From NCBI GenBank assembly GCA_963631715.1, contig CAVGRL010000006.1, positions 6,794 through 70,793 of the forward strand: DNA of 64,000 nt, given 5' to 3'. This DNA comes from Bacteroidaceae bacterium (lineage in GTDB: Bacteria > Actinomycetota > Coriobacteriia > Coriobacteriales > Eggerthellaceae). How positions within the stretch are numbered: position 1 is the stretch's first letter; every line of letters begins with the position of its first letter. The position numbers were made by a program, and so were the translations under genes. Shown here piece by piece: positions 1 to 64,000 of this stretch. The notes under the pieces were generated by a model. It was not told the origin of the DNA, did no database searches, and worked only from the letters and a program-made list of their open reading frames with translations.

Positions 1-238
1 ATGGCGGGTTGTTCTCGCGTCTAAGCGACACAATCCAAAAGAAATGGCATACAAGGCAGCGCTCCTGCCTGACCTTCGTAGCGGCTTTGTGCCGCTCGGC
101 ATTTGCGACGTCCGATTCGCTTGCGCATTCGCGCGCCCAATCGGAAAAGGCCTTCAACAAGGCTTCGAAACGCATAATGCCGCGTGCGACCTCGCATTCA
201 TTCGCATCGCATAAAGCACCCGAAAAAAGGAGCACGCC

Positions 239-2344
239 ATTACTACGTTCGCCGAACTCGGCCTTTCCGAGAACACCCTGGAAGCCGTCGATACGCTGGG
301 ATACACCGACGCAACCCCCATCCAGGAACAGGCAATTCCCTTGGTTTTGCAAGGCCGCGACCTTATTGCCGCGGCAAAAACCGGCACCGGCAAAACCGCA
401 GCGTTCTCGCTGCCTTCCATGGACCAGCTGCCCCATCGCGAGGGCAACGACCGCGGTCCTTTCATGCTGATCGTCACCCCCACGCGCGAATTGGCGAGTC
501 AGATTGCCGACACCTGCATGCCCATCGGCAAGCATACGCACCATTTCGTGGGCACCTTCGTGGGCGGCGTTGCCTACGGGCCGCAAATCAAGAAGCTTGA
601 GCGCGGGCTCGATGTGGCCATCACCACCCCCGGCCGCATGATCGACCTTATGGAGCGCGGCGCCGCCAACCTCTCCCAGGTGCAAGTGCTCGTGCTCGAC
701 GAGGCCGATCGCATGCTCGACATGGGCTTTTGGCCGCAAGTGCAGCGCATCGTCGAATCCACGCCCGAAGACCGCCAAACGCTGCTGTTCAGCGCGACCA
801 TCGACCGCAGCCAAGACAAAACCATGTTCAGCATCCTGAACGACCCGGCTATTGTGGAAATCGCGCACCGCGGCGAAACCGCCGATAAGGTCGACCAATA
901 CGTGATCAAAACCACGCGTCGCCAGAAGCCCGAATTGTTGAATTCGTTCATCAAAGAAAAGGGCGGCTATCGCGTTATCGTCTTCACCCGAACCAAGGGC
1001 GGCGCCGATAATTGCTGCAAACGCCTGCGCCGCATCGGCATTCCGGCCGAGGCGATTCATGCCGACCGCAGCCAGGCGCAGCGCAGCCGTGCGCTGAACA
1101 ACTTCCGCGAAGGCAAAACCCACGTGCTCGTGGCCACCGACGTGCTTGCACGCGGCATCGATGTACCCGAAGTCGACTACGTGGTGAACTACGATTTGCC
1201 CATGCTTCCCGAAGATTACGTCCACCGCATCGGACGCACGGGCCGCGCGGGCGCCGACGGCTTCGCCGTTTCGTTCGTCACTCCCGACACGCGCAATTTG
1301 CTGCGCAGCGTTCAGAAATTCACCGGCCAAGACATCCCCGAGATGAATTTCGAGATTTCGGAAGACGCCTTTGCGCCCATCGAAGGCGCTGATGAGCGCG
1401 TACTCGCCGATGACGACTCCTATTTCTTCGAGGAGAAGAAGGGCAAAGGCAAGCGCGGGGGCAAAAGCCATGGCGAAGGCAAATTCGACCGCGGCCGCGG
1501 CAAAGGCGGAAAGAAGGGAGCTCGCAAACGCGACATCGAGCGTTCTGCCGAGCACAAACGCAAGCTCGAAGCCGAAGCCAATGGCGAGGAATACATTCCC
1601 GCAAACCCGCACCATAACAACGGCGACCAGAAAAAGCGCAGCCTGAGCGAGCGCCAGGCCGCAGCGGATGCCGCCTATGCAGCCCTGTTCGATTCGCCGA
1701 ACGTTGAAGGCGGAAAGAAGAAATCCAAGAAGCGCAGCGGCGACGAGGGCGGCTATTCCTACGATTCGTTCTCGAAGAAGGGCGGGGCGAAAGGCAAGCC
1801 AGGCAAGCGCAGCCGCATGGCGAACCATGACGATCGCGACCTGGACGGCTTCCGCGAGAACCGCGGCGGCAACGGCCGCGTGCGCAAATACGACGACCGC
1901 GACAACCGCCGCAACGACGAGCGCGGCAACCGTGGCGGATGGGGCTCGCCCCGCAATGACGGCTACCAGCGCCGTGAGAGTTTCTTCGACGACGAGCAGG
2001 GTTCGAGCCACAATTCGCGCGGCAAGAAATACGCCGGCAAGCAGTATTCCGACGGCCGCGGCGGCAAACCGGGCAAGAAGAACTACGGCGGCCAAGGCGC
2101 AAGCAAGGGGCGCGGCGGCAACTTCGGCGGCAAGGGCTTCAGCGACCGCCCGAGCAATGGCGGCGGGCGCCCCGGCAATGGCGGCCATTCCGATGGCTTC
2201 CAGCGTTCCGGCAAAGGCGGGCAAAGCCGCAACAGCAACCGCGGAAACAATTTCGGCGGCCGCTCCAACGGCGGTGGCCGCAACTTCGGCGGCAACCGCA
2301 ACAGCAAGGGCGGCAATCGCCCCGGCCGCGGCGGCCGTCGCTAG
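239..2344 (+). CDS. DEAD-box ATP-dependent RNA helicase with a long Arg/Gly/Lys/Asn-rich C-terminal tail
   Basis: Track ORF 341..2344 has AKTGTGKT (motif I), VLDEAD (motif II), SAT and HRIGRTGRAG (motif VI). The frame is open back to TAA 212-214 and encodes the Q-motif region (TFAELGL...GYTDATPIQ) 5' of the listed TTG. No ATG/GTG/TTG lies in frame in 215-340. Start therefore placed at ATT 239, 6 nt after AAGGAG (227-232). The start codon is the uncertain part. Confidence 0.85.
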   Translation: MTTFAELGLSENTLEAVDTLGYTDATPIQEQAIPLVLQGRDLIAAAKTGTGKTAAFSLPSMDQLPHREGNDRGPFMLIVTPTRELASQIADTCMPIGKHTHHFVGTFVGGVAYGPQIKKLERGLDVAITTPGRMIDLMERGAANLSQVQVLVLDEADRMLDMGFWPQVQRIVESTPEDRQTLLFSATIDRSQDKTMFSILNDPAIVEIAHRGETADKVDQYVIKTTRRQKPELLNSFIKEKGGYRVIVFTRTKGGADNCCKRLRRIGIPAEAIHADRSQAQRSRALNNFREGKTHVLVATDVLARGIDVPEVDYVVNYDLPMLPEDYVHRIGRTGRAGADGFAVSFVTPDTRNLLRSVQKFTGQDIPEMNFEISEDAFAPIEGADERVLADDDSYFFEEKKGKGKRGGKSHGEGKFDRGRGKGGKKGARKRDIERSAEHKRKLEAEANGEEYIPANPHHNNGDQKKRSLSERQAAADAAYAALFDSPNVEGGKKKSKKRSGDEGGYSYDSFSKKGGAKGKPGKRSRMANHDDRDLDGFRENRGGNGRVRKYDDRDNRRNDERGNRGGWGSPRNDGYQRRESFFDDEQGSSHNSRGKKYAGKQYSDGRGGKPGKKNYGGQGASKGRGGNFGGKGFSDRPSNGGGRPGNGGHSDGFQRSGKGGQSRNSNRGNNFGGRSNGGGRNFGGNRNSKGGNRPGRGGRR

Positions 2345-2352
2345 CCGATAGC

Positions 2353-2392
2353 AAAATGGGTCAAAGGAATAACTCCTTTGACCCATTTTTTT
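2353..2392. terminator. Bidirectional intrinsic terminator between convergent genes
   Basis: ATGGGTCAAAGG (2356-2367) pairs perfectly with CCTTTGACCCAT (2375-2386) around a 7-nt loop. An A-run lies 5' and TTTTTT (2387-2392) lies 3'. Confidence 0.75.
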
Positions 2393-2505
2393 CGACCTCG
2401 CTACGCGCGGACCCGAGGCGTCCAGCTGCGAACATGCCATCGCCCAAGCGTCGATTCCTCGCGCCATTTGAGCCGAAGAAACAACCTCTTCGACCTAGCG
2501 CGTTC

Positions 2506-3456
2506 CTACATGATTTCGGGAACGATTTTAAACGCGATGGTGTATTGGTTGATGAGCGGCGCCGTATGCGTGAAGAATACGCGGCCGTTCACCGGCGACA
2601 CAAGCGCCTCTTTCGGCGTGGCGTCGAAGGAATCGAGCACCTCGCCCAAAACTTCGCCAGCCTCAACGCTGCGACCAGGCTCGACTTTGCTCATAAAGAA
2701 CCCGCCCGCGTGATGCGTTCTCACATTCACGAGGTTCTCTTCTTCGACATGGGTGGAAATAAACCCTCCCGGCACGCTGGGAAGAACAACGCCCAAATCG
2801 TGCAGGAATCGCACGATGCAATCGATGGCGAAAGCGGCCTCTCCCACATCGATGCAATCGGTCTTGCGCGTGAACAGCGAGAAGGCCAGGGTGTCCCACA
2901 CCTGCCAGTTATAGTTCAGGATCGTCGTATCGAACGAGCCGGGTTTTTTCGTCGACACATAGGGAAACCCGAAAGCATCGGCCATTTTCAGCGCCCGCTT
3001 GCTTATATCGCCAACTTCGGTGATGCGAACATGCGGAAGAAAATCACCCGGCAAATAATAGCTCGCCAGCTGAATGCCGCACGCATAATTCTTCACTTCG
3101 CGAAACAGTCCATCGGCGATGCGCTGCGTAGTTTCTCCAGCATCGTAGCCTGGAAACATGCGATTGATATCGGTGTTGTCAACCGCCCAAAAACGCTTGG
3201 CGATATTCATCGAAAACGCGTTGATGCTCGGGATTACAATCACACGCTTCCGGCTGTCGAGCATGCCGCGGCCCTCCATGGCCTGCAACCGGCGAATGAG
3301 CTCGGCGCAAATGAAGGTCTGCTGAACCTCGTTACCGCGCATCGAGCCCACGATTGCGCAGCATGCCTCCGCATCGGGCGAACCGAACTCCGCCGCTCGC
3401 AATTCAAGGGGCTCGCGATAGGGGGTTTCAAGAGTGAACAGGGATTTCTTTCTCAT
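2506..3456 (-). CDS. Succinylglutamate desuccinylase/aspartoacylase (AstE/AspA, M14-like) family protein with degenerate metal-ligand positions
   Basis: 316-aa ORF that aligns by eye with the upstream paralogue (AIVGSMRGNEVQQ vs AIVTGVHGDELEG; GIQLAS vs DIHAS). Its ATG overlaps the stop of the upstream gene by 4 nt. Confidence 0.7.
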   Translation of the reverse strand: MRKKSLFTLETPYREPLELRAAEFGSPDAEACCAIVGSMRGNEVQQTFICAELIRRLQAMEGRGMLDSRKRVIVIPSINAFSMNIAKRFWAVDNTDINRMFPGYDAGETTQRIADGLFREVKNYACGIQLASYYLPGDFLPHVRITEVGDISKRALKMADAFGFPYVSTKKPGSFDTTILNYNWQVWDTLAFSLFTRKTDCIDVGEAAFAIDCIVRFLHDLGVVLPSVPGGFISTHVEEENLVNVRTHHAGGFFMSKVEPGRSVEAGEVLGEVLDSFDATPKEALVSPVNGRVFFTHTAPLINQYTIAFKIVPEIM

Positions 3457-4382
3457 TGGACATCACCTAGGATTCGAGCGAGCAACGAACCCGGATACAC
3501 AATCGGATATTCGCGCAGCGTGAACAGCAGTCCATCGCGTTCGGCTCGCACCTCTTCGCGCACCTCGCCCGAAAGCGGATCGGCAATCACGCCGATGAGC
3601 TGTCCACGCTCGACCATCGAAGCATGTTCTGCCTTGGGAAGGAATACGCCGGCGGTATTGGCATTAAGGTAACCAACATCGCCGTCGCGCGACACGATAG
3701 GCTGCTCATCTGACACGAACTCCCCGTGCCAAATGCCCAAATGAGAAGCAAGTCGCAAAATGCCTTGCACAAGGCGTTCCCCGTAATCTTGCGTTATGCG
3801 CATGCCGACGCCCGTCTCGACCACCAAACAGGGCGTCCCGACCGAATTAAGGGAATAGGCAAGCGTGCTTTGCAATACCGTAGCCGATGCGTGCACCCAA
3901 ACGTAATCGACATTGAGCAACGGAGCGAGCGGCAAAAGCGTTTCGGCCGAAAGCTCGTTGATTCGCACTTGGGGCATCTCGCGCAGGAAAATGTTGCTCG
4001 CATGAATATCGACAGCCGCCGCAGCGCCACGAATGTCTTTGAATACGGCAGCGGCAAGGGTCTCGGTAAGAGCGCCCTGGGCATCGCCCGGAAACGTGCG
4101 ATTCAGATCGAGGTCGAATGTCGGCACGCTGCGCTGGATGGAATTGATGCCGAGCGGATTTATTGCCGGGTAAATATCGAATGACCCCGTGATTTTGTCG
4201 AGGTTCGCTTGCAAAAGCCGGCCGAGCTCGAACGCGACATATTGCCCCTCTAGCTCATCGCCATGCACGCCCGTGACGATAGCCATGCGGGGGCCGTCGC
4301 CAGCCGTGCCGCAAATGGTGTTCTTTTGTATGAGCAGATGCTCGCCAATAGGAAGCTCCGCCGAAAACACGGTCTGTATCAC
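3453..4382 (-). CDS. Succinylglutamate desuccinylase/aspartoacylase (AstE/AspA) family zinc deacylase
   Basis: 309-aa ORF with the family signature GVHGDELEG (HxxE) and a later DIHAS histidine. Lies in the operon downstream of the transglutaminase-like gene. Confidence 0.75.
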   Translation of the reverse strand: MIQTVFSAELPIGEHLLIQKNTICGTAGDGPRMAIVTGVHGDELEGQYVAFELGRLLQANLDKITGSFDIYPAINPLGINSIQRSVPTFDLDLNRTFPGDAQGALTETLAAAVFKDIRGAAAAVDIHASNIFLREMPQVRINELSAETLLPLAPLLNVDYVWVHASATVLQSTLAYSLNSVGTPCLVVETGVGMRITQDYGERLVQGILRLASHLGIWHGEFVSDEQPIVSRDGDVGYLNANTAGVFLPKAEHASMVERGQLIGVIADPLSGEVREEVRAERDGLLFTLREYPIVYPGSLLARILGDVQ

Positions 4383-4409
4383 ACCGAGAACCTTCTTCTA
4401 GCCAGCGAT

Positions 4410-5204
4410 TCACGACATTGCATCGTTGCCTGAAACGCTTACCGATACGCGTTGGTCTTGCCTTGCCCCGCCGCGGAAAACCCCCACTTCAATGGGGCAG
4501 TCGGAAAAATCGCGCCCATGGGAAAACGCTATATAGCCGTCGTTGACAAGGCAATCGTTCGTGGGGTCTATGCCCCGCCAGTATTCGCCATCATACACTT
4601 CAACCCACGCATGGGTCGCGCCTTCTCCAACCATAAGACCATTCACATAACGTGCCGCCACGCCTGCCGAACGGCATAACGCGATAAGCACATGGGCGAA
4701 ATCTTGGCACACGCCACGCTCCGCCGCAAATGCCTGCGCCGCAGTTGTGGAGACGTCGGTCGCGCCGGGAACGTATTCCATGCGATCGTGCAACGCCTTG
4801 GAAAGGCGGCACGCCTTCGCCATGGGGGACGCATTTCCCATCACGCGTAAAACATCGCTGGAAAATGAGCGAATGGCCTCGTCTGCGAATGCGCGCGGTG
4901 AATACTGCCCGAAAACGGGATGGGCGAGTTCACGCTTTCCAGCAGGGGTTTCATCGACCACGACAAGCCCGCTTGCAATGAAATCGAACTCTTCGTGCGG
5001 CTGTTCTATGCGCCCGATGCGCAACTCGTTGCCAAACCCGTCGCGCTGGGAGCTCACGTTGGCACTCGGGGCCAAAATCAGCTGCGACTCGAGCACCGTT
5101 TGCAAAGGAGTCGTGCGTGGAAGGCATCGGAGCACAAAATCGTGGCTTTCGACCGGTTCGCTGAAGCTCAGCGTGGTTTCAAAGGTGAAATTGAGTATCC
5201 TCAA
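4410..5204 (-). CDS. Transglutaminase-like cysteine protease/ligase domain protein
   Basis: 264 aa. Has the Cys-His-Asp triad context GVCQDFAHV ... THAWVEVY ... GIDPTND, preceded by an N-terminal domain typical of bacterial transglutaminase-like proteins. Confidence 0.85.
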   Translation of the reverse strand: MRILNFTFETTLSFSEPVESHDFVLRCLPRTTPLQTVLESQLILAPSANVSSQRDGFGNELRIGRIEQPHEEFDFIASGLVVVDETPAGKRELAHPVFGQYSPRAFADEAIRSFSSDVLRVMGNASPMAKACRLSKALHDRMEYVPGATDVSTTAAQAFAAERGVCQDFAHVLIALCRSAGVAARYVNGLMVGEGATHAWVEVYDGEYWRGIDPTNDCLVNDGYIAFSHGRDFSDCPIEVGVFRGGARQDQRVSVSVSGNDAMS

Positions 5205-5223
5205 AGCGACCTCTTTTCCGCCG

Positions 5224-5907
5224 CTAGAAGATGCGGGCTATGCATTCCAGCAGCTCACCAAGCTGCTCATAGGTCGCGTTCGCCTGAAAACCAGGGGCGA
5301 ACACGATATCGACCACACGCTTGAAGGCGGCCTTGTCGTAAGGAACGCCAATACGGTCGATGCGGCTCGCAAGACGATGGGTTTCTTGGCGAAGTTGCCC
5401 AAGGCGATACGAAAGGCGTGCATACAAGTCGAGGCGTTCGATGGAGATGCCGCATTTGATGATGTTTCGAGCGGCATCATCGGCCACGTAATCGTCGACG
5501 CTGCCCTTAAACGCCATGACGTCGTCGAGCATGCTTTGCAAATCAACGAGTGGGGCATCGGAATTGCGTGCCGCCTCGATGCTGTTTTGAGCCATCTGAA
5601 CATAGGCGATGCTCTCGGTTCCCAAAACGTCTCGCAGCGTTACCGCATTGCCATAGGCGGCATCCATCGAATGCGCCAAAGAGCTCGGATGATCCATGTC
5701 AAAAAGGCACGAACGGAAAAACTGGATGGGGTCGTCATTTTCTTGGTCGAACCCAAGTTCTTCCAACTGGCCTTTCCAATTGCCCTCAACCGAATCGAGG
5801 GCCGCATCGTAGGTCGACAGAATGAAATGAAGGGTGGTTTGGCTGCGCTCGACATAACGGCCAAGCCACAGCAGATGGTCCACCTTTTCTAGCGACAAAG
5901 AACCCAT
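5224..5907 (-). CDS. Alpha-E domain protein (DUF403-like)
   Basis: From ATG 5907 the protein begins MGSLSLEKVDHLLWLGRYVERSQTT, matching the alpha-E N-terminal W(L/M)GRY(V/L)ER signature. The 284-aa version in the track would overlap the upstream gene by about 190 nt. GGGAGGAGGG lies 11 nt upstream of 5907. Confidence 0.7.
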   Translation of the reverse strand: MGSLSLEKVDHLLWLGRYVERSQTTLHFILSTYDAALDSVEGNWKGQLEELGFDQENDDPIQFFRSCLFDMDHPSSLAHSMDAAYGNAVTLRDVLGTESIAYVQMAQNSIEAARNSDAPLVDLQSMLDDVMAFKGSVDDYVADDAARNIIKCGISIERLDLYARLSYRLGQLRQETHRLASRIDRIGVPYDKAAFKRVVDIVFAPGFQANATYEQLGELLECIARIF

Positions 5908-7208
5908 GTGTCTTTGAACCCTCCTCCCTGGGACGAATTCACCACGCTCGAACCGGCTTGGCGTGAATAGCGAGTAAGGCCGCTTGGCCACACGGTCGTC
6001 GTCTCGCCGGAAAGCACAAACGCGCGAAGATCGGCCTTGCGCGGCACCATTTCCCCGCCAATCCATGTGGGAAGGCATTTGAAGTCGATGACCTCCTGCG
6101 CAATGAAGCGCCGCGGCTCACGCCGAATAAGCGATTTGAGGCTCTCGAGCTTCTCGGAAGAAAGCTCGCTTCCGAAAACCACGCCATAGCCGCCGGCCTC
6201 GGCAACATCTTTGATCACGAGTTTGTCGGCATTTTCTTGCACGTAGGCCATATCGTCGTCGTAAAACGGCAGATATGTGGGGGCGTTTTTCAGAATGGGC
6301 TTTTCGCCCAGGTAATATTCGACCATCTTGGGAACGAAATAATAAATTCCCTTGTCATCGGCCGCCCCATTGCCGGGGGCATTCACGATGGCAACGTTGC
6401 CAGCGCGATAGGCCGCCATAAGGTTCGGCACGCCGATAAGGCTTTCCGGCAAAAAGCACAGCGGATCGAGATATTCATCGGACAAGCGTCGATACACGGC
6501 TCCAACACGGCGATTTGCGGCGGCATCGCGGAAGAAGAGCGTGTCATTTTCGACGAACAGCTCGCTTGGCTCAGCAAGAACCGCGCCCGCTTTCTCGGCG
6601 AGATACGAATGCTCGAAATAGGCGGCGTTATAGCGACCCGGCGTAAGAATCACATTGATTCCGCCGCGATTCACGTTGTCCATCACTGCCTTCAGGCGAG
6701 CGCCGTAATCGCGATTGTCCCGAATGGCAGACCCTCGAAACGTGCTCGCGTTGCAGCGGCGGCACAAATCGCGCGCAATAAGCGGATAGCTCGCCCCCGA
6801 GGGAATGCGCAGGTTATCCTCGAGCACGTACCACTCGCCGTCTTCGCCTTCCACCAAATCGATTCCCGAAATATGGCTATAGATTTTTCCCGGCGGCTTA
6901 ATGCCTTCGCACTGGGGCAAATATCCGCTGCTCGCAAAAGCGAAATCGCTCGGAACCACACCATCGGCGATGATCTGCTTTTCGCCATACAGATCGCACA
7001 AATACGCATTCAATGCATCGACGCGCTGGATGAGGCCGGCTTCGAGGCGCTCCCACGATTCGGCCGAAATAATACGCGGCACGGCATCGAAGGGAAACAG
7101 CCGCTCGTTGAACTGCCCGTCTTTATAAAGGCCGAATTTCACGCCATAGCGTGCGAGCTGCGCGTTTATTCGCGGCGTATGTTCGACGAGGTTGTCGTAA
7201 ATCTCCAT
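5889..7208 (-). CDS. Circularly permuted ATP-grasp (type 2) family amidoligase
   Basis: From ATG 7208 (SD GAAGGGGG upstream) the protein begins MEIYDNLVEHTPRINAQLARYGV... This is the usual partner of alpha-E plus transglutaminase genes. The longer 527-aa track ORF would run into the terminator of the upstream gene. Confidence 0.8.
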   Translation of the reverse strand: MEIYDNLVEHTPRINAQLARYGVKFGLYKDGQFNERLFPFDAVPRIISAESWERLEAGLIQRVDALNAYLCDLYGEKQIIADGVVPSDFAFASSGYLPQCEGIKPPGKIYSHISGIDLVEGEDGEWYVLEDNLRIPSGASYPLIARDLCRRCNASTFRGSAIRDNRDYGARLKAVMDNVNRGGINVILTPGRYNAAYFEHSYLAEKAGAVLAEPSELFVENDTLFFRDAAANRRVGAVYRRLSDEYLDPLCFLPESLIGVPNLMAAYRAGNVAIVNAPGNGAADDKGIYYFVPKMVEYYLGEKPILKNAPTYLPFYDDDMAYVQENADKLVIKDVAEAGGYGVVFGSELSSEKLESLKSLIRREPRRFIAQEVIDFKCLPTWIGGEMVPRKADLRAFVLSGETTTVWPSGLTRYSRQAGSSVVNSSQGGGFKDTWVLCR

Positions 7209-7308
7209 GGGCTGCCCCCTTCGCAATCGGCGCAATGGGCTCATTGTGGCAGCGGTCGATTTCAAGAAGATGAACGCCCCGTCACGGCAACGTGAACGAA
7301 CGCAAGGC

Positions 7309-7351
7309 AAAAAAGAATCGGGCCGAAGCGCCAAAGCCCCCAGCCCGATTC
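7309..7351 (-). terminator. Intrinsic terminator after the MetE-like gene
   Basis: On the minus strand, GAATCGGGC ... GCCCGATTC forms a 9-bp stem followed by TTTTTT (complement of A-run 7309-7314). It lies 24 nt after the stop at 7375. Confidence 0.6.
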
Positions 7352-7374
7352 GATTTACGCTTTTGACCGCTCGC

Positions 7375-8511
7375 CTATGCGCCCCATACCTCGACGGCAA
7401 TTTCTTGGATGAGCGCGATTTTCGCCCACTGCTCTTCCTCGGTAAGCTTGTTGCCAATTTCGCAGCTGGCAAAGCCGCACTGCGGCGAGAGGAACAAGTT
7501 CTCTAGAGGAACATAGCGCGAAGCCTCCTTGATGCGAGCCTTCACGGCCTCTTTGCTTTCAAGCCCAGGCTGTTTTGACGTGATAAGGCCCAATACCACC
7601 TTCTTGCCCTCGGCAACATACTTCAAAGGCTCAAAGCCGCCCGCGCGCGGCGTATCGAACTCCAGATAGAATGCGTCCACGTTCTCGTTCGCGAACAAAT
7701 ACGGTGCGATGGGGTCATAGCCGCCCTCGAACGCATACGTGGAATGGTAGTTGCCGCGACACACATGAGTATTGATTACAAGGTCTTCCGGAGCGCCTTC
7801 AATGGCCGCATTGTTCAACGCCACGCCGAGCTCGCTCACTTTTTGGATATCGACCGGCTGCATGCCCGTTTTCTCAACGAAATCGGTGTCGCAATAAATC
7901 CCCCACGTGCAATCGTCGAATTGGATGTTGCGGCATCCGGCGGCATACAGATCGGCAATCACCGTGCGATACGCCGCCGCAATCGCATCGACCAGCGCCT
8001 CGTCCGTCGAATATACCGCGCGCAGGCTTTCCTGCTGCCCATCGCAGCGATCAAGCGTGACCTCCGAGAACGTCTGAATCGGCGCCGGCATGGTTTGGCG
8101 GGCCACGCGATCATCGCCCGCGAGCGCGTTTACGAACTTGAAGTGTTCGACGAACGGGTGATTCTCGCCAGAAATAGCGCCTGTCACCACAGCGGTGTCG
8201 GCCGTGGTCTCTTCATCGTGGAACATATAGCCTTCACGGCTCGCGCGACGCTCGATGCCCTGCAGCCCCCACATGAAATCGAGATGCCAATAGCTGCGAC
8301 GGAATTCCCCATCGGTCACGACCTTCAAACCTGCAGCTTTTTGCTTTGCCACCAAATCGCGAATGGCAACATCTTCAACGGTTTTCAATTGCGCGGCGTC
8401 AATAACGCCGGCATTGAAGTCGGCACGCGCTTGTTTCAGCACGTCGGGGCGCAAAAAACTCCCCACAATATCGCAACGGAACGGTGCGGTGGTTTCGCAA
8501 GAAAGAGCCAT
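7375..8511 (-). CDS. Cobalamin-independent methionine synthase family protein (MetE C-terminal-domain-only, YxjG/YxjH-like)
   Basis: 378 aa. N-terminus FRCDIVGSFLRP, DGEFRR motif, and Zn-ligand contexts NTHVCRGN and SPQCGFAS typical of the MetE catalytic domain. Confidence 0.8.
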   Translation of the reverse strand: MALSCETTAPFRCDIVGSFLRPDVLKQARADFNAGVIDAAQLKTVEDVAIRDLVAKQKAAGLKVVTDGEFRRSYWHLDFMWGLQGIERRASREGYMFHDEETTADTAVVTGAISGENHPFVEHFKFVNALAGDDRVARQTMPAPIQTFSEVTLDRCDGQQESLRAVYSTDEALVDAIAAAYRTVIADLYAAGCRNIQFDDCTWGIYCDTDFVEKTGMQPVDIQKVSELGVALNNAAIEGAPEDLVINTHVCRGNYHSTYAFEGGYDPIAPYLFANENVDAFYLEFDTPRAGGFEPLKYVAEGKKVVLGLITSKQPGLESKEAVKARIKEASRYVPLENLFLSPQCGFASCEIGNKLTEEEQWAKIALIQEIAVEVWGA

Positions 8512-8597
8512 GGTATTACCCTCTGTTCGAATTGGTTATTTCATGTCGAACAGTATGGAGCTCATCACGGCGATTGCAAAATACCTGTTTCTTTTCA

Positions 8598-8624
8598 GTT
8601 GCAATAGGTTTTACCTATTGCAAC
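8598..8624. promoter_or_regulatory. Perfect 11-bp inverted repeat, a candidate LysR-type (T-N11-A) operator upstream of the MetE-like gene
   Basis: GTTGCAATAGG-TTTTA-CCTATTGCAAC. The core TAGGTTTTACCTA fits T-N11-A. It lies between the LysR stop (8669) and the MetE-like start (8511). There is no U-tract on the transcribed strand, so it is not a canonical terminator. Confidence 0.4.
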
Positions 8625-8668
8625 TAGCGACCGGGACACGTTCCTCAGAGGCAACCGTCCCAGCCGCG

Positions 8669-9577
8669 CTATCGCTCCTGCGGAATATGCCGACGAATCG
8701 CTTCGACGTACGCAGCCCCGTATATCGAACGCTGTGTGCCCTTACGCGCAACGAGCCCCACTTCCATGTATTCGTCGATATCGAGCGGAACAGACACGAT
8801 CGATGGGCCATTCAGCTCGGCGCTGATAACGCCCGAACATACCGTGTAGCCATCGAGGCCGATGAGCAAATTGAACAGCGTGGCCCGGTCGCGCACGCGA
8901 ATATTTTTCCGACGATCAAGCGTTGAGGTCAGTTCCTCGGAATAATAAAACGAGTTATAGCTTCCCTGTTCATATGACAAAAACGGGTAGTCGGCCATGT
9001 CGTCGATCGTCACCGAAGCCCGGTTGGCGAGCGGATGCTCCGAGCAGACGAACACATGCGGCTCGGCGCGAAACAACGGCTCGAACACGAGCTCATTTGC
9101 GGCAATCGTCTTTTCGATGACCTCGCGATTGCGCGCCGATAAATACAGCACGCCAAGTTCGCTTTTCATATGCGTCACATCTTCGATGATTTCGTGCGTT
9201 TGCTCTTCGCGCAACGTGAAATCGTAGCGCTCGGCATCGAATTCGCGAATCACATCGACGAACGCGTTCACCGCAAACGAATAGTGCTGGCACGAAACGC
9301 TGAAATGGGGCACCCTCTGGCTCGTTTTCTTGTACTTGCCTTCCAGCAGCTCAGCCTGATCGAGCACTTGCCGAGCGTAGCCCAGAAACGTTTCGCCCTC
9401 TTCGGTCACCACAACGCCCTTATTAGTTCGATCGAAGATATGAACGCCCATTTCACGCTCAAGATCGCGAATCGAACTCGTGACGGAAGGCTGCGACACA
9501 TACAGCCTGCGCGCCGCCTCGGTAACGCTGCCATATTCGGCGACGTTCACGGCATAGGTAAGCTGCTGAAGTTTCAT
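8669..9577 (-). CDS. LysR family transcriptional regulator
   Basis: 302 aa. N-terminal HTH MKLQQLTYAVNVAEYGSVTEAARRLYVSQPSVTSSIRDLE followed by a substrate-binding-domain-sized C-terminus. Confidence 0.9.
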   Translation of the reverse strand: MKLQQLTYAVNVAEYGSVTEAARRLYVSQPSVTSSIRDLEREMGVHIFDRTNKGVVVTEEGETFLGYARQVLDQAELLEGKYKKTSQRVPHFSVSCQHYSFAVNAFVDVIREFDAERYDFTLREEQTHEIIEDVTHMKSELGVLYLSARNREVIEKTIAANELVFEPLFRAEPHVFVCSEHPLANRASVTIDDMADYPFLSYEQGSYNSFYYSEELTSTLDRRKNIRVRDRATLFNLLIGLDGYTVCSGVISAELNGPSIVSVPLDIDEYMEVGLVARKGTQRSIYGAAYVEAIRRHIPQER

Positions 9578-9588
9578 GGGCGCCTCTC

Positions 9589-9672
9589 AAAAAAGTGGGT
9601 CAAAGGAACGGTCCCTTCGACCCACTTTACAGGAAAGCGAGAGCGGGTCAAAGGGCGTCGCCCCGACCCGCT
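9589..9672 (-). terminator. Two tandem hairpins downstream of the EF-G paralogue; the distal one is followed by a U-run
   Basis: Hairpin AGCGGGTC(9642-9649)/GACCCGCT(9665-9672). Hairpin AAAGTGGGTC(9592-9601)/GACCCACTTT(9619-9628), followed on the minus strand by TTTTTT (complement of 9589-9594). Confidence 0.6.
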
Positions 9673-9685
9673 TTCTTTGCCCCGA

Positions 9686-11761
9686 TTAATTACCGGCAGC
9701 GCGGCGTGCCTCGTATTCGGCGGCAAGCTTCTTTTGCACATCGGCGGGAACCTGCTCGTAGCCATCAAGCTCCACGGTATAGCTGCCCGACCCGCGCGAA
9801 ATGCTGCGCAAATCTTTCGTATAGCTCACGACCTCGGCATACGGAACGCGCACCATGATGACCGTTTCGCCGGCGTCGTTGGAATCGGTGCCTATGATGC
9901 GCCCGCGGCGCGTGGAAATATCGCCCATCACCGCACCTGCGAACTGCTCGCCCACGGCGATGCTCATCGTGGCCATGGGTTCAAGCACGACGGGCGATGC
10001 CTGTTCGCATGCCGCACGAAAGCCGATGCGCGCAGCCGTCTTGAAAGCCATTTCGTTGGAATCGACCGGGTGATACGACCCATCGAACACGGTGCACTTT
10101 ATATCGACCATGGGATAGCCGGCCACAACGCCTTCGAGCATGGCCTCTTGAACGCCCTTGTCAACAGCCGGAACTAGCCCGCCGGGAATTGCGCCGCCCT
10201 TAATCGCATCGACGAATTCGTAGCCTTCGCCGGGGTTTGGCTCAAGTCGCAGCCAACAATCGCCGAACTGCCCAGCACCGCCGGTTTGCTTTTTGTGGCG
10301 CCCTTCGGCTTCGGCCGCCTTGCGAATGGTTTCGCGATACGGTATTCGCACGTCAACCAACCGAGCCTCAACTTTTACCTGCTCGCGCAATCGATTGAGC
10401 AGGCAATCGACCTGGGCTTCGCCCATAGCGGTTATCACGGTTTGGTGGGTGTCTTCGCGCCGCTCGATGCGCACGGTCGGGTCGTTTTCGGCAACGCGTG
10501 CCAAAAACGTTCCCAGCTTGTCTTCCTCTTTCTTGTTCGCGGCCTCGATAGCGACCGGATATTGGGGAATCGGGAATGGCAACGGCGCGATGGCGATATT
10601 GCCCCGAGCGGAAAGCGTATCACCTGTGCGCGTTTCGGAAAGCTTCGGAACAACAATGATGTCGCCCGCCATGGCGCTTTTCACCGCAGTCGTCTCTTTG
10701 CCCTTCATCACGCACACATGCCCCAAACGCTCCTTCTTGCCCGTTCGGGCATTCTGGAGCTCAAGCCCCGGCACAACGGTTCCCGAAAGAACCTTGATGA
10801 AACTCAGGCGGCCGACATACGGGTCGGCCAGCGTCTTGAACACAAAGCCCGCAGGATCGCCCTCTTTCGTCACGAGCACTTCGCCGCCATCGGCGGTAAG
10901 AATGGGGCCATGGGCCGTGGGGTGCGGGAAATACGTGCAGATGTCTTCCATGAGGCCTTGAATTCCCTGCTTGACGATGGTCGACCCAACGAAAACGGGA
11001 ATGAAGAGCTCTTGGGCGATGGCTTTGTCGAGCAGGCCTTCGAGCTCGTCTTGCGTGAGCTGCTCTTCGCCGTCGAGGTACTTCATCATAAGCTCGTCGT
11101 CGGCCTCGGCGACAAGGTCGCACAGCTTGTCGCGCGCCACCTGCGCCTGGTCGAGGTATTCGTCGGGAATATCTTCCACGCGCTCGGCGTCGCCTTCGAA
11201 ATAGCGCGCTTTCATACGCAGCACATCGATAACGCCCTTGAAATCTTTGTCAACACCGATGGGGATGGTCACAACCCCCAAACGCGCGCCGAAGCGGGCA
11301 TGCAATGTCGCCATGATCACATCGAAATTCGCATGCTCGCGATCGATGTGGTTAATGAAAACCGACCGCGACAGACGCATGGTTTCGGCCTCGCGCCACA
11401 ATTTCGTCGTCATGACCTGTGGACCCTCGACGGCATCGACGACGAACATGGCCATTTCGGCAGCATGCATAGTGGCAAGCGTGTCGCCGATGAAGTCGGG
11501 GTGGCCCGAGGTATCGAGCAAGTTGATCTTATAATCTTTATACGGAATGGGCGCAATCGATGTGCCCATGGTGAATTTGCGCTTGATTTCCTCGGCATCG
11601 TAGTCGAGGTACGATTTTCCGTCGTGCGTCGTGCCCATGCGCGGCGTTTGGCCGGAAATATAAAGCATGGCCTCGGCCAGTGAAGTTTTGCCCGCACCAT
11701 CTTGTCCGACCAGCACGATGTTGCGGACATGCAACGTCTCGGGAGCTGCCATCGATACCAC
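9686..11761 (-). CDS. Elongation factor G paralogue (EF-G II-like) with divergent GTPase motifs
   Basis: 691 aa, full five-domain EF-G length. G1 GQDGAGKTS, G3 DTSGHPDF, G4 INHID. GTG start at 11761 lies 5 nt after AGGAAG. It is not in an str-operon context. Confidence 0.85.
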   Translation of the reverse strand: MVSMAAPETLHVRNIVLVGQDGAGKTSLAEAMLYISGQTPRMGTTHDGKSYLDYDAEEIKRKFTMGTSIAPIPYKDYKINLLDTSGHPDFIGDTLATMHAAEMAMFVVDAVEGPQVMTTKLWREAETMRLSRSVFINHIDREHANFDVIMATLHARFGARLGVVTIPIGVDKDFKGVIDVLRMKARYFEGDAERVEDIPDEYLDQAQVARDKLCDLVAEADDELMMKYLDGEEQLTQDELEGLLDKAIAQELFIPVFVGSTIVKQGIQGLMEDICTYFPHPTAHGPILTADGGEVLVTKEGDPAGFVFKTLADPYVGRLSFIKVLSGTVVPGLELQNARTGKKERLGHVCVMKGKETTAVKSAMAGDIIVVPKLSETRTGDTLSARGNIAIAPLPFPIPQYPVAIEAANKKEEDKLGTFLARVAENDPTVRIERREDTHQTVITAMGEAQVDCLLNRLREQVKVEARLVDVRIPYRETIRKAAEAEGRHKKQTGGAGQFGDCWLRLEPNPGEGYEFVDAIKGGAIPGGLVPAVDKGVQEAMLEGVVAGYPMVDIKCTVFDGSYHPVDSNEMAFKTAARIGFRAACEQASPVVLEPMATMSIAVGEQFAGAVMGDISTRRGRIIGTDSNDAGETVIMVRVPYAEVVSYTKDLRSISRGSGSYTVELDGYEQVPADVQKKLAAEYEARRAAGN

Positions 11762-11912
11762 CGTCTCTTCCTGGGTTATCCCCTACTCGCAGGTTAACGA
11801 TGCAATGAATGCTCCTTCAGTGTAACGCAGCAAAACCCCAGGAAAAACGGCCATTCCGAATTAAATCGCCACGCCCCCGGGCGTAGCGCTCGGCGCGGAA
11901 AACGAGCTTTCG

Positions 11913-12491
11913 CTATTCGCGGGGCTTCGGAGGCCACGGGCGCGCAAATTGCTCGCAAAAACGCCCATTCATACCCGAGCCGTCATGCAAACACCCATCG
12001 TTTGGCACCTCGAGCTGGCCCGCGAAATTGATGTTGAGCGCAGCCATGCGCCATTCCCCATCGCCCTCGCGAACCGCTTCGACCTCATAAAAGCCAAACG
12101 ACAGGCAATCAAGGGCGTCAGCAGCGTTGTAGGAGTCCCACGCCTGAAACGCCGCATGGACCAAAGCCTTGTCGGCATTGACGAAATGGACCTGCTGCGA
12201 CCCTATAAGGTGAGACGACGTGCGCATGGCCGGAAGCAACTTACCGTAGAGCCGGGCGATGCGGGCACGCCCCGCAAGAGCAGGCATGCCGGGGTTGCAC
12301 ATCTGCCCATCTTCGGTGAACGCGGCCGCAACGCCCTCGGCGTCTTGCGTATCGACGCACCGAGCGTAATGCGCCAAAAGCTCCTCTATGCGAACGCGGT
12401 CTTCCATGCGGGCTATGCGCGATTCAAGCGAAGCGCCCTCCATTTCGCCATCGAGCGCCGTGCCCATTGCTCCTTGCTCCACAATTTTCAT
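11913..12491 (-). CDS. SnoaL-like / NTF2-fold family protein
   Basis: From ATG 12491 (AAAGGG upstream): RIEELLAHYARCVDTQDAEGVAAAFTEDG..., typical of SnoaL_4/NTF2-like proteins. The N-terminal 75 aa of the track ORF are Cys/Arg-rich and look non-coding. Confidence 0.6.
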   Translation of the reverse strand: MKIVEQGAMGTALDGEMEGASLESRIARMEDRVRIEELLAHYARCVDTQDAEGVAAAFTEDGQMCNPGMPALAGRARIARLYGKLLPAMRTSSHLIGSQQVHFVNADKALVHAAFQAWDSYNAADALDCLSFGFYEVEAVREGDGEWRMAALNINFAGQLEVPNDGCLHDGSGMNGRFCEQFARPWPPKPRE

Positions 12492-12829
12492 GATCGCCCT
12501 TTCTAAACGCATGTTCTTTCCGCAATCGAACAGCACATTTCGTGCCATCCATCGACACAACCTCGACCCTCGCCCGCGAGCGGCTATACTTGGCCAAAGA
12601 CTTCGGGCCTTAGGTTGCGGAAAGCGAGCGCCCAGGAAGACGCAGTCAAAACCACCTTGCCCCGCGCAAAGACAGCAAGCGCATTGAAGGTACCCTTGCA
12701 ACCGCCACGAACACAAGGGGCGAAAGCCTTCACGCGCCGTTGTTTAGGCGCCGAAAGCAGGGGGGGGCGATTGCGCCTTTTGGGCACTGCAGCGAGGCGC
12801 AACGGCCGCCCGCCGACCAAGGAAGTGCC

Positions 12830-14140
12830 ATGACCCAATCATATTCCACCCAGATGGAAGCCGCCAAACAAGGCATCATTACCCCGCAGATGGCCCATGT
12901 CGCCGAAGACGAGGGAATCGATGCCGATATCATCCGCGATCGCGTTGCGCGCGGAACCATCGCCATTCCGGCCAACCATAACCATCCTGCCCTCGTTGCC
13001 CGCGGCGTAGGCGAAGGGCTCAGGACGAAAATCAACGTGAACTTGGGAATCTCGGGCGATGAGCACGATTACGACTGCGAGATGCAGAAGGTCAAAACGG
13101 CGCTCGAATTCGACGCCGAAGCCATCATGGACCTGTCCAATTACGGCAAAACGCACGATTTCCGCCGCGCGCTTATCGACATGTCGCCGGCAATGATCGG
13201 CACCGTTCCCATGTACGATGCCGTAGGCTACCTGGAAAAAGACCTCGCACACATCTCTGCCCAAGACTTTTTGGATGTGGTGCGCGCCCATGCCGAAGAG
13301 GGCGTCGATTTCGTCACCATCCATGCGGGACTCAACCGAAAATCGATCGACAGCTTCAAGCGCAGTGGACGCATGATGAACATCGTGAGCCGCGGCGGAA
13401 GCCTCATTTACGCTTGGATGGAAATGACCGGGAACGAAAATCCGTTTTTCGAGCACTTCGACGAGCTGTTGGATATTCTCTACGAACACGACGTCACCAT
13501 TTCGCTTGGCGATGCGCTGCGCCCGGGCTGCGTGAGCGATTCGACCGACGCGGGACAGGTCAGCGAGCTGATCGAACTGGGCATCCTCACCAAGCGCGCA
13601 TGGGAGCGCAACGTGCAGGTCATGATCGAAGGCCCCGGGCACATGGCGATGAACGAAATCGCCGCGAACATGCAGATTGAAAAGCGCCTGTGCCACAACG
13701 CGCCGTTTTACGTGCTCGGCCCGCTGGTGACCGACATTGCACCGGGCTACGACCATATCACTTCGGCGATCGGCGGAGCGATTGCCGCCGCGAACGGGGC
13801 CGATTTTCTTTGCTACGTGACCCCGGCCGAGCACCTGCGCCTTCCCAGCGTACAAGATGTGCGCGAGGGCATCATCGCCTCGAAGATCGCCGCTCATGCA
13901 GCCGATTTGGCAAACGGCGTGCCCGGCGCGCGCGACTGGGACGACCGCATGGCGCGCGCACGGCAGCGCCTCGACTGGAATGCCATGTTCGACGAGGCGA
14001 TTGACCGCAAAAAAGCCGAGGAATACGTCGCATCGACCAACCCGCACGACCCGAGCACATGCACCATGTGCGGAGCAATGTGCTCGGTACGAACCATGAA
14101 CAAGGCGATGAGGGGTGAAAACGTCAGCCTTTTGCCATAA
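12830..14140 (+). CDS. thiC: Phosphomethylpyrimidine synthase ThiC (short anaerobe-type radical SAM enzyme; a BzaF-like paralogue cannot be excluded)
   Basis: From ATG 12830 (AAGGAAG 6 nt upstream): [21 protein letters not shown]..., conserved core, and C-terminal Cys cluster CTMCGAMC. Confidence 0.85.
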
Positions 14141-14236
14141 CGCAGCCGCGCTCGATTTCAACGAACGAACGCCTTGGTTTTTGAGCTATAAGCCCCTGCG
14201 CACTTTTGGCCCGTATGTGAAACTGGGACAGCTTCC

Positions 14237-14274
14237 TGGGACAATTTCCCAAGAGGCAACTGTCCCAATTTTTT
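14237..14274 (+). terminator. Putative terminator after thiC
   Basis: TGGGACA (14237-14243) pairs with TGTCCCA (14261-14267) across a 17-nt loop, followed by ATTTTTT. Confidence 0.5.
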
Positions 14275-14309
14275 GCCCATATGCCTGGTTTCCTCCGATT
14301 GGATGCGTT

Positions 14310-14340
14310 AAAAAAGCTCGCCTGATGGCGAGCTTTTTTC
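14310..14340. terminator. Bidirectional intrinsic terminator
   Basis: AAAAA-AGCTCGCC-TGAT-GGCGAGCT-TTTTTT, a perfect 8-bp stem between convergent thiC and the zinc-ribbon membrane protein gene. Confidence 0.75.
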
Positions 14341-14369
14341 GATTCGCGAGACGTCGATTCGACTTCCGC

Positions 14370-15737
14370 CTACAACACGTCCTTTGCGTAAGCAGCCGAG
14401 TTTTCCTGGTACTCCTGCCAGTTTTGCGGCTGGAACTCTTCGAAAATGTAGCCCATGGCGCGCATCGAAACGATTTCCGATGCGACGAGCACGAAAAATA
14501 TCGCATAGAGGAACACGAGAAGGACAATCACGCCGAAAAAGCCCAGGTAGCCCAAGACCCACATTGACGAACCGTTAATGAGCATGGGGCCACCATAATG
14601 AGCCATGGATCCAATCGCCCCCACAAGCCCGAACAGCATGGCAAACAAGAAAATGAGCACCAGCGCAACAAGAAGCGCGATAAGGCCGGGAACAAATGCA
14701 GCAATGAGGATTTTGCCGAACTTCTTGCTGCTAAACAGCTCCTCGAACACTTTGCCGAAAGCAAAGCCATCCCTCACGCGAGAGCAAATAACGGCGCGCA
14801 TTTGCATGACGGCCGAAGTGGGAACATACAGCACGGTAAGCGCCAGAAAAACGAGCATCGTAATGATGTCGGGCATTCTCATCGCATCGAAAAGGACCGA
14901 GATGATGAAATACGCGGCGAAGAATACGAGGCCGACGAGGAACGACACCACATAGGAATAGAGGCCCGAATCGAGCACGCCTGGTCGAATGAGCTTTTCG
15001 GGCATAGGGCTCTTTCTGCCAAGCGCGGCATCTTTCGCCCAATGGCACGAATAGCCCGAGATAATGAGTTCGTTGGCGCCCGGCAAAAACATCGCGAGCG
15101 CAAGTTTCAGCAGCGTGGAGAACTTCTTCGGCGCGGCGGCGAAATCGGCCCAAGCTTTTCCGAGCGGGCCTTTTTCAGGCTGCGCATACGGCGCCGCATA
15201 ATACTGCTGTTGGCCATAAGGTTGCTGAGCGCAGGGCTGCTGCGGGGGCACCTGTTGCGCATTTGCATAGGCGGTCGCGCTGTTGAAATCGGACATGGGG
15301 GCGGCTGCGGGCGCGGGAGCTGCTGCAGGGGCGGCCGCTTCGCTCGAATGCGTTGCGACGGTCGCCTCTGCGGGCTCGCTTGCCTGGGTTTCGGCTGAAC
15401 CCTGATCAGCATCGGCCTTCAGGGCTTCAGCCGAGCCCTGACACATATCGTCATTTTTGACTTCGGCAGAATCGCTGACCCCGGGCTGCGCTGGCGCTTC
15501 GGCTACAGCCTCGCTTTCCGTAGGCTCAGCGTTCTTTTGATCGGCAGCGCCTTCGCCCGCTTCAGCTTCGGGCTCCGCAACAGCGCCGTCGGCCTCCACC
15601 GCGGCGACCTCGTTTTCGTTAGGCGGCTGTGCTTGCGTGGCGGGCTCGGTACTCTCGCTCGTAAGCTTCGTTCCGCAATTCCCGCAAAACGCATCGCTGT
15701 CGCCAACGGGCGATCCGCATTGTTGACAAAACGCCAT
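14370..15737 (-). CDS. Zinc-ribbon domain membrane protein (Ala/Pro/Glu-rich linker, multi-TM C-terminal domain)
   Basis: N-terminus MAFCQQCGSPVGDSDAFCGNCGTKL (CxxC...CxxC). A long low-complexity acidic region is followed by several hydrophobic helices. Confidence 0.6.
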   Translation of the reverse strand: MAFCQQCGSPVGDSDAFCGNCGTKLTSESTEPATQAQPPNENEVAAVEADGAVAEPEAEAGEGAADQKNAEPTESEAVAEAPAQPGVSDSAEVKNDDMCQGSAEALKADADQGSAETQASEPAEATVATHSSEAAAPAAAPAPAAAPMSDFNSATAYANAQQVPPQQPCAQQPYGQQQYYAAPYAQPEKGPLGKAWADFAAAPKKFSTLLKLALAMFLPGANELIISGYSCHWAKDAALGRKSPMPEKLIRPGVLDSGLYSYVVSFLVGLVFFAAYFIISVLFDAMRMPDIITMLVFLALTVLYVPTSAVMQMRAVICSRVRDGFAFGKVFEELFSSKKFGKILIAAFVPGLIALLVALVLIFLFAMLFGLVGAIGSMAHYGGPMLINGSSMWVLGYLGFFGVIVLLVFLYAIFFVLVASEIVSMRAMGYIFEEFQPQNWQEYQENSAAYAKDVL

Positions 15738-15944
15738 GGTTCCTTCTTCCTGTCTGGCAATTTTTTGCAGTGCTGTTACTTGCTATGGTATCGCATCAAG
15801 CAGCGTTTCTTGCCTTGCTTCGTCCCTCACTTAACGGCAGTTGAAAAACCGCTTCCTTTTTGATCCTCAATCGTCGCTTTATGCCTTACGAAGCACCAGC
15901 TAACGATATAAAACGAGCTCCTTCGCGCCGAACCCGGCACTCCC

Positions 15945-16853
15945 TTAAAACCAATCGCGCTTGCCGCAGACGTAAATTTGGTCGAACTCTGCTTGGCTTT
16001 TCGTGAGGTAAATCACGCCTTCGATAAGACCGATGAGCCACACCACGCTCGCCGCAATGCCGAACGTAAAGATGCCACCCAATATGGTGACGCCTAGCAA
16101 AATAAAGCCAGCCGTGTTGTATCCCAGGTAAAACTTGTGTACGCCAAAAACCCCTAGGAAGATCGCGAGCAAGCCGGCAGCCACATGATCTTTCGCCGGC
16201 GTATAGCTTTGCTGATATTGCCCCTGATAGCCGCCCTGCGAAGCCCCCATATTTTGGTAATAAGCGGCCTGACCGGGCTGCTGGGCATATGGCTGGGCTG
16301 ACTGGGCGTGCTCGTTTTCCCGCTGCGCCGCCGAATACGGACCGCCGGGCGCCCCTTGCAAAGGCGGGGCAGGCTGCGGGGGCTTCGATTGGGGCATAAA
16401 GTCTTCGACGGCGGCCGCGATATAGGCCTCATCGAACTTTGGATCCTCATCATCGGCAACACGCTCGGAAGGGCGAGATGCGCCGCCGGGCTCCGATGAT
16501 TTTGCGGCAGCATCGTTTGCGCCGCTTGCTGGGGAAACGGCAGAGGGTTTCTGCGAAGGCTGCGCGGAAGCGGCGCAAGCCGAACTATCGACCTTGGAAG
16601 CCTGCTCCGCGGCATCTTCGCTCGAAGAACCGGAAGTATTCGCCGTTTGCTGCACGCCCTCTGCGCAAACATCGCCCGTCATATCGCACGCGAAACCAGA
16701 AACACCCGTCGATGAATCCTGTTTTTCAGAATTGCCCTGAGCCTCCTGAGTGCTCAGCTCTTCAAGCCGTTTGCTCATTCGCTCCATTTGACGCCGCAGC
16801 TCGGCGATTTCCTCGGAACGAGAGAGTTTCGCCTCTTTCGCTTCTTCGGCCAC
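15945..16853 (-). CDS. TM2 domain-containing membrane protein with N-terminal coiled-coil/low-complexity region
   Basis: C-terminus HVAAGLLAIFLGVFGVHKFYLGY...GIAASVVWLIGLIEG is a TM2 domain. GTG 16853 lies 6 nt after GGAAGGGG. The ATG at 16883 given in the track lacks an SD. Confidence 0.65.
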   Translation of the reverse strand: MAEEAKEAKLSRSEEIAELRRQMERMSKRLEELSTQEAQGNSEKQDSSTGVSGFACDMTGDVCAEGVQQTANTSGSSSEDAAEQASKVDSSACAASAQPSQKPSAVSPASGANDAAAKSSEPGGASRPSERVADDEDPKFDEAYIAAAVEDFMPQSKPPQPAPPLQGAPGGPYSAAQRENEHAQSAQPYAQQPGQAAYYQNMGASQGGYQGQYQQSYTPAKDHVAAGLLAIFLGVFGVHKFYLGYNTAGFILLGVTILGGIFTFGIAASVVWLIGLIEGVIYLTKSQAEFDQIYVCGKRDWF

Positions 16854-16920
16854 AAACGACCCCTTCCAACAAAGCTGGCCCATCCAGCCATTCGTTTCTT
16901 ACTGGAGCCATGGTACAACG

Positions 16921-16947
16921 AAAAAAGCGGCGGCCTAAAGCCGCCGC
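16921..16947 (-). terminator. Intrinsic terminator after the MFS transporter gene
   Basis: GCGGCGGC (16927-16934) / GCCGCCGC (16940-16947) with a 5-nt loop. TTTTTT follows on the minus strand (A-run 16921-16926). Confidence 0.7.
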
Positions 16948-16994
16948 CTACCTGTTGAGCGAGCGTTAGATTGTTGTCAGATTCGCACCACGGA

Positions 16995-18221
16995 TTATTT
17001 CTCGGGGACTTTCGCCATAAGAATGAAGCCCACCACGAAAAGCACGGCAACGCTCAGCACGCCAATCGAGGATTCCCCCGTAAGCTGCGTGAACACGCTC
17101 ACGAGCAACGTGCCAAGCACCGTGGCGTATTTTCCGAAGATGTCGAAAAAGCCGTAGTACTCGTTGGCGTGCTCTTTGGGAATGAGCTTGCCGAATTCGC
17201 TGCGCGAGAGAGCCTGAATGCCGCCCTGGAACAAGCCGACGCAAATGGCAAGCACCCAAAACTCAGTTGAAGACCGCAAAAAGAACGCCGCGAACAACGT
17301 GATGCAGAAATACGCGAAAATCGCGACGAGCAGCATGCGCTTCGTGCCGAATTTGCCTGCCAGACGCCCGTAGGCGATGGCTGAGGGAAACGCCACGAAC
17401 TGGGTCACGAGCAGTGCAAGCACGAGCTGGGTAGAGCCAATGCCCAAATCGGTGCCGTAGCTCGTGGACATCGTGATGATGGTATGCACGCCATCGATGT
17501 AGAAAAAGAAGGCGAGCATGAACATAAACACGCGCTTATCGGCGAAGATGCGCTTTGCCGTGCCCCATAGCCCTACGAGGGAGTCCCTGAAGAGGTGCTC
17601 GGTGCGCTCCTTGTAATGGGTCTGATGAACGTTGCGCAGCATAGGGACGCTGAAAGCAAGCCACCACAAAGCGGTAATCACGAACGAAATGCGAATGCCG
17701 TCAAGTTGGTTTACGCCGATACCCTCGCCAAACAAAACGAGGACCAGACACGCGATGAACGGCACGCACGAGCCGATATAACCCCAAGCGTAGCCTTGGG
17801 AAGAGACCTCATCGTAGCGATCTTCGGAATCGGTCGCATCGACGAGAAACGCGTCATAGAACACCAGCGAACCGTTCAGCATGATGGAGGCGACCACATA
17901 CATGACCAAAAACACCATGGCGTTGCCCGGAATGCCCAAGCATGCAAGCAAAACGCCGCCCGTTCCAATGGTGCCGATGAGCAGCTTCTTCTTATTGCCC
18001 TTCAGATCGGCGATGCTTCCCAAAAACGGCATGAGCAACGCAAGCACGAGCGAGGCGACCGTAGTGGCGTAGCCCCAAGCAACGACCACCGACGAATTCG
18101 GATCGGCTATAGCCGAAAAGTAAATGGGAATGAGTGTTGAGGCGAGCAGCACGAATGCGGAATTGCCCACGTCATAGGCGATCCAGCTCTTTTCGCGCTT
18201 CGTTAATTTCATTGAAGCCAT
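16995..18221 (-). CDS. MFS transporter (UMF1/Atg22-like family)
   Basis: About 12 hydrophobic segments. N-terminus KREKSWIAYDVGNSAF is typical of this MFS subfamily. ATG 18221 lies 5 nt after AGAAGGA. Confidence 0.8.
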   Translation of the reverse strand: MASMKLTKREKSWIAYDVGNSAFVLLASTLIPIYFSAIADPNSSVVVAWGYATTVASLVLALLMPFLGSIADLKGNKKKLLIGTIGTGGVLLACLGIPGNAMVFLVMYVVASIMLNGSLVFYDAFLVDATDSEDRYDEVSSQGYAWGYIGSCVPFIACLVLVLFGEGIGVNQLDGIRISFVITALWWLAFSVPMLRNVHQTHYKERTEHLFRDSLVGLWGTAKRIFADKRVFMFMLAFFFYIDGVHTIITMSTSYGTDLGIGSTQLVLALLVTQFVAFPSAIAYGRLAGKFGTKRMLLVAIFAYFCITLFAAFFLRSSTEFWVLAICVGLFQGGIQALSRSEFGKLIPKEHANEYYGFFDIFGKYATVLGTLLVSVFTQLTGESSIGVLSVAVLFVVGFILMAKVPEK

Positions 18222-18407
18222 GCAAGTCCTTCTAAACGGGAGGGCGCCCAAAATGACAAACTCGGTAAAGTTGCGGACGCGGCGAAAAAACGCCTCGACG
18301 ATTGTATATCATGGGGGCCGCGGCGCATCGCAAGCTCCCGCCATAGAGTGTCAATTCGCCGTAAAACGCAACAAACCAGCACGTCGCTTACAAAAAAGGA
18401 GGCCATC

Positions 18408-19349
18408 GTGCCCGCAATCCTTACCCACGACTTCTTCGGCCAGGACGTTTACTCCGCGCATTCGCACGTCATCGGAAAGTCGACCGACGAACGCGACGCA
18501 TTCCTTCTGGGCAACCAGGGGCCCGACCCCTTGTTCTACCTCATTCTTTCCCCAAGCATGAAGGCGTTTTTCGGCCTTGGCGGCACCATGCACCACGAAA
18601 CGCCGTCGAAGCTCATGGCGGCATTGAAGGAAAGCCTCGACGTGCTCGAAGACGATGAGCGCTCGGTAGGCCGCGCCTATGCATGCGGGTTTTTGTGCCA
18701 CTATTCGCTCGATCGCGCCATGCATCCGCTGGTCTACAGTCAGCAATACGCTATCTGCGATGCCGGAATCGAAGGGCTCGACCGAAACCAGGGCAACGAG
18801 GTCCACGCTGAAATCGAGCGCGAATTCGATGAGATGGTGCTTTTCAGCAAGCTTGGCCGCACCATTCGAACCTACAAGCCGCACGAAGAAACGCTGCATG
18901 CAAGCGACGAGACGCTCGCGACAATTGGAAAGATGTACGCTTTTGTCTCGATGAAAGCGTACCGACTGTTCCCGTCCATCGACTTGTTCCCTTCGGCGGT
19001 ACGCGACTTTCGCCGAGTGCAGCGGCTTTTCTATTCTCCCTCGGGCAATATGCAAAGCATGCTCGACACCGTAGAAACGCGCGTGATGAACCGGTCGTTC
19101 TCGTTCTATAAATCGATGTCGCACCGCAACAATGCAACGCGCACGAGCGATTTCGACAACCGCATGCGCAAGGCCTGGGAAAACCCCTTCACTCATGAAA
19201 CCCAGACGGAAAGTTTCTGGGACATTTTCGACGGCACGAAAGCAACGGCCTTCGATGCCATCTTGGCCTTCGATGCCGACGACTTCGACGAAAAGGCGGC
19301 CGAAAAGCTCACCAAGGGTCTCAATTTCTCGGGCGACCCGGTCGAATAG
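18408..19349 (+). CDS. Zinc-dependent phospholipase C-like family protein
   Basis: GTG 18408 lies 5 nt after AAGGAGG. His-rich signature THDFFG ... GTMHHE ... GFLCHYSLDRAMHPLV. The opposite-strand 352-aa ORF is judged a shadow. Confidence 0.6.
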   Translation: MPAILTHDFFGQDVYSAHSHVIGKSTDERDAFLLGNQGPDPLFYLILSPSMKAFFGLGGTMHHETPSKLMAALKESLDVLEDDERSVGRAYACGFLCHYSLDRAMHPLVYSQQYAICDAGIEGLDRNQGNEVHAEIEREFDEMVLFSKLGRTIRTYKPHEETLHASDETLATIGKMYAFVSMKAYRLFPSIDLFPSAVRDFRRVQRLFYSPSGNMQSMLDTVETRVMNRSFSFYKSMSHRNNATRTSDFDNRMRKAWENPFTHETQTESFWDIFDGTKATAFDAILAFDADDFDEKAAEKLTKGLNFSGDPVE

Positions 19350-19366
19350 CTTGCAAAAGTCCCATC

Positions 19367-19470
19367 GGGGCTGCGGATAGGCCTGAAAAGGCGATGCCTG
19401 AGCTCGCACGAAAGCGCCACTGGCGCTTTCGGCTCGTGCGGAAGCCTTTTTTCAGGTCTATCCGCAGCCC
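19367..19470. repeat. About 103-nt imperfect palindrome (extended hairpin) between convergent genes
   Basis: The outer arm GGGCTGCGGATAGGCCTGAAAAGGC pairs with GCCTTTTTTCAGGTCTATCCGCAGCCC (one G-T position, a 2-nt bulge). The inner arm GAAAGCGCCA pairs with TGGCGCTTTC, and CGCAC with GTGCG. Confidence 0.6.
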
Positions 19471-19661
19471 TAACGAAACGTTATCGAATTGCCGCGAGCG
19501 CCAACCCCATTCGAATACAAATACAGAACGAATTTCCCGCCCTTCCCTGGGTCTCTGATTGCGATTTCCGCACGAGCCGAACAGCACTTAATGTGCTGCT
19601 CGCGCGAGCTCAGGCAGGTTCGCAATCAGAGGATCGGGAAAGGGAGGGAAACCGCAAACGT

Positions 19662-20264
19662 TTATTGTTCGGCTACAAAGGTATCGCGGTCGGGAGCGAA
19701 CGACTGCATTGCCTTGATGGTGCGATCGAAAAGCTCGTCAAGCTCCCATCCCAGCATTTCGGCGCCCCCTCGAATGACGTCGCGATTCACGCCGGCAGCA
19801 AATCGCTTGTCCTTGAATTTCTTCTTGAGCGATTTCACTTCGAAATCCATCACGCTTTTGCTAGGGCGCATCACAACAGCAGCGCCAATAAGGCCCGTGA
19901 GTTCCTCGGTCGCGAAAAGGACCTTTTCCATTTGAAGCTCCGGCTTGGGCAACGATTGATTGAAATCGCTGTTATGCGTCTGGATAGCTCGGATGAGCTC
20001 GGGCGTTCCACCTGCCGCCTCTATAAGCTCGGCGGCATACACGGTGTGGTTCTCGGGATCGTCGTCATGTTCTTCCCAATCCAAATCGTGCAAGAGGCCG
20101 ACAATCCCCCAAAACTCTTCGTTTTCAGGATCGAATTCTCGGGCGAAATAGCGCATGGTTTGCTCAACGGTCTCGCCATGCTCAATATGGAATTCTTCCT
20201 TGTTATGCTCTGTCAAAAGCTCGAATGCCGCCTCGCGCGACATTCCGGCACTCATGTCTGCCAT
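19662..20264 (-). CDS. HD domain phosphohydrolase family protein
   Basis: From ATG 20264 (AAAGGGGA upstream). Metal-binding H...HD context FHIEHGE ... VGLLHDLDWEE. Confidence 0.7.
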   Translation of the reverse strand: MADMSAGMSREAAFELLTEHNKEEFHIEHGETVEQTMRYFAREFDPENEEFWGIVGLLHDLDWEEHDDDPENHTVYAAELIEAAGGTPELIRAIQTHNSDFNQSLPKPELQMEKVLFATEELTGLIGAAVVMRPSKSVMDFEVKSLKKKFKDKRFAAGVNRDVIRGGAEMLGWELDELFDRTIKAMQSFAPDRDTFVAEQ

Positions 20265-20421
20265 AATGCATCCCCTTTCAGCGATTGCAAACGCACCTGC
20301 CATCTTACCAAGAAAGGCGCCCGCAAGCCGTTGCGCCGCCCTTACGGCATTCAGGCAATGCGGGCGCCTCGCTATCTTAAAAGACCGAAGCTATGCAGTT
20401 GAATTGCGCCAGGCTTAGCAA

Positions 20422-20679
20422 CTAACGCTTCGCTCGGTATACGTTTGCCATTTGGGCCCCAGAATCGGCATGGCATTCCTCGACCTCTATCATCCCCAAC
20501 TTGCGCAAGCGGAAAATAGCCCGATCGACAGTTTGAATGCTGCAGTTCGCTTGCTTGGCGAGCTCTTTTTTCGAACAGCTCACGCCGTTTGACAAGGTGG
20601 TCTCTGCCGAAATATAGCCAAGTATTCGCTTCTGGGCAGAACTCAGACGTACCGGCCTGGCTTCAGAATCTTCGTTCAA
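20422..20679 (-). CDS. Small winged-helix/HTH DNA-binding protein
   Basis: 85 aa with a TTG start. CSKKELAKQANCSIQTVDRAIFRLRKLGMIEVEE resembles a wHTH recognition unit. Confidence 0.45.
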   Translation of the reverse strand: MNEDSEARPVRLSSAQKRILGYISAETTLSNGVSCSKKELAKQANCSIQTVDRAIFRLRKLGMIEVEECHADSGAQMANVYRAKR

Positions 20680-20947
20680 AAAAGTCGGCCCCCTTCATTG
20701 CTCGCATGCGTTTTTCGCCCGGTTCAAGAATTCTGAATCAAACAGTGCAAACCCGAGCAATGAAACTTTTTCATACACCTGACGCTAGCCAGCTTCGATT
20801 CATATTGCCAAGGAAATACCCCCCCCCGACAATAACCAGACAAACTGGAGCGTCGTCTTCCAATATGTATACTAAGCGCAGAAATGCCGCACGTCTACGG
20901 CTATCGAGCAAAAAATGAACGACGACTTCGGGATGTTTGGGGACGGT

Positions 20948-21931
20948 TTAAAAAACGACACCAAACATCGACATTGCTGAACCAAATATGAAACCGAATG
21001 CCACAAGGCCAAAAGCTATAGCAATATTCTCGGCAAACGGGCGGTTCGCACGGAATAAAACAAGCAGGCCGACTCCCGCGCTCACAAGCAAACCCGCGAT
21101 CATGGCGCCCGACGAAAGCGCACCTTCCAGATAGAGCTCCGTTATGGCAACCGACGCCGCGCAATTGGGAATAAGGCCAACGAGAGCCGACGCAAACACT
21201 GAAGCGGCTTCGTTCGAAGCGATAAACGATGCCAGCGCCTCTTCACCAACCCCGTCGATAATAATCTCGAGAACGAGCGATACGGCAAACACGAAAATCG
21301 TCACCTGCAAGGTGTGGACAAGCGAGCTTTTCGCGATGGCCACAATTCCATGCGAATGCTCGTGCGAATGCCCATGAGAATGCTCGTGGCCGTGGCCTTC
21401 GTGGTGCCCATGGCCGTCTTCCTTCGCCTCGCCCCGCTCGTGCGCTTCGTCATCTTCGCAGCCGCAGTGGTCGCGCTCGCATAGGTCATGAATGCGCATG
21501 GCTTCGACAGCCCGATTGCGCAGTCGCATAACGGCATCGATGGCGAAACCGGCAACAAGACCGCATGCGGCCTTTATGGCAAGCACCTCTACGATGAATT
21601 CAATCGGAGCCTGGGCCGCAATCATGATGGGAAGCATTTCGTCGCTCGTGGACAAGAACACCGCGAAAAGCGTTCCCAGCGTAACGACACGCGCCGAATA
21701 CAGCGTGGCCGCCGCCGCCGAAAACCCGCACTGGGGAACAATTCCCAGCAGCGCGCCAATCACGGGGCCAGCAGAGCCGGCTTTTCTCACGGCTGCTACG
21801 CTCGCCTCGCTCGCATAGTGCTCAAGCGCCTCCATGGCCAAATACGTCACGAACAAAAACGGGACAAGGGCCAACGTGTCGAAAAAAGCATGCTCGAAAG
21901 CATGGGGGAGTATGTCTGCAAATGTTTCCAT
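20948..21931 (-). CDS. Putative 10-TM metal(loid) exporter (ArsP_2 / 'putative manganese transporter' family) with a His-rich loop
   Basis: Family-like motifs GIVPQCGFSAAAATLY and STSDEMLPI. The central loop is EDGHGHHEGHGHEHSHGHSHEHSHG. Confidence 0.7.
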   Translation of the reverse strand: METFADILPHAFEHAFFDTLALVPFLFVTYLAMEALEHYASEASVAAVRKAGSAGPVIGALLGIVPQCGFSAAAATLYSARVVTLGTLFAVFLSTSDEMLPIMIAAQAPIEFIVEVLAIKAACGLVAGFAIDAVMRLRNRAVEAMRIHDLCERDHCGCEDDEAHERGEAKEDGHGHHEGHGHEHSHGHSHEHSHGIVAIAKSSLVHTLQVTIFVFAVSLVLEIIIDGVGEEALASFIASNEAASVFASALVGLIPNCAASVAITELYLEGALSSGAMIAGLLVSAGVGLLVLFRANRPFAENIAIAFGLVAFGFIFGSAMSMFGVVF

Positions 21932-22060
21932 AGGGGCGATTCTAAAATGGGAGAAAGGAAAGCGGGCTCGAAAACCCCCTGGTCATAAGTTCAACATGTG
22001 CAACTATGCTCATATGTTCCATCGGCGGCGACGTAGCAATGAGCTCAGCGCGACGGCTTT

Positions 22061-23029
22061 TTAACCCTTCCAGCGGCGAGGATGTCCCCGACGGTCACGA
22101 ATCCTTTTCGCCTCTTCGTTGCGCTTGCGCGCCTGGCGCACCTCACCTTGAAGCCTTATATAGCTTTCGTAGCGCTCGCGAGGCAACTCGCCCGAACGCA
22201 CAGCCGCACGCACAGCGCAACCCGGCTCTGCCCCATGGAGACAATCGCGAAAACGGCATTGCTCGGCGAAATGCTCGACATCAGAAAACGCCGCTTCAAT
22301 ACCCGCGGAAGAATCCCAGAGGGCAAGGCCGCGCACGCCTGGCATATCGATGATGCTTCCAGCTTCGGGAATCGATACCATCTCGCGCGAAACGGTCGTA
22401 TGGCGGCCTTTCCCATCGCCTTCCCGCACAGAACCCGTCGCCTGGACCTCGCTTCCAACAAGCAGATTCACCAGGCTCGATTTGCCAACGCCGCTCTTTC
22501 CCAAAAGAACGGCGATGCTTCCAGATGGCACAAGGGCGCGCACTTCTTCGATACTTTGCGCATCTGCGGCCGACGCCACAATCACGGGCGTTCCGTGGGC
22601 TATCTTTTCGACCAAATCGCGTGCGCGCGCAAGCTCATCCGCGTTTTCCGCGAGGTCGGCCTTCGTAAGCACCACCGCCACGGCTGCCCCGCTTTCATGG
22701 GCAAGCACCAATTCGCGCTCAAGCCTGCGAACATTAATGCCCACAAGCGGCTCGGCAACGATGACCGTATCGAAATTCGCGGCGAGCACCTGCGGTTCCA
22801 TTCGCTCGGTCGGATCTTTTCGCACAAAAGCGCGCTTTCGCTCGTGAACCTCTTCGATAATCCCCTTGTCGTGGCCCGAAGGGGCCTGCACCTCAACGAT
22901 ATCGCCCGTCGTCACGCGAACGTTAGCCTCTTTCACCAAAGCAGTCGCATGCTCGCAACGCAAAAGGCGGCCATCGGAAAGCTTCACAAGTGGGTAGCCC
23001 CTATCGAGTTTTACGACAAGACCTTGCAC
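22061..23029 (-). CDS. rsgA: Ribosome small-subunit-dependent GTPase A
   Basis: GKSGVGKSSLVNLL P-loop, TKADL, and C-terminal zinc knuckle CRFRDCLHGAEPGC. GTG 23029 overlaps the TAG of the upstream gene by 1 nt (TAGTG), which I prefer to the longer track start. Confidence 0.85.
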   Translation of the reverse strand: MQGLVVKLDRGYPLVKLSDGRLLRCEHATALVKEANVRVTTGDIVEVQAPSGHDKGIIEEVHERKRAFVRKDPTERMEPQVLAANFDTVIVAEPLVGINVRRLERELVLAHESGAAVAVVLTKADLAENADELARARDLVEKIAHGTPVIVASAADAQSIEEVRALVPSGSIAVLLGKSGVGKSSLVNLLVGSEVQATGSVREGDGKGRHTTVSREMVSIPEAGSIIDMPGVRGLALWDSSAGIEAAFSDVEHFAEQCRFRDCLHGAEPGCAVRAAVRSGELPRERYESYIRLQGEVRQARKRNEEAKRIRDRRGHPRRWKG

Positions 23030-23766
23030 TAGCGCGACCTTTCTCTCATGCGCCAATAGACAAGCGCGCATACGCCACCCGCAACAAGCGCGGCGATGCC
23101 CGGAATAAAGCTGCAGGGGTCGAATTCGTCCTCGTGAACCGATCCGGGCGCCGAAACGCTTACCACCTGTGCATGTATCTCGCTTTCGCCCTCATGCTGA
23201 GAGCATGCGAGATTGAACTGCCCGCGCACGCGCAACGTGGTCCCCGTTTTCCCATACGCGCCATAGGTGTCGATTTTGCGCAGGTCGGACACGCGCACGA
23301 GCACGGTGACCGTCTCTCCGGAAGACGCATCGCGCAACACAATCCATGCATGGTCGGCATCGCCCGAAACGGCGATCGCCTCGCCAACGACCTCCCCCGT
23401 TATTTGCACGGTTTGCTTGTCGTAGTACGAATCGGCTCCAGCCAAATCCCCAATGGCGGCATCATAGAGAAAGGAATCGTCGGAAACCTGGCCTTCGTCT
23501 ATCTCGTTGGCATCGCCATCGACGGGAGCTGCGGCATCGCCGGACGAACCGTCGTCGCCTGCATCGTCGCTTGCGTCCCCCTCCACGGCCTTCGCCTTCG
23601 ATGCGTCTTTTCTTTCGGACGAAGCCGCAGCGGAGTCGCTTGAACTCACCGAGCCAGATGAACTTCCATCGCCATCGGCGAACGCCGCAACAGGCGCGCC
23701 AAAAAGAGAGACCGCAACGAGCGCGGCGAACAACATTCGAAGGGGAGCACCCGTATTAGCGCGCAC
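23029..23766 (-). CDS. Hypothetical exported protein with a signal peptide, Ser/Asp-rich region and C-terminal TM anchor
   Basis: From GTG 23766: VRANTGAPLRMLFAALVAVSLFGAPVAAFA (signal-like). C-terminus IPGIAALVAGGVCALVYWRMRE is hydrophobic. The start is uncertain (ATG 23736 is the alternative). Confidence 0.5.
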   Translation of the reverse strand: MRANTGAPLRMLFAALVAVSLFGAPVAAFADGDGSSSGSVSSSDSAAASSERKDASKAKAVEGDASDDAGDDGSSGDAAAPVDGDANEIDEGQVSDDSFLYDAAIGDLAGADSYYDKQTVQITGEVVGEAIAVSGDADHAWIVLRDASSGETVTVLVRVSDLRKIDTYGAYGKTGTTLRVRGQFNLACSQHEGESEIHAQVVSVSAPGSVHEDEFDPCSFIPGIAALVAGGVCALVYWRMRERSR

Positions 23767-25276
23767 GAACCCTCCTTTTCGGCCTGATGGATGCCACAAT
23801 CGAAACAATAAGGGCGATGAGCGTCACGTATTCCAAACGTCCGGCCCACATATCGACGATATAGAGCACCTTCAAGGCATCGGGCATGCCAGGCTGAATG
23901 ATTCCGCACGACATGCCAATATTGGAAACCATCGAGACCGATTCGAACATAGACGATGTCGCCGTATAACCGCACGCGACCGTCGCGATTGTCGTAACGA
24001 GGAACGCAACGCCATACAGCAAAAGCACCGCGAGGTTGGCACGAACGAGCTCCGTCGAAAGCGGCCGCCGCCCAACATGGTAATACGTGACGACCTGCCG
24101 CGCCGAGGCAGGCGCCAGCAAATCTTTGATATAGGCAACCAGTTCCTTAACGAGTACGCCAACGCGCAGCACTTTAATGCCGCCCGTCGTTGACCCGGCC
24201 GAACCGCCAACAGCCATGCAAAAAATAATGATGAGCAAAGCGCCGCTCGAAATGACGGTCGTCATCTGGTTCACGCTGATGGTCTGAAATCCCGTCGACG
24301 AAAACGCCGCAACAACCATAAATACCGCCCGGCGCAAAAGGGTCGGCAAATCGTCATAGGCCCCCGCCGCACACAGCGTTGCCACGAAAGCGACGAGCAC
24401 CACGCTCAGCCAAATGACAAGCGTGCGAATCTCGATATCGCGGAAGAAGTGCTCAATATGGCCCTTCCACACTTCGCTATGCAGCGTGAAATTGATCGAC
24501 CCCAAGATAATGAGCAGCATAATCACAATTTCAAGCAACGCGCTGTGGTAATAGATGATGCCTGTAGACATCGACGTCATGCCGCCCGTGTTAAACGAGG
24601 CAACCGCCAACCACAGCCCATTGAAAAACGCACGCACGGGCTGCATTCCCAGCGCGAGACACGCCCCCGTCGTAAGTATCGTGCCAATGACGATGGTCGT
24701 CGCCGAAAATCGAACGATGAAGCGCGCCGTCTGCACGATGTTGGGAATAACGTGCTCACTTCGCCCCTCAGAAGAATACAGCGACGAATCAACCGCACGG
24801 CCAAAGAGCCCCAACGACAGCGCAATGACGACAACACCTTGGCCGCCAATGCATTGCATGGTAAAACGCCAGGTATTATCGGCGATCGACATATGGTCAA
24901 GATCGCGGACGAGCGATGCGCCCGTGGTCGTCCATGCACTCATCCCTTCGAAGATCGCATCGAGCGGGCTTGCGTAGTGCCCCGACAAATACAAGGGAAT
25001 GCAGCCGAGCAGCGCCAATGCGAGCCATGCGAACCCGGTAACTGCAAGCGCCTGCTTCGGAGTGAGTTTTCCCGGGCTTGGGAGCACTATCTTCAGCAGC
25101 GACCCAACGATAATCGCCACGCCGATGCCGAACGCGTAATGAGCCGCCGGCGACCATTCCGCCAAAACGACGGCGACGGCAAACGGCACGCATTCTGCCG
25201 CCGCAAGAAACATCATGACCACGCCAAGGTAGTGGGCTATGACACGAAAATCGTAGAACGAGAATTTCTGCCACAT
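23756..25276 (-). CDS. trkH: TrkH-family potassium uptake transporter
   Basis: 506 aa from ATG 25276, polytopic. Repeated pore-loop-like segments (TTTGAS, FNTGGM, SSTGFQ, STTGGIKV) are typical of the TrkH/KtrB fold. Confidence 0.75.
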   Translation of the reverse strand: MWQKFSFYDFRVIAHYLGVVMMFLAAAECVPFAVAVVLAEWSPAAHYAFGIGVAIIVGSLLKIVLPSPGKLTPKQALAVTGFAWLALALLGCIPLYLSGHYASPLDAIFEGMSAWTTTGASLVRDLDHMSIADNTWRFTMQCIGGQGVVVIALSLGLFGRAVDSSLYSSEGRSEHVIPNIVQTARFIVRFSATTIVIGTILTTGACLALGMQPVRAFFNGLWLAVASFNTGGMTSMSTGIIYYHSALLEIVIMLLIILGSINFTLHSEVWKGHIEHFFRDIEIRTLVIWLSVVLVAFVATLCAAGAYDDLPTLLRRAVFMVVAAFSSTGFQTISVNQMTTVISSGALLIIIFCMAVGGSAGSTTGGIKVLRVGVLVKELVAYIKDLLAPASARQVVTYYHVGRRPLSTELVRANLAVLLLYGVAFLVTTIATVACGYTATSSMFESVSMVSNIGMSCGIIQPGMPDALKVLYIVDMWAGRLEYVTLIALIVSIVASIRPKRRVRAR

Positions 25277-25278
25277 AG

Positions 25279-25419
25279 CTAGCCCATCAACAGCTTCGTC
25301 GCAACGACGAGCAAACCGAGCCAAACAATGAACGCCAAGATGCACAGCACGACGATAAAGACCCCCTGCAGGGGTGTCTTCAAATTGACCAGGGCTTCTT
25401 TATGCGCTCGTAAATCCAT
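25279..25419 (-). CDS. Possible 46-aa single-TM peptide immediately upstream of trkH
   Basis: MDLRAHKEALVNLKTPLQGVFIVVLCILAFIVWLGLLVVATKLLMG. The stop lies 2 nt before the trkH ATG. TATAAT (25429-25434, minus) lies 10 nt upstream of its ATG. There is no SD, so the call is speculative. Confidence 0.3.
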   Translation of the reverse strand: MDLRAHKEALVNLKTPLQGVFIVVLCILAFIVWLGLLVVATKLLMG

Positions 25420-25429
25420 GTTCGGCCGA

Positions 25430-26296
25430 TTATACGTCCAAATCGAGCGAGACGGGGCAATGGTCGCTTCCGAAGATATCGGCATGGATGTTTGCATCGA
25501 CGACCGAGGAGCGCAAAGCGTCGCTCACCAAGAAATAATCGATGCGCCACCCCGCATTGTTCTTTCGTGCATTGAAGCGATAGCTCCACCACGAATACGC
25601 TCCCTCGAGCCCCGGATGGAGCATGCGAAACGTATCCGCGAAACCCGCGTCCAAAAGATCTGAGAATTTGGCGCGCTCCTCATCGGAAAAGCCGGCATTT
25701 CCCCTGTTCGATTTTGGATTCTTCAAATCGATTTCTTCGTGGGCAACATTGAAATCGCCGCAGGTGACAACTGGTTTTTGCTGCGCAGTTTCGCCATCGG
25801 AGGTACGGGCAAGCGAAGATAGGGGTACATGCCCCGCACCTGCGTCGCCGGCTTGCACGGGCACGCCGGCGGGAATCTTGCCCGCCTCGAGCCCTTTGCA
25901 AAAGCCACGGAACGCATCGTCCCACGCCATGCGGTGGTCGATGCGCGCAAGGCCGTCCTGCGCATTAGGGGTATACACATCGACCAGCCAAAACTCTGGA
26001 AATTCGAGCGCCACGATGCGCCCTTCCGTATCGAGTTCGTTCACACCGAGGCCATGCAAAACCCGCAGAGGGGCTCGGCGCGTGAAAATCGCCGTTCCCG
26101 AATAGCCCTTGCGCTCGGCATAGCTCCAATATTGCGAATAGCCAGGCAAGTCGATATCGATTTGCCCCTCTTGGAGCTTTGTTTCCTGCAGGCAGACGAC
26201 ATCGGCGTCCAGGCTGGCAACCGAATCTTCAAAGCCCTTTTTCACCGCGGCCCGCAAGCCATTGACATTCCATGAAACGAAACGCACCGCGCGCAC
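25430..26296 (-). CDS. xth: Exodeoxyribonuclease III
   Basis: VSWNVNGLRA, CLQETK, GDFNVAHEEIDL and SDHCPV motifs of the EEP/ExoIII family. GTG start. Confidence 0.85.
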   Translation of the reverse strand: MRAVRFVSWNVNGLRAAVKKGFEDSVASLDADVVCLQETKLQEGQIDIDLPGYSQYWSYAERKGYSGTAIFTRRAPLRVLHGLGVNELDTEGRIVALEFPEFWLVDVYTPNAQDGLARIDHRMAWDDAFRGFCKGLEAGKIPAGVPVQAGDAGAGHVPLSSLARTSDGETAQQKPVVTCGDFNVAHEEIDLKNPKSNRGNAGFSDEERAKFSDLLDAGFADTFRMLHPGLEGAYSWWSYRFNARKNNAGWRIDYFLVSDALRSSVVDANIHADIFGSDHCPVSLDLDV

Positions 26297-26449
26297 TCCC
26301 TCGCCATAGTGGGCAAAACACCCTTTTCAACCTACGATACCGTATCGGAACAGCTTAGCAGCACCTAAGCGCAACCGCCCACAGATGCATAAAACGGCGG
26401 AAACGGGCATAATAGCAAAGCTGAAAACCAGCGCAGTGAGGAGGGACAC

Positions 26450-27877
26450 GTGCCGATTTCAACCAACCGTCGCATGGTTGCGCTTGCCGCGGCGTTTTCC
26501 CTTACGCTTTTCAACAGCACCGCCATGCTGCTTTCCGCCGGCGGATCGCTTTTCGGGACCCTCGCCGATTTCGGCAAGTCGGACATGTTCAATGCGCTCG
26601 TCTTTCCTTCGCTGGCCGCACTTCTTGTCGCAGGGGTTGCTACCGGCCTTCGAGGGATGTGGAAGCTCCCTTCGCTGGACCGAAGCCTCCATGCGGCGAT
26701 GATCGTGGCGGCGTTTGCCGGTGGAGCCTTTTTCATCGCCATGCTGGCATGCCCTTCGGAAGTGGCGCTCGCATGTGCGGTCGCCGCAGGACCATGCTGC
26801 GCAATCGCCTACCTCTTGCAATTCATGGCCTGGAGCCGTCGCATGGCAGAACACGGCTTCAAAGACGCGCTCTGCACCATCTCGCTTTCGGGCGCGATCG
26901 CCGCACTGGCCGCGCTTGTCTTGTTCTCGTTCTCAAACGCGCTCGTAATGGCCTCGGGCTTTTGTCTCACCCTTGCCGCCGGAAGCATCGCCGCATATCT
27001 AGCGGTTCGACCCTTAAATGGCAAAGAGCCTGAAACGAATAGCGATTCCGAAAACGAAAGCGCCCAAAAAACTCGCAACCTTTGGCCCCTTTTCGCCGGA
27101 TGCCTCATATGTGTGTTCACCATGCTGCTCATGTGGCAAGGGGAAAACGACTCAATCGTGCGCTCTTCTTCGGCCTTCATCACGCAGGGCACATTCGCGG
27201 GCTTCATTGCCTGCTCGCTGTGCATCTGCGGCATTGCGGCCATGCATCCCGAAGAAAACGCTCTCAGGCAAGCGCTTACGACGCTGTGCCCCCTTTTCGC
27301 CGCGCTGCCAATCGTTCCATGCATCGTTGCATTCGATCCCGACGAATTCCTCGGAACCATATACGGCGTGCTCACCGGAGTAGGATTCTCGTATTTCATG
27401 GCGGCGCCCATTGCTTCGTTTTGTTGCACGGCGAAAGCTGGCGATACGCGCAAGGTCTGGGGAATTGCGGCGATAACGCTCGCGGTAGGCGGCGCCTTTG
27501 GCCGCTTGGCGGCAATGATTTTGCCCCCGAGCGGAACAACGGCGCTCACGTTGGCACTGTTTCTCGCCTACCTCGTCGCACTCGCCTTGGTCCCAAGGGA
27601 GCGCGCAAAAAACCACGAAGAAGCCCCTCTTCCGCCGGAAACCGTCAACCCCCTTGATGCCCGATGCGAGGCCCTTTCGCAATCTTGGCAGCTCACCCCA
27701 AGGGAAAGCGAAGTGTTGCCCTTGCTCGCACGAGGTCACACGCAGCCGGCGATTGCCAAAGAACTGTTCTGCTCGCCCGAAACAATCAAGGTCCATGTTC
27801 GCCATATCTATGAAAAGGCGGGCGTGCATTCTCGCGACGAACTCATCGAGCTCGTCAACGAAATCCAGCCCAAATAG
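26450..27877 (+). CDS. Polytopic membrane LuxR-family transcriptional regulator
   Basis: GTG 26450 follows GAGGAGGG. About 400 aa of hydrophobic helices are followed by the GerE/LuxR HTH LTPRESEVLPLLARGHTQPAIAKELFCSPETIKVHVRHIYEKAGV. Confidence 0.85.
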   Translation: MPISTNRRMVALAAAFSLTLFNSTAMLLSAGGSLFGTLADFGKSDMFNALVFPSLAALLVAGVATGLRGMWKLPSLDRSLHAAMIVAAFAGGAFFIAMLACPSEVALACAVAAGPCCAIAYLLQFMAWSRRMAEHGFKDALCTISLSGAIAALAALVLFSFSNALVMASGFCLTLAAGSIAAYLAVRPLNGKEPETNSDSENESAQKTRNLWPLFAGCLICVFTMLLMWQGENDSIVRSSSAFITQGTFAGFIACSLCICGIAAMHPEENALRQALTTLCPLFAALPIVPCIVAFDPDEFLGTIYGVLTGVGFSYFMAAPIASFCCTAKAGDTRKVWGIAAITLAVGGAFGRLAAMILPPSGTTALTLALFLAYLVALALVPRERAKNHEEAPLPPETVNPLDARCEALSQSWQLTPRESEVLPLLARGHTQPAIAKELFCSPETIKVHVRHIYEKAGVHSRDELIELVNEIQPK

Positions 27878-27902
27878 GAAAAGCCCCCGAAGGGGCTTTT
27901 CC
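27878..27902. terminator. Bidirectional intrinsic terminator
   Basis: GGAAAAGCCCC-CGAA-GGGGCTTTTCC directly after the LuxR stop, between convergent genes. Confidence 0.75.
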
Positions 27903-27985
27903 TGTGGGAGGGAATGCATCGTGCAAAGCATGGGAGGGAAAGCTGCACGATGCCGAATTATCCGAATCGCGCTTCGCGCGCTTCT

Positions 27986-29881
27986 TTAGTCGACCGACTG
28001 GCCCGTGATGAGTTTGCCGGCAACGCGGCCATGCGTAACGGCCATGCCAATCGAATTGCCGGAAAACGGCGTGGTGTACTGCAATCCATAGCGGCCGCCG
28101 AGCGTATTTCCGGCGCAGTACAGGCCTTCGATGGCATTGCCATCTTTATCGACGACCTGCAAATCGCCATTGGTCTCGAGGCCCGCCAGCGTAACCAAGC
28201 TTACCGACATGGTTCCGGTATTGCCGCCGAACCCGCCGCCTTTCGCCGTGCCGAAGCCATAGAAGGGAGCTTCTTCGATCGGGGTCATGAGGCACGCATC
28301 TTTGCCGAAATCGGTATCTTTGCCGGCATGGCACATCTCGTTGTAGTGCTCGATAGACGCGAGGAAGTTCTTCTTGCTCTGACCCTCGTAGCCCAGCATG
28401 TCGGCGAGCTTGTCGAGCGTGGAAGCCTTGTACACGGTAGATGCCATGCGCTCGGCGACGGTGCACATGCGCACAGTACCGCCCTCGGCATTGTCGACTT
28501 CGATGGCTTCCATGTCTTCTTCCATCTCGGTGAAGTATTCTTTTCGACCGAAGTTCGCGCAGCCATGGTCGAGCGAGGAGTATTTCAGCGTCTCGCGCCA
28601 ATTCTGGTCGGTAACGCCCGTGAAGCCACCGCGCGGCTGGCGCAAAGCCTCGGCCATGGAGTTGCCCGTGGCCGCTTCGTTCATGAAGCGGTTGCCTTCG
28701 GAATTCATCCACATGAACGGCGAAGAGCCCCACGGTCCCGATGCGCCGCCGCCGAAGCTCATGGCGCCACGGGGGCCCGCTTCGATAAAGCCACCAGCCC
28801 AGCAGCCCATTTTGTGGCCATCGCCCGTGCAATCGGTCTGACCCAGAAGCGAGCTTTCGTCAAGGCCGGCGCGCTCGTTGCGCTCGCGATACTCGGTCAA
28901 AAGGTTCCACGTCATGTCGGTATTCGCACCGAAGTCGCCCGTGCACAAGATAACGCCAAGGCTTGCGTTGTATTTCACGTAGCCGTCGGAGCCCTTCGCA
29001 ATGACGCCGGTCACTTTCCCGGAGTCGTCTTGCACGAGCACGGTAGCGGTCTGCTCGAAATGCCATTCGGCACCGAGCTCCTGGCTCTTCAGGATAGAGA
29101 ACTGCTGCACTTCGTCGAGACGCGAGAAAGCAGCCTCGCCCTCGTAGGGCTCGTGGTTGATGGTTCCCATGAATTGCACAACGCACGGCCACGTTTTGAA
29201 CCCGCCGCGATACAAGGGGTATTCGACCTCTCCATCAAGCACCAAGCCGGGCTGCTGAATGCAGATTTGGCTATCGGCAATGGGGCTTTCGTCGGAATTG
29301 TCGTAAGAAACGTTCTTGATGCGGCTATCGGGCCAGTTCACAAGGCCGACCATATGGTCGAACGTCTCGCCGGAGTTCGCCACGAACTTGCGGATGACTT
29401 CGGTGTTCACGCGGCCGCCGGCGCGCATGGCGAATTCCTCCACGATTTCGCCCTCGTCATAGGGGCCAAAACCTCGGTCGATGAGAAACTGGGAGTTCAC
29501 ATGCCCAATATCTTCGCCCTTTACCTTGCGCGAAGCCTCGGGAGACTTCTCGATAACGGCCACTTTCGCGCCGCCCTCAGCCGCGGCAAGCGCGGCCTGG
29601 ATGCCAGAGTTGCCGCCGCCGCATACGACGACGTCGCAATCGATGGTCTCGACGATGTCGGAATCGGCGATTTCAGGCTTTTCTCCCAGCCAGCTCGAAG
29701 TGCCGCCAACATAGCCGGAAGTGCTCTCTTGCGCAGCCGCCGTAGACGTGCTGCTCGATTTGGAGCTTGAGGATTGCGGCGAGCATGCCGCAAGCATCGA
29801 ACCCGCAAGAGCGCTCACGCCCACAAGGCCGGCGCCTTGCAGGAAATTGCGGCGAGAAACGCCGCTGTTTTGGTTTTCCAT
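27986..29881 (-). CDS. Tat-exported, probably lipid-anchored FAD-dependent reductase (fumarate reductase/flavocytochrome flavoprotein family)
   Basis: ATG 29881 follows GGAGGG. Twin-arginine motif SRRNFLQGAG, lipobox-like LAAC, dinucleotide fold DVVVCGGGNSGIQAALAAAEGGAKVAVIEK, and C-terminal GLYCAGN...GNS motif. Confidence 0.85.
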   Translation of the reverse strand: MENQNSGVSRRNFLQGAGLVGVSALAGSMLAACSPQSSSSKSSSTSTAAAQESTSGYVGGTSSWLGEKPEIADSDIVETIDCDVVVCGGGNSGIQAALAAAEGGAKVAVIEKSPEASRKVKGEDIGHVNSQFLIDRGFGPYDEGEIVEEFAMRAGGRVNTEVIRKFVANSGETFDHMVGLVNWPDSRIKNVSYDNSDESPIADSQICIQQPGLVLDGEVEYPLYRGGFKTWPCVVQFMGTINHEPYEGEAAFSRLDEVQQFSILKSQELGAEWHFEQTATVLVQDDSGKVTGVIAKGSDGYVKYNASLGVILCTGDFGANTDMTWNLLTEYRERNERAGLDESSLLGQTDCTGDGHKMGCWAGGFIEAGPRGAMSFGGGASGPWGSSPFMWMNSEGNRFMNEAATGNSMAEALRQPRGGFTGVTDQNWRETLKYSSLDHGCANFGRKEYFTEMEEDMEAIEVDNAEGGTVRMCTVAERMASTVYKASTLDKLADMLGYEGQSKKNFLASIEHYNEMCHAGKDTDFGKDACLMTPIEEAPFYGFGTAKGGGFGGNTGTMSVSLVTLAGLETNGDLQVVDKDGNAIEGLYCAGNTLGGRYGLQYTTPFSGNSIGMAVTHGRVAGKLITGQSVD

Positions 29882-30039
29882 GGTTCCCTCCATGCATTCA
29901 ACCCTTCTTCGCTCGGCATCGCATCCGGCGAAGCTTGCAAGGCAAAACATAGGGAAAACCGTCCGCGAACCCATCACCGCAAGCGGGTATTTCGCATAAC
30001 CCGAACCAGGTTATTTTTCGTTTTCGCAGGTGAAATGCG

Positions 30040-30906
30040 TTATCTAGCGTTTTTTGAATTAAAACCCTTGAATCGCGACGCGCCGCGCAAAATGCGCTCA
30101 TGCTGCCACATCGCCAAAACGGCAATCACGGCGGCAATCGCGAACAAGATGATGCTTTGCGTGTAGTCGCCCGACATAAGGCTATCGGCCCCGAACGTCG
30201 TAATAAGAACGCCTGGAATGCGGCCCACGTTGGAGAGCACAAGGAAATTGCGCATGCTCATGTTCGTGAGCGGAACCAGATAGGTGAACACGTCTTTGGG
30301 CATGCCCGGAATGAGGAACAAGATGAACACCATGACGTCGAGCTTTTCGGAATTCTCGAACGCTTCAAGCTTGCCCATCCATTTTTCGGGAATCATGGCG
30401 CGAACGAACGGAGCGCCGAGCTTGTGGACCACGACGAAAATAAGCGCGCTCGAAAATACCGCGCCCGCAATAATAACGACGGCGCCCAGCCACGGGCCAT
30501 ACATCATTCCCGCGGCGATTTGAACGACCTCGCCCGGAATGAAAGCGACCACGATTTGCAGGAATTGAAACGCCAGCAAGATGAACACGCCGCCAACACC
30601 GGCGTTGCGCACGTCGTTGACAAGGCGCTCAAGGCCATCGGGCTCGGTTATTTCGGCAATCCAAGGGGCAATAAGCACGCAAAGCACAGCCATAAGGACG
30701 AAAAACGCCGCCAAGCCGCCAAGCTTGAACAAATCGGCCTTGGTTAGGCGAGAGAGCCACGACTTTTCAGAAACGGGAACTTCGTATTTCTCTTCGAACT
30801 CCTCTTTTTTGGCTTCAAGCTTTTCATGGCGCTCGATGCGCTTTTCTTTAATCTCTTCTTTTTTCAAGGCGATTTTGCCCGTCATGCCTGAAGAATTCTG
30901 CGCCAT
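30040..30906 (-). CDS. TVP38/TMEM64 (DedA-related) family membrane protein
   Basis: From ATG 30906 (AAGGA upstream). A charged N-terminal helix is followed by about 5 TM segments with the VTT-domain-like core FIPGEVVQIAAGMMYG. Confidence 0.75.
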   Translation of the reverse strand: MAQNSSGMTGKIALKKEEIKEKRIERHEKLEAKKEEFEEKYEVPVSEKSWLSRLTKADLFKLGGLAAFFVLMAVLCVLIAPWIAEITEPDGLERLVNDVRNAGVGGVFILLAFQFLQIVVAFIPGEVVQIAAGMMYGPWLGAVVIIAGAVFSSALIFVVVHKLGAPFVRAMIPEKWMGKLEAFENSEKLDVMVFILFLIPGMPKDVFTYLVPLTNMSMRNFLVLSNVGRIPGVLITTFGADSLMSGDYTQSIILFAIAAVIAVLAMWQHERILRGASRFKGFNSKNAR

Positions 30907-31052
30907 GCCATGTTCCTTTGCCATTGCCAAGAGGCGTCCACCCCGAGCGCCCAGAGCTATTGTGATGCAACAATCGCGCAAACGGGCCGGCGATTTCCAA
31001 CATCACCGGCCCGGCGCTAAATCGTTAGATTGGCGTAATATTCGACGCGGGG

Positions 31053-31964
31053 CTATTCCCCTTTCGAGGCTTTTTCGAATTCGCTTTTGAACGCCGCGAA
31101 CATGCCTCCTATGCCGGATTCGTTTTCCGACTCGGCCTCTTCGTCCTCTTCGGACTCATCGCCGTTGGCGGCTTTGTTGAACTCGTCTTTGAAGGAAGCG
31201 AATGCGTCTTTGGTCGCGCTCACCTGGCGGCCAAGCCCTTCGGCGCCTTCTTTGACCGCGGCGCTCGCCGCAGCTGTAGCCGTTTCGACCTTCGGCTTTG
31301 CGGCTTCGGCGGCTTCTTTCGCCCGAGCAGTGGCTTTTGCGGTAAACGCCCCGGCAGCTTCGGCCCAGCCGCCCTCGGGGGAAAGCTCCCACACGTCATC
31401 GGATACCAAAATCGCGCCCTTGAAAACGACCTCTTCTCCCGATTCGCGGGAATCCTGTTTGACCGCCAAATCGGCGCCCATGCCACGCTTGAATCCCTTG
31501 ATGTACTCAGCAGGAACCTCAAGCGTTCCCAACAGCAGCTTAGCGGCGGCGCCATTGTGCGCTTCGATGGCCTCGACTCGGCCCGATTCGATGTCGAACG
31601 TAATGTTGTTCACATACCCAATGGCCACTCCGCCCGCCGTCATGACAGGAAGCCCGCCCCATATCACGCACGCATCCCAATCGATTCCCATCGATCGGCA
31701 CACAGCAGGACCTGAAGTAGAGGCATCGGGCTTGATCCGAATGCGACCGTCGACGAAATCGAAGCCGTCAAGCCCAACAAAAATGTCTTTGCGATGGAAC
31801 ATCCACAAAAGGTCGGGGCGTTTCACCATGAATCCAATGCAGCGACGCTCGGAAGGATGAAAAACGCACGACTTCACTTTGCCGATGCGCTTCGTTCCCT
31901 TTTTACCGCCAACGACGCGCAGTTTACGAATATCGTGGCTGGTCACCAATTTCATTCGGGCCAT
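31053..31964 (-). CDS. PRC-barrel-like domain protein with an Ala/Glu-rich C-terminal tail
   Basis: Two segments resemble PRC barrels (VVGGKKGTKRIGKVKSCVF...; GLPVMTAGGVAIGYVNNITFDIESGRVEAIE). Recognition is weak. Confidence 0.5.
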   Translation of the reverse strand: MARMKLVTSHDIRKLRVVGGKKGTKRIGKVKSCVFHPSERRCIGFMVKRPDLLWMFHRKDIFVGLDGFDFVDGRIRIKPDASTSGPAVCRSMGIDWDACVIWGGLPVMTAGGVAIGYVNNITFDIESGRVEAIEAHNGAAAKLLLGTLEVPAEYIKGFKRGMGADLAVKQDSRESGEEVVFKGAILVSDDVWELSPEGGWAEAAGAFTAKATARAKEAAEAAKPKVETATAAASAAVKEGAEGLGRQVSATKDAFASFKDEFNKAANGDESEEDEEAESENESGIGGMFAAFKSEFEKASKGE

Positions 31965-32035
31965 CGCAAATCCCTTTCCCAATAAAAGGGCCGACACATG
32001 GCCGGCCCCTTACAACGCTCGTTTTGCGCCGCTTC

Positions 32036-32665
32036 CTATTCGGCTGCTTTTTCCGCAGCTTCCTCGGCAGGCTCTTCAGCGGCAGGCTCGCTCGCTTCGG
32101 CAGCAACCTCTTCGGCGACCTCTTCGACAACCTCTTCGGCAGCCTCGCTCACAACGACCTCTTCAGCAACGGCGTCTGCCGCGCCCTCGGTAGCCTTCAC
32201 GGCATTTTTAGCGACCTGGGCCGCAATGCGTTCGCGAGCCGCATCAATCTTGGCACGCAGCTCGTCGTTTTTCTCGGCGAAGATGGGCTTCACGCCTTCG
32301 GCCTTATCGTGAACGCGACCGGCAACGATCTGAGCGCCCTGCGCCACGGCCTCGGCGGCCTGCTTGCTGCGATCAGATGCCACGCTATAGGCGGCCTGAG
32401 CGCCGCTTGCAACATTGGTGTAAGCGGCCTGGGCGCCAGCGGCAGCCTTGCCGCAAGCCTCCTGGGCGCCAGCGGCGGCCTGACCGCAGAACTGCTGCGC
32501 ATCGCTTGCCGCTTGAGTGCCCAAGCCTTGGGCCTTGCCCCATGCGAGTTGAGCCTTGTCGGCGACCAAAGCGCGCGTTTCAACACCCGCCCGGGGAGCG
32601 TAGAGCAACGCAACTCCCACGCCGACTAGGCTACCTGCCAAAAACATTCCGAGTTTGTTGCTCAT
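32036..32665 (-). CDS. YtxH domain protein (general-stress-like, Ala-rich repeats, acidic tail)
   Basis: ATG 32665 lies 5 nt after AAGGAGG. N-terminus MSNKLGMFLAGSLVGVGVALLYAPRAGVETR is the YtxH signature. Confidence 0.7.
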   Translation of the reverse strand: MSNKLGMFLAGSLVGVGVALLYAPRAGVETRALVADKAQLAWGKAQGLGTQAASDAQQFCGQAAAGAQEACGKAAAGAQAAYTNVASGAQAAYSVASDRSKQAAEAVAQGAQIVAGRVHDKAEGVKPIFAEKNDELRAKIDAARERIAAQVAKNAVKATEGAADAVAEEVVVSEAAEEVVEEVAEEVAAEASEPAAEEPAEEAAEKAAE

Positions 32666-32812
32666 GTCAGCCTCCTTGGATATGCGCCCGCCGACGCCTG
32701 ATTCCTTTTTTGCGGTGCCTTGCATTATAGGAGAAAAAAATCTCCACATTCACAGCGCGTTGCCATTATGTTGAAGCCGAAACAAAATAGTTGATTAGAG
32801 AAAACGACCGAA

Positions 32813-33919
32813 CTACCCGAAAATAAAGCCTGTAGCCTGGTTGAAATACATGAAATGAAGCATGGCGCAAAAACCGTACACGCCCGCCAAGAACCAAAAT
32901 GCCGCGTCGACCAAGATTTTGGGAAGCTTTCGTATCCCCTTGTCCATAAGCGGATACACCACCCACACGATAAGCGTCGCCGCGATGGAATACGCCATGG
33001 AATTCTGCAGGCACACCTGGCCCATGAAATTGAAAGGCAGAGCGCGGTAATCCCATAGGTGATAGTCGTAGTTCGCGGTAATACCCGTGAAAAAGTCGAT
33101 CGAGGTGCACACGGCCGCATTCGCAAGAAAACTCACGCCAACCGCAACCGCGACGTGCTTGCATTTCCCCAAAATCCACCTGCTGAAAGGATGCAACACC
33201 AACACGATCATCACCAAGGCGATGCCTTCGGCGGAAAACGGGAACAGCCATTGGTTCCACAGCATCACGTTGCTGGGGTCGTAATCGCCCATCACCAAGC
33301 CGAAACGAATAAGCCAGCAAAAGCCGATTTCGGCCCAATGCCCCAAAAAGGAGAAGGCAAAGAAATAGATAAGCAGGTCGCGCCAGAATTCCCATGCGCG
33401 AAGGCGCTTGCCCAAAGGAAGCTCCCACGTATGACCGCCCGCGATTTCAGCATAATCATAACCGCAAGAAAGAGCCGAACGCGCGCGAGAAGAACCATGC
33501 AGGTAGACAATCGAGGCAAGCGCGCAGATGGCCTGTAGCCAAAATCCCGTATAGGCTGCGGTATCACCAATCACGTTTGCAAGCGACGCTATGGCGTCGT
33601 TGACGAAAAAATCCCCTACCAACAGCGCGTTGATAATGCAAATCGCGCTTTCGCATACGAGCCGGGCGCGACGGGAGCGAACTTGGATAATCCAAACGCA
33701 CACTGCCGAAGCGCCGCAGACGTAAAGGCCCAAAAGCATCGTCAAATCGTAGCTGAAGCCATTCGGGTTCAAATAGCCTGCGAGCGCCAGACATGAAAGC
33801 AGCATGCATGCGAAGTAGGCCTGCACCAACCGCACCCCAAGAGGCAGGCGCGGCAAATCTTTATGGCCAAAAGGCACGTAAGGCTGAGGGTTTTCAATAT
33901 GCGGAATATGCAGAGCCAT
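32813..33919 (-). CDS. Polytopic membrane protein, 'putative ABC-transporter type IV' (CmpB/DUF1113-like) family
   Basis: FSFLGHWAEIGFCWLIR ... HLWDYRALPFNFMGQVCLQNS. Paralogous to the next gene. Confidence 0.6.
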   Translation of the reverse strand: MALHIPHIENPQPYVPFGHKDLPRLPLGVRLVQAYFACMLLSCLALAGYLNPNGFSYDLTMLLGLYVCGASAVCVWIIQVRSRRARLVCESAICIINALLVGDFFVNDAIASLANVIGDTAAYTGFWLQAICALASIVYLHGSSRARSALSCGYDYAEIAGGHTWELPLGKRLRAWEFWRDLLIYFFAFSFLGHWAEIGFCWLIRFGLVMGDYDPSNVMLWNQWLFPFSAEGIALVMIVLVLHPFSRWILGKCKHVAVAVGVSFLANAAVCTSIDFFTGITANYDYHLWDYRALPFNFMGQVCLQNSMAYSIAATLIVWVVYPLMDKGIRKLPKILVDAAFWFLAGVYGFCAMLHFMYFNQATGFIFG

Positions 33920-33946
33920 TGCCGTTCAGCCTTTCCCGATTCGTAA

Positions 33947-35260
33947 TTATTCGTCGCCGTCGGCTCCCGCGAGCGTAACGCCTTTCTCCTGAAGGGCGAT
34001 CAGCTTGTCGAGCTCGCCTTGGTAGTAGGCACGATCGTCCTCGTCGAGGCTATCGCTGGCGAGCACTTCTTCAAGCTGTTGCTTGTAGGGTATGGGAGGG
34101 TCGACCAAATAGAGCGCCTGAGGAATGGAGTACGCCGCCAAAACGATAACAAACACAAGGTTCATCACGTTTTTGGGAATCTTGGCGAAAAGCCGCTCGA
34201 GCAAAGGATAGACAATCCAGCAAATGATGGAAGCCGCGAGGGCAAAGCCGAGGCCGTTTTGCAGGCAGATCATGCCATTGAGATTGAACGGCATGTTCGA
34301 GTAGTCCCACAGTTGCAAATCGGCGTTGACGAACATGCCCATCACATACTCGATGGTCACGCACACGATGCCGTTGATGACGAAACTGACGGCATAAGCA
34401 ACGCCCGGCACCTTGATATGGTCGCGCAGCTTCACGAAAAGGGGGTAGAGCAAAACAGCGATAATGGCAACGGCAAGCCCCTCCATGGGGAAGGGATAGA
34501 ACCAATCGCGCCACAGCATGGTATTGTTCAAGTCGATTTCGCCTTGAACGAGCCCCATGCGAATGAGCATGCAGAAGCCCGACTCCATCCAATGGCCCGC
34601 CAGCGAGAAAAAGCAATAATAGATGGCGATGTTGCGCCAAAATACCCACGAGCGACGATTGATCTTCAGCTCTTCGTATTCGCCGAGCGCCGAATCGCGG
34701 TCGATGCCGAACGGCTCCGTCAAATAGGCCTTGGTTTTCTTCGAGCGCCAGAAATAGAAGAACAAAACGACGTCGAAAATGGAAAGGATGACGAAAAATA
34801 TGGCCGTCAAAGCAAAATCCGGCGAGCCATCAACCACAATGACCGAAGATTTATCGAAGAAAACGAACGTGCGCAAGAATCCAACGGTGATATTGAACGC
34901 GGAAAAGCACATAACGAAGTGGCGCGTCGCTTTAAAACGGCACCACAGCATCCACAGGGCGACCATTTCAAATACGATATTGAGCCAGTCGACCAATTGC
35001 GCCGAAGAATAATCAACCAGGTCGCGCGAGGTAAACACCAAGTTCGCGATGGTGAGCACGAAGTTGATCACGAAAATGACCATAAGGAAAACCATGAATT
35101 TCGGCATTTTCGGCCTGGCTTGTTTCTTGGCTTTCTTAAGCGCCTTTTTTGCAGCTTTGTCGCTTACACCAGGCGCATTTTCGACCGAAACGTCAGACGA
35201 AGGTTCGTCACCCTCGGCATCGTTGAGGGCGGCCGGCTGTTCCGTAGCCTTTTCGGACAT
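33947..35260 (-). CDS. Polytopic membrane protein of the same CmpB/DUF1113-like family, with an N-terminal extension
   Basis: FSLAGHWMESGFCMLIR ... QLWDYSNMPFNLNGMICLQNG. ATG 35260 lies 5 nt after GGGAG (the track start at 35272 is a TTG). Confidence 0.6.
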   Translation of the reverse strand: MSEKATEQPAALNDAEGDEPSSDVSVENAPGVSDKAAKKALKKAKKQARPKMPKFMVFLMVIFVINFVLTIANLVFTSRDLVDYSSAQLVDWLNIVFEMVALWMLWCRFKATRHFVMCFSAFNITVGFLRTFVFFDKSSVIVVDGSPDFALTAIFFVILSIFDVVLFFYFWRSKKTKAYLTEPFGIDRDSALGEYEELKINRRSWVFWRNIAIYYCFFSLAGHWMESGFCMLIRMGLVQGEIDLNNTMLWRDWFYPFPMEGLAVAIIAVLLYPLFVKLRDHIKVPGVAYAVSFVINGIVCVTIEYVMGMFVNADLQLWDYSNMPFNLNGMICLQNGLGFALAASIICWIVYPLLERLFAKIPKNVMNLVFVIVLAAYSIPQALYLVDPPIPYKQQLEEVLASDSLDEDDRAYYQGELDKLIALQEKGVTLAGADGDE

Positions 35261-35515
35261 GCTAACTCCCAAATGTCGTATTTCGCTGTTGCTTTTTCAA
35301 CCTAGGAAAACGACGATTAAAACCGCCCGAGCCCATGCAAGGTTCGGCAAACGCGCGAAAGAAACGAAGGGCCGCATAAGCAAGCAAATTCCGAACCTTT
35401 GGCACATCGCCGCACGTAAACGGACTGGCGAAATTAATCGGCGTTTTTTTGGATTATAGCCGAAGCCGTTATATCGCCACGAAATCCCGATGCATTCAAG
35501 ACGCGAAGCGTTTTC

Positions 35516-35995
35516 TTATCGTTGGCACTCCCTGGCAAGCAGTGCATCGTTAAGCTCGCGTTGCGCCACGGCGAGCGCCTGGCGAGCCACGCCCTCATCA
35601 ACATAGCTCACTTGCACGCACGCCTCGCGCTTTTCTCGGCTGGTCCACGCCGTCTTGCCCACAAAGGTCACTTCTTGCGAGTCGTTATCGAGGCGCGCCT
35701 GCTCGTCAATCGCCAAATGCTCGAACAAATGCGCGACCGACGTATGCGCAGCCACACTCATGAACGTCTCGCCCCGATTATTGACACACGTGTGCGACAA
35801 GATGGTGGGAAACCGCGAAAGCAAGCTGGCGACAAGGCCCACAGAGCTAAAGCAGAAGCATTCTTCGGAAATAGAAACGTGCACAAGCAGGCGATCGGGG
35901 CGAACGTCGATGTTATCTATGCGAAAGGCCCACCCTTGCGCGGGAGGCTCGACGCCTGCCTTTTCCGAAGAAGCTCGCCCTCCAAAGAAGCCCAT
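35516..35995 (-). CDS. Hypothetical protein, weakly reminiscent of the cyanophycin synthetase N-terminal domain
   Basis: 159 aa. The pattern SHTCVNNRGETF...AHTSVAHLFEHLAIDEQ...VQVSYVDEGVARQA resembles that domain from memory only. It starts 3 nt after the upstream stop. Confidence 0.45.
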   Translation of the reverse strand: MGFFGGRASSEKAGVEPPAQGWAFRIDNIDVRPDRLLVHVSISEECFCFSSVGLVASLLSRFPTILSHTCVNNRGETFMSVAAHTSVAHLFEHLAIDEQARLDNDSQEVTFVGKTAWTSREKREACVQVSYVDEGVARQALAVAQRELNDALLARECQR

Positions 35996-35998
35996 CGG

Positions 35999-37048
35999 CT
36001 ATTCGCTTAATGCATCGGAAAGGGACGCAGAGCCCGGAGCAACCGCATTTGACCCCGTGGTCGATTCGCCCGAGGTAGACTCCAGGGCAGCGGAAACCTC
36101 TGCCTGTTGAGCCTCATCATCGGTGGAATCGGCGGCCGAGGACGAGTCGGCAGAGACGTCGGTCGGCTCGCTTTCGCCTTCCGCCACAGAAGCGCTTTCC
36201 GCGCTACTCGACTGCTGGCTCCCTTGCGCAGAGCTATCGACGGAAGAAGATGCAGCGCGGGAGAAAACGGTCTGTGAGCCATCGAGCTCGGTAATCGTAA
36301 ACGTCGATCGGTCTTCCGAGAACTCATATGAGCCGCCACCGGAAAGTTCGCCGAACGAGAACGAGATGGTTTTCTCTCGCGTATCAATCGTGTATGCGAA
36401 GTCAATCGAATCGGGCATATGGATAGCTTCGGCGTCGATGGTCACGCTCACCGCAGGATTGCCCGTAGTCCATTCCCCTTGGATATCGGCAGCATCATCG
36501 TAGCGAAACCAAGCATTCCACGCCCATACGCCCACAATCACAGCCGCGATCACGGCAGTCGCAGCAAGAACGGCCCCAACAGCCAGAAAAACCTTCTTTC
36601 GGGTGCTTTTCGCCGAGCGTTTTGGCCGCTCCCCTGTTGCGAGCTCCGGCCCGCCTTCCGCCACCGGCTTCGGGCGCCTTGCCTTCTTTCCTCGCAAAGA
36701 AGAGCGTCCATCTGACGGGACCGTTGCTGCATCGCTTTGGGAATCGAAAGCGCCCATGCCACGGTTCGCCGGTGCCGGAGCAACCTTCGGAGCGGCCGCC
36801 TTTCGTTTCGCCTCTTTTTTCCTGCGCGATGCCGCCGACGCCTTTCGTCCCAGCAGTGCACCCGCAGTCGATTCGGCATCGGGGACGTCATCGCCCAAAT
36901 CGAACGAATCGGCCGGTTCAAGAAGTTCTGAGTCTTGCGGCTTGGCAGGGCGCGATGCGGCCACACGCATATTGGCGACCGAGGGACGCGACATAGGTTG
37001 CTTCGGCTTATCTGTGCGCGGCTTCGGCATCCCTAGAGCGCCTCCCAT
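35999..37048 (-). CDS. Hypothetical single-TM protein with a basic low-complexity N-terminus and Ser-rich acidic C-terminus
   Basis: TM helix VFLAVGAVLAATAVIAAVIVGVWAW. Start uncertain: ATG 37048 (GAAGGAAAG upstream) or ATG 37030. The track start at 37102 overlaps the upstream gene. Confidence 0.45.
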   Translation of the reverse strand: MGGALGMPKPRTDKPKQPMSRPSVANMRVAASRPAKPQDSELLEPADSFDLGDDVPDAESTAGALLGRKASAASRRKKEAKRKAAAPKVAPAPANRGMGAFDSQSDAATVPSDGRSSLRGKKARRPKPVAEGGPELATGERPKRSAKSTRKKVFLAVGAVLAATAVIAAVIVGVWAWNAWFRYDDAADIQGEWTTGNPAVSVTIDAEAIHMPDSIDFAYTIDTREKTISFSFGELSGGGSYEFSEDRSTFTITELDGSQTVFSRAASSSVDSSAQGSQQSSSAESASVAEGESEPTDVSADSSSAADSTDDEAQQAEVSAALESTSGESTTGSNAVAPGSASLSDALSE

Positions 37049-37058
37049 CTTTCCTTCG

Positions 37059-37877
37059 TCATGCAGACCACGCAGCCCCGAAAAGCGTTGCCTTGTTCGC
37101 ATCGCTCAACGTCCACGCGCCATCCTCCTGCGCCACCGTCAGCAGCACACGCGTAGTGCGCGACTCTTGTCCATCGAAAGCGTCGAGGAAAGCCTCTTTC
37201 AGCGTATCGAGGTACGTCTGCTCGTCGTCGCACTCCAATGCGGCGCCGGCAACCGACCGCGAAAACGTTTCCACCGCAGCCGATATGCTCTTCGAGGACA
37301 CATCGACATCAACCCAAGCCGTGCCGTTATACACATCGATTCGAGCGATCGAAAATTCGAGCCCGGAGCGCAAACGGGGCGAAAGGTCGTCGGCAGTCAC
37401 GCCAAGATCGGCGAACGTGTAGCTTTCTTCCGCCACACCCGCATCGTAGGCTTCCATAAACGATTCCGCGCATGCACGAAATTGGCCATCCTCGTCGTTC
37501 GCTAGGAAATCGAGCGAATTTTTGATGTCGGCCTTCGCTTCTTTTTCCGCCGTATCGTCTTTGCTGGACGACTGGCCCGACGCGCCCGACGAAGAATCGG
37601 ACAGGCGAGTGTCGGCAGGCTTCGATTGCGCCATATCCATGGCGCTCATCGCGCCATAGGCGCCAAGAACCACAACAAGCGCCGCCGCGATCGCAACAAT
37701 CGTAGATCGCGAAACCCTCCGCTTTTTGCCTTCGGGCGAATCGGCCTTGCGAGCATGCGCTTCGCCAGCGATGCTCGCCCCAGGCTCGCCCGCCGGCTCT
37801 TGCTCCAAAATAATTTCGGGCGCCGGCGGGGGCGTAGGCGGAAGGTCTGCGCGAATATCTCGTGGGGAATCGCTCAT
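37059..37877 (-). CDS. Hypothetical single-TM-anchored extracytoplasmic protein
   Basis: Pro-rich N-terminus, TM helix IVAIAAALVVVLGAYGAMSAM, then a globular region of about 170 aa. It starts 18 nt after the serS stop. Confidence 0.5.
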   Translation of the reverse strand: MSDSPRDIRADLPPTPPPAPEIILEQEPAGEPGASIAGEAHARKADSPEGKKRRVSRSTIVAIAAALVVVLGAYGAMSAMDMAQSKPADTRLSDSSSGASGQSSSKDDTAEKEAKADIKNSLDFLANDEDGQFRACAESFMEAYDAGVAEESYTFADLGVTADDLSPRLRSGLEFSIARIDVYNGTAWVDVDVSSKSISAAVETFSRSVAGAALECDDEQTYLDTLKEAFLDAFDGQESRTTRVLLTVAQEDGAWTLSDANKATLFGAAWSA

Positions 37878-37895
37878 CGGCGTGAGTTGTAGCGC

Positions 37896-39179
37896 TTACG
37901 CTTCTACCGTGATGTATTCCATGCCGCCCATATAGGGAACAAGCACGTCGGGAACCTTGATCGAGCCGTCTGCCTGCTGGTAGTTTTCAAGAATCGCAGC
38001 CATCGTGCGGCCGGCCGGCAAGCCCGAGCCATTGAGGGTGTGCACATATCGCGTTCCCTTGAAGTTCGCCGGGTCGCGATATTTGATATTCGCGCGGCGG
38101 GCCTGGAAATCGCCGCAATTCGAGCACGACGAAATCTCTTTATACGCGTTGTAGCTCGGCAGCCAAACCTCGATATCGTAGGTTTGACGAGCGGAAAAGC
38201 CCAAGTCGCCCGTGCACAGGCTAATTACGCGATACGGCAGTCCGAGCTGCTGCAACAGGTATTCCGCCTCGGCGGTCATGCTCTCTAGCTGATTATCGGA
38301 ATCTTCCGGCGTAGCAAATTTCACCATCTCGACCTTGTCGAACTGGTGCTGGCGGATAATGCCGCGCGTATCGCGTCCGGCAGAGCCCGCCTCTTCCCGG
38401 AAGCATGGCGTGAACGCCGTGTACCATTTCGGCAAATCGGCAGCATCGAGAACCTCGTCGGCATGCAAGTTAGTCAACGTGACTTCAGCCGTGGGGATGA
38501 GGAAATTATCACCCGAAACGTGATAGGCGTCATCTTCGAACTTGGGCAGCTGTCCCGTGCCAAACATGGTCTTGCGCTTCACAATGACAGGCGGCCACCA
38601 CTCTTTGAAGCCACGCGAAGTGTGCGTATCGAGGAAATAGTTGATGAGAGCGCGCTCGAGACGGGCGCCCGCACCGCCAAGCACCGTAAAGCGGCTGCCA
38701 GAAAGCTTGTTTCCGCGGTCGAAATCCAAAATGTCCAAATCGGTGCCAAGATCCCAATGGGGCTTGAAATCGAAATCGAACTCGCGCGGGGTGCCCCAGC
38801 GGCGACGCTCGGGGTTTTCGCTCTCGTCTTTTCCGACGGGAGTCGCATCACTTGGAATGTTGGGCGAGCCGACGAGAATCTCGTTGAGCTTGGCATCTAT
38901 CGCCTCGCGAGCGGCGCTTGCCTCGGCGAGCTTGTCGTTGATCTCGCGAACCTTTTCTTTGGCCGCTTCAGCTTGCTCGCGCTGGCCCGCGCCCATCAGC
39001 TTGCCAATTTCTTTCGAAGCGGAGTTGCGTTCGGCCTGCAAGCTCTCTTCGACGGAAATCGCCGCACGGCGCTCTTCGTCGAGCTTGGCGAACAATTCCG
39101 CATCCCAATCGAAATTACGATTGGCCATCGCCTGGGCGACGGCTTCCTGATTCTCGCGAACGTAGCGAATGTCGAGCAT
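37896..39179 (-). CDS. serS: Seryl-tRNA synthetase
   Basis: From ATG 39179: [14 protein letters not shown]... (coiled-coil arm). Class II motifs are present ([37 protein letters not shown]). Confidence 0.92.
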
Positions 39180-39513
39180 GAACTGTACTCCTTCAAACGG
39201 CGTGGCGCGACGCACCTCGCACTTTCATCCCACGCGGGCATTGCGACCGCGCAAGGCATCATAAACGTATCGAGCAAGTATAGCCCAACCGCCCCGCGTC
39301 GGACATCACCGAGCCCCCAGTTGCGTGAAGGCTGCACAAGCCGAAAAGCGCGCGAGGCGTCCTCGGCAGAATGCGGGCACAGCGGCGAAAATGTACCAAG
39401 AGAACGTGCATATTCCCAAGATGGTCCACTCTCGCCCATCTCGCTGCCGCAATCGTTTAGAATCGCATGGTACGCAGCAGCGTGCATTCGTTTTTCAGGC
39501 TAGGAAGATTGCC

Positions 39514-39717
39514 ATGAGCATAGATTCTTTGTACCACTTCTTCTTCGAGTCGTTCGCAGGCGTCGGAATTCTGGTGCTTGCTGGCCTGGTCATATCCATC
39601 ATCGTATGCGTCATCATGGAATGGCGCACGCGCCAAACGTTCAAAGACCGCGGCGAAGTAGACGACGATGACGATTTCACGTTCTTCGACGACGAGGACG
39701 ACGAAGACGACAAATAA
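39514..39717 (+). CDS. Possible 67-aa membrane peptide with a poly-acidic tail
   Basis: ATG 39514 lies 7 nt after AGGAAG. One TM helix (GVGILVLAGLVISIIVCVIM) is followed by EVDDDDDFTFFDDEDDEDDK. Confidence 0.4.
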   Translation: MSIDSLYHFFFESFAGVGILVLAGLVISIIVCVIMEWRTRQTFKDRGEVDDDDDFTFFDDEDDEDDK

Positions 39718-39861
39718 CGCAGGCTCAACCCCTCGACGCCCATGCGCGATGCCCCCCCTTCATCCCGCGCGGAGGCTGCCGCCTAATCGCCGCCCACCAA
39801 AGGTGAACCGCCGAACCGAAAGCCCGAATTTTCGCAACGACGTTTTTTCAAAAGAAATCGC

Positions 39862-39890
39862 TTGCATATGAAAATGGGTTGAGGTATAGT
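39862..39890 (+). promoter_or_regulatory. Sigma-70-type promoter for tRNA-Leu
   Basis: TTGCAT (39862-39867), a 17-nt spacer, then TATAGT (39885-39890), about 25 nt before the tRNA 5' end. Confidence 0.55.
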
Positions 39891-39915
39891 TCTTTCTCGC
39901 TTCGCAAGAAGCCAC

Positions 39916-40002
39916 GCGGGCGTGGCGGAATTGGCAGACGCGTACGGTTCAGGTCCGTATGGGGGCAACCCCATGAAGGTTCAAGTCCTTTCGCCCGCAC
40001 CA
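39916..40002 (+). tRNA. tRNA-Leu (anticodon CAG), CCA encoded
   Basis: Acceptor GCGGGCG/CGCCCGC. Anticodon stem TACGG/CCGTA with loop TTCAGGT. Long variable arm (GGGG..CCCC). T-arm GAAGG-TTCAAGT-CCTTT. Discriminator A plus CCA. Confidence 0.92.
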
Positions 40003-40014
40003 CTTAAAAAGACC

Positions 40015-40047
40015 AGGCCAGGATGCAAATCCTGGCCTTTTTGTTTT
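40015..40047 (+). terminator. Intrinsic terminator after tRNA-Leu
   Basis: AGGCCAGGAT-GCAA-ATCCTGGCCT followed by TTTTGTTTT. Confidence 0.75.
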
Positions 40048-40246
40048 CCGCGACACCCCATTTGACACCCCAAATGACACCGACGTGAGCATAAAGTACA
40101 GCGTATACGCGCCAGAAGCGAATACGCCCGATATGGGCAGTGCGACGCTCGATATGCGTCCGAACGGGACAAGGGCGGCAAGCATGAACACGTCACGCAC
40201 GTAATTGATGCCGCGAGAGCATTATAAGTCCGCTAAATTTGTGCAA

Positions 40247-41572
40247 CTAATCATCAAGCCCGAATAACCCGCTCATGTACAGCGGCAAGTACGTCACGGC
40301 CCCATCGCGCTCGACGTTCCCGTCATGGAGGACGAAGGCGCGGCTCAAATGGTAATTCTCGACCTTGAGAAGGTTGTCGAGCGCCGCATGCCTATGGGAA
40401 TTCGCGCCCGACTTCACCTCGATGGGCAGAATCTCGCCGCTCCGCAGGTCGTCGACAACGAAATCGACCTCGCCGACGCCGCGCTTGTTAAAATAGTACA
40501 GCCGCTCGTGCCCGCTCGAGCGCAGCTGCTGCGCCACGGCGTTCTCGAACGCCATGCCGAAATTCACGTCTTCCTTCCTCGCGAGGATGTTGCGTACCTC
40601 GGCCGCGCCGAAGCACGAGAACAGAAGGCCCACGTCGTTCAGGTAGAGCTTGAAGAAGCTTCCTTCGGCCGTAAGGCCAAGCGGGAATGTGGGCTCGGTC
40701 ACCCTGTTGGCAGGGATGGCGACGCCGGCATGGGCAAGCCAGTCGAAATCGGGCCTGAGTTCGAGAAACCGCCGGCTCTTATCCATTCCCGAGACCACGA
40801 AGCGCCTGTTCTCCTTGTTGAGCTGCGCCGGCATGGCGTCATAGATGGTTTTGACGCGTTGCGAATGCTCTATATCTTTTATGTAGCGCGTTATGTCGGC
40901 CCTATAAGCGTCAAGAATGCTTCGCTGACGTGCCCGCATGAGCTGCGTGTCGTTCGTCGAGACGTAGGCCTGCACGGCCTCAGGCATGCCCCCGACAAGC
41001 ACGTAGAGCCAAAACAGGGCCGACAGCTTTTCGTGAATGAAATCGGGCACAGGCTTCGCGGCGAGCCCGCATTCGCGCACAACCCCCCATAGCTCGTCGA
41101 CAGCGCCGTACGCCCAGCTGAATTCCTCGAAATCGAGGGGGAACATCTCCACGACGTCGATCGTGCCGACGGGAAGCGATCGGAGATCGAACGACTCGAC
41201 GCCGAGCATCGAACCCGAGTAGATCACGTCGAAGCGTTCGTCCTGCGCGAGGTAGCGCATCCATGTGATGGCGTCCCCGCAGCGTTGGACCTCGTCGAAG
41301 AACAACAACGTTTTGCCTGGCGCGAGGGGGTTGCTCGCCAACGCGGTGATGCGCATCACGAGGTCGTCGAGGTTGCGCGCCTTCGATATGACCTCGACCG
41401 CATCCGGCTGCTCAACGAAATCGATCTTCACCATATGCTCGTAATGCGTCGCCGCGAACGCCTCTATGGTGCTCGTCTTACCAACCTGCCTCGCACCCGT
41501 GACGAGAAGGCCCTGCTTGCCTTTGGTTCGCTTCCAGTTCTCGAGTAGAGCCTCGGCTTTTCTTCGCAGCAC
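40247..41572 (-). CDS. AAA+ ATPase fused to a C-terminal PD-(D/E)xK-like nuclease-fold domain (AAA_14 + DUF4143-type)
   Basis: GTG 41572 follows GAAGGAGGAG. Walker A GARQVGKTS, Walker B LLFFDEVQ, and C-terminal GVGEVDFVV...ILPIEVKSG (D...ExK). Confidence 0.8.
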   Translation of the reverse strand: MLRRKAEALLENWKRTKGKQGLLVTGARQVGKTSTIEAFAATHYEHMVKIDFVEQPDAVEVISKARNLDDLVMRITALASNPLAPGKTLLFFDEVQRCGDAITWMRYLAQDERFDVIYSGSMLGVESFDLRSLPVGTIDVVEMFPLDFEEFSWAYGAVDELWGVVRECGLAAKPVPDFIHEKLSALFWLYVLVGGMPEAVQAYVSTNDTQLMRARQRSILDAYRADITRYIKDIEHSQRVKTIYDAMPAQLNKENRRFVVSGMDKSRRFLELRPDFDWLAHAGVAIPANRVTEPTFPLGLTAEGSFFKLYLNDVGLLFSCFGAAEVRNILARKEDVNFGMAFENAVAQQLRSSGHERLYYFNKRGVGEVDFVVDDLRSGEILPIEVKSGANSHRHAALDNLLKVENYHLSRAFVLHDGNVERDGAVTYLPLYMSGLFGLDD

Positions 41573-41608
41573 AAACTCCTCCTTCGTCTGTAAATCTACC
41601 TGGTATTA

Positions 41609-41687
41609 TGCAAAATGCAGAATTTATAGCGGTATGTTTCTGCAAAATGCAAAGTCGCAAATAGCAATATACTGCAGAATGCAAAGT
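41609..41687. repeat. Three 15-bp direct repeats phased exactly 32 bp apart in the promoter region of the AAA+ gene
   Basis: TGCAAAATGCAGAAT (41609), TGCAAAATGCAAAGT (41641), TGCAGAATGCAAAGT (41673). On the minus strand a TTGCAT-18nt-TATAAA promoter-like pair overlaps the repeats. Confidence 0.6.
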
Positions 41688-42155
41688 TCTACTGCGAGGC
41701 TTGTCGTATTCTTTTGCACCGTTTGTAGCCGTCAAGCTTCACAGGCACTTTTTTCGCGATCCCCTACAACTCGCGGACACCGGGCATGGAAATCCCTCAT
41801 TTCGCCGGCTCAGATTCGAACACGGCCCCGTCTGACCTCTCATCAGCCTTACTTTCTCACGCTTTCGTTATCCAAAAAGATGCAATTGCAGACATTGATT
41901 AACTGGGGCCGCGAGGTTGATTGAGTTTGATCGAAAGACACAGCGAAAACCGCACTTCGAGTTTCCGGCCCCTCTCGGGGAACAGGGTTTCTCAACTTGG
42001 ACTGGCTACGCTGTCAGCCTCAAGCTCCTGCCGTACGTTGGCGACACCTCTTCGCCGTGATTCATTTTTGCCATTGAGCGTTTCTTCGCACGAATTCGCC
42101 CGCGATGCGCGAGAATAGGCGAATCCAGCAAACCAGTCACATGGCGGGAGTGCAT

Positions 42156-43475
42156 ATGCGCAGTGTAAATATTGGCATCATCGGCCTTGGAACGGTTGGC
42201 GGCGGCGTCGTTCGCCTCATTCAACGCCACCACAACGACTACGTCGAACATCATGGTATCGATCTTCAAATCAAAAAGGCATGCAGCAGAAGCGACGCGG
42301 AAGCCCAAAAGCTCGGCATCTCGAACGTGTTCACAACTAACTGGCAAGAAGTGGTCAACGACGAAAACATCGACATCGTCGTTGAACTTATCGGCGGCGA
42401 CCACCCCGCGACCGAGATTTTCGAAGAGGCCATCAAAAATGGCAAACACGTCGTTTCGGCAAACAAAGCCCTGCTCGGGCGTCATGTTGAGCATCTCGGC
42501 AAGCTTGCGAGCGAACATGGCGTGCAAATCAAGTGCGAGGCGGCCGCAGCGGGCGGCATTCCCGTGGTGAGCACGCTCGAGCACGACCTCATTGGCAACC
42601 AGATCCTCACCATCGCGGGCATCATGAATGGCACGACGAACTATATCCTTTCCCGCATGGAAAAAGAGGGGCTCGGCTTTGAAGAGGTTCTGGCCGACGC
42701 GCAACGCCTTGGGTATGCCGAAGCCGACCCGACTGCCGACGTCGACGGCTTTGATGCCGCCTCGAAAATAGCCATCTTGGCATCCATCGGCTTTCGCACG
42801 CGCGTCGTTACCGACGACGTCTACATGCAAGGCATTCGCGCCATTTCCGCAACCGATATCGAAATGGCTCGCCAATTTGGTTACGCCATCAAGCTGCTCG
42901 CCATCGCGCGCAGTACCGACGAAGGCGTCGATGTGCGCGTGCATCCCACGATGATTCCCGCAACGCATCAGCTCGCAAGCGTATCGGGCGCCATGAACGC
43001 CGTGTTCGTGGTGGGCGACGCGGTAGGCGAAACCATGTTCTATGGCGCAGGCGCGGGCTCATACCCCACGGCAAGCGCAGTCGTCGGCGACGTCATGTCG
43101 CTCGCCGACCACATCGCGCATGGCAAAGAAGTCATCCCCGAAAGCGAGCCGTTTGGGCACAACCTGCCCATTCGCTCCATCGATGAGCTTTCGACGCGCT
43201 ACTACATCCGCCTCACGGTGAGCGACAAGATCGGCGTTCTTGCCGAAACCACCAAGGTGCTCGCGGATGACGGCATCTCCATCTCGCATATCAGCCAGAC
43301 GAAATCCGACGATGACGAAACATGCACGCTCATCTACATGACGCATACGGCGAAAGAACGCGATATCGAAAAGGCCCGCAAAGACCTTGAGGAGCTTGAT
43401 TCCATTCGCGCCGTGTCGTCAATTATCCGCATCGAAGACATCGATTCCTGGAACGAAGGCGCTTTCGACAACTAA
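42156..43475 (+). CDS. hom: Homoserine dehydrogenase with a C-terminal ACT domain
   Basis: ATG 42156 lies 5 nt after GGGAG. MRSVNIGIIGLGTVGGGV Rossmann motif, catalytic core and ACT-like tail. Confidence 0.88.
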   Translation: MRSVNIGIIGLGTVGGGVVRLIQRHHNDYVEHHGIDLQIKKACSRSDAEAQKLGISNVFTTNWQEVVNDENIDIVVELIGGDHPATEIFEEAIKNGKHVVSANKALLGRHVEHLGKLASEHGVQIKCEAAAAGGIPVVSTLEHDLIGNQILTIAGIMNGTTNYILSRMEKEGLGFEEVLADAQRLGYAEADPTADVDGFDAASKIAILASIGFRTRVVTDDVYMQGIRAISATDIEMARQFGYAIKLLAIARSTDEGVDVRVHPTMIPATHQLASVSGAMNAVFVVGDAVGETMFYGAGAGSYPTASAVVGDVMSLADHIAHGKEVIPESEPFGHNLPIRSIDELSTRYYIRLTVSDKIGVLAETTKVLADDGISISHISQTKSDDDETCTLIYMTHTAKERDIEKARKDLEELDSIRAVSSIIRIEDIDSWNEGAFDN

Positions 43476-43552
43476 CGCGCCCCGCGAACAGAGCGCGCGC
43501 GGGTTTGCCGCCGCTTAGCCCATAAAGCGGCGCAGGGCAGCACCGACGCATG

Positions 43553-43580
43553 AAAAAAGGAGGCCGAAGCCTCCTTTTTT
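43553..43580. terminator. Bidirectional intrinsic terminator between hom and ilvC
   Basis: AAAAAA-GGAGGC-CGAA-GCCTCC-TTTTTT. Confidence 0.8.
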
Positions 43581-43601
43581 CATGCCTTAAAAATGCCAGG
43601 T

Positions 43602-44600
43602 TTACTCGGAACGAGTCCAGCTGAACATCTCACGGATCTTCGCGCCGGTCTTCTCGATCTCGTGGTTGTTGATAGCCTCACGCTGCTCGAGGAGCCACTT
43701 GTGGTCGTTGTTGCAATCGGCAACGAACTCACGTGCGAAATCGCCATTCTGGATGCGCTCGAGGATGAGCTTCATGGCCTTGCGGGATTCTTCGTTGATG
43801 ACCTTCGGGCCGGCGTAGTACTCGCCATACTCTGCGGTATTCGAGATAGAGTAGTTCATGAAGTGGATGCCGTTCTCGTACATGAGGTCGACGATCATCT
43901 TCATCTCGTGATAGCACTCGAAGTACGCCAGCTCAGCAGGGTAGCCCGCTTCGGTCAGCGTCTCGAAGCCGGCCTTCACGAGCTCAACGAGACCGCCGCA
44001 CAAAACAGCCTGCTCGCCGAAAAGGTCCTCTTCGGTCTCTTGGGCGAAGGTCGCCTTGATGATGCCGGAGCGAGCACCGCCAACGCCCCAGCAGTAAGAC
44101 ATCGCGATATCCCACGCATCGCCCGTGGCGTCCTGAGCAACGCACGCGAGATCAGGCACACCAGAGCCTTCGGTGAACTGACGGCGAACGATGTGGCCGG
44201 GGCCCTTAGGAGCGCACATGATGACATTGACGTCTTCGGGGGCCTTGATGTAGCCATAATGAATGTTGAAACCATGGGCAAATGCCAGCGTGTCGCCAGC
44301 ATGGAGATGCGCGGCGATATGGTTCTCGTAAACCTCGGGCTGCAGCTCATCGGGAACAAGAATCATGATGACATCGGCCTCTTCGGCAGCCTGATCCATC
44401 GTGGTGACCTTCAAGCCAGCCTCTTCGGCTTTCGCCCAGCTCTTGGAGCCTTCACGCAAGCCAACGCGAACGTCAACGCCCGAATCCATGAGGTTGAGCG
44501 CATGGGCATGGCCCTGCGAGCCATAGCCAATGATGGCAACCTTCTTGCCCTTGATGACCTCGGGGTTTACATCGCTTTCGTAATAGATAGTAACAGCCAT
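43602..44600 (-). CDS. ilvC: Ketol-acid reductoisomerase
   Basis: ATG 44600 lies 6 nt after [25 protein letters not shown] and a class I KARI length of 332 aa. Confidence 0.92.
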
Positions 44601-44807
44601 GATTTCTCCTTTTCTTTGACTGTATACAACTGATTGAATCCCGCCTGCGGGGACGCGCGGGAGGACATGCAACATGCTCAAACAGTCCTGCTCGCGACGG
44701 ACGGCGCCGTAGTGCCGCCCTGCTCACGCGGAACTGCGCTTTGCGCGCCCTCCCGCACGTCCCCGCCTTCGTATCTGGCGGTTGCGCAGCTCAAAGCTGC
44801 GTCGCGC

Positions 44808-45290
44808 TTACTCTTTCGGGCTACGGCTCATCGCAATCTTGCCGGTGCGAAGGAGCTGCTTCAGGCCGTACGCGCGGAAGAGGTCTTCCATATCCCTCAG
44901 CGTGTTCTCGTCGCCCGTTGCCTCGATAATGAGTGAATTGCGGCCCACGTCAACGATGTTGGCGTGAAACACGTTCGCGATTTCGATGACCTCGTGGCGA
45001 CGTTCGGCCGGAGCATTCACCTTGAACAGCGCCAGCTCGCGCTCAATCGCGCCTTCGTCGGTGAGGTCGGTGATCTTATTCACGCTCACCAGCTTGTGCA
45101 GCTGTTTGGTGATCTGCTCATAGCCAACTTCGTCGGCATTCACGATGGCGGTAAGCCGGCTCATCGTAGGGTCTTCGGTGGGAGCAACGGTAAGCGATTC
45201 AATGTTGAAGCCGCGACGAGAAATCATGCCGGTAACGCGCGAAAGCACGCCCGATTTATTCTCGACCAGCACGGAAAGGATATGCTTCAT
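44808..45290 (-). CDS. ilvN: Acetolactate synthase small (regulatory) subunit
   Basis: 160 aa. ACT domain [33 protein letters not shown]. Its start overlaps the ilvB stop. Confidence 0.88.
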   Translation of the reverse strand: MKHILSVLVENKSGVLSRVTGMISRRGFNIESLTVAPTEDPTMSRLTAIVNADEVGYEQITKQLHKLVSVNKITDLTDEGAIERELALFKVNAPAERRHEVIEIANVFHANIVDVGRNSLIIEATGDENTLRDMEDLFRAYGLKQLLRTGKIAMSRSPKE

Positions 45291-47155
45291 TATTTTTCCG
45301 CCCCTTCCTTTTCGGATTTTTCGCCGGAGCCCGCTCCGTTCACGCGAACGGCGCCCAGAGTAACGTCAATCGCGCCAATCACGTTGTCGAGCGCAGCACC
45401 CGGCGCCACCATCGGGTACACGTTCTGGTCGGCCGAAATGGCGACATCGAGCAAATACGGCTTGTCGCTTGCGAGCATGCGCTCGATTGCGGCGGGCACG
45501 TCTTCGGGCTTCTCGACGCGCTCCGCTTCCCACGAATACGCATCGGCAAGCTTCACGAAATCGGGATTCGCATCCAAAATGGTGGACGAATAGCGCTCGT
45601 GGTAGAACAGCTTTTGCCATTGATGGACCATGCCAAGCGCGCGGTTGTCCAGCAAAAACACCTTCACGGCCACGCCGTTGATGGCGGCAGTTGCCATTTC
45701 CTGGCTGTTCATCTGGAACGACCCGTCGCCCGCCACGCAAACAACCTGTTTATCGGGGCAACCGAACTTCGCGCCGATAGCCGCGGGAAAACCAAAGCCC
45801 ATCGTCCCCAAGCCGCCGCTCGAAATAAACGTGCGCGCGTGCTCGCGGGCGATATGCTGATGGGCCCACATCTGGTGCTGGCCTACCTCGGTGGTAACGA
45901 CGGAATTGTCGGGGTCGAGCTGACGAGACAGTTCATCGAGCGCGACCTCGGGAACGATCTGGCCCGGGTAATCTTTGAATTCCTCGTCGTAGTACGGCCA
46001 GCGTTCGCGCCATTCGTTCACCATGCCGACCCATTCGTCGTCTTGGGGCGTAGCTCCCACCTTTTCGAGCTGCGCCACAATGCCGCCCAAAATGCCCTGG
46101 GCATCGCCGACGATGGGGACATTCGCTTCACGAATCTTGCCAATTTCGGCAGGGTCGATATCGATATGGATGACCTTCGCATTCGGCGCGAACTCATCGA
46201 GCTTGCCCGTAACGCGGTCGCTGAAACGCGCGCCCGCGGCGATGATGAGGTCGCATTCCGTCATGGCCATATTGGCGTATTTGGAGCCATGCATGCCCAC
46301 GGGGCCCAGGCTCAACGGGTGCGAGCTTGGGAAACATCCTTTGCCGATAAGCGTGGTAACCACGGGAATCTGCATAGCTTCAGCGAGCGCCTTGAGCTCT
46401 GCGCACGCATGCGAGCTCACGATGCCGCCGCCAGCGTAAAGCAGCGGGCGTTTGGCCTGCTCGATAAGAGCCGTGGCCTGCTTGATTTGCTTCGCATTGC
46501 CCTTGTACGTGGGGCGATAGCTGGGAATGTTCACGCTATCGGGGTAATGAAACACCATTTCAGCGCCCTGCAGGTCGCTGGGAATGTCGATAAGCACAGG
46601 GCCGGGACGGCCGGTCGAAGCAATATAGAACGCCTCGCGGAACGTCTGGGCGAGCTCGTCGGTAGATTGCAGAAGGAAGCTATGCTTCACGATGGGCATG
46701 GTGATGCCCACGATATCGGATTCCTGGAATGCGTCGGTGCCAATGACGCCGCGCGTAACCTGGCCAGAAATTACCACCATAGGAATGGAGTCCATGTATG
46801 CGGTGGCAATGCCGGTCACAGTATTCGTGGCACCCGGACCGCTGGTCACGAGCACGACGCCAACCTTGCCCGTGGCGCGAGCATAGCCGTCGGCCATGTG
46901 CGTGGCGCCCTGCTCGTGGCGAGCGAGCACGTGGTGAAGCTTCTTGCTGTCGTAGAGCGCGTCGTAGATTTTAATAGCCTGGCCACCAGGATAGCCGAAC
47001 ACGGTATCGACGCCTTCGGCCTCAAGCGATGCGATAATCGCCTGGGCGCCCGTGAGCGTTTTGCCCTCGTGTTCGGTGTTGCTGCCCGGGCCAAGCGGCT
47101 TGCCTTCAATGGCCAGCTGCTTTTGGGCAAGCTTGTCGTTTAGGGTATTCGTCAT
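45290..47155 (-). CDS. ilvB: Acetolactate synthase large (catalytic) subunit
   Basis: 621 aa ThDP enzyme. [14 protein letters not shown] and [15 protein letters not shown]...GDGSFQMN motifs. Confidence 0.92.
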
Positions 47156-48828
47156 GACAGATATGCCCCCTTATCGGCGCTGGAAACGAGCTTCGCGTAT
47201 TTCGCGAGCACGCCATGGTTATGCTTGGGCGCGGGCGGAACGAATGCCGCGCGGCGGCGCTCAATCTCTTCATCGCTCACATGCAACTCGAGTTTGCCGC
47301 CTTCGATATCGACGGTGATTTCGTCGCCGTCTTCGATAAGGGCAATAGGGCCGCCGGCAGCAGCTTCAGGGCTCACGTGTCCAACGCAGGGGCCCTTAGA
47401 GGCGCCGGAGAAGCGCCCGTCGGTCAGCAAAGCCACGCTCTTGGCCAGACCCATGCCAACGATGGCGCTGGTCGGTGTAAGCATTTCGCGCATTCCAGGG
47501 CCGCCCTTGGGGCCCTCGTAGCGAATGACGACAACGTTGCCCGGCTTAATCTCGCCGGCGAAAATGGCCTCGCACGCTTCTTCCTCGCTGTTGAAGCAGC
47601 GCGCAGGACCCGTGTGCGTCATCATGCTCGGGTCAACGGCGCTCTTCTTCACGATTCCGCCATCGGGAGCGATGTTGCCATGCAGCACGCGCAGCGCACC
47701 CACTTTGCTAAACGGGTTGTCGTGCGTGCGGCACACCTCGCCATCGGCCGGTTTGGTGCAGGTGGCGATGTATTCGGGAATCGTGCCCATGCACGTTAAC
47801 GCTGATTCGTCGAGAAGCCCAAGCTCGTGCAGCTCGTGCATAACCACAGGCACACCGCCCACGGCATACAGCGCGATAAGCGGCAAGGGGCCGGAAGGCT
47901 GCAGTTTCACCAGATGCGGCGTGCGAGCGCTTGCGGCGTCCCAGTCGTCCATGGTGATGGGATGGCCCGCCTCCATGGCGATGGCCGTCAGGTGCAGCAC
48001 CGTGTTGGTGGAGCCGCCGAATGCCATGTCGCATTCCATGGCGTTATGAATGGCCGCCTCGGTGATGATGTCACGGATGGTGACGCCCTTCTCCACGAGT
48101 TCCATCACCTTCATACCGGCATGCTTGGCCAAGCGCAAACGCTGCGAATACACAGCCGGAATGGTGCCATTGCCGGGAAGCGCGATGCCGAGCGCCTCGC
48201 ACAAGCAGTTCATGGAGTTGGCGGTAAACATGCCCGAGCAGCTGCCGCAAGTCGGGCAGGCGGTGTTCTCGTAAAACTTGAGCTCTTCCTCGGTCATCGT
48301 GCCGGCGCTCACCTGGCCCGCGCCGTCGAAGAGCGTGTTCAAGTCGGTGGTCACATAGTCGGTGGTGCCGTGCTTGAAGCCAGGAAGCATGGGGCCGCCG
48401 GAAACAAACACGGTCGGGATGTTTACGCGCAAAGCGCCCAAAATCATGCCGGGAACAATCTTGTCGCAGTTCGGGATGCAGACCGCGCCATCGAAGGCGT
48501 GGCCCTGCACTGCGCACTCGAAGCTGTCGGCGATGGCCTCGCGCGACACCAGCGAGTAGTGCATGCCGTCGTGGTTCATCGCGATGCCGTCACACACGCC
48601 AATGGTGGAAATCTCGAACGGCACGCCACCGGCCATGCGAATGCCGGCTTTCACTGCCTCGCAGATTTTATCGAGGTTGTTATGGCCAGGAATAATGTCG
48701 TTGCGAGAATTGAAAACCGCGATAAACGGACGTTCCATTTCCTCATCGGTAAGGCCGTCGGCCTTAAGCAGACTGCGATGAGGGGCACGCGCCACGCCTT
48801 TTTTAATGGCATCGCTACGAAGCTGCAT
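47152..48828 (-). CDS. ilvD: Dihydroxy-acid dehydratase
   Basis: 558 aa. [21 protein letters not shown]..., CDKIVPGM and TDGRFSG motifs. ATGA overlap with ilvB. Confidence 0.92.
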
Positions 48829-49097
48829 CGTTTCTTCCCCTTTCCTTCGAGCGTTTTCACTATCTCAAGGAAATGCGGGCGAGGGAGAGGCTCCGTGCTC
48901 GATGCCTATAACGGAAGGCGCCGGCGTTGCGTACTAGAAGATGGTTCGCGGTGGTGTTCCGCGTTGGCCAACTGCGTTCAGCTTCACTGCTCGAGGGAGT
49001 TTTCGGAGCCGTCCACCGCAGGTTCTCAGACTGCCTGCTTGCTGTGGGATGGGTTCGTTCCTACTCGCCCTGTCGTCGCATTTATTGAGTGACGCTG

Positions 49098-49125
49098 ATT
49101 ATACGGGGAGCGCCGCCGAGCGCAA
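49098..49125 (-). promoter_or_regulatory. Candidate promoter of the ilvDBNC operon
   Basis: On the minus strand, TTGCGC (49125-49120), a 16-nt spacer, then TATAAT (49103-49098). This would give a leader of about 260 nt before the ilvD ATG at 48828. Confidence 0.35.
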
Positions 49126-49387
49126 GAGTCGCTGATTCTTTATTTCGATAAAGTGAACGAACTTCACAAAACCGAAGCCGTGTTGCGAGCGGTCAACTTT
49201 TCGCTGCGAACGGACGAAGCGGGCCGCCTCGCGCAATCGGACGCCGCGCCCACGACGCGCCGTTGGCGCCCACCCAACGCTTTCCGAATCCTAAACGTGC
49301 AGCATCGACTTGGTAACAGCGAAACAACCAACGGCGGCCTTGCGGCATTGCTCCCGTACCATGGAATGCGCACGGAAAGGAAGCTAT

Positions 49388-50278
49388 ATGCAGCCAACGA
49401 GCACAATCAACCCTGCTGAAGAGCACCAGCCCGCAGGGGCCATGGGCGCAACGGAGCGCGAGGAGCAAGCCCTTCCCTCTATCGAATTGCCGCCCGACGC
49501 CGATTTTTATGGCGATTACTTACAGAAACTAAAGGAAATAACCTGGCGTTTCGAGATTTCACTTGAAACATATCTCATGGAGCGCGGCATAAATCGCGAA
49601 CGCAAGCCCATCTCTTCATGGAGCACTCGCATCAAATCGCCCGACAGCATGAAAGAAAAGCTGCTCAAGCGCGGTTTCGAGCCCACCGCCGAAAATGCCG
49701 TGTACGCTGTGCACGACGCAGCGGGCGTGCGCGTGATTTGCCCGCTGGTCGACGACGTGGCATCGGTAGCGCAATTCATTCGCGAACTGCCATGCTTCGA
49801 GGTCGTGCAAGAAAAAGATTACATTTTGCACCCGAAGCAAAACGGCTACCGCAGCTACCACATGATTCTGGCGCGCACGAACAGCGGCGACATGGACCCG
49901 GAAGCCACGCGCCTGGCGGCAGCGAAAGCTGCTATCGAGGCCCGCGAGGTATCGTTGTCGCAGCTCATCGACCACCTGAATGCAACGGGCGCCCTCGGGG
50001 GGCTCGAAATCGGAGATTCCGGCAGAGCGGGCGACGAAAGCGATCCCCAGGGGCGCTTCGAATTCGGCCGACGCATGTGCCTTGAAGTGCAACTGCGAAC
50101 CATCGCCATGGATAGCTGGGCCAGCATCGAGCACGAGTTGAAATACAAAAAAGACCTGCCGAACCAAGAGTTCTTGCAGGCCGAACTGAAGCGCTGCGCC
50201 GATGAGATGGCCGCGACAGACTTATCGCTTCAAACCATCGCCGACCTGATTGACGGGCAAAACGCGCCCGCCCAGTAA
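49388..50278 (+). CDS. Small alarmone synthetase (RelQ/RelP-type GTP pyrophosphokinase) with an internal insertion
   Basis: ATG 49388 follows AAAGGAAG. RelA/SpoT synthetase motifs HDAAGVRVIC, NGYRSYHMIL and EVQLRTIAMDSWASIEHELKYK. Confidence 0.8.
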   Translation: MQPTSTINPAEEHQPAGAMGATEREEQALPSIELPPDADFYGDYLQKLKEITWRFEISLETYLMERGINRERKPISSWSTRIKSPDSMKEKLLKRGFEPTAENAVYAVHDAAGVRVICPLVDDVASVAQFIRELPCFEVVQEKDYILHPKQNGYRSYHMILARTNSGDMDPEATRLAAAKAAIEAREVSLSQLIDHLNATGALGGLEIGDSGRAGDESDPQGRFEFGRRMCLEVQLRTIAMDSWASIEHELKYKKDLPNQEFLQAELKRCADEMAATDLSLQTIADLIDGQNAPAQ

Positions 50279-50353
50279 TAAGTGGGCTTTCGCGACATCC
50301 TCTGCGAAATACCACGAAAGCCCTTTCGGCGATTGCCTTCGCTTCGCCCTTCC

Positions 50354-51532
50354 CTACCGCGCAGCTACCGCCGCCTCGAGGCGGTCGCATGCTTCTTGAA
50401 CCATAGGCGTGGGGCTTGCGATGTTCATGCGAATAAAGCCCGAACCTTGCGAGCCGAACATCGTGCCCATATCGAGCCACAGCTTAGCATCGCGTGAAAT
50501 GAATTCCGAAAGTTCGGCATCGTTCATGCCGAGCGCCGAGCAATCGATCCACGGCAAATACGTGCTTTCGAGCGGCACAAGGCTCAAGCCCGGCATACGT
50601 TCAACGGCAGTCTTCAGCACGGCGTAGTTCTCCCCGAGCTTCGCCTGCAATTGCGCGAACCATTCATCGCCATGCTCATAGCATGCTTGCGCAGCGCACA
50701 TTCCCAAGCAGTTCGGCTCATCGTAGCCCGTGCGGCCAAGCTCGCGCTTGAACGCGGCCCGCAAATCGCCATTCGGAATGAAAATATTGCAAATCTGCAG
50801 ACCAGCAAGGTTGAATGTTTTCGATGGCGATGTGCACAGCACCACATTTTGCGCGAATTGCTCGCCCAGACTCGCAAACGGCACGTGCGTGAACCCCGGA
50901 CGCGCGAAGTCGGCATGAATCTCGTCGGAGACAACCGTCACGCCATGCGCCAAGCAAATCTCGCCTACGCGGCGCAGCTCGTCGGCGCCCCACTCGCGCC
51001 CCACTGGGTTGTGTGGACTGCACAATATGAAAAGCTTCGCTCCGCTTTCCTCAAGCGCGCGCTCGAAGCCCTCGAAATCCATAGCATAACGGCCAGTCTC
51101 GGCATCGCGCACAAGCGGGTTTTCCGCCACACGACGACCATTGTTTTCGATCATCAGGCGAAACGGATAATATACCGGCGGCTGAATAAGCACGAAATCG
51201 CCCGGCTGCGTGTAGGCGCGAATAGCCGTGGCCAGCGCGAACACCACGCCCGGCGCATGCACCGTCCACTCTCGCTGCGGGCGCCAACCGTGGTGGCGCT
51301 CGAACCAACCCTGCACCGCCGCGTGGTAGGCATCGGTCGTCATGGTGTAGCCGAATACGCCATGAGCCACGCGCGCCTGCAGCGCTTCAATAGCCTCGGG
51401 CATAACGCGGAAGTCCATATCGGCCACCCATAAGGGCAGCTCATCGGCCGCATGTCCACGCCGAGCATACGCATCCCATTTCAAGCTGCCCGTACCGCGG
51501 CGCTCGATAGGCGTTTCAAAATCGTATTTCAC
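50354..51532 (-). CDS. PatB/MalY-type C-S lyase (class I/II aminotransferase fold)
   Basis: GTG 51532 lies 6 nt after AAGGAG. N-terminus VKYDFETPIERRGTGSLKWD is characteristic of MalY/PatB. SPSKTFN PLP-lysine context. Confidence 0.8.
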   Translation of the reverse strand: MKYDFETPIERRGTGSLKWDAYARRGHAADELPLWVADMDFRVMPEAIEALQARVAHGVFGYTMTTDAYHAAVQGWFERHHGWRPQREWTVHAPGVVFALATAIRAYTQPGDFVLIQPPVYYPFRLMIENNGRRVAENPLVRDAETGRYAMDFEGFERALEESGAKLFILCSPHNPVGREWGADELRRVGEICLAHGVTVVSDEIHADFARPGFTHVPFASLGEQFAQNVVLCTSPSKTFNLAGLQICNIFIPNGDLRAAFKRELGRTGYDEPNCLGMCAAQACYEHGDEWFAQLQAKLGENYAVLKTAVERMPGLSLVPLESTYLPWIDCSALGMNDAELSEFISRDAKLWLDMGTMFGSQGSGFIRMNIASPTPMVQEACDRLEAAVAAR

Positions 51533-51610
51533 AGAAGTCTCCTTCGCATTGCGAGCAAAACGGTGCATTGCATGCTGAGCCGAACCCCAACCTCGCGCCC
51601 AAAACGCGCG

Positions 51611-52822
51611 TTACGCCAGCGCTTGCTCCAAATCGGCAAGCAAGTCTTCCACGTCCTCGATGCCCACCGAAAGGCGCAGCAGGCGTTCATCAATACCCAA
51701 CGCATCGCGCATTTCGGTAGGAATAGATCCGTGCGTTTGCACCAATGGGTATGTCATAAGCGACTCGGCGCCGCCCAAGCTCTCTGCGAACAAGATGAGC
51801 TTCGCCCGCTCGAGCGCATCGACCGCACGCTGCTTCGTATCGGTCTTAAACGATATCATGGCACCGAAGCCCGTCGTTTGTCGAAGCGAGCGCGCATAGC
51901 CCGGATGATCGGGGTCGCCCACATAATGCACTTCGGCCACATGCGGGTGCTTCTTCAGAAAACTCGCGATACGCAGCGCATTTTGCTCTTGACGGCGCAG
52001 GCGCACACCCAACGTCTTCAAGCTGCGAATCATAAGCCAGCTATCGAATGGGGCCAGCTGGTTGCCTTCGCTCATCGCGGCATTGAACAGCGGCTCGATG
52101 AGTTCTTCGTCGCGCACGATTAAAAAACCCGACAGCACATCGTTGTGGCCGCACAGGTATTTCGTGCCGCTATACACCACGATATCGGCGCCGAAATCGA
52201 ACGGACGCTGGAAATACATGGTGAGAAACGTGTTGTCCACGGCAAGCAGCGCACCGTGGGCGTGCGCCGCATCGGCAACGGCGGCGATGTCGGCCACCTT
52301 CATCATGGGATTTGTGGGCGTTTCCAAAAACACGAGGCGCGTATTGGGACGAAACGAGGCTTCGAGCTGGTCGGCATCGGTAAGGTCGGCATAGGTGAAT
52401 TCCAGGCCATATTGGGCGAATACCTGCGAAAACAAGCGATACGTGCCGCCGTACAAATCGTCGCTCACTACGGCATGATCGCCCGATTTCATGAGTTTAA
52501 TCAGGCACGATATAGCCGCCATGCCGCTAGAAAACGCCATGGCCTTCTTGCCACCCTCGAGCGCCGCGATCGTGTTTTCGAGCTCCAGTCGCGTGGGGTT
52601 TCCGCAGCGCGAATAGCAATAGCCCGTCGATTGGCCAAACGCTGGGTGCGCAAACGTGGCCGATTGGTAAATGGGGAAACTGATGGATCCAGTCTCTTTG
52701 TCGACTCCGTGGTAGCCACGCACGGCCACCGAATCGATGCGCAAGCCCGAACATCGATCCTCGTCGATGCCCAGCAACCCATCGATTTCTTGCGCCATTG
52801 CCTTGAAGCTCGAATCGTCCAT
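51611..52822 (-). CDS. Cys/Met-metabolism PLP-dependent enzyme (cystathionine gamma-synthase / beta- or gamma-lyase family)
   Basis: 403 aa. YSRCGNPTR and SGTKYLCGHNDV (PLP lysine) motifs. Confidence 0.8.
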   Translation of the reverse strand: MDDSSFKAMAQEIDGLLGIDEDRCSGLRIDSVAVRGYHGVDKETGSISFPIYQSATFAHPAFGQSTGYCYSRCGNPTRLELENTIAALEGGKKAMAFSSGMAAISCLIKLMKSGDHAVVSDDLYGGTYRLFSQVFAQYGLEFTYADLTDADQLEASFRPNTRLVFLETPTNPMMKVADIAAVADAAHAHGALLAVDNTFLTMYFQRPFDFGADIVVYSGTKYLCGHNDVLSGFLIVRDEELIEPLFNAAMSEGNQLAPFDSWLMIRSLKTLGVRLRRQEQNALRIASFLKKHPHVAEVHYVGDPDHPGYARSLRQTTGFGAMISFKTDTKQRAVDALERAKLILFAESLGGAESLMTYPLVQTHGSIPTEMRDALGIDERLLRLSVGIEDVEDLLADLEQALA

Positions 52823-53003
52823 GCGCCGCCCTTTCGTCCCATGTTTTCTTGGCGACGCACTAGCCTACCCGAACGAAGAAACATTCCGGGGCGAGATTCC
52901 TAGTTGCTATATAGGTTTTGCAGAAACTCAGCGTGCTGTTTTGGCGATAGCGGCCGCAAACAAACTCGCCAGCGGCCGCCATACGAACGCGCAGATTGGG
53001 CCC

Positions 53004-54275
53004 CTAGCCCACCACGACGCCAAGGCCATCGGGAATCACGGCCACCTTGGCATCTGGGCCCTTCAGCTGAAATGCGACTTCAAGCGCCTCATCGACGGTA
53101 TTCGCGGGCGTCATATGCATATCGCGAATCATCTGGTGATCGCACAGGTCGGTTACCATAATCACCTGATGGTGCGACAAGATCCGCGAAAGAATCTGGC
53201 TCTCCCATTGATCTGCCAGCGTGTCTTCCTTGGGGCGTTCAACGCATTCGCGCTCAAAGGCCGCAGGGTCACTCTCGGAAATGCTCTTGTAGAAGCCTTC
53301 GCCACCGTGGCCGTCGGCGCAACCCGCGACTTCGATAATCACACCGCCTTCGGGCAGCGTGGCTTCGGCCGCACACATGCCCTTTACCGACTGGTAGATA
53401 TTTTGATCGAGCGGATAGCCGCCATTGGTCGTGATAGCGATATCGCAAGCCACGGGAGAAACTCGGCATAGCTCGCCCACGAATTCGCAACCTGCCGCAT
53501 GAGCAGCCGATTTATCACCCGCAAAAGCAGCGATAACGTCGTGATTCCCATCTATTACCACATTCAAGATAAACGCCAAGTTGGCCATCTCGGCTGCAGC
53601 GAGCATATCCTCGTGCATGCGATTGTTTCGCAAATTGCCCGCGCGGCTCGCCCCATCGTTGATGAATTGGCCGTTGTGGTTGTACATGATGGTTTTATAC
53701 GACGCGACACCCGGCAGCACCGACTTGCGGCCGCCCGAGAAGCCCGCGAAGAAATGCGGCTCAATGAATCCTTCGGAAATCAGCAGGTCAGCCTCGGCGG
53801 CCACCTTGTTGATGATGCATTCCCCGCCCGACGGCAACGTGCCAATCTTTTTCATCGCCGCGTCGTCTTTGGAAATGTGCATGACTATTTCCTCGTTCGC
53901 CACAATGTCGGCGCCGTATTTGGCAACGAGCTCGTCGTGCGTCGAGGGCCGATGCATGCCCGTTGCGATCAAAATGCGCACGCGCGCATCGGGAGCCGCC
54001 GTATGAATGCGCCGAAGCAAGATGGGCATAGTGATATGCGAAGGCACCGGGCGCGTATGGTCGGAGCTGATAATCACGATATCGCGTTTGCCCTGGCACA
54101 ATTCTTCGAGCTTCGGCGACCCATGCGGTGCATCAAGGGCGTCCTCAACGAGCTCGGTTTGCGATTTCGCAGGAACGTATTCGCCTTGGCGGCCCGCAAG
54201 CACGCCGGCGAGGTTTTCATCGGGAACGCGCACCGTCATGGTTCGGCGATCGTAGGGAACTTCCATTTCGAACAT
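53004..54275 (-). CDS. LarA-family (nickel-pincer-dependent lactate racemase-like, DUF2088) protein
   Basis: ATG 54275 follows AAAGGAAA. MFEMEVPYDRRTMTVRVPDENL ... ISSDHTRPVP ... ATGMHRPST pattern of LarA homologues. Confidence 0.8.
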   Translation of the reverse strand: MFEMEVPYDRRTMTVRVPDENLAGVLAGRQGEYVPAKSQTELVEDALDAPHGSPKLEELCQGKRDIVIISSDHTRPVPSHITMPILLRRIHTAAPDARVRILIATGMHRPSTHDELVAKYGADIVANEEIVMHISKDDAAMKKIGTLPSGGECIINKVAAEADLLISEGFIEPHFFAGFSGGRKSVLPGVASYKTIMYNHNGQFINDGASRAGNLRNNRMHEDMLAAAEMANLAFILNVVIDGNHDVIAAFAGDKSAAHAAGCEFVGELCRVSPVACDIAITTNGGYPLDQNIYQSVKGMCAAEATLPEGGVIIEVAGCADGHGGEGFYKSISESDPAAFERECVERPKEDTLADQWESQILSRILSHHQVIMVTDLCDHQMIRDMHMTPANTVDEALEVAFQLKGPDAKVAVIPDGLGVVVG

Positions 54276-54459
54276 AGGGTTTCCTTTCGACGCAAGCATT
54301 GAGTTTTTCCGAAGCCTTGCGAACTGGGCATTTTTGAATAGCCCACGAAGAGGCCGAAAGCCCGAGAACTGCTCGATCGCAAGCATCGCACCGCACTTGG
54401 CGCATTACGAAGCGCGGCCCGAACCTCAGCAAAAGGCTCGGGCCGCAATTGGCGTTTGC

Positions 54460-55878
54460 TTAGCTGCACACCTTGCCGGGGTTCAAGATGCAATTCGGAT
54501 CGAACACGCCCTTGATACCGGCCATCAAGGAATATGCCGTATCGCCCACCGACTCGCGCAGGTATTCCTTCTTGGCATGGCCAATGCCGTGCTCGCCAGA
54601 AACCTGACCGCCAAGCTCGGCGCATTTCGCATACGCGGCATGCATGACGCGCGTCGACTTCTCGAGGAACGCGTCTTTATCGATGTTGTTGCCGCAGCAA
54701 TAGATATGCAGATTGCCGTCGCCCGCGTGGCCGAACGAGCGGATAAGCACGTCGTTTTCGACGCCCGTATTGTGGATGAAGCCCAGGAACTCGGCGATTT
54801 TGTCAACAGGAACAACCACGTCCATCTCGTCGAGGTGCTGCGTTTCCGCCTCGATAACCGTGAGAAACGCGCTGCGCGCGGCCCAGACCGACGCCTTGTC
54901 GGAAGGATGGTCGATAACCAACGTATCGAAAGCGCCCGTTTCATCGGCGATTTCCGCCAGGGTCTCGGCGCGCTGGAAAATCTCATCGGCATCATTGCCA
55001 TCGAGCGTGACCAGGATATATGCGCCGCACTCATTGCCGTCGACCACCGTGGGAATGATATGGTTGCCGGTATATTCCGCCGACGAATCGACGATATCGC
55101 GCTCCATGAATTCGATGGACTGAGGATTCAAGCCGGCCAGCTTGATCTTCGGAACGGCAGAAATAGCCGTCTCGATGTCGTGGAACGACAGGATAAAGCT
55201 CGTGTCCTCTTTCGGGTTGGGAATGAGCTTCATCGACAGCTCGGTGATAACGCCCAGCGTGCCTTCCGAGCCGATCATCAGGTGCAGCAAGCTGTAGCCC
55301 GAGCTGGTTTTCGTGACCTCGCGACCCAAGCGCAGCACTTCGCCATTCGGAAGAACAACCGTAAGCGCCAACACGTAATCGCGCGTGGTGCCATATTTCA
55401 CCGCACGCATACCGCCGGCATTCGTGGACACATTGCCGCCGACAGAGCCGGTCTTCTCGCCCGGATCAGGCGGATACATGAAACCATGCTCGATAGCGTC
55501 GGCCGCCAAATCGCACAGGCGAACGCCCGGCTGCACGCGAACGAACAAGTTGTTCATGTCGTATTCGATAATCTGGTCCATGCGCATGGTACACAACACG
55601 ATGCCACCCGCAAGCGGCGTGCTGCCGCCCACCAGGCCCGTACCCGCACCGCGCACCGTAACGGGGATGTTATTCGCATTCGCGAGTTTCATGATGGCCG
55701 AAACTTCTTCGGTTGACGCGGGAAGCGCCACGACATCGGGCATGCGCGTGCCATAAATTGGCATCTCATCGTGCCCGTAATCTTCGTTGATGTCATCCCC
55801 CGTGAGGCAATTGTCGGTGCCCACGATGTGCTCAAGCTCGGCGATGAGCTCCGGGGTAAGTTCGTTGTACTCGGCCAT
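54460..55878 (-). CDS. FAD-linked oxidase (GlcD / D-lactate dehydrogenase family)
   Basis: 472 aa. FAD_binding_4-like VTVRGAGTGLVGGS and C-terminal GEHGIGHAKKEYL. Confidence 0.85.
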   Translation of the reverse strand: MAEYNELTPELIAELEHIVGTDNCLTGDDINEDYGHDEMPIYGTRMPDVVALPASTEEVSAIMKLANANNIPVTVRGAGTGLVGGSTPLAGGIVLCTMRMDQIIEYDMNNLFVRVQPGVRLCDLAADAIEHGFMYPPDPGEKTGSVGGNVSTNAGGMRAVKYGTTRDYVLALTVVLPNGEVLRLGREVTKTSSGYSLLHLMIGSEGTLGVITELSMKLIPNPKEDTSFILSFHDIETAISAVPKIKLAGLNPQSIEFMERDIVDSSAEYTGNHIIPTVVDGNECGAYILVTLDGNDADEIFQRAETLAEIADETGAFDTLVIDHPSDKASVWAARSAFLTVIEAETQHLDEMDVVVPVDKIAEFLGFIHNTGVENDVLIRSFGHAGDGNLHIYCCGNNIDKDAFLEKSTRVMHAAYAKCAELGGQVSGEHGIGHAKKEYLRESVGDTAYSLMAGIKGVFDPNCILNPGKVCS

Positions 55879-56241
55879 GGCTCCCTTTCCGTGCGAATGC
55901 GAATCACGACGAACCGGCTGTTCACGCCGGGACGCCCGTTAATAACGTATTTCTTTCCGTTGCGTTCAGCGAACTCTAACATACTAAAGCGCGAATGCAA
56001 TTCCCTGGCGAAGCCATGCTATCAAGCGGCATTTTGCGGCGGCGAACGGCAGGTTGCCAGCCGCAAGCGGCCGCCCCACCTGAAAAAAAAGAGGGCCCCG
56101 CCGCATATATGCAGCAGGACCCAGGAAGCGAAGGGGTGGCCGCCCGCTCAAGGGAGGAGAAACGGGCGGCCTAGAGGGGAAATAGGGGGTTGTCAAGGTG
56201 TCGGCGACGCGAGCCAAATGCGGGACGTGCCGCCGATTGAT

Positions 56242-56997
56242 TTACTTTGCCTCGGGCAAGCCGGCGGCATCGACGAGGTCTTGGCTTTCCCAATATGTCA
56301 GCCAACCATCAGGCACAACAGCATCGGCGTGGCATTCGGTGCAATACATGACCGACGCGCGATGCGCCTTGTGGCACGTGCTGCACTTTTGCTCGCCATG
56401 GCGGTCGGAATGCGGGTTTACCACGCCCATCCATTCCGTCTTCTTCTGCAAGTCGGCACGCGTGAACGTATGGCACGTCTCATTCATGCAGAACTCATCG
56501 GAATTCTCGAGCCCGCGCGCCTCCACGAGCTGCGTTACCGTACGCTCGCCAAGCGTGCTGTCGTAGTTGCCCGAAACCCATTCCAAGCCTTCGGTTATCT
56601 GTTCGCCAATCTGGGGAACATGGCAATCCATGCAGGTCTTGCCCACCTGCCCGTGCAGGGCGGCGAGCATGGCGGACGAATCGGCCACTTCGTTGCCCCA
56701 CTTGTCGGTGCCGGCCTCGCCGGGGGTCGCCTCGTACGTCGGCAGGTACGAATCCATGGGATCGTGGCAAATCGCCGCGCAGAAGCTCGGCTGCTCATGC
56801 CACACCATAAGGCCCGCGGCGGCCAGCACAACCACGGCCGCCACAACGCAGGCGGTAATGCCGCGACGCTTGCGCTTCGACGCTCGATCGGCAGACGCGG
56901 ACACCTCGGCATCGGGTGTTTCGACGGCGGCTTCATCGACGGGATTGTCCTGAATCTCGCCGATGGCCTCGAGTTTTGTTTCTTCGGAATTGCTCAT
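56242..56997 (-). CDS. Membrane-anchored multihaem cytochrome c (NapC/NirT- or c3-like)
   Basis: One N-terminal TM helix (ITACVVAAVVVLAAAGLMVW). Five haem-attachment-type motifs: CAAICH, CMDCH, CMNETCH, CSTCH, CTECH. It starts 30 nt after the reductase stop. Confidence 0.8.
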   Translation of the reverse strand: MSNSEETKLEAIGEIQDNPVDEAAVETPDAEVSASADRASKRKRRGITACVVAAVVVLAAAGLMVWHEQPSFCAAICHDPMDSYLPTYEATPGEAGTDKWGNEVADSSAMLAALHGQVGKTCMDCHVPQIGEQITEGLEWVSGNYDSTLGERTVTQLVEARGLENSDEFCMNETCHTFTRADLQKKTEWMGVVNPHSDRHGEQKCSTCHKAHRASVMYCTECHADAVVPDGWLTYWESQDLVDAAGLPEAK

Positions 56998-57027
56998 TTC
57001 GCAGTCCTTACCTTAGCCCGCGGCCAG

Positions 57028-58671
57028 CTAGGCGATACCCAGCACGTTGCGCACGGCGATGCGACCGAATGCACAGCATTCGCCCAGATTGCCGCCGCCG
57101 TTGTACATATCGCACCACACACTGCCAAATTCGCCCGCCGAATACAGGTTGGGAATGGGCTCGCCGTTCAGGTCGATAATCTGCGCGCGCTCGTTGCGGC
57201 GCGGACCGCCGTCGGTGTTGAGCAACGTCGTGGAGCAGTGACATGCATGGAACGGCGCCTTCTTGATGGGCGTCAGCGTCCAAGCCGGGCGATGAAATGC
57301 CGGATCTTCACCGGCCTCGCAATATTGGTTCCACAAGTCGACGGTGCGCGTAAGCTCGTCGGTCGGCAAGCCAGCCTTCTCGGCAAGCTCGGCAATCGAA
57401 TCGGCGCGGAAGCCAAACCCGTCGCTCGACGGCTCGAAGTTCGGGGCCGTCTCGTAAGCCATCATCTTCTGGTAGCCCTCGTCGTCAAGGATGTACCACG
57501 TAGTCTTCGGCATGGGCAGATGCGGCCATTCGCCGCCGAACTGCATATGGCCGTGACGGCTGCCCACGTTGATCGACAGCGGATTGTCGTCGATAACGTC
57601 CCAATCGTGCTCGTGGTCGCTATCCCAGTCCATGAAGAAGCGGCGGCCGTTCACCGCAACGGTGATGCCGAACTGCTTCGGCGTACGCATGGTGACCTCG
57701 TCGCCTTCAATCGGCGACACGCTGGTCCAAAAGCCTGCGCAGCTGTTCATGTGCCACATGTCGGCGCCGATGCGGCTGCAGATATAATGGCCGTCGCCGG
57801 TGTTCATGCGGCCGGCGATACAACGTGCCGTGGTGCCCGACAGGTAGTCGCCGCGCATCTGCGGGTTGTTCTCGAAGCCACCGCACGTCATGATGACGCC
57901 CTTGTTCGCCTTCACATACACCGTTTTACCCTCGTAGGTGTACACGCCGCCGAGAACGGCTTTGGTCTCGGGGTCTTGCACCAGCGCAGTGAGCGGCGCG
58001 TTCAACTTATGCGTGATGTTGTCGTTGTTCGCGAACGCATGGTTCACGAATTTGATCACGTGATCGTATTCTTCGCCTTTGAAGTACAATACGCCCAGGT
58101 TGTAGCCATGCGGCAGCTCGGCGTATTCGGGGTAGCACGTCTCACCCGTACCCTTGTGGAAATGCTCGCTGAAGTCCACGTCTTCGGAATTGAAATCGGG
58201 CAGGCTTTCAATCCAGGCACGATTCTCATGGATGCCCTCGGCGAAAGCATCGAGCACGGCATCGGGGGTATTGTCCATCTCGCCGCGCAGCTCATAGAGG
58301 TACTGGCGGAAACCTTCGGCGTGTTCGTCGTCGGTCCACAGCACGCGACCGGCAGAAAACGGGCTATCGCCCTGGCCGAGCGTCATCGCGCCTTTCTCAA
58401 GCAACAAGGCCTTAGCACCGTTGCCTTCGGTAGCGACGGTCGCTGCGGCAGCCTGCCCCGCAAGGCCGCCGCCCACGATGAGCACATCGGTCTCTTCGTC
58501 CCAATCGATTTCCGCAACGGAGTTCGCCGCGTTGTTCTTGTTTTCGGCCGTACCTTTCGCGCCGCAGCCGCCAAGCATGGCAGCGGCCGCGCCAGCGAAC
58601 ACCGTGGCACCCGCAGCTTTGATGAAGTTGCGGCGGCTGGCGTTCAGATTCAGGCTTTCATTGAGGTCCAT
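57028..58671 (-). CDS. Tat-exported FAD-dependent reductase (fumarate reductase flavoprotein family), lipobox-like
   Basis: ATG 58671 follows GAAGGAGGAAGAG. SRRNFIKAAG twin-arginine motif, LGGC, DVLIVGGGLAGQAAAA dinucleotide fold, and C-terminal NLYSAGE...GGNLG. Confidence 0.85.
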   Translation of the reverse strand: MDLNESLNLNASRRNFIKAAGATVFAGAAAAMLGGCGAKGTAENKNNAANSVAEIDWDEETDVLIVGGGLAGQAAAATVATEGNGAKALLLEKGAMTLGQGDSPFSAGRVLWTDDEHAEGFRQYLYELRGEMDNTPDAVLDAFAEGIHENRAWIESLPDFNSEDVDFSEHFHKGTGETCYPEYAELPHGYNLGVLYFKGEEYDHVIKFVNHAFANNDNITHKLNAPLTALVQDPETKAVLGGVYTYEGKTVYVKANKGVIMTCGGFENNPQMRGDYLSGTTARCIAGRMNTGDGHYICSRIGADMWHMNSCAGFWTSVSPIEGDEVTMRTPKQFGITVAVNGRRFFMDWDSDHEHDWDVIDDNPLSINVGSRHGHMQFGGEWPHLPMPKTTWYILDDEGYQKMMAYETAPNFEPSSDGFGFRADSIAELAEKAGLPTDELTRTVDLWNQYCEAGEDPAFHRPAWTLTPIKKAPFHACHCSTTLLNTDGGPRRNERAQIIDLNGEPIPNLYSAGEFGSVWCDMYNGGGNLGECCAFGRIAVRNVLGIA

Positions 58672-59017
58672 CTCTTCCTCCTTCAAGGGGACCTTGGTGC
58701 GTCGCGTGCGCCATGCGCTCCGATTTCGCGACGCCCGGTTTGTATCGCCCGGACGCAAGCAAGCTCCTACGCATCCCCCAACGGAGCCTCCATGCTCGCC
58801 GACGACCCAAGCGTTATCCAACGGCCCCAACACTAGCCAGCGCGAATGCGTTTCGCGCCGTCCGAAGAGGGTTGTTTTCGGGCGAAAATACGGCAAATTG
58901 CGTCCAACCCGAAAGGGGTTACCTATCGTTTTCCCAGTTCAAATCAATGCTATCGATATATGATGAAACGAGTTCCTCCGTTGGACGTGGTACCATATCG
59001 CACCGAGGAGGAACGCA

Positions 59018-60466
59018 ATGAAAGAAACGAACCCTGCCGATAATCGCGGCGATGCGCGGTCGCACCAAACGACGCATGCAGAGGGCCAGCCCCAAAACAC
59101 CTGGGGGATTCCGTCCATCGGAATCGCATGCACACTCGCATGGGCGTTTCTTATCAATGCCGCGGGCGAAGGCGCGCCGAGCCAGCAGACCGCATGGCAG
59201 CTTTCCTACGCCGTCCTTTCTGTCGCGGTCGTCGCGCTCGGATTTGCGGCAAGTAAACGCGCCGCCACGCTGAAGTCGCGCGCAATCGGCATCAGCGTCG
59301 GCGCCCTTGGCTGCATTGCCTCGTTGGCGCTTTCTGCGGCATTCCTTTTACCCGCCATGGCGTGGCTGCAGGTTCCCGCATCCATCGTGTGCGCTTGCGT
59401 GCTTGGTTGGCTGTATTTGCAATGGGGGCTGTTCTATGCACGCATCGGATGCCGCACTGCAGTCGGCTGCTTGTTTGCGGCCAATATTGCCGGATCGCTC
59501 TTGAAGACGCTCGTCCACTTTTCGCCCTTCGCATTTGCGGGCGCCATTACCTGTATCTTGCCCATCGCGTCGGTCGCGCTTTGTCGCGTCGCGCTCGCAC
59601 GCCTCTCGGCAAACGCGCATTCAATGGAGCAGCCGACCGTGGTGTTCGAATCGCACAACCTGCGCGGCCTTTGGAAGGTGGGGGCCGCCATCGCCGCATT
59701 CAGCTTCGTAACGGCGTTTCTCATCGCGCGCTTCTCGGGCAACCAAAGCGCCGTGCCCGCGATCGATTTCCTGGCAGCGCGCCTCGTGGAAATCGCCATT
59801 TCCAGCGTGGTGCTGCTCCTGGTTTTGAAGCTAGAGAAATCGTTCAACTTCTCGGAATTGTGGCGCATCGCGCTTCTAGCGCTTGCGGCCGACATGCTCT
59901 GCCAAGCAGCATTGCCCCAGGTCACCATTTTGCGTTGCGTTGAAAGCAGCGTATGGGATTTGGTGGTGCTGTTCACGTGGCTCACGCTTGCCGATATCGC
60001 GCGGCATTCCAGCATGCCCACGCCGCTCGTTTTCGGCATCGGCTGGGCCTGCTACACCGCGCCGTTCACTATAGGATCGGCCGCTTCGGCGCTCGCACCC
60101 ATGGGCACGCTCAATGCTGCCACAGCGCTCGCACTTATGTTCGTGCTGCTGATTGTGGCCGCCTTCTGTTTGGAGTTGCGGGACCAAGACACCAAATGGA
60201 TTTTCGCGGAACTTTCGGGCGAGAGGTCCAGCGCGCCCACCGATTTCGCGACCCTCGACGATCGCTGCCAAGCCATCGCCGCCGAGCGTGGGCTTACCCC
60301 GCGCGAACTCGAGGTTATGCAACTGCTCGTAAAAGGCCGCACTAAAGCGTACATCGCCGAAACGTTGTACCTCACCGAAAACACCGTGAAGGGCCACGCC
60401 CGCCACATTTACACCAAGCTCGATGTCCACAGCAAACAAGAGCTTCTCGACCTGGTTGAGCGATAG
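59018..60466 (+). CDS. Polytopic membrane LuxR-family transcriptional regulator
   Basis: ATG 59018 lies 6 nt after GAGGAGG. Many hydrophobic helices are followed by LTPRELEVMQLLVKGRTKAYIAETLYLTENTVKGHARHIYTKLDV. Confidence 0.85.
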   Translation: MKETNPADNRGDARSHQTTHAEGQPQNTWGIPSIGIACTLAWAFLINAAGEGAPSQQTAWQLSYAVLSVAVVALGFAASKRAATLKSRAIGISVGALGCIASLALSAAFLLPAMAWLQVPASIVCACVLGWLYLQWGLFYARIGCRTAVGCLFAANIAGSLLKTLVHFSPFAFAGAITCILPIASVALCRVALARLSANAHSMEQPTVVFESHNLRGLWKVGAAIAAFSFVTAFLIARFSGNQSAVPAIDFLAARLVEIAISSVVLLLVLKLEKSFNFSELWRIALLALAADMLCQAALPQVTILRCVESSVWDLVVLFTWLTLADIARHSSMPTPLVFGIGWACYTAPFTIGSAASALAPMGTLNAATALALMFVLLIVAAFCLELRDQDTKWIFAELSGERSSAPTDFATLDDRCQAIAAERGLTPRELEVMQLLVKGRTKAYIAETLYLTENTVKGHARHIYTKLDVHSKQELLDLVER

Positions 60467-60594
60467 GCCGCGAGCAACATCGCCAACAATCAATCGATTT
60501 ATACGCGCCCGCCAGCCTACCTGGGGCGCCGAAGCCCTTCGAGAGCGCGAATTGCGCTCGCGCATAGGATAGAAATCGCAACGGCCACTAGGAT

Positions 60595-62148
60595 CTATCG
60601 GGCACGCACGTCATTTGCGACGCTACCCAACCCGCGACGGTCATCCACAAAATCGAGCAGTTCTTGGCGGTTGGCAACGCCGCACTTCGCGTAAATGTGG
60701 CGGATGTGCGTGTTCACCGTGCTGGCCGAAATGAAAAGCTCATCTTGGATGCGGGCAAGCGTGCGTCCGCGAGCAACGCTCGGCAAAATTTCCGATTCGC
60801 GCGGCGTCAAACCGAATTCGGCGCTGATTCGCTCACAGACCTCTTCGAGCGAAATCTCCGAACGAACGACCGAGCCCAACGGGACCTCAGGCTCATCCGA
60901 TTGTCCGGTTGCCCCGCTCGATGCGAAATCGGCATTTTCGCAAGGCGCAAGCCCCTCAGAAGATTTTTCGACAACATCCGCCTCTTTACGCACGGAAGCG
61001 TTTTCGGTGGAGACGGGCAGGGATTTCTTCGAGATGAGCAAAAAGTCGGCCTCGGTAAAGAAGAACACGTAGCCCACCAGGGCACACGCCGCCAAAACGA
61101 CGCTGCACAGCATGACAGACGTCTTGGAAACAAGGAAAAGCGCGCTCGCGATGCCCGCAAATTCACCTGCATACAAAACCCCGAACGTGGCAATGCACTT
61201 GCGCCATGGCGAGCCGCCAAGCGCCCAAGAGGCCAGCATAGCCCGAGCGATAAGGCAGCATGCAAAACATTGCATACCGACGAAAGCAAGGGGGGTCGCA
61301 ATCGCGATATTTTCTCGGCCGAAAGCAAGCAGGATGCTCGACATAAGAATGAAGACGAACGAAATGCGGTAGAGAAAGCGGGCGGCAGCAACATCGGCGA
61401 TTCGGGCCATGGCGACCATCGCAATGCACACCGCCAAACCCGACAACGACAACATGGCATCGAGCGCAATGCTCTCGTCGCCAAACACATGGGCGGCGCT
61501 GTAGTTGCGCATCATGCCCATGATGCAGCCGAAAAAGAAAATATAAACGAAGTTGCGATATTCCAGATGCCGACCCACCTTCCCAAGGGGTCGAAATGAA
61601 GTTTTTCCAAAAGCGGCGTCACCTTGCAAAAACGCCAGCGCGGCAAACGAAACCACGGGGCACAAGACCATCGCGACAGAAAACGAATCGTTGCCGATAA
61701 GCACGAACGCGAAGCTTGCGATAAAAGACAACGCGAACGCAATTCCCGCCTCAATAAGCGAACCTGTAACAGTCTCGCGAGAAAAGACATCGAGCCAGGC
61801 AATGAACAGCATCGCTGAACCGAACCCCACAAGAGCACCGCTTGCCAGCGTTGGAATGAAACCAGCCGCAACCGGAGCCATGCAAAGCGAGCCAGCGATG
61901 GCCATTGCGCAAGCAACGACAAGCACGGCCTTGCTGTTCACGAATCGAGGAGCGCCTTCGCGCGAAAAGAAAAGCGCCACGGCAAACGCCAGCACAACAA
62001 ACACGAGCGACGACGTGAGCCCATCGAATTGCGCCTGGGCCGTATCGGCCGCGTTGGCGAATGGCAGGCTGCTGAAAAAGACGATGTTCGAATACAAGCG
62101 GTCAAACGCCATGCCGCCGATGCGCACCGCACGCTCTGGTAGTTTCAC
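60595..62148 (-). CDS. Polytopic membrane LuxR-family transcriptional regulator
   Basis: GTG 62148 follows GGAGGGGG. Hydrophobic N-domain of about 380 aa, a linker, then LTPRESEILPSVARGRTLARIQDELFISASTVNTHIRHIYAKCGV. Confidence 0.85.
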   Translation of the reverse strand: MKLPERAVRIGGMAFDRLYSNIVFFSSLPFANAADTAQAQFDGLTSSLVFVVLAFAVALFFSREGAPRFVNSKAVLVVACAMAIAGSLCMAPVAAGFIPTLASGALVGFGSAMLFIAWLDVFSRETVTGSLIEAGIAFALSFIASFAFVLIGNDSFSVAMVLCPVVSFAALAFLQGDAAFGKTSFRPLGKVGRHLEYRNFVYIFFFGCIMGMMRNYSAAHVFGDESIALDAMLSLSGLAVCIAMVAMARIADVAAARFLYRISFVFILMSSILLAFGRENIAIATPLAFVGMQCFACCLIARAMLASWALGGSPWRKCIATFGVLYAGEFAGIASALFLVSKTSVMLCSVVLAACALVGYVFFFTEADFLLISKKSLPVSTENASVRKEADVVEKSSEGLAPCENADFASSGATGQSDEPEVPLGSVVRSEISLEEVCERISAEFGLTPRESEILPSVARGRTLARIQDELFISASTVNTHIRHIYAKCGVANRQELLDFVDDRRGLGSVANDVRAR

Positions 62149-62189
62149 CGGTCCCCCTCCATGGCCAGCTTCTTAGCACGTCGAGTATA

Positions 62190-62257
62190 GCAAATCATAG
62201 TAATTTGCGATGCCGTCTGAACTGGGCAAACGCGATATCGTTATTATTTGCGATGCC
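62190..62257. promoter_or_regulatory. Candidate LuxR operator(s): 12-bp exact direct repeat, the first copy inside a 19-bp palindrome
   Basis: ATTTGCGATGCC at 62203-62214 and 62246-62257 (43 bp apart). GCAAAT-N7-ATTTGC at 62190-62208. GCAAAC-N14-ATTTGC at 62226-62251. All lie in the 175-bp divergent region between the LuxR gene and the reductase gene. Confidence 0.4.
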
Positions 62258-62323
62258 CTCGATACGCTTCTCAACGTACTTTTGAGTACGCATTGCTCAC
62301 ACGAAGAAGGGAAGAGGGAAACC

Positions 62324-64000
62324 ATGGAGCATACCGATTTCTCGCGTCGTAGCTTCCTGAAAGGCGCAAGCCTTGCAGGCCTGACAGCGGGCATTCTGGG
62401 CGCAGCCGAACTGGCCGCCCCGCGCGCTGCAGTAGCGGCCGAGGGCGCCGACGCCGCAAGCCTGAACGACTATCAAAAGATATTCGGCGAGAGCACGAAC
62501 TACATCCCCGTGCAGAAAGCCGAATGGGATCAGCTCGATGGCTTTGTTGCCTACGACGCCAAGGAATTCAAAGATTCCGACATCTCCCGCACCGACGAGT
62601 GCGACTTCCTGGTCATCGGCCAAGGCGTCGGCGGTACCATCGCCGCGCTTAAGGCGGCCGACGAGGGCGCAAACGTAATTGCCCTTGAAAAGATGAACCG
62701 CGGCCGCAACACGTGGGAGTCGGTCGGCGGTTACAACACAAAGCTACAGCAGGAAATAGATAACATTCCCGACCCGGCAGAATACGTCGAAGCAATCATG
62801 CGCTCTTCGTACTGGCGCGCTCGCCCCGATGTGGTGTGGGGCTTCGTGAATCAGTCGGGCGAGGCGATTGACTTCATGAACGACATGCTGCAGAAGGCCG
62901 GCAAAGGCGTAAGCCTCTACAGCTCCGTGCAGAAAGATAACGGCTACGGCTTCGACACCATCCAGGCCGAGCATAAGCTGAAGTTCCCCGATGGCGTCGA
63001 TAAAAAGTGGAACACCTGGTGGCGCGGCCCTGTTGCGTTCGATTCGCTCGAAACTACCCAAGCGACGTATAGCAACCTCGACGTACGCTACAACACCGCC
63101 GCTGTACAGCTGACCAAAGACGAATCGGGCCGCGTGACGGGCGCCATTGCCAAAGATGCCGACGGCTACTACAAAGTCGAAGCCAAAAACGGCGTGCTGC
63201 TTGCAACGGGTGGCTACGAATCGAACCCCGGCATGATGGAATCGTGGTGCCGCCCCGAAGACTACCAGGGCTGCTGCGTATACGCCCCCAATTCCGGCAA
63301 TACTGGCGACGGCCACATGATGGGCCTTGCCGCAGGAGCGCAAATCGACCCCTTGCCCCACACGCTCATGGTATTCCGCAGCGGTCTGCCCGGTCGCGTC
63401 ATGGATGCATCCACGGTGTCGAAATGCTTCACTTCCAGCATCTGGGTCGACCATAAGGGTCGTCGTTTCGTAAACGAAAAGCTCCCTCACAATTGCGTGG
63501 CAAACGCCATTTCCGAGGCCGGCATTTCTGGCAAGCCGGTGTGGTTCGTCTTTGACCAAGCGATTGTCGATGGAATCAAAGACACCACGGGCCAGCTTGC
63601 CGCCGACGTCGAAGATGGCAAGCAGCGCGGCGAACTCGTACAGGCCGACACGCTTGAAGGTCTCGCTGAAGCCATGGGCGCCGACGTCGACACGTTGGTC
63701 GAAACCGTCGCCACCTGGAATAGCTACTTCGACGATGAAACACCGACCGACCTCATGTTCCGCCGAAGCCTCACCAGCGCAGCAACGAAGCTTGCCACGG
63801 GTCCGTTTTATGCCTGCAAGCACACCAGCAAAGTACTGTGCAGCGGAAGCGGCCTGATCATCGATGAGCACGCCCGGGTGCTCGATGCCAACGAGGAAGC
63901 TATCGAAGGCCTGTATGCCACGGGCAACGTCTCGGGTGGCATGTTCTCGATTTCCTACCCGCGCCACCTGCCCGCAACCTCGGTTGGCCGCGCCGTGACC
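62324..64000 (+). CDS. Tat-exported FAD-dependent reductase (fumarate reductase flavoprotein family), 3'-truncated by the window end
   Basis: My own translation from ATG 62324 (GAAGGGAAGAGGGA upstream) gives 559 codons with no stop. MEHTDFSRRSFLKGASLAGL (Tat), DFLVIGQGVGGTIAALKAADEGANVIALEK (dinucleotide fold), GLYATGNVSGG near the end. It is absent from the supplied track because it has no in-window stop. Confidence 0.85.
   Translation, partial: MEHTDFSRRSFLKGASLAGLTAGILGAAELAAPRAAVAAEGADAASLNDYQKIFGESTNYIPVQKAEWDQLDGFVAYDAKEFKDSDISRTDECDFLVIGQGVGGTIAALKAADEGANVIALEKMNRGRNTWESVGGYNTKLQQEIDNIPDPAEYVEAIMRSSYWRARPDVVWGFVNQSGEAIDFMNDMLQKAGKGVSLYSSVQKDNGYGFDTIQAEHKLKFPDGVDKKWNTWWRGPVAFDSLETTQATYSNLDVRYNTAAVQLTKDESGRVTGAIAKDADGYYKVEAKNGVLLATGGYESNPGMMESWCRPEDYQGCCVYAPNSGNTGDGHMMGLAAGAQIDPLPHTLMVFRSGLPGRVMDASTVSKCFTSSIWVDHKGRRFVNEKLPHNCVANAISEAGISGKPVWFVFDQAIVDGIKDTTGQLAADVEDGKQRGELVQADTLEGLAEAMGADVDTLVETVATWNSYFDDETPTDLMFRRSLTSAATKLATGPFYACKHTSKVLCSGSGLIIDEHARVLDANEEAIEGLYATGNVSGGMFSISYPRHLPATSVGRAVT

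Follow-up and report, generated by a model that had tools for sequence, protein, structure and literature searches.

The trio of a circularly permuted ATP-grasp protein, an alpha-E protein and a transglutaminase-like protein is, to our knowledge, one of the most widely distributed gene neighbourhoods of bacteria without a known reaction, and it occurs in Mycobacterium tuberculosis, pseudomonads and cyanobacteria. In the 64,000-nt stretch of DNA analysed here (the window), the trio is followed by two genes that an initial annotation read as AstE/AspA-type deacylases supplying the hydrolytic arm of a ligation and deligation cycle. The locus raises the question of whether these two genes belong with the trio and, if so, what linkage the five products might make and break. 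As that annotation had stated, the trio is without a defined product: our literature searches found none for any of its members, and the only experimental mention that we found is that Rv2411c and Rv2567 of M. tuberculosis do not make GABA-trehalose.

ORF calling in the window placed five co-directional, tightly packed genes on the minus strand between positions 2506 and 7208, with junction distances, in gene order, of -19, +19, +27 and -4 nt, the same range of gaps and overlaps as had been annotated. The genes and the elements around them are as follows.

7375-8511: upstream MetE-like gene, terminated by the 7309-7351 hairpin
7309..7351, minus strand: intrinsic terminator, upstream boundary of the operon (hairpin folding)
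7209..7308, minus strand: leader of ~100 nt, putative site of the promoter (sequence reading)
5889-7208, minus strand: circularly permuted ATP-grasp gene, 439 aa, ATG start at 7208 (profile search)
5224-5907, minus strand: alpha-E gene, 227 aa from MGSLSLEK, with a 19-nt overlap with the ATP-grasp gene
4410-5204, minus strand: transglutaminase-like gene, 264 aa, TTG start (profile search)
3453-4382, minus strand: AstE1 gene, 309 aa, GTG start (profile search)
2506-3456, minus strand: AstE2 gene, 316 aa, with a 4-nt overlap (ATGA) with AstE1
2353..2392, both strands: bidirectional intrinsic terminator (hairpin folding)
341-2344, plus strand: convergent DEAD-box helicase gene, sharing the 2353-2392 terminator (helicase domains)

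The longest ORFs for the first two genes begin further upstream, extending to a TTG at 7472 for the ATP-grasp gene and beginning at 6078 for the alpha-E gene; the gene calls of orthologous clusters agree with the window genes in lengths and starts, and an AAGGGGG Shine-Dalgarno sequence lies a few nt 5′ of the ATG at 7208. The two terminators that had been proposed to bound the genes both fold as strong hairpins. The one at 7309-7351 has 16 pairs, folds at -27.4 kcal/mol (z -3.6) and precedes a UUUUUU run; the one at 2353-2392 consists of a perfect 16-bp stem between an A-run and a U-run, with a U-run on each strand (folding energies of -31.4 and -27.7 kcal/mol and z-scores of -7.3 and -6.9 for the two strands). 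Both hairpins were missed by a simple consensus terminator scan and recovered by folding energy and z-score; the consensus scan found internal terminator-like sites no more often than expected by chance (16 found, 17 expected). In the leader we found no significant RNA structure (z -0.35), no consensus sigma-70 site by consensus scan and no Rfam match, and no conserved riboswitch adjoins the cluster. Architecture and bounding terminators support the prediction that the five genes form an operon. The available RNA evidence concerns an orthologous cluster in Succiniclasticum ruminis (L044), for which contigs from four rumen metatranscriptomes span 4/4 gene junctions; these are assembled contigs, unstranded, in which DNA carry-over is possible.

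In a survey of gene neighbourhoods from two independent anchors, 55 out of the 66 species loci that were informative carried the five-gene set, as did, with AstE2 as the anchor, 38 of 45 metagenome loci. This co-occurrence of 83-84% supports the view that the AstE pair is linked to the triad and not incidental to it. The carriers are strict anaerobes of the gut and rumen (Coriobacteriia, Clostridia, Negativicutes and Treponema), which extends the trio to many abundant members of these communities. Because the five genes recur in identical order and strand, with short intergenic gaps and unrelated flanks, in dozens of species, the arrangement is more than chance. Across the ~80 loci compared, the -19 nt overlap between the ATP-grasp and alpha-E genes is kept in most and the -4 nt overlap between AstE1 and AstE2 is conserved, which suggests two stoichiometric pairs; AstE1 adjoins AstE2 in every locus with visible sequence upstream of AstE2. 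Each half occurs alone in ~12% of loci: the triad without the AstE pair in 8 of 66, and the AstE pair without the triad in 5 of 45 (with ABC transporter, aminotransferase, M18 aminopeptidase and FapA genes as neighbours). The transglutaminase-like gene is cleanly missing from two loci (L073 and L076). The modules are thus separable, which fits successive steps of which the last can be dispensable or replaceable. In the loci surveyed, neither a sixth gene nor, specifically, a transporter, regulator or precursor-peptide gene is conserved beside the cluster. No Anbu-like gene is present in the window cluster, in any locus examined or downstream of triad-only loci, and PADLOC defence-system models matched 0/5 of the proteins.

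Profile searches support the annotated domains of the triad. The ATP-grasp protein matches the Pfam families CP_ATPgrasp_2 (1.1e-136) and CP_ATPgrasp_1 (9.4e-124), with CP_ATPgrasp_1/2 bit scores of 456 and 413 where the cut-offs are 32 and 23, and its orthologues share 67-85% identity across phyla. It also matches PDB 3n6x, labelled 'putative glutathionylspermidine synthase' (1.3e-118). We rejected an identification as glutathionylspermidine synthetase since that label is itself qualified as putative and GSP_synth is absent from the Pfam matches at E<=0.01, all of which are CP_ATPgrasp families. The alpha-E protein matches Alpha-E (3e-21, 76.9 bits, cut-off 20.8) over profile positions 7-165 of 294 only and is therefore a short variant, with orthologues of 222-231 aa. 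It carries the motif GRYVER, with G-R-Y-x-E-R retained in 79-82 of 82 orthologues, and its AlphaFold2 (AF2) model is all-helical (pLDDT 91.9), with no fold match in the PDB (best E 0.44). The transglutaminase-like protein matches Transglut_core (4.4e-20) and Bact_transglu_N (2e-14) in Pfam and PDB 3isr, a 'putative cysteine protease' (1.2e-14), and Cys166, His198 and Asp213 are retained in 74-75 of 76 orthologues. This Cys-His-Asp protein is a candidate hydrolytic arm already present within the triad.

The annotation of two deacylases held for the domain, which both proteins possess, and only in part for the function. AstE1 matches AstE_AspA_cat (5.2e-23, 82 bits, cut-off 25) as well as PDB 3na6, 2qj8, 3cdx and the DoeB structures 6twm/6twl (~1e-13). 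With the family reference residues (the His-Glu-His Zn triad, the catalytic Glu and the carboxylate-binding Arg) taken from CphZ, AstE1 has His40, Glu43, Arg95, His127 and Glu189, retained in 66-67 of 67 orthologues, and is predicted to be a catalytically competent Zn hydrolase of the AstE/AspA (M14-like) family. It is not a clear orthologue of DoeB, aspartoacylase or CphZ: scores lie far below the equivalog cut-offs for DoeB (TIGR02994, 6e-17, 61.6 vs 402.7) and aspartoacylase (NF002601, 17.5 vs 180), and the match to CphZ chains is weak (E ~1e-4, ~58 residues of the N-terminal stretch). AstE2 matches AstE_AspA_cat at 1.1e-08 (35.3 bits, cut-off 25), and its AF2 model (pLDDT 91.4) matches 3cdx by Foldseek (6.6e-22, TM 0.77), with DoeB and CphZ also among the matches and true carboxypeptidases at ranks 34-50. 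The first Zn His is replaced by Arg, the second His by A, C, T, G or S, and the catalytic Glu by Y, F or L, uniformly in every sequence compared (locus orthologues 67/67, database homologues 59/59); Glu43 and Arg99 are retained, the substrate-carboxylate-binding Arg being common to both paralogues. Because two Zn ligands and the catalytic Glu are gone in all 67 orthologues, AstE2, which has the family fold, is probably a non-catalytic partner of AstE1. Nevertheless, since many polar residues are invariant (in the motifs GETTQR, PHVR and NYNWQVW), AstE2 may possess an activity of its own instead of being a passive partner. The AstE2 clade is tiny, with 159 representatives at E<=1e-30 out of 1.84 billion, and most of its occurrences lie in this gene context. 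The gene overlap and the existence of a dimeric relative suggest that the two proteins would form a heteromer.

Our tentative reading, to which we give a little less than even weight, is that two modules act together on one amide linkage, of peptide or isopeptide type, which they form and break again. In the first module, the permuted ATP-grasp protein, probably complexed with the alpha-E protein to which it is translationally coupled, would activate a carboxylate as an acyl-phosphate and join it to an amine, and the transglutaminase-like protein would cleave or transfer the resulting linkage. In the second, a heteromer of catalytic AstE1 and conserved non-catalytic AstE2 would hydrolyse a small end product, N-acyl-amino-acid or iso-dipeptide-like and with its alpha-carboxylate free, and so regenerate the building blocks. 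Which proteins form complexes, in what order the steps run and that AstE1 acts on a small molecule are all inferred. The initial annotation was right to attach the AstE genes to the triad, but because the triad already has a candidate hydrolytic arm, the pair is more plausibly a second hydrolytic step further down the path than the deligation arm itself. The substrates of the characterised AstE-family members met here (DoeB, AstE, aminoacylase 3 and CphZ) are without exception small N-acyl amino acids or (iso-)dipeptides, and the plausible product chemistry is narrowed accordingly. The catalytic and non-catalytic AstE proteins would be a clear bacterial enzyme-pseudoenzyme partnership in the M14-like family. 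In a bolder form that we think quite unlikely, the complex of ATP-grasp and alpha-E proteins would make a novel isopeptide, whether compound or polymer, or else a reversible tag of amino acids, with a dedicated two-tier breakdown ending in an obligate AstE-type hydrolase/pseudoenzyme heterodimer, the pseudoenzyme serving substrate recognition, in gut and rumen anaerobes. If true, such an isopeptide or tag reading would give a 15-year-old orphan triad a defined chemistry.

The original comparative-genomics prediction was of protein or peptide tagging, and we consider it unlikely, though the best of the alternatives. The ATP-grasp and alpha-E proteins would couple amino acids or a peptide to a carboxylate or amine of a protein, and the transglutaminase-like protein and AstE1/AstE2 would be de-tagging peptidases, the latter trimming added residues like a carboxypeptidase and filling the slot of the Anbu peptidase in proteobacterial clusters. 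M14 CCPs trim residues added by TTLL glutamylases, and the M14 fold of AstE1 and AstE2 is common to true carboxypeptidases; the substrate-carboxylate-binding Arg retained in both paralogues likewise speaks for this reading. The AstE pair lies directly 3′ of the transglutaminase-like gene in loci that have no Anbu-like gene, and the Anbu literature summarises its operon as a putative peptide ligase and peptidase system. However, when Anbu was co-expressed with its operon partners in published work, no modified form was obtained, none of the characterised AstE/AspA-family members met here acts on proteins, and the neighbourhood is without a conserved candidate target or tag gene.

Less probable still is a scheme of amine utilisation by protection and deprotection, in which a glutathionylspermidine-synthetase-like ATP-grasp enzyme would acylate a polyamine or other amine nutrient and AstE1 would finally remove the acyl or aminoacyl group. 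AstE, DoeB and PuuD carry out such group removal at the end of their respective pathways. Three points are in keeping with this scheme: the label of 3n6x, which is the nearest solved structure; the terminal catabolic deacylases such as DoeB that are the nearest named relatives of AstE1; and reports that the triad is nitrogen-limitation or NtrC-linked in proteobacteria. Against it, no oxidoreductase, aminotransferase or transporter for intermediate steps belongs to the module, GSP_synth is unmatched and the DoeB equivalog score is low. That AstE1/AstE2 is an independent unit beside the triad by chance, with no common substrate, is highly improbable: each part does occur alone, the pair next to unrelated genes, but the adjacency in order and strand from both anchors and in several phyla, with variable flanks and short gaps, the RNA contigs that cross the transglutaminase-like/AstE1 junction in an orthologue, and the confinement of the tiny AstE2 clade mostly to this context all argue otherwise.

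The five-gene cluster is a variant of the predicted triad system, adding the AstE pair. Its domains and architecture match that conserved neighbourhood, as the annotation had recognised (COG2308/COG2307/COG1305; the proteobacterial 'Anbu operon'; M. tuberculosis Rv2411c-Rv2409c and Rv2567-Rv2569c): families, order and co-directionality are common, the ER motif and Cys-His-Asp are retained here too, and 3n6x is the family's solved structure. Unlike the known triad, the cluster has an alpha-E protein of ~227 aa whose match ends after ~55% of the Pfam model, an AstE1/AstE2 pair after the transglutaminase-like gene and anaerobic gut or rumen hosts, and it is without the gene for Anbu, a proteasome-beta-like Ntn hydrolase that is a frequent, though optional, associate of the triad. 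AstE1 agrees with the N-acetyl-L-2,4-diaminobutyrate deacetylase DoeB/EutE, AstE, aspartoacylase and aminoacylase 3 in its fold and Zn triad and in having the Glu for catalysis and the Arg for carboxylate binding. DoeB and the AstE/AspA enzymes are its best relatives in sequence and structure, with scores below the equivalog cut-offs, and its gene neighbourhood has no relation to the catabolism of ectoine or arginine. In glutathionylspermidine synthetase/amidase (GspSA), an amide ligase of the permuted ATP-grasp type is paired with a papain-like/CHAP thiol amidase that undoes its reaction, the same concept as the ATP-grasp and transglutaminase-fold enzymes here; GspSA is fused, whereas the proteins here are separate, do not match the GSP_synth model and include alpha-E and AstE proteins without a GspSA counterpart.

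The proposed logic would parallel the path from cyanophycin synthetase (ATP-grasp) through cyanophycinase to CphZ, an AstE-family beta-Asp-Arg dipeptidase that forms homodimers, binds Zn through an H-E-H site, requires a Glu for activity and whose substrate derives from the ATP-grasp-made polymer (PMC9974463). In both systems an ATP-grasp ligase, a first hydrolase and an AstE/AspA-family Zn hydrolase are clustered, and CphZ and AstE1 have the same H-E-H and Glu catalytic set. The ligases, CphA1 and the permuted GspS-like protein here, are not orthologous; the first hydrolase is a serine cyanophycinase in one system and a transglutaminase-fold Cys enzyme in the other, and the CphZ homodimer would have as its counterpart a pair of one catalytic and one non-catalytic protein.

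The operon consists of five co-directional genes bounded by two terminators; start codons were chosen to match the gene calls in orthologous clusters.

7309-7351, terminator of the preceding MetE-like gene (16-pair hairpin, -27.4 kcal/mol, z -3.6, followed by U6)
5889-7208, minus strand, ATP-grasp gene, 439 aa
5224-5907, minus strand, alpha-E gene, 227 aa
4410-5204, minus strand, transglutaminase-like gene, 264 aa
3453-4382, minus strand, AstE1 gene, 309 aa
2506-3456, minus strand, AstE2 gene, 316 aa
2353-2392, bidirectional terminator (perfect 16-bp stem with an A-run and a U-run, z about -7)

The initial annotation had described gaps or overlaps of -19 to +27 nt and both terminators; the ORF listing of the window bears out the former (junctions, in order, of -19, +19, +27 and -4 nt) and folding the latter. 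Because its stem carries both an A-run and a U-run, the 2353-2392 element should be able to terminate transcription both ways, and it is common to the operon and a convergent DEAD-box helicase gene. Inside the operon, a consensus scan for terminator-like sites gave a count no higher than in shuffled sequence. The 100-nt leader contains a good Shine-Dalgarno sequence, and a riboswitch or leader RNA 5′ of the operon was ruled out, there being no Rfam match and no significant fold; the sole Rfam gathering-level match in the 64-kb window is a tRNA (39916-39999, plus strand). Long antisense ORFs (352-438 aa) overlie the operon genes on the plus strand at 2356-3672, 4747-5892 and 6237-7295; nothing points to their being real genes, and elsewhere they recur only as shadows of conserved genes. 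Cluster GC is about 0.55-0.57, only slightly under that of the flanks, a plasmid search returned no match and hence no sign of a mobile origin, and a PADLOC search with the five proteins matched no defence system.

Upstream, a MetE-like gene (Meth_synt_2; 7375-8511, minus strand) with its own terminator lies between a LysR gene (8669-9577) and the operon, whereas in the closest relative (L008, ATP-grasp 97% identical) the LysR gene is directly upstream of the operon (L008 3237-4255); this is an insertion/deletion difference between the two near relatives. Two genes upstream of the operon is an EF-G paralogue with all five EF-G domains (9686-11761, minus strand), and L008 has one too.

Pfam searches upheld the domain assignments of all five proteins. 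Specifically, the ATP-grasp protein matches CP_ATPgrasp_2 (1.1e-136) and CP_ATPgrasp_1 (9.4e-124), its solved relative being PDB 3n6x, a 'putative glutathionylspermidine synthase' (1.3e-118), and the transglutaminase-like protein matches Transglut_core (4.4e-20) and Bact_transglu_N (2e-14), with PDB 3isr, a putative cysteine protease, as solved relative. The alpha-E protein matches Alpha-E (3e-21) over profile positions 7-165 of 294 only and keeps the G-R-Y-x-E-R motif; nearly all orthologues have a similar length (222-231 aa), and the protein is a short form of the family. Its AlphaFold model is all helical (pLDDT 91.9) and found no fold relative in the PDB by Foldseek better than E 0.44; sequence matches in the PDB to designed toroid proteins were rejected as spurious, leaving no real relative there.

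Both AstE proteins, which the initial annotation had taken for deacylases, belong to the AstE/AspA family by fold, and only AstE1 keeps the catalytic set. AstE1 matches AstE_AspA_cat at 5.2e-23 and is related at about 1e-13 to PDB 3na6, 2qj8 and 3cdx and to the ectoine-pathway deacetylase DoeB. It retains the His-x-x-Glu motif, second His, catalytic Glu and carboxylate-binding Arg, which are intact in 66-67 of 67 orthologues; this is the set shown by experiment in the family member CphZ, whose Zn site is H50/E53/H179 and whose E251 is essential (PMC9974463). No operon protein reached an NCBIfam equivalog (the DoeB model scored 61.6 against a cut-off of 402.7). AstE2 matches AstE_AspA_cat at 1.1e-08 and has the fold of the family (AF2 pLDDT 91.4; Foldseek match to 3cdx at 6.6e-22, TM 0.77, with DoeB and CphZ also matched). 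It retains the Glu of HxxE and the carboxylate-binding Arg; the first His is replaced by Arg, the second by a small residue and the catalytic Glu by Tyr, Phe or Leu, a pattern found in all 59 database homologues and all 67 orthologues from the collected loci. The protein is strongly constrained, with many invariant polar residues, and we take it to be a conserved partner of AstE1 that is non-catalytic or, at the least, non-canonical. Few sequences belong to its clade (at E<=1e-30, 159 representatives out of 1.84 billion, with many fragments among them), and more remote relatives of full length shade into forms whose catalytic sets are non-canonical in other ways. Several of these (P0306, P0319, P0331, P0334 and others) keep the Zn-binding His-Glu-His, while the catalytic Glu is replaced by Gln (or by His, Leu or Met); judging from such sequences, non-canonical active sites seem to be frequent in this part of the family.

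The 19-nt ATP-grasp/alpha-E and 4-nt AstE1/AstE2 overlaps recur in most loci, and these junctions look translationally coupled, which suggests two stoichiometric pairs, ATP-grasp with alpha-E and AstE1 with AstE2.

The neighbourhood of the triad (ATP-grasp, alpha-E and transglutaminase-like genes) was surveyed for AstE-like genes in two scans. In a species scan anchored on ATP-grasp, with one genome per species, 66 of 80 loci had enough downstream sequence, and in 55 of these (83%) the full set of five is present with its order unchanged; eight have the triad only, two lack only the transglutaminase-like gene and the last has undergone an internal deletion. Metagenomes were scanned independently with AstE2 as anchor, which yielded 80 loci. 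In 45 of them the upstream sequence was long enough, and of these 38 (84%) contain the complete set and five the AstE pair alone; AstE1 adjoins AstE2 wherever sequence 5′ of AstE2 is visible. Since the five-gene linkage is conserved, the flanking genes vary and each module also occurs alone, the triad and the AstE heteropair are separable modules that the cluster fuses. The cluster is typical of anaerobic gut and rumen bacteria, the hosts in the species scan being Coriobacteriia (Slackia, Adlercreutzia, Olsenella, Collinsella and others), Lachnospiraceae, Oscillospiraceae/Faecalibacterium, Negativicutes (Succiniclasticum, Selenomonas, Anaerovibrio) and Treponema. Judged by its nearest relatives, the window comes from a member of the Coriobacteriia, probably one resembling the Eggerthellaceae. 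Identity across phyla is 67-85% for ATP-grasp, 52-74% for AstE1, 40-65% for AstE2, 35-60% for the transglutaminase-like protein and 31-78% for alpha-E. When all ORFs of 85 loci were clustered, no further gene proved to be conserved alongside the five, whether for a precursor peptide, a transporter, a regulator or anything else: the groups obtained comprised only shadow ORFs and, at varying positions, generic ABC ATPases or LysR. Anbu, a proteasome-beta-like hydrolase often found alongside the triad in proteobacteria, or another substitute hydrolase was ruled out in the triad-only loci, where the downstream genes are housekeeping genes.

Individual loci depart from this layout. In Oscillibacter valericigenes An890 (L072 10293-11903) an internal deletion fuses alpha-E residues 1-146 to the last ~80 residues of AstE1; because it takes out the transglutaminase-like gene, this copy is decaying. 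That gene is cleanly absent from L073 and L076 (6788-12906), where the other four are present; immediately upstream stand two ABC ATPase genes in the same direction, each encoding ~330 aa, a size like that in oligopeptide transporters. The AstE pair moves as a unit: in Parvibacter caecicola (L004/L005 7295-9938) AstE2 precedes AstE1, the reverse of the usual order, and between the pair and the transglutaminase-like gene lies a 191-aa gene on the other strand with no Pfam matches; at L022 (12041-14117) it lies on the opposite strand. In four metagenome loci (L143, L147, L158, L160) the ATP-grasp gene is preceded, on the opposite strand, by an extra AstE1-like gene; another, only about 25% identical, lies upstream of the cluster on the same strand at L048 (2290-3093). 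An M18 (aspartyl-type) aminopeptidase gene adjoins the five-gene cluster at L006/L007 (1027-2376) and a stand-alone AstE pair at L097 (4370-5767); as it recurs only twice, it hints at acidic peptides weakly at best.

A search of RNA runs for the window sequence found none that contains it, whereas up to 47% of the words of the orthologous Succiniclasticum ruminis cluster (L044) are present in rumen metatranscriptomes. In contigs of four runs all five genes are covered at similar depth and all four junctions are bridged, which is compatible with one transcript; these are strandless assembled contigs with possible DNA carry-over, from an orthologue in another organism than that of the window, and so read they show that the module is expressed in vivo. 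Strain variants in two runs (X5, X12) are without 79 nt of the alpha-E/transglutaminase-like spacer (L044 10953-11033) and 154 nt just 3′ of AstE2 (13848-14003).

The triad had been described as a conserved neighbourhood with no defined product, and our full-text literature searches agree, finding no paper that defines one; nor, in literature other than the original 2009 Iyer et al. paper, did we find anything on an AstE pair linked to it. A 2026 preprint gives the sole result on Mtb Rv2411c and Rv2567, that neither makes GABA-trehalose. The Anbu structural papers repeat the prediction, made in 2009, of a system for peptide synthesis or peptide tagging; they also report induction by nitrogen limitation in Pseudomonas, and that co-expression with operon partners left Anbu unchanged.

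Our best explanation, held tentatively as a whole, is a make-and-break amide scheme in which ATP-grasp with alpha-E would form an amide bond via an acyl-phosphate, the transglutaminase-fold enzyme would cleave or transfer that bond, and AstE1, paired with AstE2, would hydrolyse a small unit bearing a free alpha-carboxylate. This substrate class is suggested because N-acyl amino acids or dipeptides are the substrates of all the characterised relatives, DoeB, AstE, aminoacylase 3 and CphZ. The reading put forward in the initial annotation, a ligation/deligation cycle, is supported in part: triad-AstE linkage is conserved and the ligase, thiol-enzyme and Zn-hydrolase catalytic sets are intact; the second AstE protein, its set lost, does not count as a predicted hydrolase. 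Protein tagging of the kind predicted in 2009, with AstE1/2 as trimming peptidase, is an unlikely alternative, and a pathway that protects and deprotects an amine is more doubtful still. That the AstE pair and the triad are merely adjacent is very improbable beside their conserved linkage.

For the make-and-break scheme the closest functional analogy to a ligase and two hydrolytic steps is cyanophycin metabolism, which groups an ATP-grasp synthetase with a first hydrolase and with CphZ, a dipeptidase of the AstE family, in one cluster, and in which other enzymes can take over the last step (PMC9974463); by analogy, such replaceability would account for loci here in which the AstE pair or the transglutaminase-like gene is missing. 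The operon belongs to the ATP-grasp/alpha-E/transglutaminase system, which is known but a functional orphan. It leaves that system unsolved while constraining its chemistry and pointing to tractable carriers in culture, such as Olsenella uli DSM 7084, Succiniclasticum ruminis DSM 9236, Parvibacter caecicola or Adlercreutzia, in which to test it, and it is a distinct variant of the system: its alpha-E is short, Anbu is absent, and it has a dedicated AstE pair, one member catalytic and the other not.

Follow-up and report, generated by a model that had tools for sequence, protein, structure and literature searches.

Two independent modules of transmembrane LuxR regulator and predicted extracytoplasmic flavin reductase in an Eggerthellaceae contig

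Two predicted Tat-exported flavoproteins, a multihaem cytochrome and two polytopic LuxR-type regulators lie side by side in a stretch of a gut Eggerthellaceae contig, and raise the question of whether they form a single reductase island akin to the digoxin-inactivating cardiac glycoside reductase (cgr) locus of Eggerthella lenta. The window, i.e. the whole 64,000-nucleotide stretch of DNA that was analysed, ends within this group of genes. The five-gene layout described in an earlier note is confirmed, all five open reading frames being found at the following coordinates.

Module 1, 56093-60466: LuxR1, the divergent flavoprotein 1, a Cgr1-type cytochrome and a strong terminator
56093..56122, minus strand: intrinsic-terminator-like hairpin of 13 pairs, 9 of them G-C, then T8; about 120 nt past the cytochrome stop codon
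56242..56997, minus strand: Cgr1-type multihaem cytochrome c of 251 aa, anchored in the membrane by one N-terminal transmembrane (TM) helix; five haem-binding motifs
57028..58671, minus strand: flavoprotein 1, 547 aa, a PF00890 (fumarate reductase/KstD) superfamily FAD enzyme with a lipobox and predicted export by Tat
59018..60466, plus strand: LuxR1, 482 aa, with 10-12 predicted TM helices and a C-terminal GerE/LuxR helix-turn-helix domain
Module 2, 60595-64000 and beyond: a second TM-LuxR (LuxR2), divergent from a second Tat flavoprotein
60595..62148, minus strand: LuxR2, 517 aa, with about 10 predicted TM helices (10-12 hydrophobic segments) and a C-terminal GerE domain
62324..64000, plus strand: flavoprotein 2, truncated by the window end after 559 of about 572 aa; a predicted Tat-exported PF00890 FAD enzyme

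The region probably consists of two independent, self-contained modules, each combining a sensor with an extracytoplasmic flavin reductase, neither enzyme being Cgr2, a fumarate reductase or a urocanate reductase. In both, the flavoprotein and LuxR genes are divergently transcribed, an arrangement that goes beyond chance, because the module 1 trio of LuxR1, flavoprotein 1 and cytochrome recurs in approximately 20 independent genomes and module 2 in five loci.

Flavoprotein 1 starts at an ATG preceded by an AAGGAGG ribosome-binding site, and its N-terminus carries a Tat motif (SRRNFIKA) and a lipobox (LGGC). Together with its match to Pfam FAD_binding_2 (E = 6e-31), these features point to it as the catalytic reductase of module 1. 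The cytochrome gene begins exactly 30 nt downstream. Its product has a single hydrophobic segment at approximately residues 44-69 and haem motifs at 73 (CX3CH), 122 (CXXCH), 170 (CX4CH), 205 (CXXCH) and 219 (CXXCH), all five of which are invariant or nearly so among 121 homologues; it matches Pfam Cytochrom_c3_2, and is presumed to oxidise menaquinol and donate electrons to flavoprotein 1. The hairpin at 56093..56122, sub-threshold matches to which were all that an Rfam search of the region returned, probably closes the flavoprotein 1-cytochrome operon.

The likeness to the cgr locus, proposed in the earlier note, was assessed against an E. lenta cgr locus recovered from human-gut metagenome contigs via a published primer. 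This encodes the Cac4 flavoprotein, the divergent TM-LuxR Cac3, then Cgr2 and, 9 nt later, Cgr1; hence the authentic locus has the same components as the region studied here, in the same flavoprotein-then-cytochrome order. As in the cgr cluster (Koppel et al. 2018, PMC5953540), module 1 pairs a PF00890 flavoprotein bearing a Tat signal and a lipobox with a single-TM multihaem cytochrome encoded directly after it, a 10-12-TM LuxR is encoded nearby, and a LuxR gene stands divergent to the gene for another Tat flavoprotein. Authentic Cgr1 shares 57.9% identity and the full set of five haem motifs with the cytochrome, which scores 323.6 bits against the NCBIfam equivalog model for Cgr1 (NF051471), near the cut-off of 340. 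These points might suggest that module 1 is an orthologous cgr2/cgr1 operon reducing digoxin and other cardenolides, but this is almost certainly not the case, and the candidate is refuted at the sequence level. The alignment that the earlier note had advised separates both flavoproteins from Cgr2, to which flavoprotein 1 is 27.7% identical, its distance to any other paralogue, and flavoprotein 2 approximately 24%; identities to Cgr2 and Cac4 together span 24-28%. Of the six Cgr2 cysteines important for function, flavoprotein 1 retains just one, and Cgr2 Y333 has no aligned counterpart in it. Furthermore, Cgr2 is reported to occur in cgr+ E. lenta only, its closest homologues falling short of 28% identity (PMC5953540), whereas flavoprotein 1 orthologues are spread across several genera. 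Cgr1-type cytochromes are themselves generic, having more than 400 homologues across Eggerthellaceae genera. The regulators are also placed differently: the cgr LuxR gene is co-oriented with cgr2, with a predicted ORF on the opposite strand between them, whereas here the LuxR gene is directly divergent.

The fold family is also compatible with ordinary fumarate or urocanate reductases such as Fcc3 or UrdA, since both flavoproteins match PF00890 and the TIGR01813 flavocytochrome c subfamily model, and Fcc3 and UrdA (PDB 1QJD and 6T85) are among the best PDB matches. All share the two-domain FAD fold (Foldseek TM-score approximately 0.56-0.64), and in both cases c-type haems deliver the electrons, although here these are carried by a separate membrane-anchored protein rather than fused to the flavoprotein. 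Such an assignment is nevertheless very improbable. Identity is around 20%, scores are 128-171 bits against a curated cut-off of 285, neither flavoprotein reaches any curated NCBIfam equivalog cut-off, and other residues stand at the catalytic and binding Arg/His positions. In flavoprotein 1, N485 and Y523, both invariant in the alignment of its family, stand in place of Fcc3 H504 and R545; in flavoprotein 2, V350, H389 and L505 occupy the positions of H365, R402 and H504, and an ungapped extension of the alignment places Y545 at R545. Thus neither protein keeps the complete residue set for fumarate or urocanate, retention of which the earlier note had named as telling against its own reading; that reading is not refuted by this comparison. 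The pattern agrees with the Tyr-for-Arg replacement that Little et al. (bioRxiv 10.1101/2022.12.26.521950) describe for reductase clades other than UrdA; clades 2-4 of that study likewise have a Tyr where the substrate carboxylate is bound. The PF00890 domain, extracytoplasmic location and adjacent transmembrane regulator are common to these modules and to the UrdA, CirA-D and CrdD systems described there; the dedicated Cgr1-type cytochrome of module 1 is a difference from them, and neither flavoprotein can be assigned to any of these characterised enzymes at the level of sequence.

Alternatively, the flavoproteins could be physiological dehydrogenases, for instance desaturating steroids or cyclic ketones in the manner of KstD and passing electrons through the cytochrome to menaquinone. 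An AF2 model of flavoprotein 1 (pLDDT 81.6) retrieved KstD, Fcc3, UrdA and cyclohexanone dehydrogenase folds as its top Foldseek matches, with TM-scores of approximately 0.6-0.7; the best of these are 3-ketosteroid delta-1-dehydrogenases, which are oxidative, and cyclohexanone dehydrogenase, and ketosteroid dehydrogenase models are also the top NCBIfam matches by E-value. However, these matches are approximately 20% identical and far under the family cut-offs (147 versus 789 bits), the characterised Tat-exported Eggerthellaceae members, Cgr2 (PMC5953540) and UrdA and the Cir enzymes (bioRxiv 10.1101/2022.12.26.521950), are reductive, and the host is presumably an anaerobe with no obvious high-potential acceptor. 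A dehydrogenase role therefore seems unlikely, and a reductive one is preferred.

Flavoprotein 2 leaves the window about 12 residues before its full length of 570-572 aa. It matches FAD_binding_2 (E = 5e-50) and has an SRRSFLK motif, although its match to Pfam TAT_signal is below the cut-off (19.4 versus 22.7 bits), and it contains no lipobox. In its relatives the gene order is LuxR, flavoprotein and a small dihaem lipoprotein cytochrome, the last of which would, by analogy, be expected just past the window end.

The two modules are separate and independently inherited, and the single 'island' of the earlier note overstates their unity. Among the fetched loci whose flavoprotein is at least 74% identical and whose sequence extends to both sides, including those of Senegalimassilia, an Ellagibacter MAG and Candidatus Aveggerthella, the trio of module 1 is kept in all but two MAGs with no cytochrome match. 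Across approximately 20 other genomes fetched, LuxR2/flavoprotein 2 orthologues never flank module 1. Conversely, five loci (L082-L086) carry module 2 without module 1, and in one of them, L082, three unrelated genes take the place of module 1, the sequence on either side being collinear with the window. The adjacency of the modules in the window, the convergent LuxR1 and LuxR2 genes just 128 nt apart, a motif found in both divergent regulatory regions (ACTGGGMAAACG) and a remnant of the small cytochrome of module 2 beside module 1 in locus L002 would all fit one co-regulated, co-inherited island serving a single pathway. Against these distributions, and with the flavoproteins 24% identical to each other and the LuxRs alike in their DNA-binding domains only, such an island is improbable. 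No cytochrome match was found in the fetched flanks of two flavoprotein 1 orthologues of 79% identity (L018 and L020), nor in those of the whole clade of relatives at 58-60% identity, so that the cytochrome may be dispensable or may be provided in trans.

TM segments of the regulators were counted by hydropathy. LuxR1 is co-conserved with flavoprotein 1 (45-95% identity, L001-L022), while a divergent LuxR gene is kept beside flavoprotein 2 orthologues; LuxR2 starts at a GTG with a GGAGG ribosome-binding site. Both resemble DadR, HcdR and CadR (Dong et al. 2022, PMC9734109), 10-12-TM LuxRs that are substrate-responsive activators of adjacent reductase genes, in joining an N-terminal polytopic domain to a C-terminal GerE domain, in being encoded beside a reductase gene presumed to be under their control, and in having highly diverged TM domains but similar DNA-binding domains. 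The difference is that DadR, HcdR and CadR control molybdopterin catechol dehydroxylases, whereas LuxR1 and LuxR2 adjoin flavoprotein genes. E. lenta has 83 transmembrane LuxRs, of which 74 have 10-12 TM helices and 50 adjoin flavin enzymes (PMC9734109), and 64 of its reductase genes, each induced by its own electron acceptor, are immediate neighbours of such regulators (bioRxiv 10.1101/2022.12.26.521950). By analogy with these characterised relatives, LuxR1 and LuxR2 are presumed to be the sensors and activators of modules 1 and 2 respectively, LuxR1 responding to the substrate, and both modules would be inducible, as the earlier note had proposed. Candidate elements through which this might operate are as follows.

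58830..58835, minus strand: candidate -10 hexamer TAGTGT of a putative flavoprotein 1 promoter; TAnnnT kept in orthologous intergenic regions
58860..58873, minus strand: Box 2, conserved CCC-N-GGG palindrome-like element, AACCCTCTTCGGAC here and CCCCAGCTGCGGGTGAAG in the consensus
58906..58920, minus strand: Box 1, conserved palindrome, AACCCCTTTCGGGTT here and CACCCGCTTCGGGT in the consensus
58927..58938, minus strand: motif ACTGGGAAAACG, kept in orthologues and common to module 2; the LuxR1 start codon lies 80 bp downstream
62194..62221, minus strand: sigma-70-like promoter match before LuxR2 (TTCAGA, 16 nt spacer, TATGAT); a consensus match only
62203..62258, plus strand: module 2 regulatory core, kept in four loci (A3)

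The intergenic regions of module 1 are otherwise diverged, sharing a common core of approximately 110 bp that comprises the two palindromic boxes and the TAnnnT -10 element. In the -10 element, A116 and T120 of alignment A2 are invariant and T115 is conserved in at least 90%; no recognisable -35 is present at this candidate promoter. Box 2, centred about 43 bp upstream of the putative transcription start, is a candidate activator site for LuxR1. Box 1, a candidate LuxR1 operator, sits 46-47 bp further upstream in most orthologues, with C32-C34, T37, C39, G40, G42 and T43 invariant in 13 loci. In module 2, the motif ACTGGGCAAACG at 62221-62232 lies between the two copies (62203-62214 and 62247-62258) of an exact 12-nt direct repeat, ATTTGCGATGCC. 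The motif common to both modules occurs twice in the window against 0.7 expected with at most one mismatch, which is statistically not strong alone, and the two sigma-70-like matches in the region are as many as chance would give.

In the mechanism that these observations suggest, LuxR1 would sense a small molecule at the membrane through its TM helices and activate the divergent, -35-less promoter via the two conserved boxes, the resulting operon yielding flavoprotein 1 and the cytochrome. The flavoprotein would fold with FAD in the cytoplasm, be exported by Tat and stay attached through its lipid anchor to the outside of the membrane. There the five-haem, single-TM cytochrome, of the NapC/NrfH-related Cgr1 type, presumably passes it electrons from menaquinol; Cgr1 itself resembles NapC/NirT quinol dehydrogenases (PMC5953540). 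Flavoprotein 1 would then reduce an organic acceptor, the most likely target, given the fold family, being an activated C=C bond (enoate or enone). Module 2 would work likewise with LuxR2 and flavoprotein 2, partnered by the small dihaem lipoprotein cytochrome as in its relatives. Cardenolides gave cgr2+ E. lenta no growth benefit (Koppel et al., PMC5953540), and 'respiratory' is therefore not guaranteed for every member of the family. Both modules probably belong to an already published kind, the TM-LuxR-controlled, respiratory-type flavin reductases of Eggerthellaceae, and exemplify a combination of sensor and flavin reductase that is expanded in this family and common in these bacteria.

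All five genes that the earlier note had named are present, and can be divided between two modules, each pairing a membrane LuxR-type regulator with a divergently transcribed flavoprotein gene:

56093-56122: strong hairpin resembling a terminator (13 pairs followed by T8), 3' of the cytochrome gene
56242-56997, minus strand: Cgr1-type cytochrome with one hydrophobic anchor (residues 44-69), matching Pfam Cytochrom_c3_2
57028-58671, minus strand: flavoprotein 1, a PF00890 FAD protein with an AAGGAGG ribosome-binding site before its start
59018-60466, plus strand: LuxR1, with a GerE domain (PF00196, E = 7e-16) at its extreme C-terminus
60595-62148, minus strand: LuxR2, with a GerE domain (PF00196, E = 5.6e-14) at its extreme C-terminus
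62324 onwards, plus strand: flavoprotein 2, a PF00890 protein with about 12 C-terminal residues cut off by the window end

In module 1, the N-terminus of flavoprotein 1 carries both a twin-arginine motif (SRRNFIKA) and a lipobox (LGGC), and a gap of 30 nt separates its gene from that of the cytochrome. A 1021-aa ORF lying antisense over both (55771-58836, plus strand) was dismissed as an artefact of high G+C content, rather than a gene. Adjoining the module downstream are a homologue of LarA-type lactate racemases (53004-54275, minus strand) and an FAD-linked oxidase resembling GlcD or D-lactate dehydrogenase (54460-55878, minus strand); this pair is syntenic in the homologous locus L082, and lies outside the reductase modules.

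The cytochrome has the single N-terminal transmembrane (TM) anchor and the full set of haem motifs found in Cgr1-type cytochromes. The five motifs (CX3CH, CXXCH, CX4CH, CXXCH and CXXCH, in order) are each at least 97% conserved across 121 homologues. Two of the five have non-canonical spacing, CAAICH at residues 73-78 and CMNETCH at residues 170-176; this CX3CH and CX4CH pair is invariant among the 121 family members and is also present in the Cgr1 sequence recovered below, while published descriptions of Cgr1 mention CXXCH alone. Against the NCBIfam model for the Cgr1 equivalog (NF051471), the protein scores 323.6 bits over model positions 3-203 of 204, below the cut-off of 340. On this comparison it is a close member of the Cgr1 family, with its status as an equivalog, just under the cut-off, not assured. 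The family as a whole exceeds 400 proteins over several genera of the Eggerthellaceae, in agreement with the general role in electron transfer proposed for Cgr1 (PMC5953540).

The conservation of module 1 was studied by a search with a profile, built from homologues of flavoprotein 1 and run against a single genome for each species, which identified 80 loci. The closest named relatives of the protein, both 84% identical, are found in Senegalimassilia anaerobia JC110 and 'Eggerthella sp. AM16-19', and those at 82-84% also include an Ellagibacter metagenome-assembled genome (MAG) and Candidatus Aveggerthella; the cluster at 90% identity or more contains 119 member sequences. In every locus with sequence on both sides and a flavoprotein at least 74% identical, an orthologue of LuxR1 (45-95% identical) is positioned divergently upstream. 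A Cgr1-type cytochrome (56-99% identical) lies directly downstream in the same set, except in L018 and L020. No match to the cytochrome could be detected in the fetched flanks of these two loci (79% identical), or of the entire clade at 58-60%, in all of which the LuxR gene is retained. Contigs with module 1, clearly of the Eggerthellaceae, were also observed in 'cleanbin' MAGs labelled as other organisms, such as Subdoligranulum, Prevotella, Akkermansia, Butyrivibrio, Agathobacter and Methanomethylophilaceae (L002, L004-L007, L009, L014, L022 and others), which probably reflects contamination during binning or mislabelling.

Alignment between genomes reveals that the intergenic regions of module 1 have diverged almost entirely, save for a core of approximately 110 bp. 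This contains, in order, the motif CACCTGGGAAAACG and three further elements:

58906-58920: Box 1, a palindrome with the consensus CACCCGCTTCGGGT
58860-58873: Box 2, with the consensus CCCCAGCTGCGGGTGAAG, about 46 bp past Box 1 and degenerate in the window
58830-58835: a conserved TAnnnT hexamer

No recognisable -35 hexamer is present in the core. Promoters that depend on an activator are expected to show such a layout, in which a palindromic box directly adjoins the -35 position, and we infer that Box 1 and Box 2 are candidate binding sites for LuxR1. Both were revealed by the cross-genome alignment alone; a generic search of the intergenic regions for inverted repeats missed these short boxes. 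The alternative of a structured leader or known RNA element upstream of flavoprotein 1 was rejected: Rfam returned nothing above threshold, and the 154-nt leader is no more stably folded than shuffled sequences (z = -0.61).

Module 2 differs in its accompanying cytochrome. Flavoprotein 2 has a Tat-type signal, recognised by an SRRSFLK motif and a match to Pfam TAT_signal that falls below the family cut-off. Its orthologues (80-91% identical) always have a divergent TM-LuxR gene upstream and, on the 3' side, a protein of 126-128 aa with a lipoprotein signal and two CXXCH motifs, i.e. a small dihaem cytochrome (for instance at 9837-10217 in L082 and 9722-10108 in L084), to which no Pfam or NCBIfam family corresponds. 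Judging from the related loci L082-L086, the equivalent gene would lie just past the end of the window. In L002, the closest relative, a 3' fragment of such a gene is found beside module 1 (5277-5444, minus strand).

The sequence ACTGGGMAAACG occurs exactly only twice in the 64 kb, at 58927-58938 (minus strand) and 62221-62232 (plus strand), which places one copy in each divergent region. Each is 73-80 bp upstream of the start codon of a TM-LuxR gene and is oriented towards the flavoprotein gene, and related CTGGGnAAACG copies are present in further LuxR/reductase intergenic regions among the fetched loci. That ACTGGGMAAACG may be a common element of such regions should be treated as a lead, rather than a result. 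The region between LuxR2 and flavoprotein 2 additionally contains an exact 12-nt direct repeat, ATTTGCGATGCC, at 62203-62214 and 62247-62258, 44 bp apart, the core of which (TTTGCGATG) is kept in four related loci.

The earlier note had grouped all of these genes into a single island, a view that is contradicted by their distribution. The window and L082 are collinear from 52039 to 56058 and again from 60641 to 63995, but in L082 the intervening module 1 (56059-60640) is replaced by three genes unrelated to it, which encode a protein of 154 aa, a metallophosphoesterase and a channel of the MscS type. Furthermore, in no other fetched genome do orthologues of LuxR2 or flavoprotein 2 flank module 1. 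This implies that the modules are two independently inherited cassettes, adjacent by chance. A third pair is found elsewhere in the window:

26450-27877, plus strand: TM-LuxR with a GerE domain and about 12 hydrophobic segments
27986-29884, minus strand: flavoprotein with a Tat/lipobox signal and PF00890

These two genes are arranged tail-to-tail, rather than divergently, with no cytochrome nearby. The three flavoprotein paralogues in the window share only 24-26% mutual identity.

For comparison with the cardiac glycoside reductase (cgr) cluster of E. lenta, an authentic copy of the locus was recovered. The published cgr2 forward primer (PMC5953540), including its ATG, had no match in genome contigs; without its first two bases, it retrieved human gut metagenome contigs (L093, L094 and others). 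The protein these encode has 560 aa, starts MEYGKCRG and ends LEPWE, and its residues C82, C158, C187, C265, C327, C535 and Y333 fit the published numbering (PMC5953540), which identifies it as Cgr2. The recovered locus consists of the Cac4 flavoprotein (minus strand), the Cac3 TM-LuxR (plus strand), one ORF (minus strand), Cgr2 (plus strand) and, 9 nt later, Cgr1 (plus strand), a protein of 216 aa in which all five haem motifs of the window cytochrome can be read by eye. The layout of the window resembles this arrangement, as the suggestion of a cgr-like architecture had anticipated.

The enzymes, by contrast, are different. Flavoprotein 1 is 27.7% identical to Cgr2 over 545 aa, and flavoprotein 2 is 23.9-24.3% identical to it over 497 aa and 26% identical to Cac4; the nearest homologues of Cgr2 have been reported to be less than 28% identical (PMC5953540). 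The cytochrome is considerably closer to its counterpart, at 57.9% identity to Cgr1. Of the six key cysteines of Cgr2, flavoprotein 1 keeps one, C265 (its C263); four others face A74, A144, L192 and A312, and C535 and Y333 fall in gaps, although the columns are uncertain in an alignment of approximately 30% identity. The earlier note could not tell whether either flavoprotein was Cgr2 itself; on these levels of identity, and with a single key cysteine retained in flavoprotein 1, neither is an orthologue.

Assignment to the characterised fumarate or urocanate reductases fares no better. The PF00890 FAD-binding domain and export signal that define the flavin reductases of the Eggerthellaceae are present, and neither flavoprotein reaches the cut-off of a curated NCBIfam equivalog. 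The note had proposed inspecting the substrate-binding residues against Shewanella flavocytochrome c3 (Fcc3) and the urocanate reductase UrdA. In flavoprotein 1, H504 of the Shewanella flavocytochromes is replaced by N485 and R545 by Y523, both invariant in its family, and residues ~309-386, where the catalytic Arg and His of the clamp domain would be expected, match no solved structure by sequence alignment. In flavoprotein 2 (Fcc3 numbering first), H365 is replaced by V350, R402 by H389, H504 by L505 and, by ungapped extension of the alignment, R545 by Y545. As the binding and catalytic set His365, Arg402, His504 and Arg545 is not kept at alignable positions, an Fcc3 or UrdA type can be rejected for both. 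Tyrosine in place of the carboxylate-binding arginine is the pattern of non-UrdA reductase clades (Little et al., bioRxiv 10.1101/2022.12.26.521950), with which both proteins agree.

Modelling with AlphaFold (pLDDT 81.6) gives flavoprotein 1 a fold for which the best Foldseek match is 3-ketosteroid delta-1-dehydrogenase (KstD; TM-score 0.65-0.68, 19-23% identity), followed by Fcc3, UrdA and cyclohexanone dehydrogenase (~20% identity). The likeness to KstD is at the level of fold only, as the protein scores 147.5 bits against an equivalog cut-off of 789. The matches establish the fold and the general type of chemistry, in which a C=C bond adjacent to a carbonyl group accepts or donates hydride, but not the substrate. 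The flavoprotein 1 family shares four invariant or near-invariant cysteines (C298, C451, C479 and C532), and C263 and C451 align with C265 and C459 of Cgr2, for which an Fe-S centre has been reported. By analogy, the conserved cysteines might form a metal or Fe-S site.

Hydropathy predicts 10-12 TM segments in LuxR1 and 10 in LuxR2, compared to 10-11 in Cac3 by the same method. Both therefore combine the GerE domain and the 10-12 TM helices that characterise a LuxR family already described, along with its role as activator (PMC9734109). The co-conservation of regulator and reductase, together with the conserved intergenic boxes, lends indirect support to substrate-dependent activation of the adjacent reductase gene. 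Under the best-supported interpretation, each module would respond to its substrate by activating itself, and so supply an extracytoplasmic flavin reductase: the LuxR protein would sense the substrate and turn on its own reductase unit and, in module 1, electrons would pass from menaquinol through the dedicated Cgr1-type cytochrome to flavoprotein 1.

A more speculative proposal, which seems rather unlikely in its entirety, is that module 1 represents a horizontally exchangeable 4.6-kb cassette for a gut metabolite, with Box 1 and Box 2 as operator and ACTGGGMAAACG as a family-wide cis-signal. The parts of the cassette are a sensor, a reductase, a dedicated quinol-oxidising cytochrome, a promoter and a terminator, and the proximity of the fold to KstD means the metabolite could possibly be an enone or steroid-like. 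Were this true, the operator would consist of the conserved palindromic boxes CACCCGCTTCGGGT and CCCCAGCTGCGGGTGAAG, which are spaced by about 46 bp and stop shortly before a promoter without a -35 element. To our knowledge, no operator has previously been defined for LuxR regulators of the 10-12-TM type.

Published work already covers the large sets of flavin reductases linked to regulators in the Eggerthellaceae (bioRxiv 10.1101/2022.12.26.521950) and the cgr paradigm (PMC5953540), and this locus extends these concepts without changing them. What it adds is new members, namely two or perhaps three orphan enzymes, together with a cassette that is conserved in multiple genera and has a candidate operator. 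As a compact unit shared between genera and apparently equipped with its own promoter and operator, module 1 is a convenient candidate for reporter-based screening of substrates. The Eggerthellaceae hold dozens of sensor-reductase modules, very few of which have identified substrates, and those that are known target drugs (digoxin), phenolics of dietary origin and host metabolites. The locus adds two orphan enzymes, close relatives of which appear on numerous metagenome contigs from ENA and Logan.
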